This document shows, in pieces, positions 1 to 64,000 of a stretch of 64,000 nucleotides of DNA. Under the pieces are notes generated by a model. That model worked only from the letters and a program-made list of their open reading frames with translations, was not told the DNA's origin and made no database searches. How positions within the stretch are numbered: the stretch's first letter is position 1; every line of letters begins with the position of its first letter. The stretch is from a virus (lineage: Duplodnaviria > Heunggongvirae > Uroviricota > Caudoviricetes), in IMG/VR virus record IMGVR_UViG_3300032007_003791; one strand, given 5' to 3'. A program made the position numbers and the translations under genes.

Positions 1-1137
1 AAAACAGACTTCTAAGTCGTTCCATACTTCTGGCTCATATTTGATTTCTGAGATATTTTTGACATTTTCAATAAATTGTTGTCTTGTCTCTGAGTTAGTT
101 TGCGTATCAATATGTAAATTGAAAAAATCAATATAAGCTGTTTCTATTTTATCTTCTTGTGGAAGAGATGAGAGAATTTCAAGGAAATTTACTTTTCCTT
201 GTTGTGATTTTTTGTGAATAAGTTTTTTTGCAATAGATGTTTTAAATACTTTAGTTGCAAACTTTATAGCTTTATCTTTTTCTTGTGTTTCAAAATATAA
301 ATCTATTTTGAATTCGTCAATGTATTTTTCAATATAGTTTATACAGAAATCTGTATAATCTTCTTTGTCAAGGAACTTATACGCGAGGTGGTGTAGCATT
401 TCTGGTGACTTGTCTATTAAGTCCTTTCCTATTCTTTCTTCAAGTTTTAACTCAAAAAAGTTGATTTTTATATGTTTGTTTCTTATGTCAAACTCAGGAA
501 TTGGACCTTCCCATTCTATATCTTTTCCATTAAGGATATCTACGATATTTTGTATAATATATTGATGTAATTCTTTGATATAAGGATGATTGATACTTTC
601 CAATGATAATACAGGTCCGAATCGATCGTTGATTCCGCCTAATGAAAATCTGCCACTATTTGTACAATCTTTAAATGGTCCTTGATAGGCATCATATAGT
701 AAGGGATATGAAGTGGTTTCTTCTATTGAAGTTTGTATAGCGTCTTCCTCTAATGTGTTGTCTTCATTATATTCTTCATCGACATCATGAATGTCAATGT
801 CATTATCTTCGTATTTTGGTATAGCTTCCTTTAATATACTGTCCAGTTTTGGAAGTGGTTGTTCTGATTCGAATTCATCATGGTTTTCATCGACATCATG
901 ATTGTCGATGTCATTATTTTTATATTCCATATGTTCGAATACGAAATCATCTATTTGTTCTATACTTTCTAGTATTTCTTCAGCCAGTTGACAAGGATAT
1001 GACATTAATAATGTTCTTTCCTGTTCGTTGGAGAGAATAAGTTCATTTTTTTGTTGATGTTGAAGGTAATTTATTAGGTGAGATGTTTTTCTTTTAAGTT
1101 CTCCAAGAGAAGCAAATATTGAAATTGGGTAAGACAT
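1..1137 (-). CDS. hypothetical acidic-repeat protein, 5'-partial in window (runs off window start)
   Basis: Manual minus-strand translation from ATG at 1137 gives MSYPISIFASLGELKRKTSHLINYLQHQQKNELILSNEQE... with no stop for the first ~40 codons checked. The ORF track is empty for the minus strand here, consistent with one long edge-truncated ORF. About 30% GC, well below the rest of the window. Confidence 0.5.
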   Translation of the reverse strand, partial: MSYPISIFASLGELKRKTSHLINYLQHQQKNELILSNEQERTLLMSYPCQLAEEILESIEQIDDFVFEHMEYKNNDIDNHDVDENHDEFESEQPLPKLDSILKEAIPKYEDNDIDIHDVDEEYNEDNTLEEDAIQTSIEETTSYPLLYDAYQGPFKDCTNSGRFSLGGINDRFGPVLSLESINHPYIKELHQYIIQNIVDILNGKDIEWEGPIPEFDIRNKHIKINFFELKLEERIGKDLIDKSPEMLHHLAYKFLDKEDYTDFCINYIEKYIDEFKIDLYFETQEKDKAIKFATKVFKTSIAKKLIHKKSQQGKVNFLEILSSLPQEDKIETAYIDFFNLHIDTQTNSETRQQFIENVKNISEIKYEPEVWNDLEVCF

Positions 1138-1151
1138 AATTTAAATGTTTA

Positions 1152-3356
1152 TTATTTTTTTGAATTGCCTTCAAAGTTCAGCCTTGCATTGGCATACCTG
1201 CGCCCGTCTTTTTCGCTCAATTCGAGTTTCAGCCAGGCGTTGAAGGGTTTCCCTGTCTTGGTAGAGATAAAGCCCTTGACAAGCCCCGTATAGCCTTTTT
1301 CGAGGAGGTGCTTGACGGTAGAGGTGGAGAGGTGCTTACGGAAGACTGTACGGTTGAAGTACAGCCCGCATTCCCTGTTGGAGCAGATGGCCTTATCGTC
1401 CCATACGCGGATGACCGAGTGGCACAGAGGGCACGTGATGGCGTCTGCCGCGGCAGCACGTACCATCTCGTTCCCGATAGAGAGGCCGAAGAGTTGCGAG
1501 GTGATCTTCGATGTGTAGGTGCGGATGTTCTTGTCGAAGTCGGCGGGGTTCATCTTGCCGTCCGCGATTGCGGACAGGGCAATCTCCCAGCGGCCGGTCA
1601 TCTCCACATCGGAGATAGTCATGTCTTTGACGAGCATGTAGGTCTCCAGGCCCACTTCGGTAGGTACGATTTTCTTGCCTTCCTTCTTGAGGAAGTGGCG
1701 CTGGTTGACAAGGATGGAAAGGATGCTGGCGCGGGTGGCGACAGTGCCGATACCGCACTCCTGGAGCGTGCTCTTGATTTCCTCGTCGTCAACCTCCTTA
1801 CCGGCGTACTTCATCGCATCGACAAGGGTGTCGTAGGTATAGAGGGGCTTGGGCTTGGTCTTGCCTTCCAGCGTTTCTACTTTCTTTGCGCTGAGTATGG
1901 CCCCTTCCTTGAGGTCCGGGAGTTTTTCTTCCGGAACCTTGTCAGGGTCGTTGTTGTCTTCATTTGTCTTTTTACCCGTGTCCTTCTCCCCTTCACCCTG
2001 CACGGCTTTCCAGCCGGGCTTTTCCACGAGAGTGGAAGAAGCGGAGAATTCTTCTCCGCCACAGGTGAAGCGGTAGGAGGACACGATGGTTTCGCACGAC
2101 GGAGAGAAGGCTTCCATCATTCGTTCAGCGACGAGCATGTAGATGTTCGTTTCCCTTTGATTGAGTCCGTCCGCTCCTTTCCCTTCCAGGAGGAGGGCGT
2201 GGTGGTCGGTCACCTTGCCGTCATTGACACTACGGCGGTTGAGCCCACCGAAAGGGGTGGCTGCGAGGGACTGAGCGACGTCCTTGAGGTGACCCTGGGG
2301 AAGGGACGAAGCGAGCTGTGCGAGCCGCCTGGGGATGGTCTTCATCATGTCGTAGGGGATGAACTGCGACCCGGTACGCGGATAGGTTACGAGTTTCTTT
2401 TCGTAGAGGTCCTGGAGGATGGAAAGAGTCTCGTCCGGCGAGTAGTCGTAGCGGCGCGACGCTTCTTTTTGCAGGGAGGTCAGGTCGTGAAGGAGCGGGG
2501 CTTTGACCTCGCGCGGCTCGTGCTTGGCTTCCGTCACGGTAACGAGGGAGATACTGCACCGTTTGGCGACGGAAGACGCCTCTTCGTAGGTGTCGTATCT
2601 CTTGACGGACTGGATATGGAAGGGCTTACCCTGACTTTCGGTCAGGATCCGTACATTCCAGAACGGGGTCGGGACGAAGTTCTTATTCTCCAGGTAGCGC
2701 TTGCAAACGAGCGCGAGGGTGGGTGTCTGAACCCTGCCAAGGGAGAAGACACGGCGGTCGACGGGGTTGGCCTTGCGGATGGCGAGCGTGAGGGCCTCCG
2801 TGGCGTTCAAACCGACAAGCCAGTCGGCTTCGTTGCGGGCCTTACCCGCAAGGAAGAGCGAATCGTATTCGCTTGAAGGGCGGAGCGAAGCGAGCCCTTT
2901 GCGGATGGCTTCGTCGGTATTGGAGGACACCCACAGGCGGAGGACGGGTTTGCGACAGCGCGGGTTGAGGTTACAGACGTACTCGTAGATATAACGCTGG
3001 ATAAGCTCTCCCTCGCGTCCGGCATCACCGCAGTTCACGATGGTGGATGCGTTGGCGAACAGCGTCTCGATAGTCTTGAGCTGTTTCTGTTTCCCAGCGT
3101 CGGGTTTGCCATCCTTGGTCGCCACCCTGAGACCGAACGATGAGGGCAGGACGGGAAGGTTCCCGGCCTGCCAGTGGAGGGAACGGTTGTGATCGCCTTC
3201 GTCTATCTCAAGGAGATGACCGAAGGCCCAGGTGACGGCAGCGGCTTCCCCGTTGACCGTCCCACCGTCGATATAACCGTCATGGCGCTGCTTAGCGCCG
3301 ATGATACGTGCGAGGTCCGCACCGAATGAGGGTTTTTCCGCGATGAGTACTATCAT
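1152..3356 (-). CDS. topB: DNA topoisomerase III (type IA; Exc-like of conjugative transposons)
   Basis: 734 aa; Toprim N-terminus (VLIAEKPS), DAGREGE acidic motif, active-site Tyr context TYPRTGSQ; typical type IA length. Confidence 0.9.
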   Translation of the reverse strand: MIVLIAEKPSFGADLARIIGAKQRHDGYIDGGTVNGEAAAVTWAFGHLLEIDEGDHNRSLHWQAGNLPVLPSSFGLRVATKDGKPDAGKQKQLKTIETLFANASTIVNCGDAGREGELIQRYIYEYVCNLNPRCRKPVLRLWVSSNTDEAIRKGLASLRPSSEYDSLFLAGKARNEADWLVGLNATEALTLAIRKANPVDRRVFSLGRVQTPTLALVCKRYLENKNFVPTPFWNVRILTESQGKPFHIQSVKRYDTYEEASSVAKRCSISLVTVTEAKHEPREVKAPLLHDLTSLQKEASRRYDYSPDETLSILQDLYEKKLVTYPRTGSQFIPYDMMKTIPRRLAQLASSLPQGHLKDVAQSLAATPFGGLNRRSVNDGKVTDHHALLLEGKGADGLNQRETNIYMLVAERMMEAFSPSCETIVSSYRFTCGGEEFSASSTLVEKPGWKAVQGEGEKDTGKKTNEDNNDPDKVPEEKLPDLKEGAILSAKKVETLEGKTKPKPLYTYDTLVDAMKYAGKEVDDEEIKSTLQECGIGTVATRASILSILVNQRHFLKKEGKKIVPTEVGLETYMLVKDMTISDVEMTGRWEIALSAIADGKMNPADFDKNIRTYTSKITSQLFGLSIGNEMVRAAAADAITCPLCHSVIRVWDDKAICSNRECGLYFNRTVFRKHLSTSTVKHLLEKGYTGLVKGFISTKTGKPFNAWLKLELSEKDGRRYANARLNFEGNSKK

Positions 3357-4657
3357 GATAAATGCTCAAGGATACTCCCGTCTTTAGACGGGGGAGGAAT
3401 TGAGCATTGATTCCTCTTTTTTGTGTCAATCAAAAAAGAACCGCTATGCCTTACCAGCCTCAGTGATTTGTATGAGGTGGAGTTGGACAGGGTGTGTCCT
3501 TCGAAGTCTTTGACGACGAAGTATCCGGAGTTACGTCTGCCGTGTATGTAGGCAGGAATGTTGTTATACAGGACTATATCAAAGAGTCTGTAGCCCTTAA
3601 TTTCGCGTGGAGCCTGGTTCCGCTTCCAGTGTCCGCCCTTGAGCAGATTAGACTTCATTATCTTGCGGTTGTGCCGACGCAGTTGTTTGAAGCGGAACAG
3701 TTCGCCGGCAGGCCTTGCGTCCGCATTTCCGCTGATGCAGCGCGCGTCAACTGCATGTGATTTTTCCAGTCCGTGTCCAATGCGCGTGTATTTAGTCAGA
3801 TAGTCATAGGTGAGATGAACCGGAACATCAAGCGTTTGCTTCAGTTCGTTGTACACTTTCCATCGCATGACGGACATAAACGCTGCGTCACGGAGCGATT
3901 GACCGGTCCGTTTGACTTTCAGTTCAATCTCTCCGCGATGATAAGCTTTGTGGCAAGTCTCGCACATCGTGACGAGGTTGTCCGGGCTGTCACCGCCAGT
4001 CTTCCGGGACTCAAGATGATGGACGTTCAGGATCCGGTCCTTGCTCTTGCCGTGGCAGTGCTGACACTCGTGATTGTCCCGGAACAGGACATATTCGCGT
4101 ACGTTCCAGAAGCCGAGTTGTGGTCCTTGCTGATACTGTTCACCCGCGATACTGTGGTTCTTCAAAAGCTGTGTATCAAACTGCGCTACTTCAACGGTCA
4201 CGGAGGTGACAGGAAGGAGACGACAGATGTCCTGCGCGGCTTTGACATGTGAATGCACTTTTTGTTGCACGGACGGTGCGAGCCAGCCTGCTCTTTTGGA
4301 CGCCCTTCGGTTCAGGAACCGCGGAGCGTGGTAGCGGATGGAGCGTTTGCCGCGCCTTATGCGTCTGGCCTCTCTGCGTGTGGACAGGTTGTTGACGATG
4401 TCGGAGCGAAGTTCAATTTCCGCTGCATAGAGTTCCTTGTGCTCTGTGGTGGCCGAGAGCCCGATGTGCTTCGAGCCCGCGTCCACGCCGAGACTTACGG
4501 GCTGCGTGTGGTGCGTCGTGTCATACGTGAGTCGGATAGTGAACGGCGTATGTGAGACGATGACGGCTTTTCCGTCACGGAGCATGCGTCGCATCTTGCC
4601 GGCGCGTTGTGTCGGCATCAGCGGAGTTCCGTCTTGTGCTTGAACGTAGATGTACAT
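3353..4657 (-). CDS. iscB: IscB, OMEGA RNA-guided nuclease (Cas9 ancestor)
   Basis: 434 aa; N-terminal PLMP motif (DGTPLMPTQRAGKMRRML), RuvC-I (LGVDAGSKHIGLS), Arg-rich bridge helix (RREARRIRRGKRSIRY), HNH (CQHCHGK...NVHHL...TMCETCH), RuvC-III (HAVDA). Stop overlaps the topB start (ATGA). Confidence 0.85.
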   Translation of the reverse strand: MYIYVQAQDGTPLMPTQRAGKMRRMLRDGKAVIVSHTPFTIRLTYDTTHHTQPVSLGVDAGSKHIGLSATTEHKELYAAEIELRSDIVNNLSTRREARRIRRGKRSIRYHAPRFLNRRASKRAGWLAPSVQQKVHSHVKAAQDICRLLPVTSVTVEVAQFDTQLLKNHSIAGEQYQQGPQLGFWNVREYVLFRDNHECQHCHGKSKDRILNVHHLESRKTGGDSPDNLVTMCETCHKAYHRGEIELKVKRTGQSLRDAAFMSVMRWKVYNELKQTLDVPVHLTYDYLTKYTRIGHGLEKSHAVDARCISGNADARPAGELFRFKQLRRHNRKIMKSNLLKGGHWKRNQAPREIKGYRLFDIVLYNNIPAYIHGRRNSGYFVVKDFEGHTLSNSTSYKSLRLVRHSGSFLIDTKKRNQCSIPPPSKDGSILEHLS

Positions 4658-4978
4658 ACGTCGTTTTGTTTTGTCGTTTCCGCAGGTCCGCTGCGTTGCC
4701 GGATGGTGTCGTAACTCCTTACGGAGTAGTGCAGGCGTAAAGCCTGTGGGTCTCCCGCGCCGATGTTGAATGAGGTTTTGTATGGCAGTGACACTGAACC
4801 TACTCCACAGTTCTTTTAATCACTGTCCGCAGAGCAGAGGGCTGGAAGGAACACCCCCTGGTGCCTATGTATTCTCAATCAACGTAGTTCAAAGGCGTGA
4901 GCCTTATCACTGGGGCTGATCAGCCTGGAGCGTTGGCCTTACGGCATGCTCCCTGTCTTTAGACGGGAGTGGCTGACG
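3358..4978 (-). mobile_element. IS200/IS605-family non-autonomous element carrying iscB only (no tnpA)
   Basis: Same-orientation subterminal palindromic hairpins: RE ctcccgtctttagacggggga at 3374-3396 (nested in the outer inverted repeat aatgctcaa...ttgagcatt at 3361-3409) and LE ctccctgtctttagacgggag at 4949-4969. Confidence 0.6.
4658..4948 (-). ncRNA. predicted IscB omegaRNA (HEARO-type) scaffold, upstream of and abutting the iscB start
   Basis: 290-nt ORF-free region between the iscB ATG and the LE hairpin, on the iscB strand and hairpin-rich. Position matches the known IscB/omegaRNA architecture. No covariance model was run. Confidence 0.5.
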
Positions 4979-4980
4979 GT

Positions 4981-5490
4981 TTACTTGTTTTCGTTAAGGG
5001 CCTTGTTTACGATATGCTGGGTGAAGTTGCTCTCGATATCAAAAGCATTTTCGATATTTGGGAGTTCTTCAATCAAGTCGTTTTTCTTGATGACGGTTAT
5101 TTCGCCGCTCTTGTCGTTGAATATGTCGTTTTTGTAGAGATACTTGATCTGGTTGACAGGGATTTCTATGTTCTTGGCATTGATGCCGGACTGCATGTAC
5201 ACGAACCGCTGGTCGGTGAGTATGACGCGGGTAGTTGCCGTCTTGATGATATCGTTCAGATAAAGACAGAAGAGCGTTACGGCGATAGCTTCGCCTATTG
5301 CAACGAAGATTTTGCTGACGTTGGAGGATACGTTCGAGAGGAGGAAATCGTCGCTGTGTGTCCCGCACATCAGCACGATGGCGAGTGCTGCTGTGGCGAT
5401 GATGCCGATGGACTGCTTCACGAGTTTCTGCTTGGAACCTTTCTGGAAGGAAAGAATGTTTTCGTCTTTGTTGATGTCGAACTGTTTCAT
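4981..5490 (-). CDS. hypothetical membrane protein
   Basis: 169 aa ORF with hydrophobic segment IGIIATAALAIVLMCG. The IscB element LE lies immediately after its stop codon. Confidence 0.45.
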   Translation of the reverse strand: MKQFDINKDENILSFQKGSKQKLVKQSIGIIATAALAIVLMCGTHSDDFLLSNVSSNVSKIFVAIGEAIAVTLFCLYLNDIIKTATTRVILTDQRFVYMQSGINAKNIEIPVNQIKYLYKNDIFNDKSGEITVIKKNDLIEELPNIENAFDIESNFTQHIVNKALNENK

Positions 5491-5503
5491 ATGTGTAATG
5501 TAT

Positions 5504-7759
5504 TTAGTTGTTATTTACTTCTTTCGCGTTTTCCATCATTTTTTTGATGGCGTCGTTATTGTTATCGTCGTCTTCTTCTTCCTCGTCGTCTTCCTCGTTT
5601 TCTTCGTCAAGAGGGAGTTCTTCGCGGATGAGTTCGCGGATATCTCTTTTGATTCCGTCGTAGTTCTGCTGGACGACTTCCTTTACGTTTTCTTCAATCC
5701 TCGCTTCGGCCTCTTTCATGAGGATGTCTTCAATCTGGTCGTCATCGAGCATCAGGATAAGGTCCTTCTTTCTCATTTCCATTTCTTCCGGGTCGGCGAT
5801 GATGCCTTCGGACATCAGGGACTGGGTGGCCCAGTCATCAAGGATAATCGCCTTCTCGTCCTCTTCGTGTACCTGGGCAATGATTTCATCGTCATTGAAG
5901 GAGGTGATACGCGGGAGTTTTTTGAAGTTTTTTTCCTTTTCGAGCCAGCCTTTCACGTCGATTTTGATTTCGCCGCAGAAGAATTTTCTCTTGATACGTT
6001 CACTTTTCTTGTTGTTGTCGGCCACCTTCCCGAAGAAGATACCCTGTGAGAGGGTTTCAATCTTTGAGGCCGGCATGATTTCCTCCTGGTGGTAGGAAAT
6101 CTGTACGGAGTCGTGGTCGAGGTTCTGCGTCAGGGACTGCGATTCGCGGTACTCTTTACCCATCGAGTGGGAGAGGTCTTGTGCCGTCTTGCCGTTGACC
6201 TGTCCGGCGATGATGGTGCCGACGGTGTTGAAGATAACGTCCGCTTCTTTCTGCGTGTAGTCACGGATGAGCTGTGTCTTATCCTGGGCGCCGAAGACGA
6301 TGGCTACCTTATTGGAACGCGCTGTGGCGATAAGGTTGTCGAGGCCTTTGAGGAAGATGGTCGGAAGCTCGTCGAGGAGGATACCGCATTTGAGCTTATG
6401 CTTACGGTTAGCGAGTTTGAACAGGCGGCTCGTGTAGAGCGCGAGCACCGTACCGTAGATAGCCTGGCGGTTGGGGTCGTTACCGAGACACAGAATCTTC
6501 GGAGCGTCGGGCTCGTTGATGTCAAGCGTGAAGTCGTCACCGGAAAGCACCCAATAGAGTGCGGGCGAGGACATTTTGTTGAGGACGATTTTCGCCGAGG
6601 CAAGCTGGCCCTGAAGCTGATCCTGTGCGCCACCTTCGAGAGCATCGATGAAGGGACCGATTTTTGTCTCCAGTTCACGGTACTGCGAGACGATGGCGAA
6701 CACTTTCTTATAGTCCTGTCCGAGCAGTTCGATAAGGTGCGGGAAGGTGCAGTAGATACCTCCCTTATAGATAGAGAGGAAGTAAATCAGGATATCTACG
6801 AACAGGGTTGCCGAGCGTGAGAAGAAGTCGGGCTTCTCCAGGGACTCAGGTGACACGTTGGACCAGATGACTTCCGCGATTTCAGCGGTATCGGCGGGGT
6901 CGGTGATGTAACTGCGGTGGATAGGGTTACACCTGTGGGAGTAACGGGGGTTGTTGAAGTTGAGGACGAAGAATTCCGGCGACTTGGGGTCACGGATATA
7001 TTTCGGAAGTTCAGAACCTCTCCTGTAGGCGGGGTTCTTTATCGGAGGGTATTTCTCCAGGTACTCGTTGTAAAGTATCGTAGACAGGTCCGGGAACTTA
7101 TAATCGTACACGCACATGGTGTAGTTCTTCTGCATCATCTGGTGTATGAACGGATTGTACACGGAGAATGATTTACCGGAACCGGGGGTTCCGAGAATCA
7201 TGACGGCACGGAACGGATTGACTACGTTAATCCATCCGTTGTGCATCTTCTGTTTGTACTGGAACTGTGTCGGGAGGTTGATGCTGTCAGGCGTGTCGAT
7301 GAGGTATTCGGTCTGCTCGAAGGTTTCATCCACATCGTTGAGGGGTCTGGTGAAACCCCTCATATTACGGCTGATAGCCGCAATAGCCCAGCTGCAGAGG
7401 ATGTATCCCAGGACCGTGGTCATGAAATACATGTAAGGGTTCTGCGGCCAGACAAAGAAGAGGCCGAGGCCAGCAGCCAGTCCTACGATGATTGCCGCCC
7501 AGGGAGTCTCCTTACCTGTTCCGTTCCGTACGATATGCGTCATGATGACGAGAAGGAGGATGATTGATTTCGATTTGAACGGAGTGGAGAAGACGCCGCT
7601 CTTATGCAGCCTGAGCATAATCGAGTCCCCTATGGGATGACTTATCCCGTAGGCCGCGAAGACCGGGTGGCAATAATAATAAATATTGAACAACAGTATC
7701 ACCATCGCGAAGACAATGATATAGTTGAACGTCTTTTCGTATTCCTGTTTGCTGGCCAT
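5504..7759 (-). CDS. mobC: type IV coupling protein (TraG/TraD/VirD4 family; MobC of Bacteroides-type mob operons)
   Basis: 751 aa; N-terminal TM helices; Walker A GTPGSGKS; acidic C-terminal tail (EENEEDDEEEEDDD). Confidence 0.8.
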   Translation of the reverse strand: MASKQEYEKTFNYIIVFAMVILLFNIYYYCHPVFAAYGISHPIGDSIMLRLHKSGVFSTPFKSKSIILLLVIMTHIVRNGTGKETPWAAIIVGLAAGLGLFFVWPQNPYMYFMTTVLGYILCSWAIAAISRNMRGFTRPLNDVDETFEQTEYLIDTPDSINLPTQFQYKQKMHNGWINVVNPFRAVMILGTPGSGKSFSVYNPFIHQMMQKNYTMCVYDYKFPDLSTILYNEYLEKYPPIKNPAYRRGSELPKYIRDPKSPEFFVLNFNNPRYSHRCNPIHRSYITDPADTAEIAEVIWSNVSPESLEKPDFFSRSATLFVDILIYFLSIYKGGIYCTFPHLIELLGQDYKKVFAIVSQYRELETKIGPFIDALEGGAQDQLQGQLASAKIVLNKMSSPALYWVLSGDDFTLDINEPDAPKILCLGNDPNRQAIYGTVLALYTSRLFKLANRKHKLKCGILLDELPTIFLKGLDNLIATARSNKVAIVFGAQDKTQLIRDYTQKEADVIFNTVGTIIAGQVNGKTAQDLSHSMGKEYRESQSLTQNLDHDSVQISYHQEEIMPASKIETLSQGIFFGKVADNNKKSERIKRKFFCGEIKIDVKGWLEKEKNFKKLPRITSFNDDEIIAQVHEEDEKAIILDDWATQSLMSEGIIADPEEMEMRKKDLILMLDDDQIEDILMKEAEARIEENVKEVVQQNYDGIKRDIRELIREELPLDEENEEDDEEEEDDDNNNDAIKKMMENAKEVNNN

Positions 7760-7768
7760 GGCTAATTG

Positions 7769-8185
7769 TTATTTTTCTTCTTTGTTCCTCGGGCAGATGA
7801 AGATGTCAAGCTGCTCGTTGCCGTTCTGGGCCTTTCCTTCTTCGTTCCAGCAGCACGGCATATTGTCGGGGTCGAGGCCGACGATGGGATAATCGCCTGC
7901 TGCTCCCGCCGTGTAAATCTTCACGCTGCGATTGTCACGGGTGACGATTTTCATATCGGAGGAGATGGGCTGCTTCCTGGCGAGGATCTGCTTTGCCTTG
8001 TTGATGTCGAAGTCAGGTTCGGCTTTGCCGTCATCGGCAAGGATGAGGCACATGAGCTGTTCGCCTTCGGAGAGGGCGTACTTTTGGGCGAGGTACTTCT
8101 TGATAGGAAGCTCTTTCCCCTCTTTGTCGAGGAGGATGGATTTTTTATCCTTTATGGTAAGGATGGCTTGGATTTTTACTTTCAT
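7769..8185 (-). CDS. hypothetical protein
   Basis: 138 aa ORF in operon context. No recognisable motifs. Confidence 0.4.
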   Translation of the reverse strand: MKVKIQAILTIKDKKSILLDKEGKELPIKKYLAQKYALSEGEQLMCLILADDGKAEPDFDINKAKQILARKQPISSDMKIVTRDNRSVKIYTAGAAGDYPIVGLDPDNMPCCWNEEGKAQNGNEQLDIFICPRNKEEK

Positions 8186-8493
8186 ATGCTTTCAATAATT
8201 TTGGTTAATTCTCTTGTGTCGAGATGTTCGGTAGAGTACCCATGTCCGATATCGAAGTCCATAGAGTTTTCGTTATCGGTCTGGTAGCGCTTGACGATAC
8301 GGACTATCACGGGGATTTCACCGAAGAGATCATCTGCAAAGACCGTGACGGGTTTTTTGAGACATACACTGCCGTCGTTATCCTTGATGGCTCCGGATAG
8401 GATGTTGAGCATTTCATAACGGGGACAGGTGCACAGAAGGCGTTGGCGCCTCCTGTGCTTCCTGCTATTGATTATCTTTGAAATGAAAGACAT
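8182..8493 (-). CDS. hypothetical protein (not NrdG: lacks CxxxCxxC)
   Basis: 103 aa ORF immediately downstream of nrdD, 4-nt overlap with the next ORF. Confidence 0.35.
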   Translation of the reverse strand: MSFISKIINSRKHRRRQRLLCTCPRYEMLNILSGAIKDNDGSVCLKKPVTVFADDLFGEIPVIVRIVKRYQTDNENSMDFDIGHGYSTEHLDTRELTKIIESI

Positions 8494-8502
8494 ACGCTTA
8501 TA

Positions 8503-10845
8503 TTATTTATGGACTACACGGTCATGCAGCTCGGCTTTCTTGCCGCTGTTCCAGCGCTCGGTAGTGCCGACGAGGTAGCCGGTGATGCGCTGCAGCAGGT
8601 CGAGTCTGGTGCTGCCACAGCGCGGGCATTCTTTGAGTCCGCTCTGGCCGGTTTCGTAACCGCAATCCAGGCAACGTATGCGGTTGTGGTTAACGCTGCC
8701 GTAGCCGATGTTGTATTTATCCATGAGGTCTACGACACGCATGATTGCTTCCGGGTTATGGGTGGCATCGCCGTCCATTTCAATATAGAAGATATGTCCG
8801 GCACGGGTGAGCTCGTGGTACGGGCCTTCAATGGCGGCTTTTTCTTCCGGCGTGCAGTGGTAGTAGACCGGGACGTGATTGGAGTTGGTGTAGTAATCCT
8901 TGTCGGTAACGCCTTTGATGATGCCGAATTTCTTCTTGTCAATTTTTGTAAAGCGACCGGCGAGGCCCTCTGCGGGCGTGGCGAGGACGGAATACTGGTG
9001 TTGATAGAGGTCGCAGTACTTACTGGACTGGTCACGGAAGAATGTGATTATCTTGAGACCGAGGGCCTGTGCTTCCTTACTTTCGGCATGGTGTTTCCCG
9101 ATGAGGGCGATGAGGCATTCGGCGAGCCCGATGAAGCCGATGCCGAGCGTCCCCTGTTTGAGGACCGGGGCGACGGTATCGTTCGGGCCGAGTTTTTCAC
9201 TGCCTATCCACATTCCGCTCATCAGCAGCGGGAACTGCTTGGCAAGGGCGGTAGCCTGGAACTCGTAACGCTGATGGAGCTGCAGCGCCGTAGTATCGAG
9301 GAGATTCTCAAGGTTGGTAAAGAAACGTTCGATGGTTTTCTCGTCAGCGTTGCCGTATTCCAATCCGGCTTCTTTCATGGTCTTCATGGCGAGGCCGGGG
9401 AGATTCAGCGTCGAGAAACTGAGGTTCCCGCGGCCAATAGAGGTCTTCGGACCGAAGCGGTTCTCATAGACACGGGTACGGCAACCCATGGTCGCTACCT
9501 CGTGCTCGAAGCGACGGGGATCGTCCGCCTTCCAGGCTTCGTCCTGGTTATAGGTTGCATCGAGATTGAGGTAGTTCGGGAAGAAACGCTTGGCCGTAAC
9601 CTTGCAGGCGAAGCAGTAAAGGTCGTAGTTGGGGTCACCGGGGAGGTACGACACGCCGCGTTTTTTCTTCCAAATCTGGATGGGGAAGATAGCTGTCTCG
9701 CCGTTGCCCACCCCTTCGTAGGTGGTGTTCAGTATTTCCCGGATGATGCAGCGGCCTTCCGGGGAGGTATCGGTCCCGTAGTTGATGGAGGAGAAGACCA
9801 CCTGGTTACCACCGCGGCTGTGGATGGTATTCATATTGTGCACGAACGACTCCATCGCCTGATGGACACGCCTGACAGTCCGATTGATGGCAATCTGTTG
9901 AATCCGGACAAGGGGTTCATTGGCGTGTTCATCAAAGAATTTTGACAACTCATATCCTTTAATTTCGATGTAATCCTTGATATTCTCATTACCCATTGTA
10001 ATCACGTCACCGTAATCACAACCGATAATATCATCCTTCCCTAGTTCAATAGCGAAAGCACGCATATCATCAGCAAGTTTCATAAGTTCTTCCTGATAAG
10101 CCATTCTTACATACGGTGCTAAGTAAAAATCAAAGGCCGGGATGGCCTGTCCGCCATGCATCTCGTTCTGCACAGCCTCCATAGTGATACAGGCGACGGT
10201 AGCCGCCGTCTCGATACGCTTGGCGGGACGTACGGAAGCATGGCCGTCCACGAAGCCGTTTTTAAGCAGCTTGTCTGTCGGATGCTGGATACAGGTGAGG
10301 CTCTTTGTCGGGTAGTAATCCTTGTCGTGGATATGAAGGAGGTTATCCTTGACAGCCTCCCGAACTTGTTCTGAAAGGAGGTTTTCGTCCACGTAGGTCT
10401 TGGTAGTCTCGGATGCGAATTTCATCATCATGCCGGCGGGCGTATCGGCGTTCATGTTCGCGTTCTCGCGGGTGATGTCGTTGGCCTGGGCTTGGATGAT
10501 TGAGTCGAAGATCTCTTTGGTGTCCGCTTTACGGGCGATATTGCGTTTCTCGCGGTAGCGGATATACTGCTTGGCGACAGCGGGACGGGAGGACCGCATG
10601 AGCACCGTTTCCACCATCTCGTGGATACGGTTCACGGGAAGGGTTTCGATGTTCTCGGAGATGCAGATTTCCTCCAGGCAGTCAACTACTGTCTGGGTGA
10701 GCTCGTGGGCGGTGGCGGTATTGGCGCCTATTTCGTCGTCAGCGCTGGCCATAGCCTTGAGGATGGCCGTTTCTATGCGCTGTGGGTCGAAGGCCCGGAT
10801 TCTGCCGTCACGCTTGCGGACGGACTGGATGGTAAACTGTTTCAT
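8503..10845 (-). CDS. nrdD: anaerobic ribonucleoside-triphosphate reductase (class III RNR)
   Basis: 780 aa; N-terminal ATP-cone (VRKRDGRIRAFDPQRIETAI), C-terminal Zn-ribbon (CLDCGYE...CPRCGS) followed by glycyl-radical motif RITGYL. Confidence 0.9.
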   Translation of the reverse strand: MKQFTIQSVRKRDGRIRAFDPQRIETAILKAMASADDEIGANTATAHELTQTVVDCLEEICISENIETLPVNRIHEMVETVLMRSSRPAVAKQYIRYREKRNIARKADTKEIFDSIIQAQANDITRENANMNADTPAGMMMKFASETTKTYVDENLLSEQVREAVKDNLLHIHDKDYYPTKSLTCIQHPTDKLLKNGFVDGHASVRPAKRIETAATVACITMEAVQNEMHGGQAIPAFDFYLAPYVRMAYQEELMKLADDMRAFAIELGKDDIIGCDYGDVITMGNENIKDYIEIKGYELSKFFDEHANEPLVRIQQIAINRTVRRVHQAMESFVHNMNTIHSRGGNQVVFSSINYGTDTSPEGRCIIREILNTTYEGVGNGETAIFPIQIWKKKRGVSYLPGDPNYDLYCFACKVTAKRFFPNYLNLDATYNQDEAWKADDPRRFEHEVATMGCRTRVYENRFGPKTSIGRGNLSFSTLNLPGLAMKTMKEAGLEYGNADEKTIERFFTNLENLLDTTALQLHQRYEFQATALAKQFPLLMSGMWIGSEKLGPNDTVAPVLKQGTLGIGFIGLAECLIALIGKHHAESKEAQALGLKIITFFRDQSSKYCDLYQHQYSVLATPAEGLAGRFTKIDKKKFGIIKGVTDKDYYTNSNHVPVYYHCTPEEKAAIEGPYHELTRAGHIFYIEMDGDATHNPEAIMRVVDLMDKYNIGYGSVNHNRIRCLDCGYETGQSGLKECPRCGSTRLDLLQRITGYLVGTTERWNSGKKAELHDRVVHK

Positions 10846-10851
10846 AGTGCA

Positions 10852-12282
10852 CTATTTATTAATGAATTTTCTTTTGTATTTCCTTGGTTTTCTGGTGAGA
10901 TCTCTCCAGATTTCCTTGCCGATATTTTGGAACTCGTTTATTTCATCCCTCTTGAGTTGACGTTCTATCGTATCGAGGAACATGTCACGTTTCTTCTGGA
11001 CGTAATCCTGGTGCCTCTTTTCGTATTCTTCTTTCTTTTCCTGTGATGTCTGCCAAATCTCAGCCCTTTCCTTGATGTCTTCGACGCGGAGGGCCGGGAG
11101 GAGGTCGGATGCCTTGTAGGCCGCTTTCGTCCGCTGGTCCACGATTGTGACACCGAAGAGTTCTCCGTTCACGTTGAAGGAGAAACAGGCATGGAGTCCT
11201 TTCTTTTGCAGCATCTTCTCGAAGTGGCGCTGCGATTTGGAAATCCCCAGGAAGTAGGAAGCCGTGCGCCCTATTCTTGCGCGGTCGGGCCGCGTTGATG
11301 ATTTGATGGCGGATGCTTCTTCGGAGTATTTCTTTATGGACTCTTCCATTATCTGATGGGAGTCCATTTTCAATTCCGTTTCCTTGATAGGCGTCGTGAC
11401 GTTCTCTTCGTTTTCGTTGAGTCCCTGAAAAGACAGATGGATTCCTTTCTTATTGGTATACTCCGTGACTCTAAGGCCCATCATTTCACATACGGCGGCG
11501 AACTGGTTAAAGGTCGTGAAGCGGTATTTCAGTGCTTCATTGAAGATATCTTTAACCTGCTGTTTTACCTTTCCTTTATCCCTTTCGAAACGAACAGGTA
11601 TATTCGTTTTTTCGGTGAAAACCTCTTCCCTTTCGGGTTTTTCCGTTTGGCTGTAATCGTATACAGGTTCGGGGTCCGGGAGCATGCTCCCTACTGAGGA
11701 CATTCCGTCAAAGTCCAGAATGGGTTCCATGATAGGTTCGTAGATTGGTCCGGTAGGAACCGTTTCAATATTTCTGTTATTTAACGAAGTCTGTTCTACT
11801 GTTTTCTTTTTGTTCGAGGGACTGCCAAGTGTATAATGGTATTTGGTTTCAAGACGCTTGGTGATTTTCTCCAGGCGTCTTTTTTCGAACTTGTCGCTAA
11901 TCTTCTTCCCTTTTGCGTCGACACGGCACGAAACGACATGGTAGTGGGTGCGTTCAATATCGTGGTGCTTATAGACTACGAAGGGCTGTTTGCCGTAGCC
12001 CATTTTTTCCATGATTTCCGTGGCAAGAGCGAAAGCCTCCTGGTCGGAGAGCGCTTCCGCTTCTATCTCCGGATTCGGATTGATAGAGAGCTGGAACGTC
12101 AGGTTATCTGTACGGATATTCGCTCTTTCAAGTCTTCCGAAGACAAGGCGGGTAAAAGGAGGGTCAGCCTTCGGCATGCCGCTGAATCCAATGACGGAAG
12201 CAACGCCCTTCTTTACTTTGCTTTCGTTGTAAACAAGGGTGCCGTTCATTGCCGGGCGGCTTTTATGTATTTTTACTACCAT
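10852..12282 (-). CDS. mobB: MOB-family relaxase (MobB-like)
   Basis: 476 aa; relaxase His-triad motif HHDIERTHYHVV (HxDxxxxHxH); adjacent to the MobA-like and coupling protein genes. Confidence 0.8.
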   Translation of the reverse strand: MVVKIHKSRPAMNGTLVYNESKVKKGVASVIGFSGMPKADPPFTRLVFGRLERANIRTDNLTFQLSINPNPEIEAEALSDQEAFALATEIMEKMGYGKQPFVVYKHHDIERTHYHVVSCRVDAKGKKISDKFEKRRLEKITKRLETKYHYTLGSPSNKKKTVEQTSLNNRNIETVPTGPIYEPIMEPILDFDGMSSVGSMLPDPEPVYDYSQTEKPEREEVFTEKTNIPVRFERDKGKVKQQVKDIFNEALKYRFTTFNQFAAVCEMMGLRVTEYTNKKGIHLSFQGLNENEENVTTPIKETELKMDSHQIMEESIKKYSEEASAIKSSTRPDRARIGRTASYFLGISKSQRHFEKMLQKKGLHACFSFNVNGELFGVTIVDQRTKAAYKASDLLPALRVEDIKERAEIWQTSQEKKEEYEKRHQDYVQKKRDMFLDTIERQLKRDEINEFQNIGKEIWRDLTRKPRKYKRKFINK

Positions 12283-12341
12283 ATTTAACTATACTGGTCG
12301 GAAAGTTTGCGGAAGGCGAAGGAGATTTCTTTGAGTGGCAG

Positions 12342-12680
12342 TCACCACTCGCCCGGCTGGGTAGGACTATCTCCTTTCTTGGGCGGGAGTTCGACCTTCC
12401 AGGCGGAGACGCTGTTATGCAGGTATTCCTTCCCGTCTTGGCTGCGGCTGGTTGTCTGGCGGAAGTTACCGAAAACGGAGACGTATTGTCCTTTCTTAAG
12501 GAAAGGGAATACGCCGGACTTGGAACAGGTTACCTCGTAGTAGGTGGTAATACGGCCCGTCTTGGTCTGTTCGTTACAGGCCATATTGAAACTGATGAAT
12601 TCAGCGGTTACTCCGTTCTCGTTCGAGGTGCGGATTACTGCATCTCTTGTAAGGTTGCCTGTTAAAAAGATAATCTGCAT
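12342..12680 (-). CDS. ssb: short single-stranded DNA-binding protein (OB-fold)
   Basis: 112 aa; SSB-like N-terminus IIFLTGNLTRDAVIRTSNENGVTAEFISFNMACNE and a YVSVFGNFR-type beta strand. Confidence 0.55.
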   Translation of the reverse strand: MQIIFLTGNLTRDAVIRTSNENGVTAEFISFNMACNEQTKTGRITTYYEVTCSKSGVFPFLKKGQYVSVFGNFRQTTSRSQDGKEYLHNSVSAWKVELPPKKGDSPTQPGEW

Positions 12681-12684
12681 ATCT

Positions 12685-13095
12685 CTATTCGTTGTTAATC
12701 GTACTCATTTCATCAATGTTGTCTATGATCTGCGTCTGGAGGTCATAGACCTTTTCCGTGAGGAGTTCCAGGCGGTGGATGTGTTCATCCACGATGGGAA
12801 TGGTCAGGGCCCTTGCCTGGTGGAGCCGGTTGTAACTGGCGACGACCTGGTTGTAGTTACGTCCGATTTCCTGAATCCGGCGGGAAAGGATGTCTACCCT
12901 GTTAAGGACCTCGCGGTCCTTTACCTTGCCACGTGATTTGTACTTCGTCTTACGGAGTACGGTATCACGGATATAACGGGCAAATGACATGTAACCGAAA
13001 GCAGCCATTTCGGATAATATTTGTTCGTTTTCATCCACTGTGAGTTTTATGGTGTGACATATAACTCTTGGATTTTTGCTTTTCGGTCTTCCCAT
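12685..13095 (-). CDS. mobA: mobilization relaxosome accessory protein (MobA-like RHH)
   Basis: 136 aa, basic N-terminus. First gene of the mob operon, divergent from the ParA operon across the candidate oriT. Confidence 0.65.
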   Translation of the reverse strand: MGRPKSKNPRVICHTIKLTVDENEQILSEMAAFGYMSFARYIRDTVLRKTKYKSRGKVKDREVLNRVDILSRRIQEIGRNYNQVVASYNRLHQARALTIPIVDEHIHRLELLTEKVYDLQTQIIDNIDEMSTINNE

Positions 13096-13513
13096 TTTTT
13101 CGTTGTCTACCTTTTATTCAAAGCATTCAATTGTCCCATATAGAAGAACGCGACTCCGGAGCGGTCTTCCCCCTCCCCTGTAGTGGGAGGGCCAGTGAGC
13201 ACCACTGTGGGGTGCGTTGTTTTCAGGAACCTGAAAACACATCTGGCAGTTACATGAACACCTGCCAGAAGGGGGCCCACATTACAAAGGTAGTGGTTTT
13301 TATTTAAATCGCAATATTTTTTGCGGAAAAAGAAATGTTTTTCTATATTTGTGGTGTGTAAGAAACTATAAGGGGTTATAAATCGCTTTATAAAAACAGA
13401 AACTTATACATGGTTGTAAAAGACATTATAACCTTATAAGCGTCTATAAAGTGTTTTATAGAGTTATACGTAGTTATAAGGCTCCTTATAATTAAGGTGA
13501 AAGAGGAATAGTT
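13096..13513. promoter_or_regulatory. candidate oriT / divergent promoter region with iteron array
   Basis: Intergenic region between divergent mobA (-) and DUF3408/ParA (+) operons. Perfect inverted repeat gttttcagg-aa-cctgaaaac (~13213-13235); inverted repeat ctggcag...ctgccag (~13243-13271); 7-bp hairpin ccctccc/gggaggg (~13170-13190). At least 11 TTATAA/TTATAC-type repeats between 13365 and 13494 at roughly helical spacing. Confidence 0.5.
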
Positions 13514-13972
13514 TTGCGGCCGCCGTGTGCGGACGATTTTAAAAGGATTTTTATGGCGAAAAGAGAACCTTTAAAGGAAGGCATGTTTAAGAACGGGTTT
13601 AATTTTTCGGAGCCCGTTGCGGCTCCTGTTGAGGAGTCGGTCAAGGTCGAAGTTGAGGAGACGGTTTCTGATTCTTCTGCCGGTGAGGTTTCCCCTCCCC
13701 CGGAGGAGGTTTCCGTTTCGGAACCCGTACCTGCGAAGATTGTAAGGAAAGGGCGTCGTGCTTCTGGTCGTAACGCGGAGAAGGTTGATAAGGTCACTTC
13801 GAAGGAAGGGGGCAAGACGCACTTTATAATCCAGACGCGGGTTGTGAAGAGGGTCCGTTTGCTTCATATGGTATGGAATAACTGCCAGGGGCTTAATATG
13901 AGTATAGATGATTTTGTTGAGCTTCTGGTGGACAGTTTTTCTGATATTCACAAGTCTGAGATTCGTATTTGA
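13514..13972 (+). CDS. DUF3408-like conjugative-element protein
   Basis: 152 aa; C-terminal domain RLLHMVWNNCQGLNMSIDDFVELLVD, duplicated in the next ORF. Sits before the ParA-like gene as in CTn tra operons. Confidence 0.5.
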   Translation: MRPPCADDFKRIFMAKREPLKEGMFKNGFNFSEPVAAPVEESVKVEVEETVSDSSAGEVSPPPEEVSVSEPVPAKIVRKGRRASGRNAEKVDKVTSKEGGKTHFIIQTRVVKRVRLLHMVWNNCQGLNMSIDDFVELLVDSFSDIHKSEIRI

Positions 13973-13994
13973 TAATTTGATAGAATAAGAAGTT

Positions 13995-14219
13995 ATGGAA
14001 AGTAAAGAGTGCAAGAAAAATCAAAAGAGTGCATCTAAGGAAGATAGTCGTACTCATCTTTTTGTTCGTACCAGGAGTATTAAGAGAATACGTCTGTTAC
14101 GTCTGTTATGGAATAACTGTCAGGGAACGGATATGAGTCTGGATGATTTTTTTGAGGTTTTAGCAGATGATTTCTGCGTTAAGCATAAGTCTGATTTACA
14201 AGGTTTATTAAATATTTGA
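13995..14219 (+). CDS. DUF3408-like protein, paralog of the preceding ORF
   Basis: 74 aa; RLLRLLWNNCQGTDMSLDDFFEVLADDF aligns with the C-terminus of 13514..13972. Confidence 0.45.
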   Translation: MESKECKKNQKSASKEDSRTHLFVRTRSIKRIRLLRLLWNNCQGTDMSLDDFFEVLADDFCVKHKSDLQGLLNI

Positions 14220-14223
14220 TATT

Positions 14224-14985
14224 ATGGCTGTTTTTTCATTCTTTAACGAGAAGGGAGGTTCTGGTAAGAGCCTTCACAGTGTGCTTTTCGGTAGTTACCT
14301 GGCGTACGCCCGTGGCGCGAGGGTCTGCCTGTTGGATTTCGAGTTTGTTCCCCGCCTCGAGAAGACACGGAAGAACGAGGACAATTTTCTTTCGGATGAG
14401 AAATCCGTTCTTTCGCGTTACCTCGCTTCGCACCCCCAGGAGGACGGCGTACTGGATATTGTGAACGTCCCGAAGGAGATTCTTACGGAGCGCGTCAACC
14501 AGCGTGAGAAGATTAGTGATTATGTCAGCGACATGTCGACGAAGTACGATTATGTCATCATGGACCTCCCGGCGGAGTTCAGTACGGCACAGTCCCTTTC
14601 GTTTATCGCCTTGCAGTGTATCGTGGATATGGTTGCGGTTCCTTTTGATTATACTCCGACGGTCTTTACCTGTGCGGCCAATACTGCTGAGGTCCTGCGG
14701 AATATCAGTGTTCCGACGGTGATGTTTTGGAATAAAGTCTCTGCCCGCTACTTGAAGCGTGACGATTTCCTGGATCGCCTTGAGGTTCGTCTTATTGATA
14801 TGGGGTTCGACGTTCTTCCGCACCGTATCAAGTACTTCCAGAAGGCGATGCGTGAGTCCAAGGAGCAGTTCTTTGTGGTTTCCACTTATTGCTGGCCGCG
14901 TCGTTATGTGGAGATGTCCTGTCCGGCGCTTGAGCTGCTTTACAGCTGCTTGAAGGAACGGTTGGATGCTATTGTTGCGGAGTAG
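14224..14985 (+). CDS. ParA-family ATPase (TraA-like of conjugative transposons)
   Basis: 253 aa; deviant Walker A NEKGGSGKS at the N-terminus. Confidence 0.8.
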   Translation: MAVFSFFNEKGGSGKSLHSVLFGSYLAYARGARVCLLDFEFVPRLEKTRKNEDNFLSDEKSVLSRYLASHPQEDGVLDIVNVPKEILTERVNQREKISDYVSDMSTKYDYVIMDLPAEFSTAQSLSFIALQCIVDMVAVPFDYTPTVFTCAANTAEVLRNISVPTVMFWNKVSARYLKRDDFLDRLEVRLIDMGFDVLPHRIKYFQKAMRESKEQFFVVSTYCWPRRYVEMSCPALELLYSCLKERLDAIVAE

Positions 14986-14988
14986 TAT

Positions 14989-15381
14989 ATGTATTATTTG
15001 GATAAGGACGGGTTTTATGACGAGCTCTTGGAACTGAATGGCCGCCGGCTTTCTTGTATCAGCGGTTATTGTAGTTCCATGAGTGTCCGTTGGGTTAACA
15101 TCGACGGGCGCAGGGTGTATGGTCATGAGTTGAGGATGTTCAATATGAAGGGGCATGCCTTTACGGTTTTTCTTCCCCCTGAAAAGGACGTTATTCGTGA
15201 TGCGATGGGTTTCCTTTGGAATTTTATAAGCACGAAGCCTCATTCGTCCTTGTTTAGTTTTATCTACCGTGCTGGGCCGGATAAGCGTTGTACTTTCATT
15301 ATCATGTATGATGGCAATGTGGTTTTTCCGGTTTATCATCGGTTGAATTTTAATAAGGAGGATTCTCATGGCAAGAAGTAA
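14989..15381 (+). CDS. hypothetical protein (tra-operon small protein)
   Basis: 130 aa ORF, 14-nt overlap with the next ORF. Confidence 0.4.
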   Translation: MYYLDKDGFYDELLELNGRRLSCISGYCSSMSVRWVNIDGRRVYGHELRMFNMKGHAFTVFLPPEKDVIRDAMGFLWNFISTKPHSSLFSFIYRAGPDKRCTFIIMYDGNVVFPVYHRLNFNKEDSHGKK

Positions 15382-15757
15382 GAAAGTCGTAAGTGAGGAA
15401 CAGCGTTCCGAGGCTTCTGTTTGTGGTGATTGTGAGGAGGCGTACGGTTACTGTTGGCCGGTGCTTGATGGCGCTCCGTATTTCTGTCGTTGTCCGCTTC
15501 ACCCGTATGGTCTCCTATGCGTGTCTAAGGCTGCATGCGGGGTTTTCAGGAAACGTATATCTCCACGTCCGAAGGTGGTGACCGAACGCGTGTCGCCAGG
15601 GATGGAGACTTCCCCTGCTCCGGAGAAGGTTGTTCCGTTGTTCCGCATCGGTGAGCGCCGTCCCTGGAAGACCGTTCCTGTTTCGGAAATCCCCGTAGGT
15701 GGCATCAGTTGGGACGGCACTCCCTCCGTGAAACCGCAAGAGGACACAGAGTGGTAA
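15368..15757 (+). CDS. hypothetical Cys-rich (zinc-ribbon-like) protein
   Basis: 129 aa; CGDCEE...YCWP...FCRCPLHPYGLLC...ACG cysteine pattern. Confidence 0.4.
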   Translation: MARSKKVVSEEQRSEASVCGDCEEAYGYCWPVLDGAPYFCRCPLHPYGLLCVSKAACGVFRKRISPRPKVVTERVSPGMETSPAPEKVVPLFRIGERRPWKTVPVSEIPVGGISWDGTPSVKPQEDTEW

Positions 15758-15788
15758 TTAGATAATTGACATAATAGAGTTAATAGAC

Positions 15789-16424
15789 ATGGCAAAGAGT
15801 ATTATTGGCAATGGTGGTTTCAGTTCCACTTTCAAGTTATGGAATGCGTGCGACGGTGATAGTGGGAACGAAGCTTTGGCATACGTTCATTTTTCTGGCG
15901 GGTACGCCTATGCTTCCAATGCGCATATTCTTGTGCGTATTCCCTTGGACAGGTGTACGGGTTTCGACGAAGAGGAGCGTTCGCGTCTTGCAGGGAAGTC
16001 CATACACATGGACCTTTTGAAGTACCTCTCGAAGTACGACAATCTTTCGGTCGTGGACCACGAGTACGTGGATGAGGACGGGGAGGAAGTGAAGACGGCA
16101 TGTATAGAGGGTTGGATAGAGAAGTGTCGCGTAAGTGTAGACCTTGCGACGCAGGATATGGTCCGCCGTCCGGACTTTGAGAAAGTGTTGTCGGTGGGCA
16201 GCGGTACACGGAAGCGTATTGAGGACATTGGTGTCAATGCGGGTTTGCTGTCGAAGTTTGTCTCCGCGATGGGTGCGGAGAATATCAAGATGCAGTTCAC
16301 GAAGGCGGATGGCAAGATTTTCATTGAGCCTGTGAGTGATGTTGAGGCTTCGGGCGGTGTCCTGGGTCTTATTATGCCGATAGCGGTGACGGGTACGCTT
16401 GATGGGTTTGATGAGGTTGAATGA
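15789..16424 (+). CDS. hypothetical protein
   Basis: 211 aa ORF. Last gene of the + operon before the G-rich noncoding tract. Confidence 0.45.
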   Translation: MAKSIIGNGGFSSTFKLWNACDGDSGNEALAYVHFSGGYAYASNAHILVRIPLDRCTGFDEEERSRLAGKSIHMDLLKYLSKYDNLSVVDHEYVDEDGEEVKTACIEGWIEKCRVSVDLATQDMVRRPDFEKVLSVGSGTRKRIEDIGVNAGLLSKFVSAMGAENIKMQFTKADGKIFIEPVSDVEASGGVLGLIMPIAVTGTLDGFDEVE

Positions 16425-16439
16425 TTTAGGGACCATCCT

Positions 16440-17683
16440 TGAGGGTGGTCTTTTTTGTTGAATGTCCGTTTGTTGGTTGTTGAGGGTGGTTAGGGGTGTT
16501 GTTTTTGTCCGCGAAAGATTCGATGTCCGTTCCTCCTTCCGTGCCAATGGGTTAGCACGGAAGAAAAGAACTGACTGTAGTCCGCGAATGTTTCATAGTC
16601 CGTTTCCCGATAGAGTCCGCGACGTTGATAAGGCGGGTTGGGACGTGCGGCCCGCGGGCCCCTTTTGTGGGTGGGATATATTGAACTCCTGGAGACGGAG
16701 GCCTGAAGTGGCCGGAGTCCCCAGGAGTTTGCGGAAAAAAGGGAAGCGGGCTTTGATTCGGTGTCCCTTGAGCCCTTGGGCTTTCAAGTGCGTTGGGAGG
16801 GCTCACGCGGGGCCCCGTGCAACGCCTCCGGCATCTCTGATGGCGAAGGCGTACGGGGAGGCGTGAGCCCGTGCGGGGAGGGAAAAGCGCGTGGAGGAAT
16901 TGGGTCAAGGTTGTGGGTAGGATGAGGAAAACTGTGTGCGTGTGTGGGGAGGCGAAAAGGGCCCCGTATGTGGGTATATCCATATGCGGTGTAAGGCGGG
17001 AGCCGAAAGGCGCAAAGCCTGGAACAGGTATATGGATATGGGTTTGTGCAGGAGTGGATAGACCCCGTAACCCTTGTGGTGAGGGGTCGGTCCTGGCATT
17101 TTTGAGCACCGGAGTTATGAAAAATATGCCCTTGGGCGTATTTTTTTACGGAGGGCGCAGGAACATGACAGGAATCCACTCCAGGTATACGGGAAAATGC
17201 GGGAGGAAAGGTTGCCGTAAAGGTGTATTGGGGGTTCATTGTTTTTGGTGGTGTTGGGCTTTGGGCGTGTCCGCGAAGGAATCGGTGTCCGTTAAACCTG
17301 CTGGTTCCTGCGAGTGTGTAGGCTATAGAGTGGAGAGAATTGCTGGAGCGGAGCCGGGCGTAGCCCAGCATATCTCCAAGGATAGCAGGATGCAGGTTTT
17401 GAATGTGCGTTTGCGTTTTATATTTTTTTTTGTTTCGGTGCAGGCCGGCCGGCAGGCCGGACTGTTGTGCGGTAGGAAGGGAAGAAAAAACGGTAGGCGA
17501 AAATAGAAAGTTGGGTTCTGTTCTTTAATGGATGCTGTTATTTTTTTCGAAGGGTGGCTGTTTGCGTTGCGTCGAAGGGGTGGAAAAAAGGCGGATGGAA
17601 ATCGTATGCCTGAGCATACGAGACACATCCGCCGTAAAGAAGGGATGCAAACGCAAAGGGCTTTTATGAAATTCGCCCGGGAA
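16440..17683. other. G-skewed gene-free tract 1 (left part; continues at 19326-19760 after the IS605 insertion)
   Basis: No credible ORF; only Gly/Arg/Cys/Trp-rich artefactual frames. Many hairpins and recurring GGGCCCC boxes. Internal direct repeat gtccgcgaa(a/g)ga(t/a)tcg(a/g)tgtccgtt at ~16503 and ~17270. Confidence 0.6.
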
Positions 17684-17766
17684 AACCCACGATTTCAATC
17701 GTGGGATGAAAGGGCGCAAAATTCTTGGAATTTCGGGAAATAATCGTTACATTTGTATGTAACGAA

Positions 17767-18162
17767 ATGAAGAAACTGGCACATCATATCACTTCAGTAG
17801 TGAACATCAGTTACCATATCATCTGGTGTCCAAAGTACCGTCGTAAAGTACTTGTTGATGATGTGGAGCAAAGATTAAAAGAAATACTTCCGCAAATTGC
17901 GGAAGAGATGGGCTGCAGGATTGAGACGATGGAAGTGATGCCAGATCACGTGCGTATATTCATGCGCGGGACGCCAACACTTCCTGTGCATTTGATTGTC
18001 AAGAATCTTAAAGCGGTCAGTGCGAGGATACTACGCTCAGAATTTCCTGAATTGAAACGTCGGATGAATACGATGTGGACCAGGAGTTACTATTGTGAGA
18101 CCGTCGGCAGCATTTCCGAGCAAACCATACAGAAGTACATCGAGAACCAGAAGAATGCTTAG
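17767..18162 (+). CDS. tnpA: IS200-type Y1 (HUH) transposase TnpA, with the HUH motif changed to HVR
   Basis: N-terminus [29 protein letters not shown]; catalytic Tyr region [23 protein letters not shown]; HUH position reads PDHVRIF (cgt codon). Start chosen at MKK (17767) rather than the track start. Confidence 0.8.
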
Positions 18163-19297
18163 GGCAATCAAATACGAACTCCGCCCGAACGCCACACAGC
18201 GCTCGCTCATCAACCGTACCTGCGGATGCTGCCGGTTCGTATACAACAGAGCCCTTGCATTTGCGAAAGAGAACCGTGTCAGCAATTACGACCTTGTGAA
18301 GCGGCTACCCGGTCTTAAGTCCGAGTTCGACTGGCTGAAAGAAGTGCCGTCTCAAGCCTTGCAACAAGCGGTGATAGATCTCGGTAAGGCGTTCAAGAAC
18401 AAGTGGAACGGACACAACGACTGGCCGGTGTTCCACAAAAAAGGTCGGAAGGATTCGTACCGCATCCCGGCCGGTTGCGAGATTGACTACACGCACTATA
18501 AGGTCAAGCTTGCCAAACTGGGGTGGGTCAAGTTTTACAAGGACAAACCTATAGACCAGGCGAAAATACATTCATATACTGTCAGCAGGTCGTCAACCGG
18601 ACGATACTACATATCGCTATTGTACGAAGCGCCTGACCGTTTACCTCTTGCCAACGGGAAGTCCGTCGGTATAGACGTGGGCGTCAAGGAGTTCGCCGTC
18701 TGTTCGGACGGGGTGGTGTTTGAAAACCAAAAGCACTACCGGCGTCAGATGCGGCGTCTTCGCGTCCTACAGAGGACGATGGCTCGGCGTTACGACAAAG
18801 GCAGGGATATTTACGATGCAAACGGGCGGAAAATCGGCGAGAACGGTCCTCAGTCAAGGAACTGGTACAAAGCCAAGGCGGCCGTTGCCAAATGCCATGA
18901 GAAAATCAGGAACCAGCGGAACGACTATCTCAACAAGGTAAGTTCCCTGATTGCTTCTCAATATAGCATCGTCTGTGTCGAAGACCTGAACGTCAAGGGC
19001 ATGGTGAAGAACCGCCATTTGTCAAAAGCAATATCCGACTGCGGCTGGACCGCATTCAAGACGATGCTGAAATACAAGTGCGACACGCTCATCGAGGTGG
19101 ACAGGTTCTTCGCGTCCAGCCAGACGTGCCATTGCTGCGGCTATAAGAACGTTCGTGTCAAAAACCTGTCCGTACGTGACTGGGTCTGTCCCGAATGCGG
19201 GACACACCACGACAGGGACGAAAACGCCGCACAGAACATACTCCGGGAAGGACTGTCTCGGTATTCCATAAGCGCTTCAGTGGAAGCGCTGGGATAG
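18157..19297 (+). CDS. tnpB: TnpB (OrfB; RuvC-like RNA-guided nuclease of IS605)
   Basis: ~380 aa from [12 protein letters not shown]; split RuvC (GIDVGVKEF...; [11 protein letters not shown]), C-terminal zinc finger CHCCGY...CPECG. Overlaps the tnpA 3' end. Confidence 0.9.
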
Positions 19298-19325
19298 AAC
19301 CCCACGAATTCATTCGTGGGAGCAG

Positions 19326-19760
19326 TCAGGATGCGGTGTTTTTACTGCGCCGGGCCCCGTGAAAGGGATTCTCAGAGCGTCTCTGAGTACCGAACGGGAA
19401 GCGCAGATATGAGAAAGCGTCGGGTCCCGGGGAGCGTGCGGCGGAGTGTTCCTCCGCCGCAAGTCTCAACGGGTGACGCGAATTGGGGAAAAGTCGGGCC
19501 CCGTGAAAGCAAGCGATGAAAATCTGATACGAATAGTATCAGAGGGTCATCGCAAAATTGAACGGGTGACGAGTGGGATGGGTGAAGGAAGTGGGTGTTT
19601 GTTTTATGGCTGAGAGGGAGGTCGGGGGCACTGAAAAGAAATGGGGAAGGAACCGTAGTCCCCTCCCCCGTATAAGGATACTTGGATGTTGTCTGTTTAG
19701 GATTTAACCACTTTTTGCGTTTACCCGGTAAGGGGCTGACTGCAATTTGAGGTTGAAAAC
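19326..19760. other. G-skewed gene-free tract 1 (right part) / likely TnpB guide-flank region
   Basis: No ORF; repeated gggccccgtgaaag boxes at ~19352 and ~19496. Composition matches 16440-17683. Confidence 0.5.
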
Positions 19761-19762
19761 CG

Positions 19763-20458
19763 TTATTTGTCAGCGTTTTTCCGGTAGGGCGATGAGGTGC
19801 CGGATTCGAAGTGTATCTCATGCTTGCCGTCCAGGGTTTCACGGACGGATGTGAAGTGGAAGGTGCTCCGCTGGATGCCGGACAGGAACTGTTCGCGTCC
19901 AAGGAGTTCAAGGGCCTCTTCGAGCGTGATGGCTGTTTCGTAGTCCAGGAGATAGACGGACTGGTTGGCACAGGTCTCGATGTATTTTAGGTCTTCTTCC
20001 CTTTCGCCCCAGTTCATCAGAAGGGTCTTGTCTTCTTCTGTGAGGATAAAGGGGGTCTTTGGTTTGAAGTACTTGCACTTCGCCTTGTAGGCTTTATTAA
20101 GGCGGGCGGCAAGGACGGCGTTGCTGTAGCGTGGACCGTCTATGTCGTTTACAAGGACGGCGGGGTCTTTGAACGAGTCGCCGTAATGAGGTTTGGAGAG
20201 CATTGAATCGACTACCTCCATTGCGGACTTGATGGTGAAGTGCTCCTGGCCAAGGATATGTCGGAGTATTTTTCCTTGGTACTGCAGTTGGAGGTTGCCT
20301 TCTTTGTTGTTGAGGCCGCGTGTTGTCACTGCGAGCATGAGGTTGCGGCCGTTCGTGGGATGTTTGAAGACTGCAACGATTTCGTTGAAATAGTTTTTGT
20401 AGAATTCCGGCTGTGTTTCGTATCTGGCCGGTATGAAATTGGGTCTGTTCTTAATCAT
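19763..20458 (-). CDS. hypothetical protein
   Basis: 231 aa ORF. First gene of the long minus-strand block. Confidence 0.45.
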   Translation of the reverse strand: MIKNRPNFIPARYETQPEFYKNYFNEIVAVFKHPTNGRNLMLAVTTRGLNNKEGNLQLQYQGKILRHILGQEHFTIKSAMEVVDSMLSKPHYGDSFKDPAVLVNDIDGPRYSNAVLAARLNKAYKAKCKYFKPKTPFILTEEDKTLLMNWGEREEDLKYIETCANQSVYLLDYETAITLEEALELLGREQFLSGIQRSTFHFTSVRETLDGKHEIHFESGTSSPYRKNADK

Positions 20459-20532
20459 GGGTTTCAGGATTTTTGGATTAATCTTGATAGATGCGGATGA
20501 AGTGGCACGTCGGTACCGGGCGATAAGCGGAT

Positions 20533-21186
20533 TTAGAAGGCTGCTGCCTTGATTCTCTCATCTGTTATAAGGCCTTCGGCTTCTTCCTCCATGGTGAGCC
20601 AGAAGTCCTTTTCGTTCCAGTCGGTGTTCCAGTATTTCTTGGTCAGTTTCCATGCACATTTTTGGATGGTGGTGCTAACCCAGACTCCGTCGTTGTTGAT
20701 GGCATAGAGCTCTTTGTAGGCGAGCATGGTAAGTTCCACGAGGATTTCCGGGTCAACGCTTTCCGGTTCGAGTGGTTTCGGTTTATTGACCGGTTTACCG
20801 TTGATACTGTAAGGTGTGACGGATTGCAGGTTCTCTTCATTGATGTAATCGTCAGGATTGGCCATGATTTTCTCTATGGCTTGGCTGATGATGGTTTCCA
20901 TCTCGGCTTCAGTCGGCTTGGCAGGGTTGGCCACCTCAATCTCAACGTTAGTCATTGGACAGAAGGCTACGTCATAGGTGGCCTTGATCAGCTCGTTTGA
21001 TTTCTTCTGGCCCTGGTTTTTCTGATACTTCTCACCTCCGTTCTGCAGCAGGGCGAGCATTTCATCTGTGGAGCGTTTGTAGTTGCGGGCCATGTCTTTG
21101 ATGTTCCAGTTCCACTCGTTGATGAGTTCCTGGCGGATCTCCTCCGGAGAGCGGAGGGAGATGCCTTTGAGTTTGGTTTCGTTCAT
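20533..21186 (-). CDS. hypothetical protein
   Basis: Start trimmed to MNETKLKG to remove the overlap with the upstream gene. Confidence 0.4.
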   Translation of the reverse strand: MNETKLKGISLRSPEEIRQELINEWNWNIKDMARNYKRSTDEMLALLQNGGEKYQKNQGQKKSNELIKATYDVAFCPMTNVEIEVANPAKPTEAEMETIISQAIEKIMANPDDYINEENLQSVTPYSINGKPVNKPKPLEPESVDPEILVELTMLAYKELYAINNDGVWVSTTIQKCAWKLTKKYWNTDWNEKDFWLTMEEEAEGLITDERIKAAAF

Positions 21187-21248
21187 AGTTTTTTGGAGTA
21201 GGAAAGGGAGTGTCTCTCCGTTGAAGGAGAGGCACTCCCGGAGGATAA

Positions 21249-22091
21249 TTATTGTTTTTGAATATTGATGAATGGCATGGCGCCGCTGCCATTGTAGGTC
21301 GGCATTTGGCCGTTCCATTTTTCGATGGCGTATTGCTGTACGAGGAGGCTGTTGAGTGAGGCGGCCACGACGCGGTTATAGTAGGCTTCGCCGTCGCCCT
21401 GGATTTTCTGGGCTTCTGCTTCACCCCTTGCTTTTGCAATTGCTATCTTGGCTTCCGCTTCGGCTTCCTTGACCTTGTTCTCGGCCTTGAGTGCATTTTG
21501 TACGGCTTCATTCTTGGCGTTGATTGCTGCTGTCAATGACTCCGGCGGGTCAATCTTGGTGGTGAATTCCCTGACGATGAATCCTTCCTGGTTCATTGAT
21601 TCGTCGAGACGTTGTCGTACTTCGCTTTCGAATTTGGCCCTGTTTGCCATGAGTTCGTCGGAGGTGTAGTTGTTGGCGCAGGTGCGGTAGGCTTCGAAGA
21701 TACATGTACTGATATAGCCTTGTTCTAACTCCTTGACTGGCTTTCTGTATTTGACGAAGATGTCGACGGCTTTCTTTTCGTCAATCTGGTATGCCAGCGT
21801 CGGTTTCATTGAGAAGATGGCAGCATCCTTCGGATTGACGGTGAAGGCGTCGTAGGTGACGCGCTGGATGTAGGTTGGATACTCGAACACGTTCTCGGTG
21901 ATCATGTTGTACCAGACCCAGCCTCGGCAGGTGCCTTCGACACCGCCTTTCAGGTTCTCGTCAGATGACCATTTCTTGAACTTGATTCCGACCGATGCGG
22001 AGTCAATGGTTGTGCATGCGCAGGAGGAGGCGAAGGCCGTGATGGCCAGGAGAGCTGCCAGAAGCAGCAGGATGGATTTTGCTTTTTTCAT
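21249..22091 (-). CDS. SPFH/band-7 domain lipoprotein (HflC/prohibitin-like)
   Basis: 280 aa; lipoprotein signal LLAITAFASSC; band-7 core plus Ala/Glu-rich coiled coil AEAEAKIAIAKARGEAEAQKI. Confidence 0.75.
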   Translation of the reverse strand: MKKAKSILLLLAALLAITAFASSCACTTIDSASVGIKFKKWSSDENLKGGVEGTCRGWVWYNMITENVFEYPTYIQRVTYDAFTVNPKDAAIFSMKPTLAYQIDEKKAVDIFVKYRKPVKELEQGYISTCIFEAYRTCANNYTSDELMANRAKFESEVRQRLDESMNQEGFIVREFTTKIDPPESLTAAINAKNEAVQNALKAENKVKEAEAEAKIAIAKARGEAEAQKIQGDGEAYYNRVVAASLNSLLVQQYAIEKWNGQMPTYNGSGAMPFINIQKQ

Positions 22092-22133
22092 AGAAATTGT
22101 TTTTGAGTGTTTATTTATGGGTGTTTTTATTTC

Positions 22134-23054
22134 TTATTTGATGATTGTGTTATTTTCGTTCCAAGAGATAGAGATATTGCCGGAAACAAGGCACTTGAAC
22201 GTGTTAATCCGGCGGTTCTCAATGTCGTTTTCGCAGACTTGCTCCGCCACTTTTGAACCGATATTCCAGTTGACGATAACCGGTAATTTCGCCGGAATGA
22301 GCACATACCGTACAAATCCGAGCGTAAGAGGGTTTTCAATGCAGGTAATCTGGCCGCCCAGGTATTCAATCAAGTTCTCGAAAAAGCTATTGTACTCTGC
22401 GTCCGAAAGAATCATTTTCGCCGCCTCGTCGTTGTTTTGAGGGTTTACGGAAAAAGAGTCTTTCGGAATGATATTGGAAACGCGCACCTCGTCGCAAGCT
22501 CCTTTCAGCGTTTCGTAGAACCGCATAAAAGAATCCAGGTTATCGTGATTCTCACGCCAGATATTCGTGTTTACACGGACCTTTATGCCGTTATCGTGCG
22601 CAATATCGTAGATTTCTTTCAGCCTTGAACGTAAGATAAAGTCCTCGTTATGATAGGAAATGTTCAGCCCGTAAAGACCGGCACGAATCATGTCGATTAA
22701 AAGCTGGTTAGTAAGCGCTATTCCGTTGGTGGTTAAGCGCACCTTTTGAATGCCGGCGTCGTAGAGCCCGGTTATCATTTCGCAAATATCCGGGTGGAGA
22801 GTAGGCTCGCCGCCAAGAATGATTGCTTCCTTGATGCCGTATTTTTCAACCGCCTCTTTAACTGTCCTGCGCATCTTTTTTACGGACAGTTGAAGCGTAT
22901 GGTCGGTTTCGCTATTGATGCAATAAGGGCAAGCCCTATTACATTTATTTGTTGCCACTACCGATAAATAGGCGTTGTTCGATACAAGACCTATTTCGGT
23001 AGGATAATAAACGTTTTGCTTGAAGATTTCAAGCGAGTCTTTTTGAATGATCAT
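22134..23054 (-). CDS. radical SAM enzyme (CxxxCxxC; MoaA/activase-like, specific function unknown)
   Basis: 306 aa; CNRACPYC cluster, GGEPTL motif, TTNG motif. Confidence 0.75.
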   Translation of the reverse strand: MIIQKDSLEIFKQNVYYPTEIGLVSNNAYLSVVATNKCNRACPYCINSETDHTLQLSVKKMRRTVKEAVEKYGIKEAIILGGEPTLHPDICEMITGLYDAGIQKVRLTTNGIALTNQLLIDMIRAGLYGLNISYHNEDFILRSRLKEIYDIAHDNGIKVRVNTNIWRENHDNLDSFMRFYETLKGACDEVRVSNIIPKDSFSVNPQNNDEAAKMILSDAEYNSFFENLIEYLGGQITCIENPLTLGFVRYVLIPAKLPVIVNWNIGSKVAEQVCENDIENRRINTFKCLVSGNISISWNENNTIIK

Positions 23055-23087
23055 TTTAAGTTTCGCAAGTGGTAAAGTGGATATGGA

Positions 23088-23408
23088 TTATTGTCTGGAA
23101 AAGACATAGTCCGGATTCTTGTCGAATCCAGAAATGGAAATCTTGTAATCGTCGAAATCTTGTCTGTTAGCAATCCGGAATCTTCCCTTGGGGGCTAAGA
23201 TGATTTTATCAAGCAATGTCGGTTCGCCTCCTTTTATGTGCTGGATTGCCAGCACAACGAGTTTACAGAAAGGCTCCGAGATGTCATCGTCGGTATAGCC
23301 GAAGGTGTTTTCGTCTAAAACGATGAAGGTCGTTTTACTCGTTTTATGCATATTCGTCAAATTGATGTTTATTGGCATTTTGAAAATGCTCCGGCCGGTA
23401 GCATCCAT
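23088..23408 (-). CDS. hypothetical small protein (shares the heptapeptide GGEPTLL with the adjacent radical SAM protein; possible gene remnant)
   Basis: 106 aa ORF, overlaps the next ORF by 40 nt. Confidence 0.3.
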   Translation of the reverse strand: MDATGRSIFKMPININLTNMHKTSKTTFIVLDENTFGYTDDDISEPFCKLVVLAIQHIKGGEPTLLDKIILAPKGRFRIANRQDFDDYKISISGFDKNPDYVFSRQ

Positions 23409-24340
23409 TGTTTTTCGTCAGGGACAATGACAGGAGCGGTATATCCGAAGGAGGTTGCAAGGGTGGCCAGTTCTGGGGTTATGGCCTCATAAGGTTTCCC
23501 TTTTGCGATGAGAGAAGTAAGGTCGGTGTCCCGTTTGAGCGTGACGCCGAAATCCTTTTCAAAGGCAACGAGCTTGTCGAACTTGTGTCTGGAGATGCAG
23601 GCTGCGCTGGCGAACTGATGCTGGTTGCCGAAGACACAGAATTTGCAGGAACATCGTCCGAAGCCCATGAAGTAACAGGGGTGTGGCCGGATGCGGTATT
23701 TCTCCAGGAGGTCCCAGACCTGTTGTTCCTTCCAGTCTCGGATGGGACGGAACCGGTCGATGTGGCGGAAGGAGTGTTTGCCGCTGCGGAGGTCGGCCTT
23801 GTCGGGTTCCAGGATGGCATAGCCTGCCCGTTGCTTGCTCTCTTCTCCGCGTTCGCCGGAGAGGACCAGCGTGCGGATATTCTGGAATCTCGGGTCATGA
23901 CGGAGTGCCGTGGTACAGACGTCGATTTTCAGGTAAGCCGAGCACCAGCGCACACGGAGGTCCGGGGATGGCTGAGGGAAGCGGCGTCTGGTGGAAGGTT
24001 TGCCACGTTCTCCGCCAACGCTTTCTGTGGTTCCGTCAGGAAGTTCAAAGTGGACGGGTGCCGTGAGGCTGTTGTCGCGGAGCATTTCTCTTGTAAATCC
24101 GCCTTCTTTCCACTGAAAGAGGACGGAAATACCGAGGGCTTCGCCAAGCTTGCGGCAGTAGTCCGGGGTTACTTCCCAGTCGAAGAGGCTGGGGCCGCGT
24201 CCGTCTATCTCCTGATGCCAGAGCTCGATTTTCTCTTTCGGAACGCCGTTGTCAAGGAGGTACAACAGGCAGGCTGTGGAGTCTTTTCCGCCAGAAAAGG
24301 AGACAATGTATTTGTCGTACGAAAGAAGGTCAAATTCCAT
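23369..24340 (-). CDS. PAPS-reductase-like PP-loop ATPase family protein
   Basis: 323 aa; PP-loop VSFSGGKDSTACLL; C-terminal Cys cluster CSCKFC. Confidence 0.75.
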   Translation of the reverse strand: MEFDLLSYDKYIVSFSGGKDSTACLLYLLDNGVPKEKIELWHQEIDGRGPSLFDWEVTPDYCRKLGEALGISVLFQWKEGGFTREMLRDNSLTAPVHFELPDGTTESVGGERGKPSTRRRFPQPSPDLRVRWCSAYLKIDVCTTALRHDPRFQNIRTLVLSGERGEESKQRAGYAILEPDKADLRSGKHSFRHIDRFRPIRDWKEQQVWDLLEKYRIRPHPCYFMGFGRCSCKFCVFGNQHQFASAACISRHKFDKLVAFEKDFGVTLKRDTDLTSLIAKGKPYEAITPELATLATSFGYTAPVIVPDEKQWMLPAGAFSKCQ

Positions 24341-24406
24341 TTTCTTGAGAGCGTTTATAGATGGAATATGAACTGCAGTAATTTCTTGTACATCACTATT
24401 TTTGCA

Positions 24407-24796
24407 TTATGGTAGTGGATTAAGGCCCTCCGCTATTTCGATTATTTTGTTGATGTCTCCCGGCCCTGTCTGCCAGATGGTGGAATTACCATGTTCTTTG
24501 ATTGCGGAGTTTTCCGCATTGTTGAGTTTGTCGAATTCTTTGATATCGCCGTTGAATGGATCCATGTACCAGAACTTCGCCTTGGGCCGGAAAATCATCT
24601 TTGCTTTTTTCTGGCAGGTTTCGCAGAGGCCTTCGTATGGAGTCTCATAATGGAGATTGTCCCAAGTGACTTCTATTCCTTCTTTTACAGGTTTTTTGTA
24701 AGCGCAAAGGGGCACTCCATTGGGGGTTCCGATATGTGTCCTTGTTTTTGCTCCAATCTGGTGGGAACTTTGTGGGAGGTATATCAGTTTTTCCAT
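24407..24796 (-). CDS. hypothetical protein
   Basis: 129 aa ORF. Confidence 0.4.
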   Translation of the reverse strand: MEKLIYLPQSSHQIGAKTRTHIGTPNGVPLCAYKKPVKEGIEVTWDNLHYETPYEGLCETCQKKAKMIFRPKAKFWYMDPFNGDIKEFDKLNNAENSAIKEHGNSTIWQTGPGDINKIIEIAEGLNPLP

Positions 24797-24880
24797 AAGG
24801 TTTTGTGATTCGAAAAGTCCTAAAACTCAAGAAAAATACGGGGTTTTACTCAAGATTTAGGACTTTTTATCTGAAATGTT

Positions 24881-25810
24881 TTATGCTCCTGGGACGCAGA
24901 TGAAATCTACGGTAGCGGTGTATCCTTTTCCGCTGTCGGTGAATGATGCGTCGATGGTAATGTCGCATCGGGAGTTGGCGTCGAACCGTATCTGTCCGGT
25001 CGTCTCAACCCGTGCGCTTTCACCGTTTTCATCGGGCACATCGAAGCAGCACCAGAAGACGGTATTCTCTTCGTCTATCCAGTGCCACTCGCCGACGTAG
25101 GGGTCAATCTTTTCAAAAGAGATGATGAAAGTGCCAAGCTTTGTAAAGGTGAGGCTCGTGACCCGCATGTTCTCTGCCCGTTCGCAGTAGTTGTCATGGA
25201 TTTCTACGGCCCTTCGTGCGAGGTTGGCGAACTTGGTTTTGCTGAGCTTCTGGAGGTCTGCACCGTACCAGACGATTCGGTCGAGGATTTCTGCAAGGTC
25301 GCATCCCGTGAAGGATTCTCCTATCCGTGTAGCTTGTCCTGTTCGCAGTATGATGATGGTCTTTTCCGGTATCCAACTGTGGCAGAGGCTTTCGGTGAAG
25401 GGAGAGAGGGGTGCCGGTTCGGCGACATAGTCGTTCAGCTGTGCGGTCTGTTCTTTATTGAGCACGGGTGTACTGTTGAGCACGGGTGTGCGGAGCGTAT
25501 CTCCGGGTGTCACGATGATATCGGGCATGGTTATGGAATCACTCTCGGCGCGGTAATCACCGAAGGTGTATTTCCTGTTTCCTTTCTCCGTCACCTTGTA
25601 TATGAGGTAGCGGCCGTCTTCCGTCAGTTCGACGAACAGGGAGTCTCCGTCGTGCAGGAACGAGTATCTTTCGTTGACGTATGCGGCGGCCGAAGGGATG
25701 GCCGGTATGCCTTCTTCGGCCTTGAAGTCGATTTCCGGAGCGCAAGACATGCAGGACATGATTGCGGCTGCAATGAGCCACAGGGCGGTTTTGATATTCT
25801 TCTGGTGCAT
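24881..25810 (-). CDS. hypothetical lipoprotein
   Basis: 309 aa; signal peptide plus lipobox LIAAAIMSCMSC. Confidence 0.5.
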   Translation of the reverse strand: MHQKNIKTALWLIAAAIMSCMSCAPEIDFKAEEGIPAIPSAAAYVNERYSFLHDGDSLFVELTEDGRYLIYKVTEKGNRKYTFGDYRAESDSITMPDIIVTPGDTLRTPVLNSTPVLNKEQTAQLNDYVAEPAPLSPFTESLCHSWIPEKTIIILRTGQATRIGESFTGCDLAEILDRIVWYGADLQKLSKTKFANLARRAVEIHDNYCERAENMRVTSLTFTKLGTFIISFEKIDPYVGEWHWIDEENTVFWCCFDVPDENGESARVETTGQIRFDANSRCDITIDASFTDSGKGYTATVDFICVPGA

Positions 25811-25820
25811 AAGTATTGGT

Positions 25821-26534
25821 TTAAATGTTATTGTTTTCGGAGGTTAGCGCTTCCCAGCGTGGGAACGCATGGGCTATCCCTTCTTCGATGAGGTTGTTGC
25901 AGCCTTCGCGAAGAGGGTCGTCCGCTTCACCCGGAACGGCGTAGAGCGGGATGTCTACCGCCTGGGTGAACATCGCCACCTGATGTGCTCTGCTGTCTTT
26001 TTTCGCTGTGACGACATTGACCACATCGCTTACGAGGGCAATCACGGCATCGCGGTCGTAGTAGTTGTTTCGCGTCACGGTGACGGAGTCCTCGAACTGG
26101 GTGAGAAGGCCGCAGCCGGGTGTCTGGATTATCCTTTCTGCGAGTTCTTTGTATCGCTTGGGGTAATTGCCTTCAAGGCCTTCCGAAAGGACGGCGACTA
26201 CCGGAATGCCGTTGTCCAGTGCCGCCTGCAGTGCGGTGATATCCACACCGGCTGAGAAGCTGGATACAAGGATGACGTTCCGGTGATTGAGTTGGCTTGC
26301 TTCCTTCATCCTTTCGATTATGGAAGAAATCTGTTCCTTTGCCTTGCAGTCAATGCTGCGGTCACCGATGACGGCGAAGCGGACGGTTTGTTCGTTAAGG
26401 AAGACCGACAGGTCGCCGGAGAAGCGGAGGGAGTCGATGGGACTGACGTAGAACCGTATCTTCTCTGCGATGTCTTTCGTTTTCCTGAAGACGCGGCTCC
26501 AGATGGGATGCTGTTTCTTGATGTAGTAGAGCAT
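25821..26534 (-). CDS. DprA/Smf-like (SLOG-type Rossmann) protein
   Basis: Start trimmed to MLYYIKKQ; DprA-like core VILVSSFSAGVDITALQAALDNGIPVVAVLSEGLEGNYPKRY. Confidence 0.6.
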   Translation of the reverse strand: MLYYIKKQHPIWSRVFRKTKDIAEKIRFYVSPIDSLRFSGDLSVFLNEQTVRFAVIGDRSIDCKAKEQISSIIERMKEASQLNHRNVILVSSFSAGVDITALQAALDNGIPVVAVLSEGLEGNYPKRYKELAERIIQTPGCGLLTQFEDSVTVTRNNYYDRDAVIALVSDVVNVVTAKKDSRAHQVAMFTQAVDIPLYAVPGEADDPLREGCNNLIEEGIAHAFPRWEALTSENNNI

Positions 26535-26577
26535 TTCTTTGATAAGTATGTTGATTTCCGGTCGGGTGGAATTAGAC

Positions 26578-26946
26578 TTAGATGTTGGCAGATTCCTCGG
26601 GCCAGTAGCCGTAGTCGCTTCCGTCCCCAGGATGAGAGCCGAAGTAGTAGCCTTCAGGGGCGTAGGATTCCATGATTTCCCATAATTCTTCATTAAAGAA
26701 GTAGGAAATATCCTCGGAATCCCAGCGTTCGTCCTTGTCGCTTGCGCCGGCATCCGTAATCACGCACATGTTCCAATTCGTTCCGTTGATACTTTGCATT
26801 ATTTGGGCGTACTCCGCAGTGTCGCGGATTGCGTTGAGAAATGCGGGGATAAGGTCGCAAGGACGCATCGTGGCGTGGATAAGGGTTGCGCCAAGCGGAG
26901 CGTAAATCACGCATCCGGTGCGCTCGTCTTTAAATTGTCTTTCCAT
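26578..26946 (-). CDS. hypothetical protein
   Basis: 122 aa ORF. Confidence 0.4.
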   Translation of the reverse strand: MERQFKDERTGCVIYAPLGATLIHATMRPCDLIPAFLNAIRDTAEYAQIMQSINGTNWNMCVITDAGASDKDERWDSEDISYFFNEELWEIMESYAPEGYYFGSHPGDGSDYGYWPEESANI

Positions 26947-27001
26947 AATGATTGTTGATTGGTTTGTAGCGGTTAGAGGGGAGGTGTTGCCTCCCCGTCA
27001 A

Positions 27002-27469
27002 TCAAATGCCAGAAGCGACCGCTTTGGCCACGGCCCGTGCATCCTCTGCAAATCGCTCGAAGTCTGCCTTCATCTGCGGTATATCCTTCACCTCGTTCTC
27101 GGAAATCGCTTTCATTTTATTCGCCTCTGCATACATTGCACTTTTGATGCGGAACATCTGGTCGAAGGTCAAACCGTAGATTGCATAGCGGGGTCCGTCG
27201 TTGGTGGCCCGCTTTGTTACTTTGATACCTTTTCTCTCTTTTTTGGATTTTGCCTTGGCCAAGGCATGCACATAGGCTTCGTTGATTACTTCACCCAGTT
27301 CATCCTCGTAGTACCCTTCGGCAAAGCACTCGGATTGCCCGTTCTTGCTTTTGATAATCACGGAGTAAGCATCGCAATCGTCCTTTTGGAGTTCGATTTG
27401 CATTCCGTACTTTTTGAGGCCCGCATTGGCAAGTTTCCAAATATCGGTGTAATCGTTTCTTTTGTTCAT
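27002..27469 (-). CDS. hypothetical protein
   Basis: 155 aa ORF. Confidence 0.4.
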   Translation of the reverse strand: MNKRNDYTDIWKLANAGLKKYGMQIELQKDDCDAYSVIIKSKNGQSECFAEGYYEDELGEVINEAYVHALAKAKSKKERKGIKVTKRATNDGPRYAIYGLTFDQMFRIKSAMYAEANKMKAISENEVKDIPQMKADFERFAEDARAVAKAVASGI

Positions 27470-27486
27470 GGTGTTTTGCGAAAAGT

Positions 27487-27957
27487 CTAAGTCGGTTTGA
27501 TGTCGGTTATTTTTATTTGTTCCGGGTTGAAGACGATGAAATCGTCAACGCAGAGAAGGGTGTCTCCTTCGTCTATATCCTTGATGATTACTCCGTCGTA
27601 TCCCATGTTGAGGTTCATGACCAATTGGGGAATTTCGTCCGTACAGTACTCTTGATCGTCGTAGTAGACATGTTCCCAGAATGCGAACGGACAGCCCATG
27701 TAACCGTCGTATTTGTCTTTGGTAAACTCCGTTTCCGGGATAAGGAAACCTTTGCTGTCTGCGAGGTAACGCCACAGCGGGTATCCCCAGGAGAAGGACT
27801 GGCCGAAGACAAATGGTTTTCCGATGGTCAGCTCGCAGGTGTACAGGTACCTCGTTCCGGACAGCTTGATGGGTTTGCTTGAGAAGAAAACGTACGGGAA
27901 CCTGATGTCGGTTCGGAACCGGTCGAAGAGGTCCGGTGAGATATGAAAGGCTTTCAT
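27487..27957 (-). CDS. hypothetical protein
   Basis: Start trimmed to MKAFHIS so it abuts the methyltransferase stop. Confidence 0.4.
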   Translation of the reverse strand: MKAFHISPDLFDRFRTDIRFPYVFFSSKPIKLSGTRYLYTCELTIGKPFVFGQSFSWGYPLWRYLADSKGFLIPETEFTKDKYDGYMGCPFAFWEHVYYDDQEYCTDEIPQLVMNLNMGYDGVIIKDIDEGDTLLCVDDFIVFNPEQIKITDIKPT

Positions 27958-29768
27958 CAAGCTACTGCGCTTTTCGTGTTTTTGCTCAGGGTTGGAACAA
28001 TAGCCTCGCACCAGACCTTGGCCATGATGGTCACGACGGCGTTGCCGAGGTATTTCTTCTGCTCTTCCTGGGTTCCCACGAGGATGTAGTCCTTCGGGAA
28101 GCCCTGGATAAGCTTCAGTTCGTCGATGCGGAGCATCCGCATGGAGATGTCCACGATGCCGAAGACGAACATGAAGCGCTTGATTTCCTTCATGATTTCG
28201 CTGTCGCTCTCATAGAAGAGGTAGATGAGGGTATCACCCTCTCTTCTGATGAACGACGGCAGATGACCATCCATGGTGACGGAGGCCATTTGGAGCGGCA
28301 GCTTGTCCTGCCGGGCGATGACGGTTGGACAGGGAGCGTCTACGCTGTTTCCCGGGCAGGAAAATTGCGGATTGACAAGGTACTGCCACTTACGGTTGGC
28401 TGTGACCACTCGTGCAGGCTCGTTCACGGAGGCACCGACGTTGTTGAAGTTCGTGTCAAGCACCCAGGGTTTCTTGATATGGACAAGCTTCTGCTTGGGA
28501 TTGTTCAGGACCGTCCCGCAGGGTTTCTCGACGGAAGAAGGGCCACTGGCCCCATACTGGTTGTCAAGGAAGACCATCGCAAGGCGGTCACGGGTCGTTA
28601 CCGTCGGTGCCGGAGCATCGATGGACTGGGCTCCGCCCTTGCCATAGTAGGCCGTGATGAACTGGTGATGATCCCTTGTGGTGATGGTCCCGGCCGGGAA
28701 ATCGATACTTGTCTGCTTCCCTTCCGGATCGCCGCTGTAAGCTTTGGACAGGAACCGGGCACTGCCGACGCCTATACGGTTCTGCGTCGTGACCGTCGGG
28801 CAGGGGTCCTCCATGTCGGGTGCGATATAGGTCCCGTCCTTCATTCCGTTCCACTTAATGAGGAAGTTTTCCTTTCCTCCGGCGACGAATTTTACGAGTC
28901 CAGCATGGATGCGCTTGAGCGTTGCATCAACGAGGGGTTTTTTCCGGTCGAAGATGGACTGTCCTTCGTCGTTGAGGTCCAGGACGTCGCGTACCGGGAG
29001 CCAGGGTTTGAGGTGGCCGCCGAAGAGGTCATCCCCGCCCTCTCTGGCGTGCGTAGGCTGCGGGAAGACGATGTCTATTCCTCGTTTGGCGAACATGCCA
29101 AAGAAACGTCTGCGGGACGTATAGGCCCCGTAATCGGCGCTGTTGAGGATGCGGCTCTCGAAACGATAGCCGTAGGAGCACATTTCCTCAACCCAACGGT
29201 GATAGTACTCTCCCTTGTGTTCTGGATCCGGAAGCATGGCCGGTTCCGTCCACGTCTTGCGGTCCTTTCCCTTGCCGGAGGATTTCTTTATCATCACGAC
29301 GGTCCCGTCGGCCTTGCGTTTTTCCACGAGCGGGCCCCAGGTTTGGAACTCGTCCACGTTCTCAATTTGGACGATGTCCGGGTTGAGGGCTTCCACATAA
29401 CGGAAGAGATGCTCGGCGAGTGTCCTGGAGTCTGCGTCGCGGGACATGCCGCCCTTGGCGCGGCTGAAATTGGTGCATTCCAGGGATGCCCAGAGGACGA
29501 CCTTCGCCTGGGGGTAGGTTCTCCGGGCCAGTTCGATGTGCCTGACCATCGGGCCCAGTTCCAGCGTGCGAATGTCCTCCGTGTAGTGGATAGCCTCCGG
29601 ATGGTTGGCCTTATGGGAGGCGATAGCGTTCTTGTCGTGGTTGACGCATGCGATGACCTTGGCAATCTTCTTGCCGTTGATGACAGCGTTCTCAACGCCG
29701 GTTGAGGTCCCTCCGGCTCCGCAGAAGAGGTCAATGTAAAGGAGTCGGATATCTTCGTTAGGCTTCAT
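27957..29768 (-). CDS. DNA (cytosine-5)-methyltransferase, orphan (no adjacent restriction endonuclease)
   Basis: 603 aa; motif I DLFCGAGG, catalytic-Cys region ASLECTNFSRAKGG, ENV motif (IVQIENVDEF). Confidence 0.85.
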   Translation of the reverse strand: MKPNEDIRLLYIDLFCGAGGTSTGVENAVINGKKIAKVIACVNHDKNAIASHKANHPEAIHYTEDIRTLELGPMVRHIELARRTYPQAKVVLWASLECTNFSRAKGGMSRDADSRTLAEHLFRYVEALNPDIVQIENVDEFQTWGPLVEKRKADGTVVMIKKSSGKGKDRKTWTEPAMLPDPEHKGEYYHRWVEEMCSYGYRFESRILNSADYGAYTSRRRFFGMFAKRGIDIVFPQPTHAREGGDDLFGGHLKPWLPVRDVLDLNDEGQSIFDRKKPLVDATLKRIHAGLVKFVAGGKENFLIKWNGMKDGTYIAPDMEDPCPTVTTQNRIGVGSARFLSKAYSGDPEGKQTSIDFPAGTITTRDHHQFITAYYGKGGAQSIDAPAPTVTTRDRLAMVFLDNQYGASGPSSVEKPCGTVLNNPKQKLVHIKKPWVLDTNFNNVGASVNEPARVVTANRKWQYLVNPQFSCPGNSVDAPCPTVIARQDKLPLQMASVTMDGHLPSFIRREGDTLIYLFYESDSEIMKEIKRFMFVFGIVDISMRMLRIDELKLIQGFPKDYILVGTQEEQKKYLGNAVVTIMAKVWCEAIVPTLSKNTKSAVA

Positions 29769-29896
29769 GATTTTTGATGAAAAAACCCACTACCGAAGCA
29801 GCGGGTCTAAATGTCTTTGGACAAGCATTTTTTCTACTGCAAAGGTAGTGATTTTTTTGTTTAAAAGCAATATTATTTGTTTAAAAACAATATTTT

Positions 29897-30436
29897 TCAG
29901 TTTTTGGCGGCTTCTGTGCAGATGTCGCTTGTGATTTTATTCATGTATTTTGTCAGTTGGATGAAGGTTTCTTTTGCGTCTTCCTGGGAAATCCTCGTAT
30001 TTTTTGCGTCGTATATCGTTGATACAGGATAGTTGGTGGCTGGATTGTACGAATACTTGATGTCGGTTAAAGGAAAGTAGATATCAATCTGGTTGCATTT
30101 TGCAGTTATCTTGTTGACTCCGTTTTCGTATCTGACGTCAAGGGTGATGCGGGCTCCCATCTGGCTGTATTTGCCTTCGTTGATATTGGGAACGTCGATG
30201 TCGGCGGAAGCGTGAGAGCTCTTGCAGGAAAGCGTTCCGCTTACTAGTCCGTTTTTCTTGATGAATTCCAGGAAGGCCGAAATGACGTTTTCCGTCTGCA
30301 CGAAGGCAGACGTGTTTTTCGTCACGATGACGGTTTCGTTGTCAACGACATAGGGTGAGGCCTGTGCATGGAGGGTGGCGGTGCTGAGCACCAGCATGGC
30401 GATGATGGTGATGAGGGTTTTAATGGTGTTTTTCAT
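29897..30436 (-). CDS. hypothetical secreted protein
   Basis: 179 aa; N-terminal signal peptide IIAMLVLSTATLHAQA. Confidence 0.5.
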   Translation of the reverse strand: MKNTIKTLITIIAMLVLSTATLHAQASPYVVDNETVIVTKNTSAFVQTENVISAFLEFIKKNGLVSGTLSCKSSHASADIDVPNINEGKYSQMGARITLDVRYENGVNKITAKCNQIDIYFPLTDIKYSYNPATNYPVSTIYDAKNTRISQEDAKETFIQLTKYMNKITSDICTEAAKN

Positions 30437-30489
30437 GGGTGTGGGGTTTTGATGTTTGACTTTTCAGGGTTGTGTCGGTTCACTGTTGT

Positions 30490-30735
30490 TTATATGAATT
30501 TTTCCAGGTTTTTGGCTTCTTCCATGTTTTCTTTTGAAAGTGGTCTAATCTGGAAAGCTGCATCTTGAAGGAGTACGTAGGCAATTATTCTTGGTAGTGC
30601 GTAATCGTCCTCCCACTGTTTAAGGTCGATAGCGCCACTGTTAATAGCACTTTCAATTTTCTTTGTGGCGGTTTTGCATGCCAGGGAAATCATCTCCCGG
30701 GTTTTCTTCTTGCATTGGGCTTTAGTTATTGGCAT
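30490..30735 (-). CDS. hypothetical protein
   Basis: 81 aa ORF. Confidence 0.3.
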   Translation of the reverse strand: MPITKAQCKKKTREMISLACKTATKKIESAINSGAIDLKQWEDDYALPRIIAYVLLQDAAFQIRPLSKENMEEAKNLEKFI

Positions 30736-30754
30736 ATGATGATTTTTATGATAT

Positions 30755-31594
30755 TTATTGAGCTGGAACGGTTATCACTCGTACGTTGCTGAACTGCGGG
30801 AAGCGCTTGATGATGCGTTCCCGGGCGTTTTCTGCAAGTTTACGGGAGTCGTATCTGTATGCAGAGTCTTTGAACGGACTGAAGAAAATCTTCCGTGACT
30901 TGAGGTTGGTCATGTACCGTTCACATGATTGATAGGTGAAGGAGATGATATGCTGCTCCGTGGGGGCCTTGCGTTCGGGGCGTGCTTTTGTGGTCCGCGC
31001 CTTCATGGCCTGCCAGGCGATTTCGCCGGAATACTCCGAAAAGCCAATCCAGGGAGTCCGTCCTTGACTGAGGTGTTCGGCCCATTTGTCGGCGAGTTCC
31101 TTTTCGTCGCGGGCGTGGTCGGTATGGTATTTCGAAGATTCTCCGTCTTCGCTCACTTCGTACCAGGACAGGCGGACTCCGCCGGCCTCTTCCATGGTGA
31201 CGGCATGGCGGAACCCGGATTTGAAGAAGCTGAGGTACTGCGCAGCGCTCGTGACAGAGTGACCGTAGACGGTCATGGCTGTGAAGTAACTGAGTTCCTT
31301 GAGGATGAGTTCCTCTGTGTATGGCTCTTTCGCGTAGGAGGGCTGCTGCCCGGCGTACTGGGTAATGACGTCCTGGATCTGCTGCTGGACGGAGCAGATG
31401 ATTTCCTGTTGCGTGAGCGCGTAGCGTCTTTTCTGCTCGTCGGTGCGATGGAGCCACCGCTCGTTGCTCCAGTTGCGGGAACGGCGGTTCCGGCCGACGT
31501 CCCAGACGTTGTTGTCGCCGCTTTCGGTGATGGGGATGAACGTGCCGTCGCTGAGCTTGACGAACATGGCACGGTAGAAGATTGCGTAACTCAT
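30755..31594 (-). CDS. hypothetical protein
   Basis: 279 aa ORF. Confidence 0.45.
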   Translation of the reverse strand: MSYAIFYRAMFVKLSDGTFIPITESGDNNVWDVGRNRRSRNWSNERWLHRTDEQKRRYALTQQEIICSVQQQIQDVITQYAGQQPSYAKEPYTEELILKELSYFTAMTVYGHSVTSAAQYLSFFKSGFRHAVTMEEAGGVRLSWYEVSEDGESSKYHTDHARDEKELADKWAEHLSQGRTPWIGFSEYSGEIAWQAMKARTTKARPERKAPTEQHIISFTYQSCERYMTNLKSRKIFFSPFKDSAYRYDSRKLAENARERIIKRFPQFSNVRVITVPAQ

Positions 31595-31894
31595 TATCGT
31601 TGGCTGTTTGATTTGATTGTGAAGGTTGTGTTGGTTCGCTATCTTGCGTGGATTTTACAGCCTGGGAGGCATGCCGACCAATTGGGCTGTAAAATCTTCG
31701 CAAAGAAAAGCGGACCAACTTCTTCCGAGCAAGGGTTCCTGGCGGAACACGACCACAAGGCCCCCTTGTGGGGCCGAAGCCCGTAGCCCGTAGGGCAAGG
31801 GGGCTGCTGCCTGGTGGAGGTTCCGTCAGGAAGCGGAAGCTTGCCCTTGCGAGGAAGAACCGTTGCTTGTTGTATCATACTGAGATTGTCTCAT

Positions 31895-32854
31895 TTAGAG
31901 AAGCTTCACTCTTATTTTTTTAGCCTTTAGGATTTCTTTGGAAGACAAAAACCCGCCGTATACTTCTCCGGACGAGTAGCCGTTGGCGTCTTTGAATTTC
32001 TCATCAACATAGATGGACGGCTTGTCGTATTGTGTTCTTGCTTTTCTCTTGAGTTCTTTGATGGTCACATCACGGAGGGTTTCGGTGAAATCACAAGAGC
32101 CGCCGCCAACCCAGCTGTTGAAGATGGTACAGGTTGTACCTGCAGGAATAACGAGATTGTCGAATTGCTCTTTTTGAGGAGTATCGTATAATCCGGTATT
32201 CCAGAGAGCATCCATGTCGAATAGACCGAAGAAAGTGAAGAGGCCGTAATTGGGGCATTCTATGAGACAGTCGAGAAATCCTTTATAGGAGATAATTTCT
32301 TTACCTTCTCTGTTTTTGTAGTTCGGGAAAGAGCCGAAGCATGCGACTCCCCTTTTGATGGCTTCTTTTTTTACCTTGGCCGGATTAAGGCAGAGCGCTG
32401 TCATCATCCCCTCCAGTGCGTCTTCTTTACCATAGAGTCCTTTGCTGGCATAGAGGGGTTTCCAGGCGTCGTAGTTGGAGTGTAGAGTCACCCTTGCATG
32501 GATTCTGCTGCGGCAGAAGATTTCTTTCTCGGCTTCGGAGTCATCCCTGTTTTTGATTTCGAGGATGAGCTGGTCGTACTCGTCTGTGTTTTTAAACAGT
32601 TCTTTTTCGTCGTCACTAAGCTCTTCCAGCTCATCGAGAAGGTTGTTAAGCTCTTGTACGGCGTAGTAATGCGCCTGTTCAGAGAAAATCTCCCAGAGGT
32701 TATCCTCTAAGCCTTCTTTCAGGATTTTCTTAAGGGTGGCCGGTTGGATCTGGTCGTCATAGCCGACATGAGTCAGCGTGTAGGAGTCATCAAGGCGGGA
32801 GTACAACTCGTTATAAATTTTGTTTTCGTCAATGACGGTATGCTTTTCGGTCAT
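31895..32854 (-). CDS. hypothetical protein
   Basis: 319 aa ORF. Confidence 0.45.
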   Translation of the reverse strand: MTEKHTVIDENKIYNELYSRLDDSYTLTHVGYDDQIQPATLKKILKEGLEDNLWEIFSEQAHYYAVQELNNLLDELEELSDDEKELFKNTDEYDQLILEIKNRDDSEAEKEIFCRSRIHARVTLHSNYDAWKPLYASKGLYGKEDALEGMMTALCLNPAKVKKEAIKRGVACFGSFPNYKNREGKEIISYKGFLDCLIECPNYGLFTFFGLFDMDALWNTGLYDTPQKEQFDNLVIPAGTTCTIFNSWVGGGSCDFTETLRDVTIKELKRKARTQYDKPSIYVDEKFKDANGYSSGEVYGGFLSSKEILKAKKIRVKLL

Positions 32855-32887
32855 GGCTAATTTTTTTCGTGTTGGTAATGTTGAGGA

Positions 32888-33403
32888 TTAAGATTTTGTT
32901 TCCCAGTAATTGCCGAGCCACACGTCATGCATGCTGAGGAGTTCGATGCAATTATCTCTGTCTTTTTCAGTGGAGAACTCGTATGAGGCATAGCTGCCAT
33001 CAATCTCTCCCTTCTTGATGGCGTTGATGGTTTTCTTGATTCCTTCGTCTACAGCCATTCTGGATGCAGTCTCACCGAAAATCACATCGAGGCGGAATTT
33101 CTTTTTCACGGGAGAGAAGACGTTACCGTCGTAATCGAGGTAGTCTTCTTTCTTCGCTTTCTTTTTGAGTGGTTTCCTCGTGTAAAGAGTGTCGGATTCC
33201 GGTAAGAATTCTGCATAGGGTTCAATGTCGCCGCAGTGGTGGTATACCTTGAAGGTATCTTCGTTGGTCGTTACCCATTGGGTCGTGGAGTCCTTGTAGT
33301 TGAGTACGCCGAGGATGTAATCTTCGACGTTGTTCTCGTAGGATTCGGGGATGGTGGTAGTCACCAGTTTCCCGCTTTCGTGGTCAATGATGAGGGCTTT
33401 CAT
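32888..33403 (-). CDS. hypothetical protein
   Basis: 171 aa ORF. Confidence 0.4.
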   Translation of the reverse strand: MKALIIDHESGKLVTTTIPESYENNVEDYILGVLNYKDSTTQWVTTNEDTFKVYHHCGDIEPYAEFLPESDTLYTRKPLKKKAKKEDYLDYDGNVFSPVKKKFRLDVIFGETASRMAVDEGIKKTINAIKKGEIDGSYASYEFSTEKDRDNCIELLSMHDVWLGNYWETKS

Positions 33404-33722
33404 TTTTTAAAAAATTAAAGAACCATTCAAGAGCTTCGTCCAGCGGTGAGTATTCATCACCCCAGTCTTCTTCGTCAAGGTGGCTTTCCGGAACGAGAAG
33501 GGCTTTCGTCCAGTCGCCGTCTGTGTCGTAGTGGACTACGATTCCGTCTTCGATGTGTGTCGCGTAGAGCGGTTCGCAGATGCTGTTAATCTCATTCAGT
33601 TCGTCTTCTGTGAGATATTGTTTGGTTTCTCCTACTTTGGTTTGTTTGCAGAGGTTGGTGAGTTTGGCGCCGAGGGGCCGTAATTCGTTGAGTGTAAGTT
33701 CTTGCATGATAATGAGTATCAA
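33384..33722 (-). CDS. hypothetical protein
   Basis: 112 aa ORF, overlaps the upstream ORF. Confidence 0.4.
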   Translation of the reverse strand: MILIIMQELTLNELRPLGAKLTNLCKQTKVGETKQYLTEDELNEINSICEPLYATHIEDGIVVHYDTDGDWTKALLVPESHLDEEDWGDEYSPLDEALEWFFNFLKNESPHH

Positions 33723-33732
33723 TGATATTTTC

Positions 33733-34203
33733 TCAATATTCGCATTCAGTTTCGTTCTGAAAAGAGAAGTACCGGTTGGTGTCCGTTATAATAACGGAGT
33801 CGAGCAGTTTGATATCCAGGCATGCGAGAGCCTTGCGGAGCTTACTCATCTGTTCTATGTCCTGCTGTGAAGGAAGAGGGTTCCCAGATGGGTGGTTATG
33901 GACGGCGACTACGCTGTCGGCCATCATCTGGACGGCTGTGCGACAGACCATTTTCGGTTCGAAACTGCAGGTATTCGGTCCTCCGATGGATAAAACCTCG
34001 TAACCGAGGATTTTGTTCGATTTTGATAGATAGATGGCAATAGCCTTCTCTCTCCACATCTCGTCCTCGTCGTAGATGGTCTCGTGGCAGAAGCGGGCCA
34101 CTTGGGCCCCGTTGCGTAGGGTGTCCTCATTAGCTGTGACTCGCTTCCGGTGAACGATAAATTCGTACACTGAGACGATGTTTTTTTCTTTGTTTTTGTT
34201 CAT
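33733..34203 (-). CDS. radC: RadC-like JAB/MPN domain protein
   Basis: 156 aa; JAMM motif HNHPSGNPLPSQQD. Confidence 0.8.
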   Translation of the reverse strand: MNKNKEKNIVSVYEFIVHRKRVTANEDTLRNGAQVARFCHETIYDEDEMWREKAIAIYLSKSNKILGYEVLSIGGPNTCSFEPKMVCRTAVQMMADSVVAVHNHPSGNPLPSQQDIEQMSKLRKALACLDIKLLDSVIITDTNRYFSFQNETECEY

Positions 34204-34209
34204 GATAAC

Positions 34210-34728
34210 TTAAAAGTTTTTCCAGGCACCGGTATCGCCAAGGGCAAGGACGGACACTTTGTCGATGTTAAGTGCTGCAATGGCTGCTCTGGCTGTCGTA
34301 CCGGTGTCTACTACGTTGTCAATCAAGATTACTTCCCACCCTAATTCAACAAGAGCCTTTACTCTTTTATCGGCTCTGTCCCGGTAGACGAAGCCGAATT
34401 CGATGTCGTCGAAGGGTTCCCCCTTCGCCTTGCGTCCGCAGACGCTGTCGTGGACGTAGCCGCAGAGGCCGTCAAGGACGACTGCGGTTTTGTCAGTTCC
34501 CAGATTGTTACAGTGTTCGGCGATGGCAAATGCCAGTTTCTTGGTGTATTCGGCTTTTCCCGACGACTGTGGCATCGGAATAAGCAGACTCTTGGTCGGG
34601 AGCGCATCGGCGATTTTGTTAAGGAACGGGTTGATTACAGAGGTGTCCCCGCGTTTTATTTCATAACAGAGGTCGCGGACTTCCGTGTACTTCTTTGCGA
34701 AAACGATATTTAGTTCCATTGTACTCAA
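34210..34728 (-). CDS. phosphoribosyltransferase-domain protein (ComF-like PRTase)
   Basis: 172 aa; PRPP-binding motif VILIDNVVDTGTTARAAI. Confidence 0.7.
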   Translation of the reverse strand: MSTMELNIVFAKKYTEVRDLCYEIKRGDTSVINPFLNKIADALPTKSLLIPMPQSSGKAEYTKKLAFAIAEHCNNLGTDKTAVVLDGLCGYVHDSVCGRKAKGEPFDDIEFGFVYRDRADKRVKALVELGWEVILIDNVVDTGTTARAAIAALNIDKVSVLALGDTGAWKNF

Positions 34729-34737
34729 AAGCTTGGA

Positions 34738-35322
34738 TTAAATTTTATGGCAAGCACCCGGATAATGTTCATGTTCCGGAACACTGTCCGGGCCGGTGAA
34801 TTCTGCACATTCTTCGCATCGGATTTCCGGGAACATGTATGTTTTTATTTCTGTTGCTTTCCTGGCGCATTCCCATTTTCCTTTTTCATGATCCAGTTCC
34901 GGTTTTTCATAAAACAGATGGATTTTCCCATATTGGATTTCTGTTTCAGGGTGGCGCCTTACCCAGTTTTCTGCCGCCTCGTCATCGAAGACGGCTCGGT
35001 CACGAGCAATATAGATTTTCATATCTTTTTTAGGAAAAAACACTTCTTTTTCGGTGATTTCCCACGTCACAAGGTTATAGCTGCAGCCGGAGCCGATTTC
35101 ACCCTGCTGGTAGCTGGCGCTCTTTTCTTCGATTTTCGTTGAGAAGTTGTCGTAACCGCCGGCTTTGGCTTCTTCCTTTTCGGTTTGAAGCTCGTTTTTC
35201 ATCTGCACTTGTGCTTTTTGGAGCGAAGGGTGCACACTCACGCTTACGCTCGGGTTATCGAGCGAGTCAAGGTCGCCGTACTCTGCGAAGAGGGCGACTG
35301 AGGTAAGGATGTAGATTTTCAT
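34738..35322 (-). CDS. hypothetical secreted protein
   Basis: 194 aa; N-terminal hydrophobic signal-like segment. Confidence 0.45.
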   Translation of the reverse strand: MKIYILTSVALFAEYGDLDSLDNPSVSVSVHPSLQKAQVQMKNELQTEKEEAKAGGYDNFSTKIEEKSASYQQGEIGSGCSYNLVTWEITEKEVFFPKKDMKIYIARDRAVFDDEAAENWVRRHPETEIQYGKIHLFYEKPELDHEKGKWECARKATEIKTYMFPEIRCEECAEFTGPDSVPEHEHYPGACHKI

Positions 35323-35331
35323 GGTGTGAGT

Positions 35332-35688
35332 TTATTCTTCAGGAATGGTGAGGGTGTCTTCGTCGATGATGTGGATTTCGTTTGCGATAGCTTCGACTAC
35401 CGAGCGACGGTTTCCTTCGGCGTCAGTGTAGTTCAGGTTTCTGAGTCGTCCGACGATTTCGATTTTGGTTCCTTTTTTGACATTGAGGATGTCTTCTTCG
35501 GAAATCTTTTTCCCTTCGTAGGCGATGACGTTGATCCAGAAAGTCTCGAGGATGTTTTCATTGTTCCGGTTTATGTAAGCGTATTCGGTTACGACCGAAC
35601 AGCGGATGTATTTTTTCCCTTGGAAATCTTTTACGTCGGATGTTCCGACGATGCCACGGAGGTGGACTTTGTTTAAGAATTCAAGCAT
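35332..35688 (-). CDS. short SSB-like OB-fold protein (paralog of 46442..46783)
   Basis: 118 aa; MLEFLNKVHLRGIVG aligns with MYEFINIVEIQGIVG of the paralog. Preceded by repeat A copy 1. Confidence 0.55.
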   Translation of the reverse strand: MLEFLNKVHLRGIVGTSDVKDFQGKKYIRCSVVTEYAYINRNNENILETFWINVIAYEGKKISEEDILNVKKGTKIEIVGRLRNLNYTDAEGNRRSVVEAIANEIHIIDEDTLTIPEE

Positions 35689-35734
35689 TGCTTTCTATTT
35701 TATAATTAAGGTTGTTATTTCTGTTTTTAGATTT

Positions 35735-35968
35735 TTTTTGTTGTAGCTTCGCGTGATTTCCCCACGCGGACGCTTGCGTCCATAAGTGGGTGAAATCTAA
35801 GCAAGAAGGCACAACAAAAAATTCCCTTTCTGCAAGGGTTTTCCATAAAACACGACCACGAGGCTCCTTGGGGGCCGAAGCCCGCAGCCCGCAGGGCAAG
35901 GGGGCTGCTGCCTGGTGGAGGTTTTTGGAAAACGAGCGTAGCGAGCTCGCCACTTGCGGAAAGGGAAT
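35735..35968 (-). repeat. intergenic repeat family A, copy 1 (terminator + promoter + structured leader cassette)
   Basis: ~235 bp matching 46982-47213 and 54993-55229. Hairpins cgcgtg/cacgcg, ggacgc-tt-gcgtcc, ccctt-tctgc-aaggg flanked by A- and T-tracts, ggctcc/ggggcc, gagctc palindrome. Confidence 0.7.
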
Positions 35969-36006
35969 ACGTTTCAGCGATGAACTCCTGATGGGTTCTG
36001 TTTCAG

Positions 36007-36399
36007 TTAACAGGAAACAGTGGATAGGATGGCGTTGATTTTCGCCAGTTGGTTGAATGAAAATTCGTTGATGGAGGTACTGGTTCCGAAATGGAAGAAA
36101 TCAAGGAAGCACTTGATATATTCGTTTCCGTTGATGTCGGTGGAGCGGGTGATTGCTTCCAGTTGGAATTTTCCGACATCGTTCCAGAAGAAGTCGGTCC
36201 TTTTCCTTTTGGGTATTATGACGGTATTGCCCCTTGGGGGCAGTTTTGCCGTGATTTGCCGGATGAGTGTCTGCTTTGTCATAGGATAATAATGAAAAGG
36301 GAACGGGAAAACCCAGAAGCGGGCTATACACACATGCGAAGAATTCGCAAGTCCCGTTCCCTTGGATAGGTATTGAACGACGTTTTTCCCCTTCACCAT
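36007..36399 (-). CDS. hypothetical protein
   Basis: 130 aa ORF. Confidence 0.4.
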   Translation of the reverse strand: MVKGKNVVQYLSKGTGLANSSHVCIARFWVFPFPFHYYPMTKQTLIRQITAKLPPRGNTVIIPKRKRTDFFWNDVGKFQLEAITRSTDINGNEYIKCFLDFFHFGTSTSINEFSFNQLAKINAILSTVSC

Positions 36400-36785
36400 A
36401 TTTCTACGAGTTCCTTATCATATTCTTTAAGAAACTCATCAAGGTTGAGGTATTTTCTGACGGGCATCATCTTGCGGTCGTCAGGGGTGAAGAAGGAGGG
36501 ATAGAGGGCGAACCCCCTGCGCAGGTATTCCCTTGTCAGGGCCTCCTCCGGGACAGGCGAATTGTCCGGTTCGATGATGAGGTGTCTTCCGTGTGAACCC
36601 GGGGTCGCGTTGCAGATGGCGACATTGAACCCCGGCCGGAACTCGTTCACCTGGATATAGGCGACGTTCTTCTCGTCGGAGTAGTAGCCGTAGGCGTTTT
36701 CCTTGTTGCTGGAGAGGAAGACGCGGAAGTCCATGTTGCGGAGTGTTTCCGCAATCCTCTCAAGGGTTTGTCTGGGTGTTTCCAT
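36393..36785 (-). CDS. hypothetical protein
   Basis: 130 aa ORF. Confidence 0.4.
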   Translation of the reverse strand: METPRQTLERIAETLRNMDFRVFLSSNKENAYGYYSDEKNVAYIQVNEFRPGFNVAICNATPGSHGRHLIIEPDNSPVPEEALTREYLRRGFALYPSFFTPDDRKMMPVRKYLNLDEFLKEYDKELVEIW

Positions 36786-36866
36786 TTCTTTTCTGAAGGG
36801 AGGGCAGCCGTGAGGGCAAGGAGCCCGAAAATAATGAGTAAAAGTGTTGTCATGGTTGATGGTGGC

Positions 36867-37148
36867 TTACAGATAAACCTTAGCATGGAGGTGGATCTTG
36901 TCGCCACGGGGATCGACACGTGTGGTGTCGATATAGAAGGTGGCACGGGCGAGGGCGTCGAGCCAGCCTTCGCGGCCGAGGCGTTCTTCGGTCTCCTGGC
37001 GGGTGATGGTGAGCTTTTCGCCGCTCTTGCCGATGAGGTGGTATTCGGTCTTGGAGGCGGCGTAGTCCACCTCATGGATGTCGTTGAGCGAGTAGCCTCG
37101 GCTTGCGAGGTATTCGCGATCTTTCTTGCTGAGTTTGAATTTAGCCAT
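36867..37148 (-). CDS. hypothetical protein
   Basis: 93 aa ORF. Confidence 0.4.
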   Translation of the reverse strand: MAKFKLSKKDREYLASRGYSLNDIHEVDYAASKTEYHLIGKSGEKLTITRQETEERLGREGWLDALARATFYIDTTRVDPRGDKIHLHAKVYL

Positions 37149-37227
37149 GGTATTGTCTGATTTTGATTTTCTGTTTTTTCGGGCCGGCCGGGCCTTGTGC
37201 CCGGCCGGCTTATTCTTAAAAGTGTGA

Positions 37228-39072
37228 TTATGCTGTGTAAGAGCGTCGTACGGTTTTCATTACGATATTTTTCACGACAGTCGAGATTCCTTTGACAAGG
37301 TTCTGGATGCTTGCCATATCAATCCATGTATCATACATGGCTGCAAGGTGGTCCTTGGTCAAGTTGCTGTCGACTGAGATTCCGATTACTTCCATTCCCT
37401 GTTGTTTTGCTTCATCCACGGCTTTCCGTACATTCGATAACGGACCGTTAGGATAACCGTCGGAGATAACGAGAAGGACTGCCTTGCTTTTGCTTTTCTG
37501 CCGGACACGGCTGACAACTTCCTGGATAGCTTCGGCTGTCGGAGTGCCTGATATGGCCTCGATGCTTCCAAGGGTGTACTTATCGTAAGGTTTGCCCCAT
37601 TCGCGGTAAGCGAAAAGCGCATTCAGGTTATAGTCCGTGTATCCGTAGATATTCAGTTCCACATTGGGGATATTACCGACAGCCTCGTTGATGAGGATTG
37701 CGGCCTGGCGTGCGAGCACGAATTTGCGACCATTCATTGACCCGCTTTCATCAATGAGAATGCTGAGGTTCACCCTGTCAGGGCGTGTCACTTCCTTGCG
37801 GCAATAGACGTTCTTGTTTCCCTGTACGGCTTCGGCAATCTTGTTGCCGTCAAGCATACCTCGTTTGAGGCCTGTTTGAACGGAAGTGATTTCCGCTCCG
37901 TGGGTAATAAGGGACCTTTGTACGGTGGGAATGAATTTCTTGACTGCCCGCAGGTCGGACATGTAAATAGCCTTGTTGGGCTCTTTCTTGAGGATAATGG
38001 CATTTTTGCCTATTTCCAGTTGACCGTCCATTTCTTTTGCAAGAAGGTGGTCGTTTTCTTTCAGGTCTTTGGACATGTCATCCTCGGAGATTGTGGTATC
38101 TGCGGACTTGATATTCTTTTCGATTGCATCAAGAATCTTTTCAAGGATTTCTTCCAACTCTTCATCACTGAGTTTGCGGCTGCTGCTTCCTTTTCCGTTG
38201 CCGGAACCGGCTTGCTTACCACTGCCTTGGTCGTCGCCTTCTTCGCCTTCGCCTTCGCCTTGGCCCTGACCCTCGTCGTCTTCGTCCATGTTGTCTTCCG
38301 CGTACTGCTTGAGCAGTTCGTAGATTTTCTTGGCCGTTTCGTAGGTCTCTTCGGTGTTCTCCGGATACGGGGTGAGGATTTCCCGTGTTTCGAGAAGGAG
38401 GTCCGCAAAGTCGTGGACTTCTTCCTGGGTGAGGGTTGCCGGATAACGAACGAGTTTCAGGATGGCGTTGAACGCCTTGGTGAGGTCGTTCTGGTTTTGA
38501 GGCATGTCGTCCTGTACCTTACCGAAATAGAAGTATTTCGTTGCCTTCAGGAAGTTTGCAAGTCCGGGGTTCTCTTCGCCGGTATGGCGTTCAATCATTT
38601 CGTCTTCCACTACATTGTGAATGGCGTGCAAAATCCGTGACTTATCATTTTGTCCGATAGTGAAGTCGGTGTACAAGAGGTGTGAACCTTCGTGCACGGC
38701 AGCCCCTATGAAAACATCGAGTCTCTTGCCAAGTGGAAGCGACTCGTCGTCGAACACCTTGGTTGCCACCCAGAGGGTGTGGCTGTCGGTTGCGTTCCGT
38801 TCGGCGTCCACCTTCACGGTTACCTTGTACGGGTGTCCCATGGAAATGACCATATTACGGGCAATGCTGAGCGCATTCTTGTAAAGGTCCCTGGTGGTGG
38901 CGGGGTTCAGGATTATCGACGAATAGGCGGAATCTTCCGGAAGGGTGTCTTCCCAGCCAAGGCGGTCGGTGGTGCGGATACGCACGTAGGTCTCACCGTC
39001 CCTTTCAAGCCAGTCCTTTTCGAGAAGGGCAACCTTCTCTTCAATGGTCATATTTTTGTAGTTCTGTTTCAT
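37228..39072 (-). CDS. VWA-domain protein (CobT/NorD-like partner of the MoxR ATPase)
   Basis: 614 aa; C-terminal VWA with MIDAS DESGSM; central acidic/Gly-rich linker; N-terminal HEGSH (HExxH-like). Confidence 0.75.
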   Translation of the reverse strand: MKQNYKNMTIEEKVALLEKDWLERDGETYVRIRTTDRLGWEDTLPEDSAYSSIILNPATTRDLYKNALSIARNMVISMGHPYKVTVKVDAERNATDSHTLWVATKVFDDESLPLGKRLDVFIGAAVHEGSHLLYTDFTIGQNDKSRILHAIHNVVEDEMIERHTGEENPGLANFLKATKYFYFGKVQDDMPQNQNDLTKAFNAILKLVRYPATLTQEEVHDFADLLLETREILTPYPENTEETYETAKKIYELLKQYAEDNMDEDDEGQGQGEGEGEEGDDQGSGKQAGSGNGKGSSSRKLSDEELEEILEKILDAIEKNIKSADTTISEDDMSKDLKENDHLLAKEMDGQLEIGKNAIILKKEPNKAIYMSDLRAVKKFIPTVQRSLITHGAEITSVQTGLKRGMLDGNKIAEAVQGNKNVYCRKEVTRPDRVNLSILIDESGSMNGRKFVLARQAAILINEAVGNIPNVELNIYGYTDYNLNALFAYREWGKPYDKYTLGSIEAISGTPTAEAIQEVVSRVRQKSKSKAVLLVISDGYPNGPLSNVRKAVDEAKQQGMEVIGISVDSNLTKDHLAAMYDTWIDMASIQNLVKGISTVVKNIVMKTVRRSYTA

Positions 39073-39075
39073 GGT

Positions 39076-40287
39076 TTATCGTGCTAAAATCATATTGTGA
39101 ACGATAGCGCGTTCGCCTTCGATGTCCGTCCCTTCGAAGAGTTCGAGGTAGATTGTCTCCATTGCGTATCTTGCGGTGCGTCCGCATTCTACATATCTTG
39201 CGCAGCGCATCGTCTCACGCGTGGTTACCGTATTGGAAATGTTCCCGTCGGTGTAATTCTTGCGAATCTTGTTCGCAACGCTGACGATATTCACTGCGTC
39301 CGAGTTCATCAGGTGCGGGTACTTGCTCATTAGCAGGTTTATTTCTTCCTGTTCCGGAAGATACTCGAGTGTCCTTTCAAGGAACCTGTCCCGAAGGGCC
39401 TTGTCGAGCGGGTTGGTGAGGTACTCGGGTCCTTCGTTGATTGTCGCTATGAAGCGGCATTTGGGGTGGACCTTGATTTCTCTCTGACCCTTGCTGGTTG
39501 CCAGTTCGCAGAACATCGTCTTTCGCCAGTCCAGAATGGACATGAGGCTTGTTGCAGCGTCCTTGGACGCTCTGTTGAGTTCGTCGAGGACGATAATGCA
39601 TTCGGTCTGGATTTGTTTTGCGAAGCGTGCCTGGTCGTAGACTGACTCTCCGTTCTCGATACGGTGTACACCCTGCATCTGAGCCACGGCGTCGAACATA
39701 GTCGCCATGTCGTAGATATAGACTGGTACATTGAAGACGGTGCCAAGTAAAGTAGCCAGTGTCGTCTTACCTGTTCCGGCGGGGCCTTTAAGGAGAATGT
39801 TTTCTCCACAGGTAAGGTCCATTATCGTGTCTAACCACTTGTCGTGGTTGATGTAGAACCCGTCCTTGTCGATTGTCGGCGTTGCGAAGTTTGGATTTGC
39901 CTGAATTTTGTCAATCAGGCGGTTTCCTGTTGACTTTACTTTCGTCTGCTGGCCGTCGGCGTTGAAGTTGTTGTCCACTTTGTATTTGAGCCACTCATTT
40001 TTCATTTCGTCGGATGGGCTATTATTCAGAGGTACCTGCTGGGTGGTTTCAACCACCTTTACGTCGTCCCCGATTGCGTAGAACGGCTGGGTGCCTGTTG
40101 TGGCTCTTAACTCACAGACGTCAGAGACGAATATCGTTCCGAGGGGGAAATTCTTCCGAATATCGGAAGGTCCCTGGCAGTTGAGGTCAGGGTTGATGGG
40201 CTGTCCGGCGCTTGTTTTCTGATTCGGAAGAGGACGGAAGCGGACTTTCTTGGTTTCGTCTTGGACGGATTTGAAAAAGTAGAACAT
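39076..40287 (-). CDS. MoxR/CbbQ-family AAA+ ATPase
   Basis: 403 aa; Walker A LLKGPAGTGKTT. Separated from the VWA gene by a 4-nt gap (operon). Confidence 0.8.
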   Translation of the reverse strand: MFYFFKSVQDETKKVRFRPLPNQKTSAGQPINPDLNCQGPSDIRKNFPLGTIFVSDVCELRATTGTQPFYAIGDDVKVVETTQQVPLNNSPSDEMKNEWLKYKVDNNFNADGQQTKVKSTGNRLIDKIQANPNFATPTIDKDGFYINHDKWLDTIMDLTCGENILLKGPAGTGKTTLATLLGTVFNVPVYIYDMATMFDAVAQMQGVHRIENGESVYDQARFAKQIQTECIIVLDELNRASKDAATSLMSILDWRKTMFCELATSKGQREIKVHPKCRFIATINEGPEYLTNPLDKALRDRFLERTLEYLPEQEEINLLMSKYPHLMNSDAVNIVSVANKIRKNYTDGNISNTVTTRETMRCARYVECGRTARYAMETIYLELFEGTDIEGERAIVHNMILAR

Positions 40288-40289
40288 AG

Positions 40290-41477
40290 TGTCTTTTTAT
40301 TTATTTGTCGTTTGTTTCTTGGGTTGGGGCGTTAACTTTGTGTAGGAATTTTCCCACCATGTAGAGAGCTCCGCGAACGGAGTGGTGGGGAAATTTCGGA
40401 ACAATAGTAACACCCTAACCCTCCAATGCGGCAAGCACGAAGGGGAAAAAAAATGACCACAAGGACCACTCGTGGTCCGCAGCCCGCAAGGGGCGCCTTC
40501 CACTCGTGGAAGGCGATGGTCCGTTATTTTTTCCACGAGTGCGCGTGCATTGGAAGGGAAAAGAAATTGCCGTCAGGCTTTTTGTAGGCGTGCTGTTTTG
40601 TATCGGTGGTCACGGTTTATGCGGTACGGGCGGTATGGGCGTGGTTCAGTGGTTAGGATAGGGAATATAGTTTGGTGTGAAATTGGGATTGGCGGATATT
40701 TGTCCGAATTTGGTTGAATTGTCCGTTTACAGGTTGCTCTGGGTGGTTTGGGGCTAATCCGGGGCGCTCTCTCCAGGCTCTGAGCGCCCCAGGTCCGGGA
40801 ATGAATCGGGGTCGTGTCGTGATTTTGGATTCTTCCAAAATCACGATGTTGTTCGAACCCTTCCGGGGGAGGGGCCCTGGAAGGGAAGGACTGTGGCAGG
40901 GTGCTTTTTAGTTCTGTTGCAGGTGTTTTAATGAGCCTGTCCGTTTTACTGCGCATGACGGAATCCGCTGGGCCCCTTGGAAACCGTCTTGAGGCTCATA
41001 GCGTCAAGACGGCAAGGGAAAGCGGATAAGTGGGTGGAAGGGCGTTCAGGGCCCCCCGCGTAGCATTTCCTGAATAGGGCCTGTTCAGGAAATGTGGGAG
41101 CAAGGGGAAGGAACGCCGTGGGTCTCGTGCGTTGGCAAGGCACCCCGCAGGGCCCCTGTTCCCGATAGGGTAGGGGCCGCCAGTTGTATCCTGTAAGGTA
41201 AACTGGCTGCTCCGTTCAGGGAAAGGCGGGGTGCCGTGTGGGGGTTTCTTCTCTTTCTGGGCCCCATGTGCGAAAAGACGATCACGGACGCCTGAAGGGG
41301 CGGACGGGATCGTGGATTTGTGGGTGGATTGGGGAATGAAAGAGAGGAATGGAAGAATGTCCTTTTCTTGGGAAAAAGGGTGGGTGTGGGGTGGTGGTAC
41401 CGTACCACTCGCATGAGTGGTGCGGTACCACCGCTTAGGTGTCCAATAAAAAAGGGAGGTCCTGTATGGAACTTCCC
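40290..41477. other. G-skewed gene-free tract 2 (includes repeat family B copy 1)
   Basis: 1.2 kb without a credible ORF. GGGCCCC boxes at ~40870, 40970, 41050, 41150, 41262. Hairpins at 40815-40845, 40985-41012, 41062-41092. G-tract gggtgggtgtggggtgg followed by an 18-bp hairpin at 41388-41428. Confidence 0.6.
40360..40578. repeat. intergenic repeat family B, copy 1
   Basis: Aligns with 63520-63746: gggaaatttcggaacaa...ccaatgc.g.aagcacga.gg..aaaaaatgacc.caagg.cc...cgcagcccg..aggggcgc...cgagtgcgc...ttggaaggg..aaga.attgccgt.aggc. Closing stem ccaatgc/gcattgg. Confidence 0.65.
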
Positions 41478-42227
41478 TTATAAATTTTTTTTACTTTTTG
41501 ATTTTTTCCGTGTGCTGGTGGACTTGAAAGAATTATATATTTCAAGGCTTGCTTTTTGTTTTGTATACAATTCAACTTGATGAATAATATCTAACTTGAT
41601 AACATCCCAATCTTTTCCAAGTAGACATTTGGGGTTTGGCTCTAAATCAGCTTTTGAAAAATCAACAAGAGCATCTAAAATCTTATCTTCCTCGTGTACC
41701 CATGGCTGCCATTTTTTGTGAAGAGACATTAATTTTTCAAACGGATAAATTTCCAATAGTTTATCAATATCCCACCAATCTTTTTTACGTCCACCGTTAT
41801 TGATAGCTTCCATTTTCATGGCTGCTATCTGATTGACTGATTCAAATCTTATTCCCTCTATGAGCTCTGGACCAGAAATAAATTGGTCAGTATACATAAG
41901 GTCAAGTTTGACAGCATTTTCTTTATTCAGGCCGACATAGTACATTCTACCAAAACCGACAATCCCGGATTTATCCGGACTATCAAAATATGGAAACATT
42001 CTTTGCAATTCATTTTCCAATTTTACAAAGTCTATGCTTCCGTATTCAGCATCCGTAAATAAATCAATATCATCTGAACAACGATGACCAAATCTTAAGC
42101 TAAGATTGGTACCTCCAACAAGGTTAAAGTTATTAAAAACCGGATTTTTCATCAAGGCATTAAGTGTATTGATAAGAACCGGTTTTACAGTTTCATAATG
42201 AAGAAGTTCGTCCTTAATATTTGTCAT
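41478..42227 (-). CDS. AbiEii/AbiGii-family nucleotidyltransferase toxin (DUF1814)
   Basis: 249 aa; N-terminal NTase motif LVGGTNLSLRFGHRCSDDIDLF; AT-rich island. Confidence 0.75.
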   Translation of the reverse strand: MTNIKDELLHYETVKPVLINTLNALMKNPVFNNFNLVGGTNLSLRFGHRCSDDIDLFTDAEYGSIDFVKLENELQRMFPYFDSPDKSGIVGFGRMYYVGLNKENAVKLDLMYTDQFISGPELIEGIRFESVNQIAAMKMEAINNGGRKKDWWDIDKLLEIYPFEKLMSLHKKWQPWVHEEDKILDALVDFSKADLEPNPKCLLGKDWDVIKLDIIHQVELYTKQKASLEIYNSFKSTSTRKKSKSKKNL

Positions 42228-42651
42228 AAAATTTGTTTATAGAATTGATTTCTTCAGCGTTTCCTCTTTCTCTAACCCTGTTTATAATAAAATCCTTATT
42301 TAAAGTCCAATCCAAAGAATTAATATCAATGTCCCAAAATACAACTTTCCTAATATTGGGATATGTTTGGGAAGGAACTTTAATCTGTTTTTTTTGTTGG
42401 AGAAGATAATAAGTTTGTATTATCGCGAAGAAACCATGCTCAAAATGTAATGCATTATCAAGTTTTAATGAAAGAGGAATTGAAATTAGTCTTTTTCCCT
42501 TGATAATTGCATTTAAAGTTTGGTAATGCTCTCCAATATTGGCTGCAAGTTCCCGTTGTGTCATATTGCCATTTTTTAGGCAAGACACAATAATTTTTCC
42601 TGGAGCAATACCTTTATATGCATTTATCTTATTCACGTTGTAAAGGTACAA
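42214..42651 (-). CDS. HTH (XRE-like) putative antitoxin/regulator paired with AbiEii
   Basis: 145 aa; HTH MTQRELAANIGEHYQTLNAIIKGKR; 14-nt overlap with the toxin gene. Confidence 0.55.
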   Translation of the reverse strand: MYLYNVNKINAYKGIAPGKIIVSCLKNGNMTQRELAANIGEHYQTLNAIIKGKRLISIPLSLKLDNALHFEHGFFAIIQTYYLLQQKKQIKVPSQTYPNIRKVVFWDIDINSLDWTLNKDFIINRVRERGNAEEINSINKFYDKY

Positions 42652-42757
42652 AAAAACATAGAAATAAACAAATTTGTTTATTATACAGTTTCCAGAAGGG
42701 TGGTCCCGTTTTCGGGTCCGCCCTTCTGGAAACTGTAAATTGGAAATATAGCTGTTT

Positions 42758-43321
42758 TTAGCTGTTCACGAGTTCATAGACATCAACGAACCAGGGGCAG
42801 TCGCCCTGGGTGATGGTTTCTTCGTCTTTAGGATATTTCCCGAAGACGGAAATTTTTACGACATAGCGGCCACCTTCAAGGAAGGTGACGTTTTTCTCGT
42901 TTTCGAGGTCTTCGAAGAGTTCGTCATTGTCCGGATCGTAGAAGGCATAGTTGTTTTTGCCTACGGCTTTCTTTTTCCAGTCATTGAGGACGGTTTCCGG
43001 TCCGCGCATCGAGGCGTCGTAGCAGTCGCTGTAGTTGTTGATATAGGCGACATGCTTATACTGGGCTTTGATTGCCTTGACTTCTTTGATAGTATGAAGT
43101 CCCCAGTAGGGTGTTCGTTCCGGGACCATGCTGCGGGTGACCATCTGTCCTTTCTTGCCGATGGCATAGAAGATGGGATAGAGGGCGTACTCCATGCACG
43201 AATGGCTTCCTTCGAAGCACTTGTATCCTCCGAAGTATCCTTCGTAGGTGCGTTCCCCAAGAGTGACCTGTACTCTCTGGCCGTATTGCAGATTGAGGTT
43301 GATGAATTCTAATGCGTCCAT
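42758..43321 (-). CDS. hypothetical protein
   Basis: 187 aa ORF. Confidence 0.45.
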   Translation of the reverse strand: MDALEFINLNLQYGQRVQVTLGERTYEGYFGGYKCFEGSHSCMEYALYPIFYAIGKKGQMVTRSMVPERTPYWGLHTIKEVKAIKAQYKHVAYINNYSDCYDASMRGPETVLNDWKKKAVGKNNYAFYDPDNDELFEDLENEKNVTFLEGGRYVVKISVFGKYPKDEETITQGDCPWFVDVYELVNS

Positions 43322-44862
43322 GTGCGTTGTGTTTCAGTTAGGTTTGACATTCTGTCGAGGAAGCGGTAGCTGGCCGCCTCTGCCAGGTGATGTGTCCGTA
43401 TATTGTCGGAACCGTCCAGGTCGGCGATGGTCCTTGCGATCTTGAGGATGCGGCTGTAACTCCGTGCGGAGAGGCCGAGCTGGTTGATGAGTTTTTCCAT
43501 GAGGTCCTTGCAGTCCTCGTCAAGGTTGGCGTAGCGTTCGAGGTCCTTGGCGGTCATCTGGTCGTTGACCTTGAAAGCCTCGTTTTCAAAGCGTTTCTTC
43601 TGGATTTCTCGTGCGGCGACAACCCGCTTGGCGACGGTTGCTGCGTTGTCATAGGTGACGGCATTCTTTTCTATGACCGTATCGGGTACGGGGTGAACCC
43701 ATATCTGGACGGCGATGGAATCGAAGACCGGTCCGCTGATGCGGCTGAGGTAAGCCGCCCTCTGGCCGGGCGTACAGGTGCACCGGTCGCCTTCACCGTA
43801 GTATCCGCACGGGCACGGGTTGCTGGAAGCGACGAGCTGGAAATTGGCCGGGAATTCAACTACTCCCTTGAGGCGGCTGATGACTACTTTCTTGTCTTCC
43901 ATGGGACCCCGAAGGGCATCTAGCTTGTTTTTTGGAATGTCACAGAATTCGTCAAGATAGAGTACTCCGTTGTTTGCAAGTGACACCTCCCCGGGAAGGA
44001 TATGGGTTGAGGAACCGCCCCCGAGAAGGGCTGCAAAGGAGCACGAAATGTGCGGAGAGCGGAACGGTCTGCGATAGGCGCCGTAACAGGCGTTGTAACC
44101 CCGTCCGGATGCGGAGTAGATTGCAGCGTTCACGAGCGCCTCTTCCCTGGTCATCGGCGGAAGGATTTCCGTGAATGCTTTTGCGAGCGAGGTTTTGCCG
44201 CTTCCGGGTACGCCCATGATGAGGACATGGTGTCCGCCTGCAGCAGCGATTTCGAGGGCCCGCTTGGCGCTTTCCTGACCGATGATGGAATCCCAGACGG
44301 AGTCGTCGTTTGCCTTGTTTTCTTTGAATTCCATCTCTGCAATGGTCGGAAGGCTGGACTGGTCCTTGATGACCTGAACGGCTTCGGCAAGGGCCGCTGG
44401 GGCATAGACGGGCGCATCTCCCACGAAGGCTTTGACCTCTTCGGCATCGGCGAATGGAATGATGCACTTATAGCCGTTTCCAACGGCTGTCATGGCGGCC
44501 TGCAGGCTGCCGGGGACGCTCCTGATGCTACCGTCAAGAGCCAGCTCGCCGAAGATGAGCCACTGGTCGAGGTCGGATACCTGAAGGTCTCCTTGTTCTG
44601 CAAGGAGCGAAATGGCGAAGGGGAGGTCGTATCCGCTGCCACTCTTGTTGAGGTCTGCCGGAGCCAGGTTGATGATGATTTTCTTACCGGTGATATGGTG
44701 TCCGGTTGCCATTAAGGCTGTTATGGTACGCAGCAGGCTTTCTTTCACGGCTTCATCGGCGAGGCCGACTATATGAATTCCGATGCCGTTTGATATTTGA
44801 CATTCGATCGTGACGGGAATGGCGTCGATTCCGATGAGCTTAATTGTGTTGGTGGTAATCAT
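43309..44862 (-). CDS. comM: YifB/ComM-family Mg-chelatase-like AAA ATPase
   Basis: 517 aa; GQESAKRALEIAAAGGHHVLIMGVPGSGKTSLAKA, C-terminal ChlI-like region. Confidence 0.85.
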   Translation of the reverse strand: MITTNTIKLIGIDAIPVTIECQISNGIGIHIVGLADEAVKESLLRTITALMATGHHITGKKIIINLAPADLNKSGSGYDLPFAISLLAEQGDLQVSDLDQWLIFGELALDGSIRSVPGSLQAAMTAVGNGYKCIIPFADAEEVKAFVGDAPVYAPAALAEAVQVIKDQSSLPTIAEMEFKENKANDDSVWDSIIGQESAKRALEIAAAGGHHVLIMGVPGSGKTSLAKAFTEILPPMTREEALVNAAIYSASGRGYNACYGAYRRPFRSPHISCSFAALLGGGSSTHILPGEVSLANNGVLYLDEFCDIPKNKLDALRGPMEDKKVVISRLKGVVEFPANFQLVASSNPCPCGYYGEGDRCTCTPGQRAAYLSRISGPVFDSIAVQIWVHPVPDTVIEKNAVTYDNAATVAKRVVAAREIQKKRFENEAFKVNDQMTAKDLERYANLDEDCKDLMEKLINQLGLSARSYSRILKIARTIADLDGSDNIRTHHLAEAASYRFLDRMSNLTETQRTWTH

Positions 44863-44872
44863 GATGGCTGGT

Positions 44873-45361
44873 TTAAAATGTGTCGTTGAGTTTAATTTTG
44901 TTTTTGAGGACTTCTTTTGCTTTCTCTATGTCAGCATCCTGCAGGCCGACGGATTCGAAGGTCTTGACGAGGTGTTCTTTCTGGTGTACGAAGAAGTCGT
45001 CTTCGTCGTCGAGGATGACATAGCCCACTTCTTTGAAGGTGGCGGTTTTCGCATGGGTCCTGAACCATTCTTCGATTTCCTGCCCCCGCATCCATGCACG
45101 GCAGCGCGGCGTGACGCCGATGATTCTGTCGGTGAAGGGGAAGGGAGAATTGCCGAGTCTCGGATTGAACCTGTCTGTGATGTTCGCTATAGTTGACTGT
45201 AAGTCGCTTCCTCTCCAGGATGAACTGATGACGATGTATGCGTCGGTTTCTTTCAGGAGGCGGCCCAGTCTTTCGATGAGCGTTTTAGACAGTTTGTATC
45301 CTGATTCGGTGCTGGTGATGACCCCGTCGAAGTCGAGGAAGATGATGTTTGCTGTTTTCAT
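44873..45361 (-). CDS. HAD-superfamily hydrolase-like protein
   Basis: Start trimmed to MKTANIIFLDFDGVI (DxDG-type HAD motif I). Confidence 0.5.
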   Translation of the reverse strand: MKTANIIFLDFDGVITSTESGYKLSKTLIERLGRLLKETDAYIVISSSWRGSDLQSTIANITDRFNPRLGNSPFPFTDRIIGVTPRCRAWMRGQEIEEWFRTHAKTATFKEVGYVILDDEDDFFVHQKEHLVKTFESVGLQDADIEKAKEVLKNKIKLNDTF

Positions 45362-46092
45362 AGCGCTTTCCCGTTTAACCATTTGACGTATTTCCATGCG
45401 ATACCGACAGTGACCTCGGATTCGGCCTTGGTGCATCCTGTCTGCTGGAAGCCTCCGTAACAGGGAAGGATTGTTACGACGGTCCCGTTCGAGAGTTTTA
45501 CTCTCACTTGACGTTTGTCGGCGGTATCGTATCCGGAAAGGGTGATTTCCTGGATGACCGGCACGTCGGGTTTCTGCACTTCGTCAAAGAGGTGTGCCTC
45601 TTTTGCGATTGCTTCGTAGTAGGTGTCGGCCTGGTTGGCGTTGATGGGCTGGGAAGCCGCTACGGCGATGCTGTCCACGAAGTTGTTCCTTGGGTCGTCG
45701 GCGTGGCCCTTGACCTTGACGAACTCGATGCTGAAGTTCCACTTGGGGTCCTTTTTCATGCTTTCGAGGGCATCATCCAGTTCTTTCCAGAGGTCGCTGT
45801 TGGTTTTCTTGGACCAGCCCTGGTTCATGGTGTTGATAACCAGCTGCGAGTCGGAGTAAACAGTGACCTTGATGTCGGTGTCTTTACTTTCCAGGTTGAT
45901 GATTGCTTGTGCGAGGTCCTTGAGGCCGTTGGCGACGGCAAGGATTTCCATGCGGTTGTTGGTAGTGACGCGGTATCCGCCGCTGTGCTGCATGATGTTG
46001 TCTCCTTCTTCGTTGAAGGCTACTGCCGCCCAGCCGCCGCGGCCTGGATTGCCGGAGCATGCTCCGTCGGTGTAGAGTGAATAGTGTTTCAT
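45358..46092 (-). CDS. rnhA: ribonuclease H (RnhA-like) with C-terminal extension
   Basis: Start trimmed to MKHYSLYTDGACSGNPGRGGWAAV; RNase H catalytic residues in YTDGA, NNRMEL, YSDSQ, GHAD. Confidence 0.8.
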   Translation of the reverse strand: MKHYSLYTDGACSGNPGRGGWAAVAFNEEGDNIMQHSGGYRVTTNNRMEILAVANGLKDLAQAIINLESKDTDIKVTVYSDSQLVINTMNQGWSKKTNSDLWKELDDALESMKKDPKWNFSIEFVKVKGHADDPRNNFVDSIAVAASQPINANQADTYYEAIAKEAHLFDEVQKPDVPVIQEITLSGYDTADKRQVRVKLSNGTVVTILPCYGGFQQTGCTKAESEVTVGIAWKYVKWLNGKAL

Positions 46093-46118
46093 GATTGTTT
46101 TTTTGTTGATTTTGAGTT

Positions 46119-46439
46119 TCACAATGCGGAAAGTTTTTCTTCTGAGATACTTGATACAAGGTAGAAGGCTTCGTACAACCCGCTCGGACATTGTGATGTG
46201 CAGAGGGCGTAGTTCCCTTTGGTTGCTATGATGTGGTCGCAGGTGGATTTATTGTCGAGGATGGTGTCTCGCATGGTACCGAGCGCCATTGCCGTGTCGA
46301 TGTTTTCGTTTCCGTAGTCCCAGTCGGAGAGGAAATCGATTGCTTTGCGTGTCCAGCCGCGTCGGACCATCTTCTTGATGGTTTCGAATTCTTCGTAGGC
46401 CGGTTGATTGTCTATACGGATGATTTCGTAGAAGAGCAT
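46119..46439 (-). CDS. hypothetical protein
   Basis: Start trimmed to MLFYEIIRIDN to remove an Arg-rich artefactual extension. Confidence 0.4.
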   Translation of the reverse strand: MLFYEIIRIDNQPAYEEFETIKKMVRRGWTRKAIDFLSDWDYGNENIDTAMALGTMRDTILDNKSTCDHIIATKGNYALCTSQCPSGLYEAFYLVSSISEEKLSAL

Positions 46440-46441
46440 GG

Positions 46442-46783
46442 TCAGATTTCTTGTGGTTGTTTTTCGAGGATACTCAGTTCGGTTGCGAGCACGTCGTAGA
46501 TTTGAACGACGTTTTCGTCTTCGTCGATGGCGCGGCATTGGCGGAGCCTTCCTTTGGCGTGGATCCAGTCGTCTTTTTGAGGGATGACAAGTTTGTCTTT
46601 ATTTTCTTTGGTCCACACGACGATGAGGAACCATGTCGTGTCGATGCAGATGGTTTTGTCGGAACGGAGGTGTGTGTAATTGGTTGCGACGCTCAGGGTG
46701 ATTTTGATTGCGCCGTTCACTTTTTGGACATTCGCTTGTCCGACGATACCCTGGATTTCGACGATGTTGATGAATTCGTACAT
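46442..46783 (-). CDS. short SSB-like OB-fold protein (paralog of 35332..35688)
   Basis: Start trimmed to MYEFINIVEIQGIVG; homologous to the SSB-like protein at 35332. Confidence 0.5.
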   Translation of the reverse strand: MYEFINIVEIQGIVGQANVQKVNGAIKITLSVATNYTHLRSDKTICIDTTWFLIVVWTKENKDKLVIPQKDDWIHAKGRLRQCRAIDEDENVVQIYDVLATELSILEKQPQEI

Positions 46784-46981
46784 GTTATATGTGTTATGTT
46801 GATTATGTCTGTTATTGACCAGGGTCTTTTTTCCTGGCGATATGGTATTTGGCCTTGGGGATTTTCTCAATGGCTTTTGTCAGGACGCGGTATGCGTCGC
46901 TTTCGTGAAAGAATGCTCCGAACTGGTGCATCTCCTGTTGTTTTTCATTTTCAATGATCCACATGTTGATAAGAATTGTTT

Positions 46982-47213
46982 TTGTGTTGTACCTTCGCGT
47001 GATTTCACCACGTGGACGCTCGCGTCCATAAGTGGATGAAATCTAAGCAAGAAGGCACTACACAAAATCCCTTTCTGCAAGGGTTTTTCAGGTAATTACG
47101 ACCACGAGGCCCCCTTGTGGGGCCGAAGCCCTCGCCAGGGGCGAGGGGGCTACTGCCTGGTGGAGAATTCCTGAAAAAAGAGCTCAACGAGCTCACCACT
47201 TGCGGAAAGGGAA
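46982..47213 (-). repeat. intergenic repeat family A, copy 2
   Basis: Near-identical blocks to copies 1 and 3 (cgcgtgatttc.ccacg.g, ggacgc..gcgtcc, ataagtgg.tgaaatctaagcaagaaggcac, ccctttctgcaagggtttt, ctgcctggtggag, gagctcaacgagctc, cacttgcggaaaggga). Confidence 0.7.
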
Positions 47214-47589
47214 CCGGTACAAAGTTGACAGAAAGGGGATAGAAGGGTTGTTATTGGAATGAAGAAGCCCGTTCCCACCGGAAGGCGGGGACGGGCTATA
47301 GAGGAAAAGAATTCTCCGATGAGGTTTCAAAAAGGAGGCCCGGTGAGGGGTCTCCTGAAGGTGATTATTTCTTTTTGATTGTCATTTCCTTAATGGCTTT
47401 TTTCCATTTCAGGAAGAGTCTTTGGGCTTTTGATTTTCTTTTCTTTCTTTCGAAGTTTAGCGGTAATTCTGGAAAGATAAGGTCAGGATTGAGCACCATG
47501 TCCTTGAGCCTTTGTTGGATTAAACTCCATTCAAACTTGCCATGTAGCATGTTTATCGATTCGAAGTTATCGATAGACTTAAAATAGAG

Positions 47590-47676
47590 CAATTTCTTTG
47601 TTGCGAACATCGCGCTGTCTGTGTTTTGACGTACTCCCGCCGGCTAAAGCCGGGGGATTCTTAGATGCTAACGCAT
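47590..47676 (-). ncRNA. putative TnpB RE / omegaRNA 3' region of the solo TnpB
   Basis: Hairpin ccggc-taaa-gccgg within gtactcccgccggctaaagccgggggat (47636-47656), 20-40 nt past the tnpB stop. Same tactcccg-hairpin-gggga layout as the IscB RE. Confidence 0.45.
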
Positions 47677-48803
47677 CAGCCTGCAGTCGCTACGCTCGTG
47701 CAGGTCTTACAAATGCTCTCTAACTCGGCGACGCCCCGTCGATAGATATTCATGGCTGCATGTGCATCACGGAGATGATGCTGTCCACAGACCGGACAGG
47801 TCCAGTCCCTGTCACTTAACTGCAGCCCGGTGTTCTTGTATCCGCAGTCACAGAGTTTCGAGGAAGGGTACCACCGGTCAATCTTGTGGACGGTGGTGCC
47901 ATACTTCGAAGCGATGTATCCCAGCACTTTGACAAAGCCTGTCCAGCCGAGGTCGTTGACTTTCCGTCCCCAATGTTTCATCTTGGCCATGCCGGAGATA
48001 CCGAGGTCCTCGATAAACAGATAATCATACTCCCTGCAGAGCATATGCGCTGTCTTATAGAACCAGTCCGTCCGCTTATTAGCCAGTTCGGCATAGACAT
48101 GGTTTAGTTGTCGGCGATACGCCCAATAATGTGCAGAACCCTTTTCGGACTTAGACAGCAAGCGCTGCCACTTCTGCACCTTGCGAAGAAGTTTCTTATA
48201 GAACTGCGGCGCTTCTATTTCCCGTCCGTCCGAGAAGGTCATGAAGGTCTTGAGTCCGAAGTCTATACCCGCGGATGCACCTGTGTGTGACTTTCCGCAG
48301 GGCTTGGGTTTCGCATCCGTTACGACGAGGATAAACCAGTCGCCGTGTGAACGGAATACCCGGACAATCTTGACCTTGCCCTCCCAGTCCCGTGACTTGA
48401 AGAATTTGAAGCGTTTGGATATCTTGTTGATGATGAATTCGTTGCCGTATAGCTTATACCCGTCTTGTTTGAAGACGAACGAGGTGAAATCCTTTGCTTT
48501 TCTGAACTTCGGCGGACGTTTGTTCGTATGGTTGAAAAACAGATGGAAAGCATTGTCCTGTCGCTGCAAAATTTCCTGTACGGTCTGTGCGCCAAGTCTT
48601 GTTCTTGCAACATGCATTTTAAAGTGGTGTTGTATTCTTTTGCAGCTGATGTATTTTACTTCCCACCCAAAAGTCTTTGCCAGGGAGTAATAGCGTTTTT
48701 GCAGGGCGAGAGCATGATTCCAAACAAACGCAGCCTCAGACATCATGTGTTCAAGGGCGATGAGTTTCTTGCTATGGCAGAGTTTGTACTTGTTTGAAAT
48801 CAT
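47676..48803 (-). CDS. tnpB: TnpB (solo; no tnpA)
   Basis: 375 aa; RuvC-I GIDFGLKTF, RuvC-II FIEDLGISGM, zinc finger CDCGY...CPVCG, RuvC-III DAHAAMNI. Confidence 0.85.
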   Translation of the reverse strand: MISNKYKLCHSKKLIALEHMMSEAAFVWNHALALQKRYYSLAKTFGWEVKYISCKRIQHHFKMHVARTRLGAQTVQEILQRQDNAFHLFFNHTNKRPPKFRKAKDFTSFVFKQDGYKLYGNEFIINKISKRFKFFKSRDWEGKVKIVRVFRSHGDWFILVVTDAKPKPCGKSHTGASAGIDFGLKTFMTFSDGREIEAPQFYKKLLRKVQKWQRLLSKSEKGSAHYWAYRRQLNHVYAELANKRTDWFYKTAHMLCREYDYLFIEDLGISGMAKMKHWGRKVNDLGWTGFVKVLGYIASKYGTTVHKIDRWYPSSKLCDCGYKNTGLQLSDRDWTCPVCGQHHLRDAHAAMNIYRRGVAELESICKTCTSVATAG

Positions 48804-49512
48804 ACGTTATTCATCTGACACAAAGTCAAGGTCAATGCTTTTTCTGTGTCCTATCTGGAGGGACAGGGCGGTTCCCCCGACCAGAAGGTAGTCTTTTAGT
48901 GCTGGTTCGGAGCTCAGGCGTTTCAGCAGTTCCAACGTGTAGGGTTCTACTGTGGTATAATGGAGCATTTCAGGTCTTTGTCTTTTAGATTGAAAGCAAA
49001 TTTCACGAAGTTTTTATCTACATCGGACATTTGTGGGATTTGTCGGATGAGTTTGATAATCTTTCTTGGTCCTCCATAGAGCTGCAGCAGGGCGTATCAG
49101 TCGTTCCTGTTTCCGAGTTCAATGACCCTTCGGGTGACAGTTATGGAAATGTTGTTCCATTGGTTTTCAGTGAATCCGTCAGTGTCGTATTCCCAGAGGA
49201 GTTTCTTTGGGATGACTTGATGTGGATATGTTTTCCAATCGTTGAAGAGCATGACAGATTGTCGTATTATTTGTTGCAAATATAGTGTTTCTTGTCCAAT
49301 TCAAAAAATGTGCTGGTTGTTCCTACTGTCATATCAGTAATAAAAAGTGCGACCTTTTTGCACTTTATCTTCAAAAATTTCCGAGATAAAGTACGTTTAG
49401 CTCGCACTTTTTTAGGATAATAAGTGGGAATCCTCCCTGGTTTTAACCGGGAGATGAAAGCGTCTTTGATTTTTGAGAGGTGATATATTTCACCACGGTC
49501 TTTTCCGATACG

Positions 49513-49537
49513 GATGCTCCCTGTCTTTAGACGGGAG
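49513..49537 (-). repeat. solo copy of the IscB-element LE hairpin sequence
   Basis: atgctccctgtctttagacgggagt is identical over 25 nt to 4945-4969; flanking sequence differs. Lies directly after the stop of ORF 49557..49853. Confidence 0.7.
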
Positions 49538-49556
49538 TATATCACGTCTGTGTAGT

Positions 49557-49853
49557 TCACAAATCCTTGAACCAGACTGTAATCACCTGCGGAATATCGT
49601 TCATCTTGACGCATCCTCCGCAGGTGATTCCCGCGACGCTCAGCGGCGTTTCTTTTGGGTTTTCTACGATTCCTCCGTCTTTGTCGATGTGACGGAATCC
49701 CCAGTCGTACAGGACGTCGGATGGATAATAGTTTGCCCCGCCGTATTGGTATTTGTATTTCTCTGGACATCCAAGTAGTACTGCCGTGAAGTATGAAAGT
49801 GCGAGATGGACTTTGCATTCCATTTCGTTTACCTGTTTCTGCAGTTTTTTCAT
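49557..49853 (-). CDS. hypothetical protein
   Basis: 98 aa ORF. Confidence 0.4.
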   Translation of the reverse strand: MKKLQKQVNEMECKVHLALSYFTAVLLGCPEKYKYQYGGANYYPSDVLYDWGFRHIDKDGGIVENPKETPLSVAGITCGGCVKMNDIPQVITVWFKDL

Positions 49854-49870
49854 GGCATGATGAATTCTAA

Positions 49871-50308
49871 TTATTTCCGGTTGAAGGCTTCTTCCAGGAA
49901 AGAGGCGAGCGTCTCGGTTGCGAAGGCTTTAGCCTCATCTTCGGGCAGTTCGGGAAGCTCGATGTCGCAGTATTCACTGTTTAGGATGTCGCCGTTCCGG
50001 TCGTAGATGAAGACCTCATACCAGTTGTTGTTGATGATATCGGTGTTTTCCGGCCAGGAGGACTGGTCATTCATCTTGCCGGAGCGGATGAATTCGGTCA
50101 GTTCGTCCGGGTACTGGGAAGCGTCTTTGTAGATTTGGTCTTTCCAAAGGATACGGACGTCACCTATGACGCGGACGATGACCGTCCATAGACCGTTGTC
50201 GAACTTGGCTTCGATGACTTTCTGATTCTTGGAGAGGAGGAGTGAGTCCGTGATGGTCTTTCGGATGTTTTCAGGGAGCATCCAGAAGGAGTCGATGGTG
50301 TGTTTCAT
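49871..50308 (-). CDS. hypothetical protein
   Basis: 145 aa ORF. Confidence 0.45.
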   Translation of the reverse strand: MKHTIDSFWMLPENIRKTITDSLLLSKNQKVIEAKFDNGLWTVIVRVIGDVRILWKDQIYKDASQYPDELTEFIRSGKMNDQSSWPENTDIINNNWYEVFIYDRNGDILNSEYCDIELPELPEDEAKAFATETLASFLEEAFNRK

Positions 50309-50526
50309 GGCTAAAGTTCTTCTGTGATTTCGGCAATGCCGTGTGCGGTTTCGTATTCCATATCATCTTTGGGAGATTCTTCATAGACGGAAGCGAGTTC
50401 CCGGAGAAAGTCCGCGACGTGTCCTTTGTCGCAGGTGATTTCGATTCTCATTTGTTCCATAGGCGTGTGGTGATTTTGTGTTTATACCTGCACTCTATGA
50501 ATGAGCGCAGGCGGTTGTCAATGGTG

Positions 50527-51402
50527 TCAATGTGATTCTTTGCAAGGACGCACGGAGAAGCTATAGGAGCGGTAGACTTTGTACAGGGGGTACACGTCGC
50601 CCGAGTCGAAGGCCAGGTAGTGCGCGCTGGACTGGCCGTGTGGCATCCGTGTCCAGTAGTTTCCCTCGTCATCCTTAGCTGTTGCTTCCGGAGAGTGCAA
50701 GGTGTAACCTGCAGCTGGGAGGAAGATGTTGTTACCGTTGGGCCCAGTAATGTCTAGGCCCTTCTTCTCGTCGTTCCAGGCGCATTTGCATTCTTCGATG
50801 AGCTCCGCCATGGCTAAGCCCTTGGGAAGCAGCTCGCCGAAGGTGTCTACGGCCTCGTCGAAAGTATAGTAGCCAGGGGCGTTATCTGTGGCCCAGATGC
50901 GGCCGGAAGGGAGACCGAGGTCGATGAAGGTGAACGCTTCGGGATCAAAGGTGCTCTTTGTGAGTTTCACCGGGTTCAAAACAGCGGAGTCGTCATTGAG
51001 TTTCTTTTCGGCCTCATCATAGATGAGCTTGAGAAGGGCGAGGTTCTGGAATGCCCACGAATGGTCAATAGGCTCAAGCCGCATGGTTTCGGTTTTGTCA
51101 AGAAGGAAACAGGTGTTTGTGTTTTCGTCGATCTCCGTTACATCGTGGATGGTCTGGTCAAGGTGGTCGTAATCGACTCTCTGGATGGTGGCTTCCACGT
51201 AGTGGCCGTCTTCGGTCAACGTGACGCTTTTCACGAGGAACCCGTCAGGAAGGTCCGAATCGGGATTGAGGAAATAGTGCATCTTGTTGATGACTATGGT
51301 CCTGTTTTCCCAAGGGATGAGACGGAGGAGACCGCAGATGATTTCTCTCTGGGCGCGGTTAAGGACTTCCGTTGTGGAAATGATTTGTTTGGATTTTGCC
51401 AT
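50527..51402 (-). CDS. hypothetical protein
   Basis: 291 aa ORF. Confidence 0.45.
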   Translation of the reverse strand: MAKSKQIISTTEVLNRAQREIICGLLRLIPWENRTIVINKMHYFLNPDSDLPDGFLVKSVTLTEDGHYVEATIQRVDYDHLDQTIHDVTEIDENTNTCFLLDKTETMRLEPIDHSWAFQNLALLKLIYDEAEKKLNDDSAVLNPVKLTKSTFDPEAFTFIDLGLPSGRIWATDNAPGYYTFDEAVDTFGELLPKGLAMAELIEECKCAWNDEKKGLDITGPNGNNIFLPAAGYTLHSPEATAKDDEGNYWTRMPHGQSSAHYLAFDSGDVYPLYKVYRSYSFSVRPCKESH

Positions 51403-51423
51403 GGTGTTGTTTATAGGTGGGTT

Positions 51424-51975
51424 TTACACTGATTCTCCGCAGTCGGTGACGTCCGTGATTTCGATGCCGTCTTCGATGGTGTGACGGTGTGCCAGGGCGT
51501 CGTTGATGACTTTGTTGACGGCCGCCTCGACGGCATCATCAACACTGTCGTTCTTGGAGGTGTCGAATTGACCGTCGATACGGATGACACGGTAAATGGT
51601 GAAAGATTGTTTCTTGTCTTCTTTCCAGGCGGAAAGAAGTTCCTGCATCATGTGCTTGCACTCTTCCATGTCCTTGATGACATCCATGGGGTCGTTCGGT
51701 GCTCCTTTCTGGCCATGTCCGTTTCGAATCCAGAGCTGGGCTTCTTCGAACGGGCTGTATCCTTCGATGTAGTTTTCAAGGGACTCGATGAGTGTTTCTG
51801 CTTTTTCTTCTCCTTCTTTTCCACTTTCCAGAGAAGGGCAGAAATCCTGTCCGGCGGAAGAAAACTTTGCGATTTGATAACCTGTCTGGTTGCCCCCGAA
51901 GTCTTCTTTGGTTACTTCCCAGCCAAGGTCTTCTGCGATCTTGATGAGGTCTTTGATGGTGAATTTCTTTTTCAT
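51424..51975 (-). CDS. hypothetical protein
   Basis: 183 aa ORF. Confidence 0.45.
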   Translation of the reverse strand: MKKKFTIKDLIKIAEDLGWEVTKEDFGGNQTGYQIAKFSSAGQDFCPSLESGKEGEEKAETLIESLENYIEGYSPFEEAQLWIRNGHGQKGAPNDPMDVIKDMEECKHMMQELLSAWKEDKKQSFTIYRVIRIDGQFDTSKNDSVDDAVEAAVNKVINDALAHRHTIEDGIEITDVTDCGESV

Positions 51976-51987
51976 GGGTGATAGTGG

Positions 51988-52329
51988 TTATTTTTCAAGG
52001 GAGAATCTGTAACATTTTTCCTGGTAGGAATGACTGTTGCACCAGGGATTGCGTTTGAAACGGTTCTTGCACCGTGCGCAGCAAGGTCCGGAGTGATATA
52101 CTCTTTTTTCGTTGTCGAATACAGGATATGGGTTTGTGAATAGTTGCGGAGGCGGATTGTTGGTGCCGAGCATTACCTGGCGGAGCTGTGCATCATCGGG
52201 CTTTTCGCATTCTTCGTATTCATATCCGGCTTTGGAGAGCGCCTGTTGAGCTTTTTCAACCTGGTCGTCTTCGACGGCGATAACGACGTTGATGTTCTTT
52301 CCGTTCTGTGTAAGTCTGTAGTATTTCAT
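51988..52329 (-). CDS. hypothetical protein
   Basis: 113 aa ORF. Confidence 0.4.
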   Translation of the reverse strand: MKYYRLTQNGKNINVVIAVEDDQVEKAQQALSKAGYEYEECEKPDDAQLRQVMLGTNNPPPQLFTNPYPVFDNEKRVYHSGPCCARCKNRFKRNPWCNSHSYQEKCYRFSLEK

Positions 52330-52340
52330 ACGAGTTGTGG

Positions 52341-53045
52341 TTAGTCCTCATCCAGGCAATTCCCGACATTGCCATAGATGCAGTCCATGAAGTCATTGAG
52401 GGTGATGAGGTCCTGGGACATGCTTTCCCAGTCGAGGACATGAGTGTTGTCGTTCGGGTCGTTGGTCTCTCCGGCTTCGACTCTCAGTTTTCCATCTTCT
52501 CCGAGCATGGCTTTGTGGCAATAAAGCATTGCTTCCGGACCGATGAAGAAATAAGGGTTCTTGCCGAAATCGTACTCCGTGAGGTCGATAGGAGATTCTT
52601 TAAGGCGTTTTAAGGTATCCTGATGTGCCGTAGTCTCTTGGAAATCGAGCCACGTCTTCAGGGCTTTTTGGAAGCGTTGGTAACGGGCTTTCGGCGTAGC
52701 TTCTTCCGGGGTAAGGATGTCTTTGAATTCCGGCCACTCGATGTCGGCTTCTATGGTTTCGCGTTTATCACCGCAGAAGCGGGCGACCCAGTTATCGTCT
52801 CGGTTTTCGCCTTCCCCAATGAGTTCGATGACTACTCCAGGGTGTTTTTTAGCAACGAATGCAACATCTTCGACAGCGTTGCTCCATTTACACTCATCAA
52901 GCCGGGCTTCATCATCGTTGATAGAATCGAAAGTATAGCCGGACTTGGTTTCAATCTCATCGAAGATACGTTTGTTTTCGTTAAGTGTTTCTGCAGATTC
53001 GATTTCCCTGCAGATGTTTATTACAAAGTTTGTAAGGTATCCCAT
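52341..53045 (-). CDS. hypothetical protein
   Basis: 234 aa ORF. Confidence 0.45.
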   Translation of the reverse strand: MGYLTNFVINICREIESAETLNENKRIFDEIETKSGYTFDSINDDEARLDECKWSNAVEDVAFVAKKHPGVVIELIGEGENRDDNWVARFCGDKRETIEADIEWPEFKDILTPEEATPKARYQRFQKALKTWLDFQETTAHQDTLKRLKESPIDLTEYDFGKNPYFFIGPEAMLYCHKAMLGEDGKLRVEAGETNDPNDNTHVLDWESMSQDLITLNDFMDCIYGNVGNCLDED

Positions 53046-53060
53046 GATGTTTGTTTTTTT

Positions 53061-53534
53061 TTAGATAGAGGCCCAATAGGGTTGAAGTTCTTTGTAGAGT
53101 TCCTTGTAGGTTTTGCCGTAGAGGTGGTCCCACAAGGTTCTGAAGGCTTTGCCGGTTTTTGCGGCAAGGAATGCGGTGATGTCCTGAACGCACTGGAAAG
53201 TGGCTTTACTGTCGAACTGGTGTCTCAGCCGGTCAACGGTGTACTGTGTGAGCCTCTTTGTCGGGTCGTAGGCGGAACCGTCGAAGAAGGTTAGGCAGGA
53301 AAGGATTTCCTGTTCTTCGAGGTAGTCTCCGTTTTCGTCGATGAAATTGTCAACGGCCTCTTCTTTGATGGAATTATCGAAGATGATGTTTGCGTCGGGG
53401 TCGTTTCGTTTTGCCGTTTTTATTGCCGTGTTGAGACGGCGATGCGTTGACAGAAGGAGGAAAGGGCGTCCGAGTCTCCGGTCGGTGATGAGAAGCTCGT
53501 AGTAGCCCGCATAGAGGTAAAACTTACGTTTCAT
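53061..53534 (-). CDS. hypothetical protein
   Basis: 157 aa ORF. Confidence 0.4.
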   Translation of the reverse strand: MKRKFYLYAGYYELLITDRRLGRPFLLLSTHRRLNTAIKTAKRNDPDANIIFDNSIKEEAVDNFIDENGDYLEEQEILSCLTFFDGSAYDPTKRLTQYTVDRLRHQFDSKATFQCVQDITAFLAAKTGKAFRTLWDHLYGKTYKELYKELQPYWASI

Positions 53535-53731
53535 TTTCGGCTTTTTTTGAGTTGTTTTTCGAGGGCGTAACCTTTTTTCTTGGGAAGGGTGATGGTTTCT
53601 CCAGTCACAAGCGTCAGTTTGTAGTCGTACACGAGTTGGTTCTTTTCTTTGCGTACGTTCTGAAACGCTTCAAGTGTCTTGATGTTTTCGGGTTCGATGT
53701 TACGGTTGCCGATTTTTAATGGTTTTGTCAT
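53531..53731 (-). CDS. hypothetical small protein
   Basis: 66 aa ORF with a 4-nt overlap with the upstream gene. Confidence 0.3.
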   Translation of the reverse strand: MTKPLKIGNRNIEPENIKTLEAFQNVRKEKNQLVYDYKLTLVTGETITLPKKKGYALEKQLKKSRK

Positions 53732-53749
53732 GGAGCTAATTTATTTCGT

Positions 53750-54334
53750 TTATGAAACAGTTTCCACTTCGTGAACCCAGATATAAGATTCGTTCTCGGA
53801 GACCTCCTGCAGTTCGTTGCGTTCCTTGCAGAGTTTCATCGCCTGTTCCCAGGTGGTTGTCTCCGGGTCGAGGTCGAGCTTGTCGCAGAGGACGTGGAGG
53901 GCCTCTTCGTAGGTATAGTATTCCGTCCCTTCGTCCTCAGTGTCGATGATGACGCGCTCGGGGAAAATCTCGCCCGTGGCGTCGTTCGTTTCGAAGATTC
54001 CGTTACCGATTTCTTCAGAAATGAAAACGATTTCCAGGTCGGGGTACTTGTTCCTGATAAGGTCTTCGACTTCGTTGCACCGGCTCCAGGCGGTCGAGGT
54101 GTTGAAGTGGAGGTCACCGCCTTTTATCCTGAGGTTCGACCATTCGCCCCGGCAGTAGACGGTGTGCCAGTCGACACCCAGGCGGCTGACGAGGTTTCCG
54201 AGCCAGGTTTCGCCGAAGCCGTTCGGAAGGAGGGATTCTTTTCTGTTCTGGAGGCGTTTCATGCGGTCGTAGAGGCTGCGGACGTCGTTTTTAGGACCAG
54301 AGATTACATACGAGGTTGTACACCAGTTGGGCAT
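53750..54334 (-). CDS. hypothetical protein
   Basis: 194 aa ORF. Confidence 0.4.
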   Translation of the reverse strand: MPNWCTTSYVISGPKNDVRSLYDRMKRLQNRKESLLPNGFGETWLGNLVSRLGVDWHTVYCRGEWSNLRIKGGDLHFNTSTAWSRCNEVEDLIRNKYPDLEIVFISEEIGNGIFETNDATGEIFPERVIIDTEDEGTEYYTYEEALHVLCDKLDLDPETTTWEQAMKLCKERNELQEVSENESYIWVHEVETVS

Positions 54335-54352
54335 AATTGTTAGGATTTGATG

Positions 54353-54982
54353 TTACATCTCCATCCAGCGGTACTTCCGGAAGGTGACGGTTTCAATTTC
54401 CGGGTGGTCTTTCAGGATATTGGAAATGGTGTTGGAGATGTAGGCTGTTTCTTTTTTTGATTCTGCATTGAAACCGTCAGTTTTCAGTGATTCGACGTTT
54501 TCGTGGTTGATGACGGGATAGTTGATAAATCGGCCGGGCATTTCATGGTAGCATTTTTCCATTTCCTCGTTTGTGGTGAAGGAAAAATCTATTGTATTAC
54601 CCCTGCGGCGGAATCCGACGAAGACGAAGTCACGTTCATCGACGTCATTCAGTGTGTATCCTGGATAGGGTTCGTTATTGTCGCAGCACAGTTCCGAGCC
54701 GTACATGTATCCTGTCTGTCCGTCAGGGAGTTTTACTTCCGAGAGGAGTTTCGTTCCGTCTGTACGGCAAGAGTGCCAGAGACAGGTTGCGTCATTTTTT
54801 TCGATTGCGGGGTCCCAGCCAAAGTTCCATGTCAGGTGTTCAAAAAAGTCCTGAATCATTTCATCGTCCAGAACTTTTTTGCCTGGGTATTTCTGCTGGC
54901 AAAATTTGTCCAGTATTGTCTGTTCTCCTTCTTTGGTGTTCGTGTTGGCGTATGCCAGGATGGGTATAATCGTTCCAGCCAT
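54353..54982 (-). CDS. hypothetical protein
   Basis: Start trimmed to MAGTIIPILAY; the longer track ORF runs into repeat A copy 3. Confidence 0.45.
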   Translation of the reverse strand: MAGTIIPILAYANTNTKEGEQTILDKFCQQKYPGKKVLDDEMIQDFFEHLTWNFGWDPAIEKNDATCLWHSCRTDGTKLLSEVKLPDGQTGYMYGSELCCDNNEPYPGYTLNDVDERDFVFVGFRRRGNTIDFSFTTNEEMEKCYHEMPGRFINYPVINHENVESLKTDGFNAESKKETAYISNTISNILKDHPEIETVTFRKYRWMEM

Positions 54983-54992
54983 GATTAAATGT

Positions 54993-55229
54993 TTTTTGTT
55001 GTACCTTCGCGTGATTTCCCCACGCGTGGAAGCTTGCTTCCCAAAGTGGGTGAAATCTAAGCAAGAAGGCACTACAAAAAATCCCTTTCTGCAAGGGTTT
55101 TTCAGGTAATTACGACCACGAGGCCCCCTTTGGGGCCGAAGCCCTCGCCACCTTGGGGCGAGGGGGCTACTGCCTGGTGGAGAATTCCTGAAAAAAGAGC
55201 TCAACGAGCTCACCACTTGCGGAAAGGGA
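54993..55229 (-). repeat. intergenic repeat family A, copy 3
   Basis: Same conserved blocks as copies 1 and 2. The ggaCgc..gcGtcc hairpin is replaced by ggaAgc-tt-gcTtcc, a compensatory double change. Confidence 0.7.
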
Positions 55230-55252
55230 TACCGATGCAGCGATAGCCCTTG

Positions 55253-55999
55253 TCAGGCTTCGTTGTGACAGAAGAGCATGTACTCGTTGATGGCATCGAC
55301 AAGGACTTTGAGCTCACGTGTCTTGAGGTCCTTGAGCCAGAACCAGTGGGGTTCTCTTTTGTCGTCCGGGGTGTATGTCTGGACTTCTTTTGGGGTGATC
55401 TGTATGACCACCTCGTTGTTCTGCAGTCTCGGCCGGGGGAACCCGTGTTCGAAGGCGAAGTTGCCGTCTTTCCCGATGAAGTTCCTGATGGCCGCCTGAA
55501 GCGTAGCTGAGGAATAATCGGAACAGGTTATCTGGTTGTTTTTCTGGAAGCGTTCGACGTAATCCGTCACTTTGCAGAGGAGGATGTCCGGGCTCGACAG
55601 CGTGTAGTTGTCCTGGCCGTTTTCATCCTTTCCCAGGAAGAATTCCGTCCCGGAATCATCGTAGGCCGTCAGGGCGCCGGACTCTTTGTCAAGGGATACC
55701 TTGACGATGAGGAAGGCGCCGTATTCGCCGGAGATATTGTTGACGTTGTAACAGCGGGGTTCCAGGATGTCATAGGTGAGGTCGATGAAATCCAGGCGGG
55801 ATTTCTTCATCAGGTCGATGATGGCCTTGATGCAGGCCCCATAGGCTTTGAGGAAGTCCTTACGGGCGTTCTTTGCGGTTTGGATAGGAAGGTTCGGCAT
55901 GTCGTGAGTGATATTTGGTTGGTTTTCTAATTGCTTGCCCAGATTTTGGGCTTGTCTATAAGCTCGCTTAAAAGAATTCTTTAGTTGGTTTAATTGCAA
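55253..55999 (-). CDS. hypothetical protein
   Basis: 248 aa ORF. Confidence 0.45.
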   Translation of the reverse strand: MQLNQLKNSFKRAYRQAQNLGKQLENQPNITHDMPNLPIQTAKNARKDFLKAYGACIKAIIDLMKKSRLDFIDLTYDILEPRCYNVNNISGEYGAFLIVKVSLDKESGALTAYDDSGTEFFLGKDENGQDNYTLSSPDILLCKVTDYVERFQKNNQITCSDYSSATLQAAIRNFIGKDGNFAFEHGFPRPRLQNNEVVIQITPKEVQTYTPDDKREPHWFWLKDLKTRELKVLVDAINEYMLFCHNEA

Positions 56000-56074
56000 A
56001 TTACACGTTATTCGCTGATAATCAGTATATTAACGCGTTGTTTCATTTAATTAAACTACAATTTCGCTTAAAAG

Positions 56075-57640
56075 TTATTCGCTTGCGCCGACAAGGTTTT
56101 TCTCTTTGTTCGCGACCTGGTTGAATTTAGCCCAGAGGGCTTCATCCTTGAATTCCAAGTGTACCGTGCCTTTCTTGAAGGTCTTGATGCGGAAGAAGGC
56201 GCTGTCGTGCCATCCCTGGTCGCCAACGCGGATGGTCGTAATGGCTGCATTGATGGTGTGGTTGGGTCCGGACTCTGCACGGAAATCATTTCCGTAGTGT
56301 CCCATGTTGTCGAGACTGTCAAAGTTCTTTCCAGAGAGCCAGCACATTGCTTTGTCGATGTCTTCGAGGCTGTTTCTTCGATAAGAAGATACAGAGAAAT
56401 AAGAGTTATAACCATATTTCTGCGGCATAAAGCCAGCGTCTACGCAGTTCGGAACGATAATCTTCCTGTTCGCCTTGTAACGTTTGTTGGTCTTCCAGCC
56501 TTCTTCGCAGTTGGTGTTACCTTCGTAGAATTTCGTGAAGAGGTCATATACGTCGGAGATGTTGTGGTCCATGATGTCTGAGAGGTTGAGCATGATGAAC
56601 TCGAAGAGTTTCATGATGTTCTCTTTCGTCAGGGCCATGGAGGATTGGGCGTCACGAAATTTGAAGAGGTTGTCACGGAGCGACGACGTCATGTATTTTC
56701 CAAGGTTGATTTCTTGGAAAATCATGTTCCATGCCTGTCGTTTTCCTTCCTCAACGAAAAAGTTGTAGGAATCCTCGATCGGTTCCCGGTCGTTCAGATG
56801 CAGGTGTTTCTCCAGCTCGGCCACGATGTCCGTCGACCTCTTATTCTTGTCGGCCTGCAGGAAAGACGACATGTAGAGTTTCAGCATCGTCCGCGCCTTG
56901 AGGTAATTGATGGCGGCTGCTTTCGCGAGGTCCCAGGAACGGATGAAGGCGTCCAGCCGGCTGGATTGCATGAGTGCGCCCTGCTCGCTGGCCATGGCAC
57001 CGAAATCCGGCATAGCCTCTTTCGTGAATCCGTCAAGGTCAATCTTGAATGGATCCTCCTTGGCTTCCTTGTGAAGGCGTATCATGGCGACGTCCACGTC
57101 GGTAGGGTTGTCCGCATTATGGAACACAGGACCGAGGAATTCGACGGAGCCGTTGGCTTCGATGAGGGAATGGAGGCGCTCACGTTCGCCGGTGCAAGTG
57201 TTGCGGACGGTCTCTGCGTTGAGAAGACAGACGATATCTCCGTTTTGAAGGATATCCCACGCATGGAGAAGATGTCTTGCGCCGGTCTTGAATGGCGGGT
57301 TCATTACCGCCAGGTCAAAGTGCGTATCCGGGTGAAAGGACAGGAAGTCCTCCGCCACCAGGCGATAGCCTTTACCGATGAGTAGGCTCTGCAGCTCCGG
57401 GTTGTGTTCGCAGGTGTAGATTTTCTCCCTGCGGGCTTTCATTTCCAGTTGCAGTGTTTCTCCGCGTTTGTTGGTGAACGGCTTCTTGACGCCTTCCTCT
57501 GTCAGGAAATCGACGATGGCTCCGCTCCCGGCGGATGGCTCGAGGATGGTCGCTTTTGGAAGGATGTCTGCATAGGGTTCCACCATCTTGGCGATGACGT
57601 CTTTCGGGGTGGGATAGAATTCGGGGTCAAATACGTTCAT
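56075..57640 (-). CDS. amino (N6-adenine or N4-cytosine) DNA methyltransferase with extended C-terminal domain, orphan
   Basis: 521 aa; motif I ILEPSAGSGA, motif IV NPPF (AVMNPPFK). Confidence 0.8.
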   Translation of the reverse strand: MNVFDPEFYPTPKDVIAKMVEPYADILPKATILEPSAGSGAIVDFLTEEGVKKPFTNKRGETLQLEMKARREKIYTCEHNPELQSLLIGKGYRLVAEDFLSFHPDTHFDLAVMNPPFKTGARHLLHAWDILQNGDIVCLLNAETVRNTCTGERERLHSLIEANGSVEFLGPVFHNADNPTDVDVAMIRLHKEAKEDPFKIDLDGFTKEAMPDFGAMASEQGALMQSSRLDAFIRSWDLAKAAAINYLKARTMLKLYMSSFLQADKNKRSTDIVAELEKHLHLNDREPIEDSYNFFVEEGKRQAWNMIFQEINLGKYMTSSLRDNLFKFRDAQSSMALTKENIMKLFEFIMLNLSDIMDHNISDVYDLFTKFYEGNTNCEEGWKTNKRYKANRKIIVPNCVDAGFMPQKYGYNSYFSVSSYRRNSLEDIDKAMCWLSGKNFDSLDNMGHYGNDFRAESGPNHTINAAITTIRVGDQGWHDSAFFRIKTFKKGTVHLEFKDEALWAKFNQVANKEKNLVGASE

Positions 57641-57654
57641 GGTCGTGTGATTTT

Positions 57655-58935
57655 TTATTGTTCGTCGGGGCCTTCGTTCGCTTCCCTTCGTGCGCGGGCT
57701 TCTTCGAAAGCGGCCTTCATCGTAGGGTTCCCACGGGTGAGCCGTTTGATGGTGAGGTCCTCGGCCTTGTTGTTGGCAAGGCGGAGGTTGTTTTCTGATT
57801 TCATGAGGTTCTCCTTGATGGCCTCCAGGTGTTTGATGGACACGTCGATCTCTTCGATGGCTTTCTTGAACTGGCGGCTTGCAAGGTCGTAGTTCCTGCC
57901 AAACCCGTCCCGGAAGGCGAGGAGCTGCTCTTCGAAGTTGGTCACGTCGACGGACTGCTGCCGTGCGGCGAAGAGCTGCTTCTTTGCGTCGGCGGCGTTC
58001 TTGGAGGTCTGCACGAGGAGGGTGATGATGGAGATGAAGTTATCAGGACGGATGACGTACATCTTCTGATACCCGGGAGCGACGACGATGCCGTTGTTGT
58101 ACAGGTCGTTGTCGGGTTCCAGCATGGAAACGAGGATGGCGTATTCACACTTCTTCTTTTTCCTGTCACGGTCCAGCTTCTCGAAGAAATCCGCGTTGTG
58201 GTGCCTGGTGGAGGAGGTTTCGCTTTCATTCTTCATCTCGAACATGATGGAGAGATATTCCACTTCTCCGTCTTTAGCTCGGAAGATGAAGTCACCCTTG
58301 GTTCCTTTCGCTTCACCTTCTTCCCGGATGGCGTCGTTGTCTTTTTCGAATGTCGCATCCGGCATGACGGGAAGGAGTGTCTGGTTGTACAGGGTGAAGC
58401 AGTGCTGCTCCAGGTCTTCGCCCAGAAGCTTGACGGTCCGTTTGGCCTTGAACTCACGGTAGAACGCCACTTCCTTGTCTTTGGCTTCCAGTTCGAGCCG
58501 GTGCTGCTCGATGAGGGCGTTTTCCTTGTTCTGGGCCTCTTTCTTGAAAAGCTCGATGTCGGCGTTCAGGCGGAAAATCGTCTCTGCCTTTTTCTGAATC
58601 TCGTTATCCTTGATCTGGAGAGCCTGGACGGTTTTTTGACGTTCATCCAGGCGTGCGAGTTCGATTTCGTTTTGCTTTGCCTTTTCGAGGCCGGCGAGTT
58701 TCTCGCGTAACTGGATATTCTCGGAGGCTTTCTGTGTAAGGACTCTTTCATGTTCGGACCTCAGGGCTGTGAGCTGCTGGGCCTCTTCGGATTCGTAAAG
58801 CCGTTTGGCGTCGGCGACGCGCCGGGAGAGCTCGGCATTGAATTCTTCGTTCCTTACTTGGGTGACGATGGCGGCGTAGTCGGACTCATCGACGGAGATG
58901 GAGCAGCCGCACTTGGGACATTTGATTTCTTTCAT
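57655..58935 (-). CDS. DUF2130-like protein (N-terminal zinc ribbon, long coiled coil)
   Basis: 426 aa; CPKCGC at the N-terminus, extended Glu/Lys/Leu-rich coiled coil, C-terminal globular domain. Confidence 0.55.
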
Positions 58936-58945
58936 GGTGTCAATT

Positions 58946-60634
58946 CTACGATGCGTTGAGTTGCCGGTGCCAGCGTTCGATGAATTCGGTCATGGCGCGG
59001 TTGCGGATGACCTGGTTATGGGCAAGGTACTTCTGCCGGATGGTCTTGCAGTCGGGCGACAGCTCGATGGTGACAAGGCTTCTTTCTGGATGGGCCGTCT
59101 CGCGCATGGTGAAGATACGGCTCTGGCCGGAGGCGATGCGGTCGGCGTAGGACGCTACGCAGTTATCTTGCTGGATAGCTTCGTCCAGGAGGTCGTTGTA
59201 CTCGGTGATAGGCCGCACGAAATAGATGTTCTCGTGGTACTCGGCACGGGCGAGCTTGGAGTTGCCCTCCTCGATTTCACGCTGTTCCTGCTCCTTGCGT
59301 TTGCGCATCTTTTCTTCTGCTTCGCGGTTGCGCTGCTCCCGGATGAGCCGGGCTGCGATGTCGTGCTCCCGTTTGAGGGAGTCGCCGTCGATACGGGGCG
59401 GCATGTTGAGGGAGTGGCACATGTGCAGGTAGTCGTTCAGCAGTTGCAGCGCTTCGGTGGTGGAGATGGCTTCGTACATGTCCAGCCGGTTGAGGTAATT
59501 GACAAGTGAAGCGACGGTGAAGATGGGCTTGTCGTTCCTCTTCTGGCCAAGGATACTGTTGAGCGTATCGAGGTCCTTGGGACTGAGGCCCATCTGATAG
59601 ACCATCAGGATGGAGTCGCCGGTAATTTGGTCCTTCTTGTCCAGACGGCGGATGGTATCCCATATCTGCAGGTCCTTCTCGTCCTTGAGAACGGTATAGA
59701 CCGTCTTGGAGCATTTGAAGATGTCCTTCGGCTTGGTGCCGGGACCGCACAGACGGTTGAAGTTGTCAATGGCTTTTTCGTCAATGAACTGGGTGGGGTT
59801 GAGGAACCTTTCCGCCACGGCAGTGAAGCCTGCCTTGTAAAGCGTTTCCAGCCAGGGGGCGGCAAGGTATCGTTTGAGGTTGAAGGAGGGGTTCTGCAGA
59901 AGCCAGTCTTTAATCCACGGGCGCACGGAAAGGACAATCTGGTGGAGCTTGCCTTCCGGCTGGATGAATTGAAGGTCTTTGATGAACTTGGCGGGAATGA
60001 AGGCTTTTCCGCTGGAGATTTCATCCACTATGCCTACACCCTGGTCGTTGCTACTCTTGATAACGGACAGTTTGATATTGACCGGAGTGATTAGCAGCTC
60101 AGCATTCTGTTCGGAGATGTAAGCGAAGTTGATGTCGATTTTCTGTGAATAATTGGTGTCGTAGTACCGTTGATAATCTTGTTTGCTGTATAGGGTTTTC
60201 GCTTCGTCCCTTGTCTCCCAGTCATGGGTAGTGAACTGGATCCTGTCTTTGGTGGCGCAGGACCAGGCGGCGTAGTTTGTTCGGTTTCCGTATGGGCTGT
60301 ATGGATGTTCTTCTCGGTTGATGTTGAATACATTTACACCGATGCATTCGAGAAGGGACCGGAAGTCCTTGTTTTCGATGGCGTCGTTGAGCGTTCTGCG
60401 GAATGCTGCGTAGGCGGGTTCCGCAGTGATTGCGGCGATACGCTCCTTGGGGGTAAGCTGTTTCGGTTTCGGCTTGGCGGTATTGATTACCACCGGTTTC
60501 GCCTGAACCGCAGCGGGGACGTTTACCGGAATAGTGATTGTGATTGGGGCTTCAGCCGTTTCAGGGCTGGCCGTGGGTTCGAACAAATCGAAAAGCGAGA
60601 GCTGTTCAGGCTCTCTTGTTGCGATTGTAGGCAT
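58946..60634 (-). CDS. PcfJ-like protein
   Basis: Start trimmed to [11 protein letters not shown]; C-terminal block [39 protein letters not shown]...SLVTIELSP typical of PcfJ-like proteins of conjugative elements. Confidence 0.55.
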
Positions 60635-60669
60635 GTTGTTTTGGATTTGGATTGTTTGATGTGAAGACT

Positions 60670-61383
60670 CTATTCTGATTTTACATCGTCGAAGTCCTGG
60701 TTCTCGGCGAGGACGGGGATACCTTCTCCTTTGGAGTATTCGATAACTCCGGTGAGCATTTCCAGGACATAGACACACTCGTTAGTCGATAGTTCGTCAA
60801 GAGAGCTTTGTCCATAATAGCCGGCTTCGTTCTCGGACATACTGAGCATGACTTTCTCGTTTTCAAAGGTCAGACTATCCAGTTCCAACGCTATTCCGTA
60901 ACCGTTTTTGTCGCAGTTGTAGAATAGGTAATTGTCGACATACCCCTCGCCAGTATACGGCAGAAAGTTCACCGACGTAAGGTTGTTTTCTTTCAGGAGG
61001 TTGATGATGGATTCACGGGTTTTCTTTGCCAATTGGTTGAGTTGGTCATAATAGTTTTCAATAAGGGAGTCCGTTTCATCAGGTGCTGGTTCTGCTGCAT
61101 TTTGTGGTTTGTTGTTCATGCGATGGATGAAAATCAACATCGGAGTGAATAACACGGCTTCGATTATCAGGAGTATCACTCCCACGATGATGGGCTTGTC
61201 AAGGAAAAGACTGAAAACGGTTGCGAACGCTGTCAGCATGAACAGTCCTAAAAGGAGGAAGAGGTTCCCCATAAAACGGATTTTGTTTTTCAGGAACGTA
61301 ATCCCGGATGTGATTCCGTCGTAAGAGAGAGCGAACAGGATGAGGAGTGTAATAAACTGGATGGGTGTGAATGAAAGAATCAT
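60670..61383 (-). CDS. hypothetical membrane protein
   Basis: 237 aa; 3-4 predicted N-terminal TM helices. Confidence 0.5.
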   Translation of the reverse strand: MILSFTPIQFITLLILFALSYDGITSGITFLKNKIRFMGNLFLLLGLFMLTAFATVFSLFLDKPIIVGVILLIIEAVLFTPMLIFIHRMNNKPQNAAEPAPDETDSLIENYYDQLNQLAKKTRESIINLLKENNLTSVNFLPYTGEGYVDNYLFYNCDKNGYGIALELDSLTFENEKVMLSMSENEAGYYGQSSLDELSTNECVYVLEMLTGVIEYSKGEGIPVLAENQDFDDVKSE

Positions 61384-61494
61384 GGTTTTGTGAAGTTGGA
61401 GTTGGTTGTTTTACATGAGACATTTTTCTGCGCATTCCTGCAGGATGGATTTGTTCTTGTGCTCGAAACCTCTTGCAAAATCTTCCACGAGTGT

Positions 61495-61917
61495 TTAATA
61501 TTCGATTTGCGGGAGCTTGTACAGGACAAGTTCCGCTGTGACGGATTCCATATCGGGAAGGAGTTCGTGGAGAACGAGACCAAGGTACTCCTTGAGTTCC
61601 GGGAGGCCCTGTTTCTTTCCAATCTTGAAATAATGTCGTTCACGGGGCTTGCTGTCAAAGATGCCGTAAGTCACTTTGTCGTGGAACTTGAATTTCTCCG
61701 CTCCTGATGGGATGTATGCGACATCGAAGTTATGCCCTTTGCTTTCTTCTTCCGGGCAGCTGATTTCAATGGAGACCGACGTCTTGGTTTGATGGCGAAC
61801 AACGAAGCTGACCGTCCCGGTTCGCCGGATGCCTTCTTTCAGTTTTCCTACGTTGGCAAAGACGTAGGAAGAGACGCAGAGGCTGTTTTCTCTTCGGGTG
61901 TTCCAGGTGATATTCAT
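61495..61917 (-). CDS. hypothetical protein
   Basis: 140 aa ORF. Confidence 0.4.
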   Translation of the reverse strand: MNITWNTRRENSLCVSSYVFANVGKLKEGIRRTGTVSFVVRHQTKTSVSIEISCPEEESKGHNFDVAYIPSGAEKFKFHDKVTYGIFDSKPRERHYFKIGKKQGLPELKEYLGLVLHELLPDMESVTAELVLYKLPQIEY

Positions 61918-61932
61918 TTCTTGTCAGTTTGT

Positions 61933-62448
61933 TTAGTTGATGATTGGTATATTGTTTTTCTTTGCGAAACTGCAAAGTTTTTGGATTAGTTCGCCGTCAG
62001 CGATGTCGTAGCAGAAGGCACACGAGTACTTGTCGAGATTGCCGTGGAAACGGCCCTGACCGTCTTCGTTAAGGATGATTTCCGTCATGTCATTAAAGGC
62101 GTAGCCTTTTGATTTGACCCAGTCGATGAATTCCAGTGGGCTCAGGCCGTGTACTTCTTTTGACTGCCAGAACCATGTGTGGTTTCTGTCAAACCATTTA
62201 CCGTCATGCGCCTTGAGCTGTTCAACAAAATTTTCGATTTCTTTGGATTGTTCTTCGATGTCTCTGACGATGTAATGGTCGTTCTTTTTGTGGGTTTCCA
62301 TCACGTCGGAAATCTTGCCGAGAAGGAAGACCTCTTTCCCGTTAGGAAGAAGGCAGTAGACAGGTGTCCGTATGATTGTTGCTCCGTACCATCCGGAGTA
62401 ATCAGGAGCGCAAGGGGCTTTTTCGATGATTTTATACATAGAAATCAA
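61933..62448 (-). CDS. hypothetical protein
   Basis: 171 aa ORF. Confidence 0.4.
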   Translation of the reverse strand: MISMYKIIEKAPCAPDYSGWYGATIIRTPVYCLLPNGKEVFLLGKISDVMETHKKNDHYIVRDIEEQSKEIENFVEQLKAHDGKWFDRNHTWFWQSKEVHGLSPLEFIDWVKSKGYAFNDMTEIILNEDGQGRFHGNLDKYSCAFCYDIADGELIQKLCSFAKKNNIPIIN

Positions 62449-62764
62449 TGAGTTTCAGGTTGTTAACGCGTTCCATGTTGAACTGCATTTCGTCTTTGTC
62501 TTTCGTGCAGGTGATGCGGTAGTTGAACCGGTTGCCCCAGAGGTTTTTTGCTGAGTCCAGCCCTTTGTCACGGAGTTCGTTTCCAGAGTAGATGTAGGAA
62601 TGCATTCCGCTGACCATCCAGTAGAGGGTGTCGCCTTTGTGCATTTTTCCGACAATCGTGCAGTCTAAGAAAAGGTCGCTTTCCATGCTCTCCATGTATT
62701 TAGCACCGTAACGGATGATGAACATGCGGAGCTGAGACAAGGTGATGTCGTTGTGGTTTTCCAT
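62432..62764 (-). CDS. hypothetical protein
   Basis: 110 aa ORF. Confidence 0.4.
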   Translation of the reverse strand: MENHNDITLSQLRMFIIRYGAKYMESMESDLFLDCTIVGKMHKGDTLYWMVSGMHSYIYSGNELRDKGLDSAKNLWGNRFNYRITCTKDKDEMQFNMERVNNLKLIDFYV

Positions 62765-62765
62765 T

Positions 62766-63485
62766 TTAAATGATGTCTTTTAGGAATATTTCAATATCGA
62801 AGTAGTCTTTTTCATTGGCGAGTTGAAAGAAGATTTTCCTTATCTTTTTCAAGGCTTTATCCATTATTTGTCTCGTCCTTTCTTTTGTCAGTCCGAAATA
62901 AAATCCTATATCTTCGAAGCATTCCGGCATGATGTGTCTTTCTTCGTTTCCGAAATAGTACCATTCGATGATAGCTGCTTCCCGGTCAGAAAGGAAATAG
63001 TGAATGTATCGGAGAAGTTGTTCTTTGTCTACGGATTGTTCCGTCTCTTGCGGAAACATTTCTTCATCAAACTGTATGAAAGAGCATTTGTTCTCGATGA
63101 TACTGAGTTTGCTTGCAGCTCCTACTTGTCCCAGCATCTTGAAATACATACCGTTTTGAAAATTCGCCTGACGGTAATCGTCTTCATCTTGAAGGGAGAG
63201 GATGTGCTTCGCGAGAGCCGAAAGACAAATCTGATAGTACTCTTCCTTTCTATTGCCAAGGCCGTAGTAGTCACAATAGATTTCGGAAATATACTTTGCA
63301 TACGGAAGGTTGTTCTCCGCAAGGAGGTTCTGCAACCTTTTTCTTTCTTCCCCTTGGGCACTTTGAAGACGCTTGAGGAGTTTGCGGTTCCTGGACCGCA
63401 TTCCCCTCAGTCCGTATTTTTCTTTGTAGCCCGGTACAAGGGATGAGTAATAAACCCAATCGGTTTTGACAACAGTTGTAGGCAT
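62766..63485 (-). CDS. sigma-70-family (ECF-like) RNA polymerase sigma factor
   Basis: Start trimmed to MPTTVVKTD; C-terminal region-4-like HTH ERTRQIMDKALKKIRK. Confidence 0.5.
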   Translation of the reverse strand: MPTTVVKTDWVYYSSLVPGYKEKYGLRGMRSRNRKLLKRLQSAQGEERKRLQNLLAENNLPYAKYISEIYCDYYGLGNRKEEYYQICLSALAKHILSLQDEDDYRQANFQNGMYFKMLGQVGAASKLSIIENKCSFIQFDEEMFPQETEQSVDKEQLLRYIHYFLSDREAAIIEWYYFGNEERHIMPECFEDIGFYFGLTKERTRQIMDKALKKIRKIFFQLANEKDYFDIEIFLKDII

Positions 63486-63519
63486 AGATGCAGTAACTTT
63501 GTAAAGAAATTTACCCCTG

Positions 63520-63746
63520 CGCAGTGAGCTTGCGAACGAAGTCTGGGGGAAATTTCGGAACAAAATGTACTGCATCGGACTTCCAATGCAGTAAGCACGA
63601 CGGAAAGAAAAAATGACCGCAAGGCCCCTTGTGGGGCCGCAGCCCGTCAGGGGCGCAGGACACGGCTCTGCCGTGGACGGCGACGGCCCGTTATTTTGTT
63701 TCCGAGTGCGCAGCGCGTTGGAAGGGGGAAGACATTGCCGTTAGGC
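63520..63746. repeat. intergenic repeat family B, copy 2
   Basis: See copy 1 (40360-40578). The closing stem is partly compensated (ccaatgcag.../...gcgcgttgg). Confidence 0.65.
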
Positions 63747-63779
63747 ATAGGCTCAAAGGGGTTCAAGCTTGCTCATCGT

Positions 63780-64000
63780 CCAGGTTTTCGTGTTCGATGT
63801 CACCCCATTCTTCTTCGTTGAGCTCGGCGATGGTTTTGTTTACTTCGTCCAGTTGCGCGTATTGGCGGGCAATCTGGTTTTCTTTCTTGGTGATCTGGTC
63901 ATTGAGGACCTTAATCTCGTTTTCAAGTGTCCGAATGGCTTTCCTGATGACGGCGGCAGCGTTTTCTTGCTTGTTGATTTTCTTGCGGAGCTTCTTGTTC
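63780..64000 (-). CDS. hypothetical coiled-coil protein, 5'-partial (truncated by window end)
   Basis: Open minus-strand frame to the window edge; C-terminus ...LNEEEWGDIEHENLDDEQA. Confidence 0.4.

Follow-up and report, generated by a model that had tools for sequence, protein, structure and literature searches.

A non-autonomous IS200/IS605-family insertion sequence carrying iscB and its omegaRNA on a conjugative element

IscB is an RNA-guided DNA nuclease and represents the ancestor type of Cas9. The IS200/IS605 prototypes IS608 and ISDra2 insert 3' of a short motif without duplication and carry subterminal hairpins, which in IS608 lie about 18 nt (LE) and about 8 nt (RE) from the cleavage site. 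The nearest described counterpart of the locus presented here is the GstIscB element (ISGst family, Geobacillus stearothermophilus; Meers et al. 2023), a non-autonomous IS200/IS605 member that carries iscB only, together with an upstream omegaRNA bounded by the RE, draws its guide from the flank outside the RE, shares its end hairpins with TnpB elements, and is mobilized by TnpA in trans. Further points of reference are the OgeuIscB-omegaRNA structures (PDB 7UTN, 7XHT, 8CSZ) and the HEARO RNA family of Rfam (RF02033; Weinberg et al. 2009).

In the window analyzed here, the whole 64-kb stretch of DNA, positions 3357-4977 very probably hold an intact non-autonomous IS200/IS605-family insertion sequence with iscB as its sole gene and its omegaRNA alongside. 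The architecture, flank-derived guide, and hairpins shared with TnpB elements of GstIscB recur in this element, and mobilization by TnpA in trans would, by analogy, apply to it as well. The window copy differs from the GstIscB element in its phylum of origin, in its hairpin sequences, in having a conjugative element as host, in that the sole tnpA of the window is mutated in its HUH motif, and in being known from sequence alone. Set against IS608 and ISDra2, it shows the same insertion behavior and similar subterminal hairpins (LE, about 18 nt from cleavage site to hairpin; RE, about 8 nt), and their Y1 HUH TnpA family is also represented in the window, but the element has no internal tnpA and carries, in place of tnpB, an iscB gene encoded antisense to the top strand.

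Element ends, insertion site, and the transposase question

Following the TnpA convention, the plus strand is the top strand, with the LE at 3357 and the RE at 4977. These limits of the 1621-bp element (3357-4977, plus strand) were obtained from similarity limits in eight related loci, where similarity begins exactly at GTCAGCC (window 4977) and ends at TTATC (window 3357), and from empty sites. The empty sites were found via homologues of the 169-aa protein encoded next to the element; exact look-ups of the 169-aa gene, topoisomerase III, and the coupling protein yielded no empty site, returning just the same insertion or contig ends. In two uninterrupted copies (L046 and L047), the flanks are contiguous and the two window flanks are joined exactly, with AAGTAAACC running directly into ATGATAGTACTC and a single TCAT/ATGA. 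The empty site of L046, in which CGAAAACAAGTAAACC meets ATGATAGTACTC, is identical to the joined window flanks, and in L047 a 171-aa gene leads into topoisomerase III at the same junction as in the window, with a 3-nt spacer. Comparison with both empty sites reveals no target-site duplication, and the element ends without terminal inverted repeats. The insertion thus lies, scarless, after the stop codon of the 169-aa gene and ahead of the topoisomerase III ATG, within a run of co-directional genes belonging to a conjugative element in a Bacteroidales-type context.

Both ends carry hairpins and are intact and conserved as DNA. The LE structure (3361-3408, plus strand) combines an inner hairpin at 3375-3394/3396 (CTCCCGTCTTTAGACGGGGGAG) with an outer stem pairing 3361-3369 and 3400-3408, and as single-stranded DNA it folds at -13.7 kcal/mol with z = -4.8 (region 3353-3415). 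This structure falls within iscB codons 417-433, is kept in relatives through compensatory changes (CCCACGAATGAATTCGTGGG), and lies in a stretch, codons 416-434, that shows zero synonymous changes against a dS of 0.4-1.1 over the rest of iscB. An Rfam match to HgcC at 3282-3417 (plus strand; 28.6 bits, below the gathering score of 50) was dismissed as a chance match driven by the LE hairpin. At the other end, the RE hairpin CTCCCTGTCTTTAGACGGGAG (4948-4970, plus strand) is positioned 7-8 nt from the RE terminus (single-stranded DNA fold z = -2.0 for region 4935-4985), and its opposite strand forms the first inner hairpin of the omegaRNA (HEARO model positions 9-29). The original prediction of hairpins bracketing iscB was correct in that they are real, placed where expected, and belong to the ends of one transposon, although the inner hairpin at the iscB 3' end spans 3375-3396 and not 3374-3396, and the actual termini at 3357 and 4977 lie beyond the hairpins. 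The LE and RE labels had been swapped: the convention of Meers et al. makes the terminus on the omegaRNA side the RE and the one at the 3' end of iscB the LE. The hairpin at 4949-4969, which had been placed outside the omegaRNA, is part of its scaffold.

The hairpin core CCCGTCTAAAGAC occurs three times in the window (3380-3392, 4955-4967, and 49523-49535) against 0.06 expected. The third occurrence was considered as a second omegaRNA and rejected: no second HEARO was detected within 47000-50000 at E values up to 10, and the site is a gene-less hairpin pair.

No tnpA open reading frame lies inside the element, which is why we class it as non-autonomous; about 98.5% of iscB loci likewise lack tnpA (Meers et al.). 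The description of the locus as TnpA-less therefore applies to the element and not to the window, where a Y1 TnpA is encoded at 17725-18162. The HUH motif of this TnpA reads DHVRIF, compared with DHIHIL/DHIHLF in IS608 and 2ec2, so that the second histidine is replaced by Arg, and its own element ends carry a type B hairpin, CCCACGA(A/T)TTCA(A/T)TCGTGGG, unlike the type A hairpin of the iscB element; its candidacy as mobilizer is doubtful on both counts. The 64-kb window yielded no active cognate TnpA, and one may be encoded elsewhere in the host genome. TnpA of the cognate type does exist in metagenomes, where a hairpin identical to the RE hairpin closes the TnpB-side end of two tnpA-tnpB elements (L058 and L060) whose TnpA has an intact DHVHLF motif.

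Because close relatives occupy at least eight different contexts, their lineage is, by this distribution, a mobile one. For the copy in the window, recent movement is only a possibility, since this insertion and the exact 434-aa protein were found on very few contigs.

The IscB protein, its omegaRNA, and the guide

The iscB gene (3353-4657, minus strand) encodes 434 aa, full length and the same size as in many relatives, and the proposal that it is a complete IscB and not a fragment, with PLMP motif, split RuvC, Arg-rich helix, and HNH insertion, was borne out by profile matches along the whole protein. With 342.6 bits, the protein clears the cutoff of 175 set for NCBIfam NF040563 (guided_IscB, a curated whole-protein equivalog); it matches Pfam RRXRR at residues 3-178 (E 3.4e-57) and Pfam HNH at residues 198-241 (E 5.7e-8), the latter inserted in RuvC and separating IscB from IsrB, and matches the PDB IscB chains of the OgeuIscB structures at E values of 1e-44 to 1e-43. 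The PLMP motif occupies residues 12-15, the Arg-rich bridge helix stretch RREARRIRRGKRSIRYHAPRFLNRR occupies residues 94-118 within RRXRR, and a C-terminal TAM-interaction region is present. The Cas9d model stays far below its cutoff of 375, at 16.5 bits, and the protein is small (434 aa) with no REC lobe; among the Rfam family models, no known CRISPR repeat RNA family exceeds its gathering score in the window.

The catalytic residues are intact. Alignment places the split RuvC residues D59, E156, H301, and D304 and the HNH residues H213/H214 opposite OgeuIscB D61, E193, H340, D343, and H246/H247, respectively, and in 21 homologues all are invariant apart from D59, whose conservation is 90% or more. 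The HNH domain residues comprise C198, C201, H213, H214, N227, C232, C235, and H236, with the CxxC..CxxH zinc ligands invariant across the same homologues, and a dN/dS of 0.10-0.15 indicates purifying selection on iscB. OgeuIscB shares the domain order, catalytic residues, and RNA family of the window system; it is longer (496 aa against 434 aa), and the alignment to it is limited to residues 3-124 and 105-340, with the C-terminal region left unaligned by phmmer. An exact look-up returned no database record of the full 434-aa protein; gene callers choose the M14 start, giving a 421-aa form that cuts into the PLMP domain and was found on two contigs, both in the same context.

The omegaRNA scaffold was assigned to 4681-4977 (minus strand) from the HEARO match and covariation, with its precise ends assumed. 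The HEARO covariance model matches at 4746-4977 (minus strand), the place and strand that had been predicted, with 112.6 bits (gathering score 83; E 8e-24). The match covers the model in full (positions 1-211) directly upstream of the HNH-containing open reading frame, and HEARO is the only Rfam family above threshold across the whole window. Three more conserved, covarying hairpins follow at approximately 4746-4732, 4727-4714, and 4695-4681. The RF02033 model is without these 3' hairpins conserved in this clade, a gap likewise remarked by Meers et al. An A-rich linker connects the last hairpin to the iscB ATG at 4657, giving a distance from RE to ATG of 320 nt (4658-4977), longer than the omegaRNA region of OgeuIscB. 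Across eight loci, RNAalifold supports 79 pairs, 14 of which show compensatory changes, and the minimum free energy of the region has a z of -2.2. The upstream region 4658-4977 thus does encode the omegaRNA, as anticipated, although it is not free of open reading frames. A 58-aa open reading frame at 4618-4794 overlaps it and is meaningless.

The guide template (4978-4993, minus strand; RNA 5'-CGAAAACAAGUAAACC-3') consists of host DNA immediately beyond the RE and takes in the stop codon (4981-4983) with which the upstream 169-aa gene ends, refining an earlier placement at about 4975-4995; its length of 16 nt is assumed by analogy with OgeuIscB. In every related locus, the 16 nt upstream of the scaffold differ while the scaffold start is identical. 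The template sequence occurs once in the window, and the comparison of guide and target that had been proposed gave a match of 16/16 in the L046 empty site, followed by ATGATA, and two mismatches in L047. The window flank ATGATA fits NWRRNA, the TAM of OgeuIscB.

TAM usage, proposed mechanism, and alternative readings

The TAM, which is also the insertion target, is TCAT at 3353-3356 (plus strand; ATGA on the iscB strand) and consists of host DNA outside the element. These four bases supply the iscB stop codon TGA (3355-3353) as well as the last base of codon 434, and they contain the topoisomerase III start codon ATG (3356-3354). In relatives, ATG[A/G] opens the flank at 32/32 independent junctions, precise insertion at a downstream ATG is seen repeatedly, and the junction ATG starts an open reading frame of at least 100 aa at 7/8 Bacteroidales junctions and 16/32 overall. 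HEARO RNAs were reportedly first described as integrating beside ATGA or GTGA, a preference that would be consistent with the junctions here. In the GstIscB element, the TAM TTCAT, experimentally determined, abuts the LE on its 5' side (Meers et al. 2023), compared with NTCAT in the window element and its relatives and T[C/T]CAT in Firmicutes relatives.

From these features, we propose that the element inserted on the 3' side of the top-strand TCAT and that it is transcribed by read-through from the upstream genes, because no promoter-like or terminator-like sites were found on the minus strand between 3000 and 5700. The promoter scans used the sigma-70 consensus, which misses Bacteroidetes promoters and makes this negative weak, and the Bacteroidetes-type TTTG..TAnnTTTG pattern, and both detected none near the element. 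The upstream genes are co-oriented in the window and in four related loci (L039, L040, L043, and L044), and IscB omegaRNA biogenesis depends on transcription from outside the element (Meers et al.). In the read-through RNA, the scaffold (4977 to about 4681) would be preceded by a fused 16-nt piece of host flank (4993-4978), and iscB would lie on the same transcript. Translation of iscB would stop at the TGA within the host ATGA, where it overlaps the topoisomerase III start. Judging from what is known of the family, IscB with its omegaRNA would cut DNA in which the TAM (ATGA..) comes directly after a match to the guide. Such DNA is the uninterrupted site, either the donor joint left after excision by TnpA or an element-free allele, and repair from an element-bearing copy would restore or spread the element. 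Mobility would need a Y1 TnpA acting in trans and recognizing both subterminal hairpins.

Different interpretations of the locus can be set beside this homing scheme. In one, to which we lend tentative and clearly minority weight, the [C/T]CAT TAM on the top strand, whose reverse complement ATGA/ATGG is a start codon plus one base, would be an adaptation and not an accident: the element would be built to insert precisely in the gap that separates one gene from the ATG of the gene that follows, and the host ATGA would serve at once as transposase target, nuclease TAM, iscB stop, and untouched downstream start codon, with the downstream gene translationally coupled to iscB. All of these coincidences of the ATGA are present in the window, and, if the view holds, outside transcription for the guide would be secured while the host operon remains unharmed.

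A different and improbable interpretation holds that the element is stranded or domesticated and that the conjugative element keeps the nuclease to cut insertion-free copies of itself or of its relatives, so that the role of the nuclease would be competition, exclusion, or gene drive among conjugative elements and not a service to transposition. The HUH mutation and differing end hairpins of the only TnpA in the window point that way, as do the fit of the guide, TAM included, to the element-free allele in L046, a related but different conjugative element, and the gene string left undisrupted by the insertion, which would permit long-term retention. Against it stand the integrity of both ends, conserved as DNA, the many contexts of close relatives, and the fact that the window covers only 64 kb of a host genome that possibly encodes TnpA elsewhere; the standard homing model moreover predicts cutting of element-free alleles too, so the two readings overlap. 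That the element might instead be an inactive relic, a decaying copy with a non-working protein or RNA, is very improbable: the rarity of the exact copy in public data would fit decay, but the full-length gene, the retention of every catalytic and zinc-binding residue, the low dN/dS, the HEARO match across the whole model, and the intact ends all speak against it.

Place among IscB systems

Under the homing interpretation, which we prefer, the locus is a clean natural example of the OMEGA nuclease homing model on a conjugative element. It encodes a compact (434 aa), apparently functional IscB whose ends, guide, TAM, and matching empty target are all defined, making this natural system a ready candidate for biochemical tests or genome-editing screens. 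As a clear, fresh example of an already well-described system, it leaves the knowledge of IscB unchanged, and the only possible addition would be that insertion repeatedly falls right at the start codon of a downstream gene while the TAM also serves as the iscB stop.

Boundaries and ends of the IscB element

The limits of the IscB element were drawn from eight related loci in different genomic contexts, in which similarity sets in at exactly GTCAGCCAC (window 4977) and stops at ..TTATC (window 3357), followed by ATG[A/G]; no two of these loci were alike in the 16 nt upstream of GTCAGCC. Two uninterrupted sites were reached through homologues of the 169-aa protein encoded upstream, namely L046, which ends in ..AACGAAAACAAGTAAACCATGATAGTACTCATCGCGG.. 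and equals window 4993-4978 joined to 3356 downward, and L047, in which the coupling protein, a 171-aa gene, a 3-nt spacer, and topoisomerase III follow one another. The similarity limits and the two empty sites together fix the element, of 1621 bp, at 3357-4977. It is flanked by a single TCAT/ATGA on one side only and lacks a target duplication, a combination that is the signature of IS200/IS605 elements.

According to Meers et al., the transposon RE bounds the HEARO (omegaRNA) region, the target-adjacent motif (TAM) abuts the LE, and the TAM of GstIscB is TTCAT; the window + strand is therefore taken as the top strand, on which the TAM TCAT occupies 3353-3356, the LE begins at 3357, the RE ends at 4977, and the guide template spans 4978-4993. 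By this convention the LE and RE labels of the original prediction are reversed, the RE being the omegaRNA end (4977) and the LE lying at 3357. The hairpin core CCCGTCTAAAGAC has three copies in the window, where chance would give 0.06. The LE hairpin (3375-3396, outer stem 3361-3369/3400-3408, z = -4.8) falls within the final 19 iscB codons, reading ..SIPPPSKDGSILEHLS, and the omegaRNA uses the RE hairpin (4948-4970) as its first inner hairpin. Cleavage site and LE hairpin are 18 nt apart (3357-3374), and 7-8 nt separate the RE hairpin from the end at 4977; the spacing in IS608 is similar, which supports the LE/RE assignment. Across four comparisons, the last 19 codons carried zero synonymous changes against roughly 4-8 expected, and more distant relatives carry CCCACGAATGAATTCGTGGG in place of the LE hairpin, altering the encoded peptide; both observations show that it is the DNA structure of the iscB tail, and not its peptide, that is conserved.

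The IscB protein and its omegaRNA

The iscB ORF (3353-4657, minus strand) encodes 434 aa. Pfam RRXRR spans residues 3-178 (E 3.4e-57) and takes in an Arg-rich stretch at 94-118, PLMP occupies 12-15, and Pfam HNH lies at 198-241. The protein scored 342.6 bits against the NCBIfam equivalog 'RNA-guided endonuclease IscB' (cutoff 175) and hit solved IscB structures, among them OgeuIscB 7XHT/7UTN, at E 1e-44 to 1e-43. In these matches, D59, E156, H213/H214, H301, and D304 correspond to OgeuIscB D61, E193, H246/H247, H340, and D343. Among 20 homologues (66-91% identity) aligned with the window protein, D59 is kept in at least 90%, and the other aligned residues and four zinc-binding Cys/His are invariant, so the RuvC/HNH residues are intact. 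Against four close relatives, codons 1-415 gave a dN/dS of 0.10-0.15 at dS 0.4-1.1. Taken together, the domain and structure matches, the conserved residues, and this ratio bear out the claim of a complete IscB rather than a fragment, one under purifying selection. Automatic gene calls place the start at Met14 (421 aa), losing 13 N-terminal residues of the PLMP domain (window 4618-4657; likewise in loci L001-L003); the ATG at 4657 (MYIYVQ..) is backed by homologues and Pfam RRXRR.

The omegaRNA proposed upstream of the iscB ATG was recovered by the HEARO covariance model (RF02033), which matched 4746-4977 on the minus strand over its whole length (112.6 bits, gathering score 83, E 8e-24) and was the sole Rfam family above threshold within the 64-kb window. 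In an alignment of eight Bacteroidales-type loci from element end to iscB ATG, RNAalifold predicted 79 pairs, 14 of them kept through two-sided changes, and three conserved, covarying hairpins (~4746-4732, 4727-4714, and 4695-4681, minus strand) lie 3' of the Rfam model. Meers et al. likewise note that downstream elements are missing from RF02033. The single-sequence fold was modestly better than shuffles (z = -2.2), so the weight for the structure is carried by the comparative evidence.

Junction and proposed mode of action

The element itself does not contain the iscB stop codon: the TAM contributes the TGA as well as the final base of codon 434; in most Bacteroidales copies the stop is the TGA of the junction ATGA. 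The same ATGA also starts the host gene downstream, which is topoisomerase III in this locus, as the empty sites show. Host bases past the iscB 3' end read ATG[A/G] in 32/32 independent junctions (window 3353-3356; L040, L043, L044, L007, L008, L050; Firmicutes loci L010-L037), and the 2009 HEARO paper reportedly describes integration beside ATGA or GTGA. At 7/8 Bacteroidales junctions and 16/32 of all junctions, an ORF of at least 100 aa starts from the junction ATG. The control rate is 23%, a figure raised by internal Met codons, and recurrent insertion exactly at downstream start codons is offered as a lead.

The element is part of a compact gene string running in one direction, in which a T4SS coupling protein (5504-7759) and the 169-aa gene (4981-5490) precede it and topoisomerase III (1152-3356) follows. 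No promoter-like or terminator-like site was found on the iscB strand near the element, upstream genes are co-oriented in 5/5 contexts having gene calls, and Meers et al. argue that IscB guides can arise only from transcription that comes in from beyond the element, which together point to read-through transcription. Such transcription from upstream genes would cross the element, omegaRNA with the guide CGAAAACAAGUAAACC would then form, IscB would cut an uninterrupted site consisting of the guide match plus ATGA, and the element would be re-copied into the cut site by recombination. The L046 allele, with a 16/16 match followed by ATGATA, appears to be a perfect natural target; L047 has two mismatches. 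Self-cutting should not be expected, because in the occupied site the RE replaces the TAM beside the guide match. The guide sequence occurs once in the window.

Transposases, related elements, and genomic setting

The IscB element lacks tnpA, and among all 134 window ORFs of 95-260 aa Pfam recognised a single Y1_Tnp (17725-18162, +, E 1.5e-40). This tnpA overlaps a 400-aa tnpB (18095-19297) in an autonomous-looking IS605-type element (17660-19335, +) with LE hairpin CCCACGATTTCAATCGTGGG (~17685-17704, TTTAT 18 nt upstream) and RE hairpin CCCACGAATTCATTCGTGGG (~19301-19320). Its hairpins (type B) differ from those of the IscB element (type A) and are shared with IscB relatives L043, L008, and L009; the HUH motif of its TnpA reads DHVRIF versus DHIHIL/DHIHLF in IS608 and 2ec2, the second His being Arg, and the enzyme is possibly inactive. 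Given the other hairpin type and this Arg, the enzyme is unlikely to mobilise the IscB element. A metagenome scan placed the type A RE hairpin at 15 loci in three classes: IscB omegaRNA ends; TnpB-type ends, where L058 and L060 additionally have a gene for a TnpA with intact DHVHLF, and an LE hairpin CCCCCGGTTAAAACCGGGAG; and gene-less ends that match the window's third hairpin copy exactly. The L058/L060 TnpA shows that a cognate transposase family for type A hairpins exists, as is likewise the case in the ISGst network (Meers et al.).

A gene-less hairpin pair of ~130 bp (49410-49550) combines CTCCCGGTTAAAACCAGGGAG (~49432-49452), after which comes ..CACTTATTATC, with the type A hairpin CTCCCGTCTAAAGACAGGGAG (49517-49537), which stands behind GTGATATA. 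Its LE and RE types are those of the L058 and L060 tnpA-tnpB elements, its GTGATATA-hairpin-CATCCG end recurs in metagenome loci L056 and L062, and the motif at its flank is TTTAG instead of TCAT; the pair resembles a miniature (PATE-like) derivative. A second TnpB element without tnpA (47620-48970, -) encodes a 375-aa TnpB (47676-48803, minus; 52% identity to that of L058) and has an RE-like hairpin, CCCCCGGCTTTAGCCGGCGGGAG then TACGTCAA (~47630-47655). A 53-aa N-terminal AbiEii toxin ORF fragment lies directly upstream (48807-48968), so this element may interrupt an AbiEii gene. In total, three elements of the IS200/IS605 type and one miniature element lie in the window.

The region around the gene string is conjugative-element-like (relaxase, MobC, ParA-like protein, SSB, RadC, PcfJ-like protein, DNA methylase). 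Window-wide, the T4SS coupling protein, MobA/VirD2 relaxase, MobC, ParA-like protein, two SSB copies, RadC, and topoisomerase III are accompanied by a PcfJ-like protein, C5 methylase, anaerobic ribonucleotide reductase NrdD, and a MoxR/VWA pair, and the window looks like part of a Bacteroidales-type conjugative plasmid or ICE.

Among the relatives, L044 and L045 (protein P0009) are hybrids with type B hairpin CCCACGAATGAATTCGTGGG at the omegaRNA/RE end and type A CCCCCGTCTAAAGACGGGAG at the iscB 3'/LE end; they share the downstream flank and differ in the upstream flanks, and hence in their guides. In L043, GTCAGCCACCC, the 11 nt adjoining the RE on its outer side, duplicate the element's first 11 nt, which may be left over from an earlier insertion or from an imprecise event. 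IscB relatives at ~50-55% identity reach many copies per genome, with at least 15 loci in Erysipelotrichaceae RD49 and five in Youngiibacter fragilis. The copies in RD49 and 51-3 (L013-L037) and Y. fragilis (L010-L012, L027) share a common end, beyond which the flank differs from copy to copy, and this indicates recent transposition bursts in these Firmicutes.

The original finding of IscB with omegaRNA was correct and is now delimited precisely (3357-4977), and as far as sequence can speak, every feature that defines an IscB or a non-autonomous IS200/IS605 element is present. The TAM-supplied iscB stop and the shared ATGA start codon may be less familiar details. The system type is already well described, and the window locus represents a further example of an IscB element.

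Follow-up and report, generated by a model that had tools for sequence, protein, structure and literature searches.

The DNA 3' of the ParA operon in this Bacteroidales ICE (analysed within a stretch of 64,000 nucleotides, hereafter the window) is genuine non-coding DNA that contains many separately folding stem-loops. Comparison with related elements indicates that base pairing in these stem-loops is maintained by evolution. Strand-specific stem-loop domains form a cassette-like array here, and the tract is not a gene remnant. A tentative reading of this array, which we favour although we hold it at somewhat less than even probability, is that it encodes one or more structured non-coding RNAs of the + strand, with a putative function exerted through repeated hairpin junctions.

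Tract A comprises ~1.68 kb of non-coding sequence (window positions 16425–17673 and 19330–19762), with an IS200/IS605 element between the two parts. It is preceded by the ParA gene and the three small genes that follow ParA, and the ParA operon is the only one of + sense (the AlphaFold model of a conserved 211-aa neighbour protein was of low confidence, pLDDT 45). As the earlier note had held, there is no credible ORF: neither the long ORFs nor the six frames of the joined tract gave a Pfam match at E ≤ 1, and relative to the 91%-identical relative L006, indels of 1–2 nt disrupt every reading frame. A blastn comparison of tract A with PLSDB plasmids gave zero matches. The G-skew described before was found in the tract (0.3–0.44), but it is partly regional, the + strand of the whole 64 kb being already at about +0.1. 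The tract is also hairpin-rich, but in a folding scan with 240-nt windows it did not stand above several other spots in the window, whereas another such tract in this element (tract C, 40290–41490) was a clear outlier. The GGGCCCC boxes were located at 16656, 16810, 16959, 19352 and 19496, all on the + strand. The direct repeat GTCCGCGAA-N9-GTCCGTT, known from 16507 and 17269, has a third copy at 16580 (three copies against 0.05 expected by chance), and the GC palindrome lies at 17439–17462.

The IS200/IS605 element is not part of the tract but was inserted into it, as had been proposed; the tract resumes with three further junction modules directly beyond the insertion (Table 1). Its limits were deduced from the ends of Logan contigs (17703, 19300) and from L006, into which this IS had inserted independently; its end hairpins are at 17686–17706 and 19300–19321. 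An IS-free copy of the tract was sought through identical flanking proteins, and all contigs found carry the IS or end in it.

Table 1. Features of tract A and of the second tract (tract C), in window positions.
Feature	Position	Strand	Basis or remark
Intrinsic terminator of the ParA operon	16428–16457	+	11-bp stem and T-run
Cassette head 1, TTGAATGTCCGTTTG...GGGTGGTTAGGGGTGTTG	16458–16501	+	aligns to heads of L008, L005, L004, L006 and L012
Two boxes GTCCGCGAA-N9-GTCCGTT	16507–16531, 16580–16604	+	hairpin 16536–16563 between them
Extra GTCCGCGAC	16615	+	downstream of the two boxes
Junction module GGCCCGC-gggc-CCCTTTT[70]AAAAGGG-aa-GCGGGCT	16649–16752	+	descriptor match
Junction module GGGCTCACGC-gggg-CCCCGTGC[30]GTACGGGG-ag-GCGTGAGCCC	16799–16870	+	descriptor match, folding
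Three stem-loop domains	16959–17235 (16960–17088, GGGCCCC at start; 17089–17177; 17178–17235)	+	folding
Degenerate head 2 and third GTCCGCGAA-N9-GTCCGTT box	17234–17293	+	repeats; 60-nt direct repeat of 16472–16531, 72% identity
Long hairpin with T-runs (terminator-like), then TTGAATGTGCGTTTG	17296–17432	+	folding, repeats; TTGAATGTGCGTTTG repeats 16458–16472
Two hairpins	17408–17662 (17408–17499, GC palindrome as tip; 17556–17662)	+	folding
IS200/IS605 element (not tract)	about 17674–19329	+	tnpA 17725–18162, tnpB 18161–19297
Three junction modules	19344–19405, 19417–19479 (GGGTCCC variant), 19493–19572	+	descriptor, folding
Terminal hairpins and terminator-like hairpin with T-run	19576–19780	+	folding
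Tract C: perfect Bacteroidetes promoter consensus TTTG-N18-TAACTTTG	40311–40340	+	points into tract C
Tract C: cassette head 3, TTGAATTGTCCGTTTACAGG..GGGTGGTTTGGGG	40706–40758	+	one-mismatch promoter match 40671–40702 immediately upstream
Tract C: four junction modules	40963–41027, 41041–41117, 41139–41235, 41246–41349	+	descriptor, folding
Tract C: near-perfect 20–22 bp hairpin	41389–41432		folding
Tract C: bidirectional terminator	41454–41490		common to tract C and AbiEii gene

The tracts are built from a conserved G/T-rich head (~30–45 nt; ..TGGTTTGTAAGGGTGGTTTGGGG..) followed by a chain of stem-loop domains on the + strand. Many domains have a junction in common, P1-(N)GGG-CCC..[variable terminal hairpins]..GGG-A(A)G-P1', in which the sequences of P1 and of the inner stem differ in each module copy. 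Because the variable inserts of 17–107 nt make a MAFFT-based covariance model unreliable, junction modules were scored with a descriptor against 300 dinucleotide shuffles. The descriptor matched nine times, always on the + strand within the two tracts and nowhere else on either strand, compared with 0.6 matches in the shuffles (maximum 3). The raw count of GGGCCCC in the whole window is not significant (14 vs 7.2 ± 3.1); the significance of this box lies in its clustering and structural context. Within 12.1 kb of pooled tracts (window, L008, L004 and L005), GGGCCC is 8-fold enriched (27 vs 3.3); in most copies the CCC pairs 40–150 nt downstream, and in ~12 of the 27 the GGG is predicted to be largely unpaired. 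Heads are confined to the tracts and to the + strand (at about 16484 and 40741 in the window, with a degenerate one at 17246), and a degenerate head pattern had zero matches among IMG/VR viral contigs. The combination that defines the tract family, a head (..GGTTTGTAAGGGWGGTKWGGGG..) 3' of the ParA operon on the + strand followed by GGGCCC hairpin domains, was found here. Several known elements were compared with the heads and junctions and set aside. The conserved blocks of the head do not fit the −33/−7 spacing of a canonical Bacteroidetes promoter. On inspection by eye, the junction was not taken for a K-turn (no GA in the 5' strand), a pseudoknot (no CCC partner in the loops) or a CRISPR-repeat mimic (no repeat similarity). 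The ssoA CS-6 motif TAGCGT was not enriched (3 vs 3.8 expected), and REP/BIME or MITE-type repeats were rejected within the window, where the modules are alike in architecture and not in stem sequence.

Relatives with ParA 58–78% identical have tracts of 1–5.8 kb at the same position (L008, L004, L005 and L012), with the same heads and GGGCCC boxes. The head was also found in L006 and was absent from L013. The earlier note had looked to related elements for nucleotide-level conservation with covariation; compensatory changes were found (see below), but nucleotide conservation is limited to the ~30-nt head and short boxes, the remaining sequence being unalignable. The comparison indicates that cassettes are duplicated or shuffled among the relatives. 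A 137-aa ORF within the L008 tract was considered as support for gene cassettes and rejected as uninformative, the one homologue found being 97% identical.

The folding z-score was −12.2 for tract C (−11.4 with DNA parameters) and −4.2 for tract B. The stems are Watson-Crick symmetric, and the z-scores are the same whichever strand is folded and also when DNA parameters are used; therefore, folding alone picks neither the strand nor the molecule, and strand choice by folding energy was abandoned. Evidence for maintained pairing came from substitutions. In the comparison of L008 with L005, in which 90.6% of cells were paired, 18 double-sided changes were counted, against 9.1 ± 2.1 in shuffles (0/500) and 1–7 in slid controls. 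The window compared with L006 gave a weaker signal (7 vs 4.0), with a G-C to C-G compensation in the inner hairpin of the module at 16649–16752. Changes from Watson-Crick to G-U outnumbered those from Watson-Crick to A-C about 2:1 (80 vs 38), although a C-to-T mutational bias of this strand could also produce such an excess. As judged from these substitution patterns, the stems are kept paired through compensatory and wobble-compatible changes, and the primary sequence turns over fast. Predicted tetraloops of the GNRA (2/52) and UNCG (0/52) types were at chance level, a pattern that differs from that of classic tertiary-folded RNAs and speaks against the RNA reading.

Perfect matches to TTTG-N18-TAnnTTTG occur three times in the 64 kb, two of them on the + strand. 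The + strand match before the ParA operon is conserved in four relatives (L008, L012, L013 and L014). No consensus promoter was found before tract A or before the heads of L008, L004, L005 and L012. One-mismatch matches were 3.6-fold enriched in the 200 nt preceding heads, which may perhaps reflect just T/G-rich composition. Terminator-like hairpins with T-runs are present at 17296–17432, 19735–19780 and 41454–41490, the second of which overlaps the 3' end of the minus-strand gene at 19763–20458.

If the tracts act as RNA, the active form would be the + strand transcript. Tract A RNA would be produced by read-through or from weak promoters behind the ParA operon, and tract C RNA from its own consensus promoter, ending at the + strand terminators. 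The many GGG/CCC-GGG/AA junction hairpins might then serve as a multivalent platform (a sponge or decoy) bound by a structure-specific protein that the element or its host encodes, an arrangement that would need no single global fold. CsrB and RsmZ are alike in carrying many repeats of a small structural motif on one non-coding transcript in variable copy number, but their motif is a GGA hairpin loop whereas that of the tracts is an internal-loop junction; the single sponge-RNA type match in Rfam was at chance level (14 bits). An RNA reading would make the tracts a new class of multi-hairpin non-coding RNA of rumen and gut Bacteroidales, absent from Rfam.

The main alternative, possible if on the unlikely side, is that the hairpins act instead in the transferred single strand, as initiation/priming or ssDNA-promoter-like sites on a T-strand that would correspond to the + strand, 5' to 3' from oriT (~13.1–13.5 kb). 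Such sites would make the ParA operon (T-strand sense) and later segments duplex, or start early minus-strand transcription of the leading region. We take the + strand as the probable T-strand because of the relaxase-side position and the minus-strand gene orientation, an assignment by analogy with the rule for F, RP4 and R64. Relaxase, MobC and T4CP genes are left of oriT, and the genes from 19.8 to 63.5 kb are all on the minus strand, pointing to oriT, with cargo of leading-region type (C5 and DUF4942 methyltransferases, RadC, DprA, an SSB-like ORF, PcfJ and RNase H). Tract A is exactly 3' of the sole + sense operon and tract C is upstream, in the minus sense, of a MoxR-VWA operon. The equal stability of the hairpins with DNA parameters and the lack of GNRA/UNCG enrichment are consistent with single-stranded DNA, as is the fact that an ssDNA-dependent IS200/IS605 element has entered the tract twice, once in the window and, independently, once in L006, although these two insertions are oppositely oriented. 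Arguing against this explanation, 1–5.8 kb with dozens of hairpins is well beyond the needs of priming, tract A has no minus-strand gene downstream, and the conserved unpaired head and + strand terminators are left unexplained. Moreover, no hairpin rebuilds both promoter boxes: the sole consensus within a hairpin (40311–40340; hairpin 40321–40421, DNA folding energy −27 kcal/mol) has its −7 box in the stem and its −33 box outside, and the modules are G/C-rich and lack TTTG and TAnnTTTG.

The closest parallel for action as single-stranded DNA is with the Frpo/ssi sites of IncF and IncI leading regions, where large hairpins form in all of the intergenic segments that precede leading-region operons (PMC12672017). 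The tracts resemble them as non-coding, strand-specific, hairpin-forming intergenic segments in the part predicted to enter first, and also in that structure is conserved with sequence left free, the Frpo/ssi sites falling into several unrelated sequence classes (PMC12672017). However, each known Frpo/ssi site consists of one hairpin of ~300 nt in which −35 and −10 boxes are rebuilt immediately before an operon. The tracts are instead arrays in which short branched domains, dozens in number, are combined with a conserved unpaired head and a GGG/CCC junction; promoter boxes are not rebuilt in them, and tract A lacks a downstream gene in the right sense. Were the tracts to act as ssDNA, they would extend the Frpo/ssi concept past Proteobacteria in a very different, arrayed form.

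A wider proposal, speculative and in our estimate unlikely, is that the tracts represent an undescribed class of establishment or anti-defence devices of Bacteroidales conjugative elements: fast-evolving, cassette-exchanging arrays of structure-defined hairpin modules (head plus GGG/CCC junction). Their site of action would be the strand that enters first, or the transcript of that strand; they could, for instance, decoy a host sensor or nuclease that recognises structured nucleic acid, or serve as cassettes for structure-specific recombination or priming, analogous to attC or ssi sites. To our knowledge, 1–6 kb of gene-free DNA is seldom retained in bacterial mobile elements. The tracts combine apparent selection for pairing, a conserved head and junction, fast turnover and cassette duplication, and they lie in the region that is predicted to be the first to enter a new host; on either the RNA or the ssDNA reading they would offer a testable handle on how Bacteroidales conjugative elements become established in new hosts. 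The attC sites of integrons are structure-defined elements in one orientation, with two helices, an unpaired spacer, variable terminal structure and free stem sequences. Same-orientation arrays defined by fold, with mosaic, cassette-like content, are common to the tracts and to attC arrays, including the attC clusters without an integrase (CALINs). Unlike attC sites, the tracts have no R''/R' cores (RYYYAAC/GTTRRRY), and their modules directly adjoin one another, with hardly any cassette ORFs. By core-sequence comparison the P1 stems share no sequence, and none of the window ORFs that were compared with Pfam encodes a tyrosine recombinase.

We regard it as improbable that the tracts are buffers between convergent units, in which hairpins and C-rich minus-strand linkers would form a multi-terminator or Rho-loading zone and 3' stabilisers, so that transcription of the long minus-strand operons would not run on into the ParA operon and oriT, or the other way round. 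Both tracts do lie at the ends of minus-strand units and are themselves bordered by bidirectional terminator hairpins, their unpaired linkers are C-rich and G-poor on the minus strand (+ strand G 33% vs C 19.5%), and the stems fold equally on either strand. Yet 1.2–5.8 kb is more than insulation requires, and the conserved head, the junction motif, cassette duplication and the compensatory evolution of branched domains would go unexplained. An equally low probability attaches to a dsDNA protein-binding array, which the earlier note had offered as one of its candidates and which could apply to the first ~200 nt only. There, eight clustered GTCCG boxes in one orientation (16464–16620, 17269–17291) are a candidate centromere or operator for the small proteins of the ParA operon. 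P1 parS and F sopC, which are immediately downstream of their own par operons, provide a precedent for the position directly 3' of the ParA operon. Besides the over-represented GTCCGCGAA-N9-GTCCGTT boxes, GTCCG itself is 3-fold enriched and orientation-biased in all lineages (L008: 15 + vs 5 −). However, the full 25-nt box is restricted to the window/L006 lineage, a likelier centromere or operator lies upstream of ParA (13340–13500) in the form of an iteron-like TTATAA array accompanied by two small genes that are paralogous, and the hairpin modules would be left unexplained.

It is very improbable that the DNA is non-functional, whether as the remains of tra genes or others or as a graveyard in which small repeat elements have accumulated. 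Fast sequence turnover among relatives, the tolerance of two IS insertions and tract lengths from 1 to 5.8 kb would fit it, but the sequence comparisons largely refute it: compensatory changes are more numerous than in either control, conservation of the head extends to relatives with ParA only 58% identical, the module family far exceeds shuffles, four lineages have a tract at this position, and this element has two tracts. The earlier suggestion of a decayed or replaced tra region, with traE–traQ expected at this position, is likewise unsupported, as is a degraded tra operon of CTnDOT type: the six-frame Pfam search was empty, and ParA and the three small proteins encoded downstream match no Bacteroidetes Tra family (NCBIfam, Pfam).

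The other earlier candidate, one large tertiary-folded RNA in the size class of GOLLD, ROOL, OLE and HEARO, is the least probable of all: the region is G-rich and, as in GOLLD, ROOL and HEARO, is long (1.68 kb when joined), non-coding, strongly folded and on a mobile element, but it varies 5-fold in length, is modular and repetitive and lacks a conserved architecture over long range, heads and short boxes are all that relatives have in common, GNRA loops do not exceed chance, and no covariance model matches. Rfam 15, in which the large RNAs covered were GOLLD, ROOL, OLE, HEARO and raiA, gave zero matches for 16300–19900 at E ≤ 1, permissive searches to E ≤ 1–5 yielded nothing real, and 40200–41600 and L008 9300–15400 gave only chance-level hairpin matches resembling miRNA precursors. 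The Rfam covariance search did recover, as its positive control, a HEARO RNA in the same window (4746–4977, 112.6 bits).

Tract A, the gene-free DNA after the ParA operon (16425–17673 and 19330–19762), follows directly on the sole + strand operon and measured 1682 nt after joining across the IS200/IS605 element that interrupts it. It is a real, selected, non-coding element, built as a modular array of hairpin cassettes. The G-skew claimed in the earlier note was confirmed (0.30–0.44 in the tract, about 0.1 for the + strand window-wide), and its reading of the DNA as noncoding held: a Pfam search of the long ORFs and all six full-frame translations gave no match, and L006, a 91%-identical relative, differed by several 1–2 nt indels, a 36-nt insertion and one replaced hairpin, so that no reading frame is preserved. 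The boxes it named were all present within a few bases of where it had placed them, and the 25-nt direct repeat has a third copy at 16580. Logan contigs end 30 nt inside either IS end (17703 and 19300), which, with the matching end hairpins, supports the placed ends. L006 carries the same IS at 2559–2627 in the opposite orientation, inserted right after a cassette head; the tract was thus struck twice independently.

On local folding, tract A broke up into stem-loop domains, each separate and lined up one after another, and many of these share one architecture, the junction module. It consists, in order, of an outer stem (P1), unpaired (N)GGG(N), an inner stem opening with CCC, variable terminal hairpin(s) of 17–107 nt, the closing GGG, 1–4 mostly A-rich bases and P1'. 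The P1 stem is unlike in each copy (GGCCCGC, GGGCTCACGC, GCGTC, ATCCGCT, GGCGTTC, GGCACCCCGC, TTCTTCTCTTTC and others). The GGGCCCC boxes are the 5' half of the junction. A descriptor of the module matched nine times in the 64 kb, always on the + strand and inside tract A or tract C, compared with 0.6 matches in dinucleotide shuffles of both tracts (maximum 3 in 300). Tract C (40290–41490), a second gene-free stretch uncovered by the same search, holds four consecutive modules (folding z-score -12.2). A conserved G/T-rich head (TTGAATGTCCGTTT...GGTTGTTGAGGGTGGTTAGGGG) opens each tract. The parts of tract C are a promoter consensus, the head, the four modules, a near-perfect 20–22 bp hairpin and a bidirectional terminator; a minus-strand ORF at 40573–40956 was rejected as an artefact, its translation being Pro/Arg/Thr-rich junk. 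The pentamer GTCCG, often within TGTCCGKT, was about 3-fold enriched with a strong + strand orientation bias throughout the tracts (counted in window 16161–17291 and 40203–40943 and in the tracts of the related contigs L008, L004 and L005), a pattern like that of dispersed signals with a fixed orientation, for example primase, Chi-like or protein-binding sites.

The tract-bearing elements are a small, rare lineage of integrative conjugative elements (ICEs) of rumen- or gut-type Bacteroidales. A search of 5.8 billion proteins gave only a few homologues for the 211-aa protein encoded just upstream of tract A, and ParA has eight at E<=1e-40; the homologue contigs, with one match each from genome and metagenome scans, yielded four further lineages. 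L008 (metagenome contig OCVV011158900.1) is of the same lineage as contig L003 and L007, an uncultured Bacteroidales MAG. It is syntenic with the window from the coupling protein through the 211-aa gene, after which comes an ORF-poor, G-skewed, hairpin-dense tract of about 5.8 kb (9380–15200); L004 and L005 have similar tracts. The L008 tract also holds at least three heads, two AT-rich islands and a normal-looking 137-aa + strand ORF (13154–13567) with a single near-identical homologue. In L012 (ParA 58% identical) the order is oriT, ParA, one small Cys-rich ORF, terminator, head and about 1 kb of hairpins bearing GGGCCCC/GGGTCCC boxes, beyond which lie minus-strand genes including SSB; L013 (ParA 61% identical) is without the tract. 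A head profile search matched in these tracts only, on the + strand every time. GGGCCC was 8-fold over-represented (27 vs 3.3 in 12.1 kb pooled from the window, L008, L004 and L005), its CCC mostly pairing 40–150 nt downstream.

Past the last gene, the heads and one L005/L008 segment were all that blastn could align between lineages. This segment is a mosaic of about 400 nt at 95% identity beside a stretch at 60–76% in which loops are kept and stems rebuilt. When the structure was predicted from the L008 sequence only, 90.6% of cells were paired and 18 pairs were altered on both sides, compared with 9.1 ± 2.1 in column shuffles (0/500) and 1–7 with slid partners. For the closer pair, window and L006, the excess was in the same direction but weaker (7 vs 4.0, 19/500). 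One-sided changes on the + strand favoured G-U over A-C (80 vs 38, summed over four non-independent counts); C-to-T mutation bias on that strand could be the source of the excess. The tract, a selected structured element with no Pfam match in six frames, is not a decayed tra region, one suggestion of the earlier note. Nor is it a single large GOLLD/ROOL-like RNA, another of the note's suggestions; the cassette array matched no Rfam family.

Folding has no power to choose between molecules or strands: tract C z-scores were alike on both strands with RNA or DNA parameters (-12.2, -12.15, -11.4, -10.2). Our tentative preference, over single-stranded DNA, is that the tracts would act as + strand structured RNA via the repeated junction hairpins. 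Only three matches to the strict Bacteroidetes promoter consensus (TTTG-N17-21-TAnnTTTG) occur in the 64 kb; one precedes the ParA operon, and its placement there is conserved in L008, L012, L013 and L014, while one (40311–40340) points into tract C. A one-mismatch match (40671–40702) would set the transcription start at the opening of head 3. Near-matches were 3.6-fold enriched before heads, an excess for which composition may account. Terminator-like hairpins with T-runs end the units on the + strand. The promoter matches, these hairpins and the position of tract A after a + operon favour + strand RNA. Among predicted tetraloops, GNRA (2/52) and UNCG (0/52) were scarce, which counts against a classic tertiary-folded RNA; CUUG occurred six times among them and never in shuffles.

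Somewhat less likely, the hairpins would function instead as single-stranded DNA on the transferred strand. The relaxase side is normally last to transfer, as established for F, RP4 and R64; by analogy, the T-strand here would be the + strand, and the cargo genes on the minus strand are oriented as is typical for leading regions. Also in favour of this reading, IncI/IncF leading-region intergenic segments, whose sequences are unrelated, are known to fold to large hairpins that serve as ssDNA promoters or priming sites (PMC12672017). However, only one hairpin holds a promoter box; it leaves the two boxes not both enclosed and folds weakly as DNA. In addition, no target for minus-sense expression lies next to tract A. 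Insulation, a centromere-like role of the GTCCG box cluster, and junk share the remaining probability.

The window is a portion of a Bacteroidales-type ICE, whose features are collected in the table.

Features of the element and its tracts
Feature	Position	Strand	Remark
Topoisomerase III	1152–3356	minus	
IscB-type gene	3353–4657	minus	RRXRR + HNH, 434 aa
HEARO/omega RNA	4746–4977	minus	full-length, directly upstream of IscB-type gene; 112.6 bits
YWFCY-type coupling protein	5504–7759	minus	
NrdD	8503–10845	minus	anaerobic ribonucleotide reductase
MobB-like relaxase	10852–12282	minus	
MobC	12685–13095	minus	
oriT/promoter region	13.1–13.55 kb		rich in hairpins and iterons
Two small paralogous genes	13583–14219	+	after iteron-like array
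ParA	14224–14985	+	
Three small genes after ParA	last ending at 16424	+	
Head copy, tract A	16458–16501	+	
Degenerate head copy	17234–17263	+	
IS200/IS605 element	about 17674–19329		ends from contig stops, L006 insertion, end hairpins
tnpA of IS200/IS605 element	17725–18162		
tnpB of IS200/IS605 element	18161–19297		
Head copy, tract C	40706–40758	+	

The IscB-omega RNA unit (3353–4977, minus strand) is intact. NrdD, an unusual cargo for a mobilisation module, lies between coupling protein and relaxase also in the related contigs L001 and L008. A TTATAA(G/R) iteron-like array (13320–13500) adjoins conserved divergent promoters, and the paralogous genes contain a 188-nt internal repeat (13799–13982 and 14034–14221); this arrangement probably serves the ParA module as its operator or centromere. 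From 19763 to 63575 all genes are on the minus strand, directed back at oriT, and include C5 and DUF4942 methyltransferases, DprA, RadC, an SSB-like ORF, PcfJ, RNase H, AbiEii, MoxR-VWA and a ComM-like ATPase. A possible module for anti-defence or for DNA or nucleotide modification lies at 21249–24340 (minus strand), where an SPFH/Band-7 protein clusters with a radical-SAM protein, whose MoaA/viperin-like matches all fell below the cutoff, and a PAPS-reductase/DndC-like protein. The TnpB gene at 47676–48803 (minus strand; region 46957–48803) is a second one and differs from the first. Downstream of it, 720 nt of intergenic DNA show strong folding (z about -5.8 at 47041–47280) and may represent its guide RNA and right end. 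An unlisted SSB-like small ORF (35340–35690, minus strand) is followed by a structured intergenic region (35690–36007), a hairpin of which has the motif CGCAGCCCGCA(A)GGG in common with tract C (40478–40495).

Follow-up and report, generated by a model that had tools for sequence, protein, structure and literature searches.

A Bacteroidota conjugative element with a long one-directional gene array

The window, that is, the whole 64-kb stretch of DNA analysed here, comes from a Bacteroidota conjugative element with a mob operon and a probable oriT at about 5.5-13.5 kb (Table 1); its T4CP, relaxase and MobC-like genes belong to the Bacteroidota type. The mob operon is transcribed leftward, away from a gap (13095-13553) that contains inverted repeats and repeated TTATAA motifs and that we take to be oriT from its position, by analogy with the oriT of Bacteroides CTns, a layout that L149 shows. 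The other prominent feature is an array of about 44 kb of genes oriented toward this gap and rich in SSBs, methyltransferases, RadC and PcfJ. Its products include a C5 methyltransferase, a DUF4942 methyltransferase, DprA-like, RadC, ComM-like, RNase H, PcfJ and DUF2130 proteins and an AbiE toxin-antitoxin system; no primase gene was recognised within the window. From the gene layout alone, we infer that the + strand is the transferred strand (T-strand).

Table 1 Positions of the mobilization region, the gene array and the six cassettes with their hairpins.
Feature	Position	Strand	Composition	Following gene, location or evidence
mob operon	10852..13095	-	MobC_2-like accessory protein, third SSB, relaxase	Pfam
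Probable oriT/control region	13096..13552	.		Between mob operon and divergent genes
Leading-region-type gene array	19763..64000	-	Nearly all ORFs on the minus strand	Pointing toward probable oriT
c4	31630..31859	-	H1 31720-31859, H2 31630-31719; diverged copy	35 nt to ATG 31594 of 279-aa protein
SSB1	35332..35688	-	First gene behind c1	Pfam SSB E = 8.4e-11
c1	35735-35968	-	H1 35821..35968 (~148 nt), H2 35735..35820 (86 nt)	H2 end 46 nt from SSB1 ATG at 35688
c6 box, TTTG-N18-TAACTTTG	40311-40340	+	Full Bacteroides-type consensus	Points into H2
c6	40323..40556	-	H1 40420-40556, H2 40323-40418; second subfamily	Upstream of MoxR-AAA/VWA operon (ATG 40287)
SSB2	46442..46783	-	Second gene behind c2	SSB-like E = 0.0025, below Pfam cutoff
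c2	46980..47212	-	H1 47068-47212, H2 46980-47067	H2 end 15 nt from ATG 46964 of 50-aa ORF, then SSB2
c3	54992..55229	-	H1 55082-55229, H2 54992-55081	H2 end 9 nt from ATG 54982, 209-aa protein of unknown function
c5	63487..63724	-	H1 63580-63724, H2 63487-63576; second subfamily	H2 end 1 nt from ATG 63485, 239-aa protein with sigma-70 region 4
c5 box, TAACTTTG	63494-63501	+		

Six copies of an intergenic cassette at operon heads

Within this array, a unit of ~235 bases occurs six times, always gene-sense on the minus strand, with a spacing of 4-8.5 kb between the co-oriented copies. Some 18 kb separate the first one from the probable oriT, and the 12 kb of the array nearest to oriT yielded none. 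A sequence-only reading of this DNA had described a repeat in three copies (c1-c3); these lie where it had placed them and share 84-93% pairwise identity, but the total is six. Of the added copies, c4 is 67-70% identical to c1-c3, while c6 shows 54-58% identity to c1-c4 and 73% to c5. Each cassette is preceded by a gap and followed by a run of genes with spacers of less than about 60 nt. When the related elements are included, all nine copies have the same orientation relative to the genes, and all are intergenic and stand at operon heads.

The similarity ends at the borders of the unit: the 200-nt flanks on both sides are ~50% identical, which is background, versus 54-93% inside. The claim that two copies precede SSB-like paralogs held for c1, which stands directly before SSB1, and for the relatedness of the two proteins (distant paralogs, BLASTP E = 2e-14), but behind c2 the 50-aa ORF comes first and the weaker SSB-like gene second. 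Because these paralogs are only 27% identical in amino-acid sequence, and with the flanks at background level, segmental duplication, which the earlier reading had named as the explanation that would undermine a regulatory module, is excluded. Two other candidates were rejected as well. A coding sequence is ruled out by indels of 1, 2 and 4 nt between copies and by the compensatory nature of the changes, and an omega-RNA/reRNA of the neighbouring TnpB by the location of c2 more than 450 nt past the tnpB end, with an 81-aa ORF between.

Both hairpins of the cassette covary

All copies share an architecture of two long imperfect hairpins, a distal one of ~145 nt (H1) and a gene-proximal one of ~90 nt (H2). 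H1 is the larger, GC-rich and sequence-conserved hairpin, and the sequence of its apex, which in c1 is three-way and contains GGGCTTCGGCCC, is kept across the diverged copies. GATTTC/GAAATC-type inverted motifs occur in H2. In the alignment, 89.6% of H1 is paired (43-61% when the partners are slid), as are 88% of the cells of H2 (39-50% when slid). Compensatory changes were found in 19 of 44 pairs in H1 and in 14 of 27 in H2, the outer stem of H2 being the richest (10/15 pairs), and neither observed score was reached by any of 500 shuffles. In all, more than 30 base pairs are altered on both sides across the copies with pairing retained, most of the compensatory changes being contributed by the diverged copy c4. 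The double substitution ggaCgc/gcGtcc versus ggaAgc/gcTtcc, singled out in the sequence-only reading, is real and corresponds to the apex of H2 (columns 46/54 of alignment A2: CG in three copies, AU in three and GC in one), and the C-to-T change that it described as preserved by a wobble was found, as T.G, in copy 2.

These statistics rest on few events because the family is tiny, with only ~4 independent lineages, confined to a single element and those closely related to it. Over these lineages, the covariation supports structural selection on both hairpins, and it bears out the proposal of a reusable, structure-constrained regulatory module in front of minus-strand leading-region-type operons as opposed to a decaying repeat. 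Covariation by itself fails to separate an RNA fold from a fold of single-stranded DNA (ssDNA).

A different picture emerged for the short hairpin ccctt-tctgc-aaggg, previously read as a bidirectional terminator. As a local structure it shows no compensatory pair, its score is reached by 500 of 500 shuffles, and three of the six copies lack it. Its bases form one arm of the basal stem of H1 instead, in a long-range pairing with the 5' end of the unit that contains six compensatory pairs. A T-run follows H1 in c1-c3 and is absent in c4, c5 and c6, so that a conserved GC-rich hairpin with an immediate U-tract, the hallmark of an intrinsic (rho-independent) terminator, was not found in the cassettes.

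The cassettes are among the most stable folds of the + strand

Ranked by DNA folding energy of the + strand among 2549 sliding 300-nt windows, the cassettes take places 2, 3, 4, 5, 40 and 60 (-65.9 to -77.3 kcal/mol), with GC-corrected z-scores of -3.2 to -4.7. The threshold used to identify leading-region hairpins in pESBL (300-nt window, DNA parameters, below -75 kcal/mol; PMC12672017) is passed by four of the six (-75.2 to -77.3), the other two lying at -65.9 and -69.0; as single strands, the cassettes are predicted to form large stable stem-loops upstream of operons. The + strand folds better by 3.6-10 kcal/mol in every copy, an advantage that we rejected as evidence for a particular strand because it is indistinguishable from the bias of the whole window, which averages 3.1 kcal/mol per 300 nt (sd 3.7) and results from an overall G>C skew of +0.12. 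Neither strand was favoured when G.T and A.C were counted in the consensus pairs.

Promoter-like boxes lie within the arms of H2

The primary sigma factor of Bacteroidota recognises a -33 TTTG / -7 TAnnTTTG consensus. Boxes resembling the -7 element fall within the arms of H2 (in c1, TAGATTTC on the 5' arm), and the hairpin abuts the genes, its 3' ends sitting 1, 9, 9, 15, ~35, 35 and 46 nt from start codons; the leader-coding DNA therefore stays complementary to the promoter DNA. What had been described as a -7 element followed by a leader with two hairpins has to be redrawn, since the 5' arm of H2 contains the box and its 3' arm is the segment that codes for the leader. The gene-sense TAGATTTC box itself (5/6 consensus positions, with TTG 15-17 nt upstream) was recovered in c1-c3 and close relatives but nowhere else: the gene-sense boxes of c4-c6 are weaker, and a -7 box of the TAGATTTC type is not conserved there.

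The + strand arm likewise carries boxes, TAACTTTG in c5 and c6 (6/6 positions), TAGCTTCG or TACCTTCG in c1-c3 (5/6) and a 4/6 match in c4. In duplex DNA, TAACTTTG faces away from the genes; once the T-strand is folded, it points round the loop toward them. In c6 the box belongs to a full-consensus promoter whose -33 element is outside the stem, and with three matches to the full Bacteroides consensus window-wide versus about two expected, this match is not significant. The same applies to the + strand boxes in general, whose -33 element is badly positioned and whose matches do not reach significance over the window. No promoter boxes of the E. coli sigma-70 type were found. The leaders at the cassettes are rich in A.

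Relatives are confined to a group of related elements

Homologs of the cassette were reached solely through the neighbouring proteins. A blastn search with c1 gave no match in PLSDB (72,556 plasmid records), and the cassettes are therefore not members of the Frpo/ssi family by homology; blastn against phages and a scan of viral sequences for the cassette found no match either. A scan of genome contigs with CCACCAGGCAGNAGCCCCC returned chance matches only, in GC-rich genomes, and all 11 matches of a two-anchor pattern in metagenomes were due to chance. Related elements contributed three extra variants (two in L137, one in L144) and near-identical copies (L121, L122), but no true match came from the plasmid, phage, viral or metagenome scans. 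With nhmmer and an H2 covariance model, no further members were detected in the related elements L134-L148. The copies are mosaic: in L144, the locus orthologous to c3 combines an H1 of the c1 type with an H2 apex of the c3 type.

The comparison with Rfam proposed in the sequence-only reading produced no family match to the cassettes. A gathering-score scan of the window gave a single match, HEARO at 4746-4977, and scans by E-value of the stretches holding c4, c1 and c6 (31.5-36.1 kb and 40.2-42.9 kb) gave chance-level miRNA/sRNA matches only. With no Rfam match in the scans made, the RNA nature of the cassette, as a structured leader or sRNA, remains putative.

A candidate promoter for incoming single-stranded DNA

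A transcript starting at the box in H2 would lack the outer stem, yet it is this stem that covaries most, and a hairpin formed at the DNA level by the transferred single strand therefore fits the data better than an RNA leader. The most likely function of the unit would be that of a promoter working while the incoming DNA is still single-stranded. We put at about even the chance that the cassettes are an Frpo/ssi-like ssDNA promoter or priming module, one without sequence homology to those known; the main argument is that H2 pairs a promoter-like segment with the 5'-leader-coding segment and stops 1-46 nt short of the start codon.

Starting from the observed repeats, their two hairpins, covariation, positions, orientation and gene context, this model would have the + strand transferred, the fold form in DNA, H2 act as a promoter and H1 assist it. 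Transfer of the + strand into the recipient would proceed 5'->3', beginning in the oriT region near 13.3 kb, and this strand would be the template for the minus-strand genes, ~44 kb in all. Wherever it carries a cassette, it would fold into H2 while single-stranded, with the promoter/start template paired to the 5'-leader-coding segment, yielding a duplex-like promoter with conserved internal loops. Host RNA polymerase could then initiate within H2 and either follow the loop round or leave the stem, so that the operon, with ssb and further establishment genes, would be transcribed before a complementary strand has been made; the transcripts may also serve as primers for its synthesis. H1, on the side where complementary-strand synthesis would arrive, could be a priming signal and/or a roadblock that prolongs the single-stranded state of H2.

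A more specific version, to which we hold only tentatively, is an undescribed, Bacteroidota-specific class of two-part ssDNA promoter in which H2 would be a round-the-loop promoter and H1 would stall or prime synthesis. Here the 5' arm of H2 on the T-strand would act as a surrogate non-template strand with a TAnnTTTG-type -7 box, and transcription from H2 would be switched off, or its direction reversed, once the DNA becomes double-stranded.

Comparison with known systems

The sso elements of rolling-circle plasmids (ssoA/ssoU/ssoT) are orientation-specific, imperfect noncoding hairpins of ~150-300 nt at which RNA polymerase makes a primer on ssDNA; they occur once per plasmid, not before operons, and have conserved RSB and CS-6 motifs, neither of which was noticed in the cassettes. 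The cassettes share the orientation-specific, imperfect noncoding hairpins but are present in multiple copies and stand before operons.

The closest parallel is class 1 of the Frpo/ssi elements of F and ColIb-P9/pESBL (Masai & Arai 1997; PMC9849209; PMC12672017), which, like the cassettes, are leading-region repeats of ~230-330 nt a few kb apart, lie upstream of operons that include ssb, have the transferred strand as template (presumably so for the cassettes) and fold into a long imperfect stem-loop whose stem carries promoter-like boxes. Frpo1 and Frpo2 of F, for instance, are 92% identical and 5 kb apart, and one of them precedes ssb (PMC9849209). The cassettes differ in having no sequence similarity to these elements, a different primary-sigma consensus (that of Bacteroidota), two hairpins, of which the distal one has a three-way apex, and a reconstitution of promoter boxes that is only partly evident. 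In pESBL, all six intergenic segments upstream of leading-region operons form large hairpins of three unrelated classes, and classes 2 and 3 illustrate that unrelated hairpins can perform the same job (PMC12672017). Those two classes (upstream of klcA/ardA and M.EcoGIX) were, like the cassettes, uncovered by homology-independent mining for hairpins upstream of leading-region operons; they are enterobacterial sigma-70 promoters with starts mapped by 5' RACE in transconjugants, whereas the cassettes are known from sequence alone (PMC12672017). For H1, the nearest counterpart is ssp2 of F, a similarly stable leading-region stem-loop that could stall complementary-strand synthesis, although ssp2 is itself the promoter hairpin and H1 a separate upstream hairpin with a purely putative role (bioRxiv 10.64898/2026.01.09.698686).

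Early transcription of the entering single strand is at present regarded as the means by which conjugative plasmids bring their anti-defence and establishment genes into play. The ssDNA promoters with experimental support so far all come from enterobacterial plasmids and use sigma-70 boxes, while Bacteroidota, which dominate gene exchange in gut and rumen, have a different promoter grammar; in the literature searched, we found no paper linking ssDNA promoters to this phylum. A covariation-supported hairpin module before ssb, methyltransferase-containing and sigma-like operons would give a concrete test sequence, and it could also be used as a model with which to look for leading regions in uncultured Bacteroidota elements, and possibly as a part for early-expression constructs in Bacteroides genetics.

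Alternative explanations

A serious rival, though one that we consider doubtful, is an ordinary duplex promoter combined with RNA structure, in which H1 would be the 3' end or terminator of the upstream operon, the 5' arm of H2 would hold a sigma-A promoter and the H2 apex would be a leader hairpin. The TAGATTTC box of c1-c3 with its upstream TTG is an ordinary promoter candidate, the T-run after H1 in the same copies suits a terminator, and the covariation fits RNA folding equally well. A-rich leaders are also expected for translation starts in Bacteroidota. This explanation leaves the complementarity between the 3' arm of H2 and the promoter arm unaccounted for, since the transcript would be without the 5' arm that supplies half of the covarying outer stem. 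The other copies speak against it too, having neither the T-run nor a conserved -7 box, and a 145-nt, three-way hairpin with a conserved apex would be an atypical terminator, while the local terminator hairpin does not covary.

It is unlikely that the cassettes are structured RNAs within long read-through transcripts, be it a processing or stabilising site, a put-/EAR-like antitermination element, a translational insulator or a stable sRNA. A long unidirectional array with cassettes between operons and strong covariation in both hairpins would suit such a role, and in the gene-sense reading the apex of H1 (GGGCTTCGGCCC) contains a tetraloop of the C(UUCG)G type, a classic RNA motif. However, the UUCG loop is UGCG in c5 and c6, no Rfam match at E <= 1 was obtained in the regions scanned (c4, c1 and c6), and folding of H2 in the mRNA would bury the start codons 1-15 nt from its base (c5, c3, c2). 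The gene-sense strand is also the poorer folder with RNA parameters in all eight copies, though the same bias is general to the window.

The chance is slim that the cassettes act as ssDNA without any promoter role, solely as an ssi/sso-like priming site and/or a roadblock to ss-to-ds conversion. Long, strand-specific imperfect hairpins in noncoding DNA have this character, the conservation of the H1 apex in diverged copies resembles that of a protein or primase recognition site, and in F, ssp2 works as a roadblock and DNA synthesis is primed by transcripts from Frpo (bioRxiv 10.64898/2026.01.09.698686). Neither function would require strict placement at operon heads or an H2 that abuts start codons, and the window offers no recognised primase gene.

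It is improbable that the unit is a selfish, MITE-like mobile repeat, or a scar of recombination propagated by gene conversion, and has no part in regulation. Its sharp borders, unrelated flanks and the mosaic copy in L144 are what such a repeat would show, but the uniform orientation (9/9), the exclusively intergenic placement at operon heads and the preservation of the fold by compensatory changes in subfamilies of 54-58% identity are not; neither terminal inverted repeats nor target-site duplications were seen, and plasmid, phage, genome, viral and metagenome searches found no copies outside this element family. Least probable of all are repressor-controlled duplex promoters with the conserved blocks as operators and zygotic induction as in the Bacillus plasmid p576, where several establishment operons, each behind a conserved repeated control region as here, are transiently expressed after transfer through duplex operators and a repressor (Reg576; PMC6294495): the inverted motifs of H2 would suit operators, but operators keep their sequence, whereas the feature conserved in the cassettes is base pairing, and no repressor candidate was identified.

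Analogous hairpins in other Bacteroidota elements

Returning to the ssDNA promoter model, hairpins of unrelated sequence were found at comparable positions elsewhere. In the related element L134, an analogous hairpin (z = -10.7) lies upstream of an SSB ortholog, and in a canonical Parabacteroides CTn, a hairpin of about 290 nt lies upstream of ardA (-75.8 kcal/mol, z = -6.9). The ardA-associated hairpins of classical Bacteroidales CTns suggest that the principle could be general in gut Bacteroidota.

A repeated cassette heads gene runs in the probable leading region of a conjugative element

The window belongs to a conjugative element of Bacteroidota. Leftward from an intergenic gap that is the probable oriT lie genes for a MobC_2-like protein, an SSB, a MobA/VirD2-type relaxase, NrdD and a YWFCY/TraG-type coupling protein (closest plasmid relatives: 'MobC' proteins of Bacteroides, Parabacteroides and Hymenobacter, 40–44% identity), followed by a topoisomerase gene. 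From 19.7 kb to the window end, practically all ORFs are on the minus strand and face this gap. This array encodes a C5 methyltransferase, a DUF4942 methyltransferase, DprA-like, RadC, ComM-like and RNase H proteins, two short SSBs, an AbiE toxin-antitoxin pair, PcfJ, DUF2130 and a protein with sigma-70 region 4. By analogy, it carries the leading-region signature of genes readable from the transferred strand (PMC11541004). The same layout logic is seen in L149, a canonical Parabacteroides CTn whose ardA is found past the tra operon and is directed back toward oriT. The relaxase side usually enters the recipient last; on the assumption that it does so here, the + strand would be the strand transferred in conjugation (T-strand) and the template of the array genes.

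A sequence-only reading had described three copies of an intergenic cassette (c1–c3), all of which were recovered exactly where it placed them. A repeat search combined with profile searches of the window revealed a fourth, diverged copy (c4), which completes subfamily 1, and a second subfamily of two members (c5 and c6). All six copies lie on one strand, with minus as gene-sense; each comes after a gap and stands at the head of genes spaced less than ~60 nt apart. Pairwise identity is 84–93% within c1–c3, 67–70% between c4 and c1–c3, 73% between c5 and c6, and 54–59% between the subfamilies. The flanking 200 nt on both sides of every copy show the background identity of ~50%, and the proteins encoded behind c1 and c2 (SSB1 and SSB2), both SSB-like as claimed, are just 27% identical, which rules out segmental duplication: the unit itself, and no gene-containing segment, is repeated or maintained. 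Coding sequence is likewise ruled out by 1-, 2- and 4-nt indels between copies. The family was found only in a few metagenome assemblies, of rumen or gut origin to judge by the names of the samples.

Features of the window and of related elements
Feature	Position (strand)	Content
c1	35735-35968	heads SSB1 (35332..35688, -) through RadC gene
c2	46980-47212	heads 50-aa ORF and SSB2 (46442..46783, -), then RNase H- and ComM-like genes
c3	54992-55229	heads 209-aa protein and genes after
c4	31630-31859	heads 279-aa protein and genes after
c5	63487-63724	heads sigma-like protein; PcfJ, DUF2130 and methyltransferase genes downstream
c6	40323-40556	heads MoxR-AAA/VWA genes
c6 promoter match	40311-40340	TTTG-N18-TAACTTTG
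Probable oriT gap	13096-13552	458 bp; inverted repeats, repeated TTATAA motifs
Motif cluster in gap	13360-13500 (both)	TTATAA-containing GGTTATAA, CTTTATAA, CCTTATAA
Promoter in gap	13320-13351 (+)	full Bacteroides consensus
NrdD; third short SSB	8503-10845; 12342-12680 (-)	inside mob operon
IscB-type gene	3353-4657 (-)	RRXRR + HNH
HEARO/omega RNA	4746-4977	immediately upstream of IscB-type gene; Rfam RF02033, 112.6 bits
IS200/IS605 element	17767-19297 (+)	Y1 transposase + TnpB
Fold-energy peak	19176-19475	probably IS end or reRNA
Hairpin cluster	40956-41478	several independent near-perfect hairpins downstream of AbiEii toxin gene
Perfect hairpin	42690-42740	~20 bp, ACAGTTTCCAGAAGGG...CCCTTCTGGAAACTGT, in gap between two minus-strand genes
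Solitary TnpB	47676-48803 (-)	second TnpB, in leading region between c3 and c2
239-aa protein	62766-63485 (-)	first gene behind c5
L144 cassette	1120-1360	locus orthologous to c3
L134 hairpin	9836-9940	directly upstream of SSB ortholog
L149 hairpin	28440-28800	in 635-bp gap upstream of ardA

Two hairpins are maintained across the copies

Predicted folds show every cassette as two long imperfect hairpins. The distal H1 (~140–150 nt) comprises a basal stem (TCCCTTTC-GCAAG...CTTGC-GAAAGGGA in c1–c3), a middle stem and a GC-rich three-way apex. The apex is the best-conserved sequence of H1 (CCACCAGGCAG..., GGGCTTCGGCCCC, GCCTYGTGGTCGT), which suggests recognition by a protein. The gene-proximal H2 (~86–96 nt) consists of an outer stem, a conserved internal loop, a GATTTC/GAAATC-type helix and a small apex hairpin. 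When the + strand was scanned in 300-nt sliding windows, the cassettes ranked 2, 3, 4, 5, 40 and 60 among 2549 windows by DNA folding energy, with GC-corrected z-scores of -3.2 to -4.7.

Sequence comparison indicates that this two-hairpin fold is clearly maintained. Across nine H2 sequences, 88% of cells hold standard pairs, versus 39–50% with the 3' partners slid, and 14 of 27 pairs show both-side changes (4–8 when slid); in the outer helix, 10 of 15 pairs are compensatory. The eight H1 sequences give 89.6% versus 43–61%, with both-side changes in 19 of 44 pairs (2–10 when slid), the alignment of the subfamily-2 rows being imperfect over the 5' half of H1. Neither score was reached by any of 500 shuffles, in a sample that amounts to ~4 independent lineages (the c1–c3 group, c4, c5 and c6). 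The previously noted compensatory pair (ggaCgc/gcGtcc versus ggaAgc/gcTtcc) was confirmed and maps to the H2 apex. The bidirectional terminator proposed at ccctt-tctgc-aaggg, however, is really the 3' strand of the H1 basal stem: considered locally, this hairpin lacks compensatory changes and every shuffle equals its score, whereas the long-range pairing of its bases is kept in c4 via four double substitutions. These compensatory changes make repressor operators of the kind found in p576 (PMC6294495) unlikely, as they do a selfish repeat, against which the identical orientation of 9 of 9 copies also speaks.

In L144, a related element whose protein downstream of the c3-orthologous locus is 91% identical, the cassette has an H1 of c1 type but an H2 apex of c3 type, so recombination or gene conversion has swapped H1 and H2 among copies.

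In every copy the + strand gives a more stable fold than the gene-sense strand, with DNA and RNA parameters alike. This bias extends over the entire window (mean 3.1, sd 3.7 kcal/mol), owing to a + strand rich in G from end to end, with a uniform G>C skew of ~+0.12 in coding and noncoding DNA and a C-rich sense strand for nearly all genes. Counts of G.T against A.C in the consensus pairs favour neither strand, so these comparisons do not separate folding as DNA from folding as RNA.

The cassettes resemble single-stranded promoters

The closest precedent for the cassettes is the Frpo/ssi-type single-stranded promoter. In F, Frpo1 and Frpo2 are 92% identical and lie 5 kb apart, one of them upstream of ssb; their activity is confined to the single-stranded state of the plasmid (PMC9849209). 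Each of the six intergenic segments that precede leading-region operons in pESBL forms a large hairpin; these hairpins fall into three unrelated classes, and start sites have been mapped for them in transconjugants (PMC12672017). The energy criterion of that study (300-nt windows, < -75 kcal/mol) is passed by four of the six cassettes. A distant blastn search with c1 against 72,556 plasmid records gave no match, so the cassettes are not members of the Frpo/ssi family by homology, but they resemble single-stranded promoters in placement, repetition, orientation and fold.

The -7-like boxes are located inside the H2 arms and H2 ends 1–46 nt from the start codon; the leader-encoding DNA is therefore kept complementary to promoter-like DNA. 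A transcript beginning at these boxes cannot form the H2 outer stem, where covariation is densest, and a read-through RNA that formed H2 would bury the start codons behind c5, c3 and c2. This geometry is what most favours a hairpin at the DNA level over one in RNA. The T-strand 5' arm carries a perfect Bacteroides -7 consensus (TAACTTTG) in c5 and c6, and TAGCTTCG or TACCTTCG in c1–c3, where the gene-sense strand has a good box, TAGATTTC. In c6 the promoter consensus is complete, with the -33 element outside the stem; such full matches number three in the window versus ~2 expected, which is not significant. The T-strand-arm boxes are suggestive of a mechanism. In duplex DNA they face away from the genes. 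On the folded T-strand H2 pairing would rebuild a duplex promoter, from which transcription could proceed toward the loop, round it and into the operon; such a route would account as well for the loss of activity once the DNA becomes duplex. Complementary-strand synthesis would approach the promoter from the H1 side. Given that ssp2 of F stalls this synthesis and Frpo transcripts prime it (bioRxiv 10.64898/2026.01.09.698686), H1 might by analogy serve as a roadblock, in priming, or both.

Among the alternatives, an ordinary promoter combined with a terminator and a structured leader RNA would account for the TAGATTTC box and for the T-run that follows H1 in c1–c3, but we consider it unlikely: it leaves the promoter-leader complementarity unexplained, the T-runs are absent in c4–c6 and terminator covariation failed. 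Less probable again is a structured RNA within read-through transcripts. Both the covariation and a UUCG-type loop are compatible with it, but Rfam scans, at gathering score across the window and by E-value over c4, c1 and c6, matched the cassettes to no family, and the start codons would be occluded. A single-stranded element devoted purely to priming or roadblock is slightly more doubtful still, as it would not need placement at operon heads.

Hairpins in other elements

The literature searched contained no paper linking single-stranded promoters with Bacteroidota, which a large survey of leading regions leaves unmentioned. Intergenic gaps of related elements that lack these cassettes contain hairpins that fold strongly and are unrelated to them in sequence (peaks in L140, L145 and L148), and that of L134 reaches z = -10.7. 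In L149 (NZ_OY725747.1, CTnDOT-type, Parabacteroides distasonis), a ~290-nt imperfect hairpin precedes ardA (-75.8 kcal/mol, z = -6.9), and 10 Bacteroidales records (Bacteroides, Phocaeicola, Parabacteroides) show conservation of parts of the ardA-upstream region. It may be an unrecognised element of the single-stranded promoter type. The L134 and L149 hairpins hint that the principle of a hairpin before an operon is general beyond the cassette family.

Other features of the window

The clustered TTATAA motifs might serve as iteron-like binding sites in the probable oriT or control region. NrdD, an anaerobic ribonucleotide reductase, and the SSB are unusual cargo for a position between relaxase and coupling-protein genes. 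Within the transfer module, the IscB-type gene and its HEARO RNA form an insertion that separates the topoisomerase gene from the coupling-protein gene. The hairpin cluster contains the strongest-folding 300-nt stretch of the window (-78.3 kcal/mol, + strand) and has no Rfam match; a 109-aa ORF called there without a family match may not be a real gene. The perfect hairpin is terminator-like, yet lacks a clear T-run on the gene-sense strand. Only the C-terminal 80 residues of the 239-aa protein behind c5 have a match, to sigma-70 regions 3.2-4, the N-terminal 135 aa being without assignment. The protein is conserved at 70–90% identity in the few related elements and may be a sigma-like factor that the element itself encodes and expresses early.
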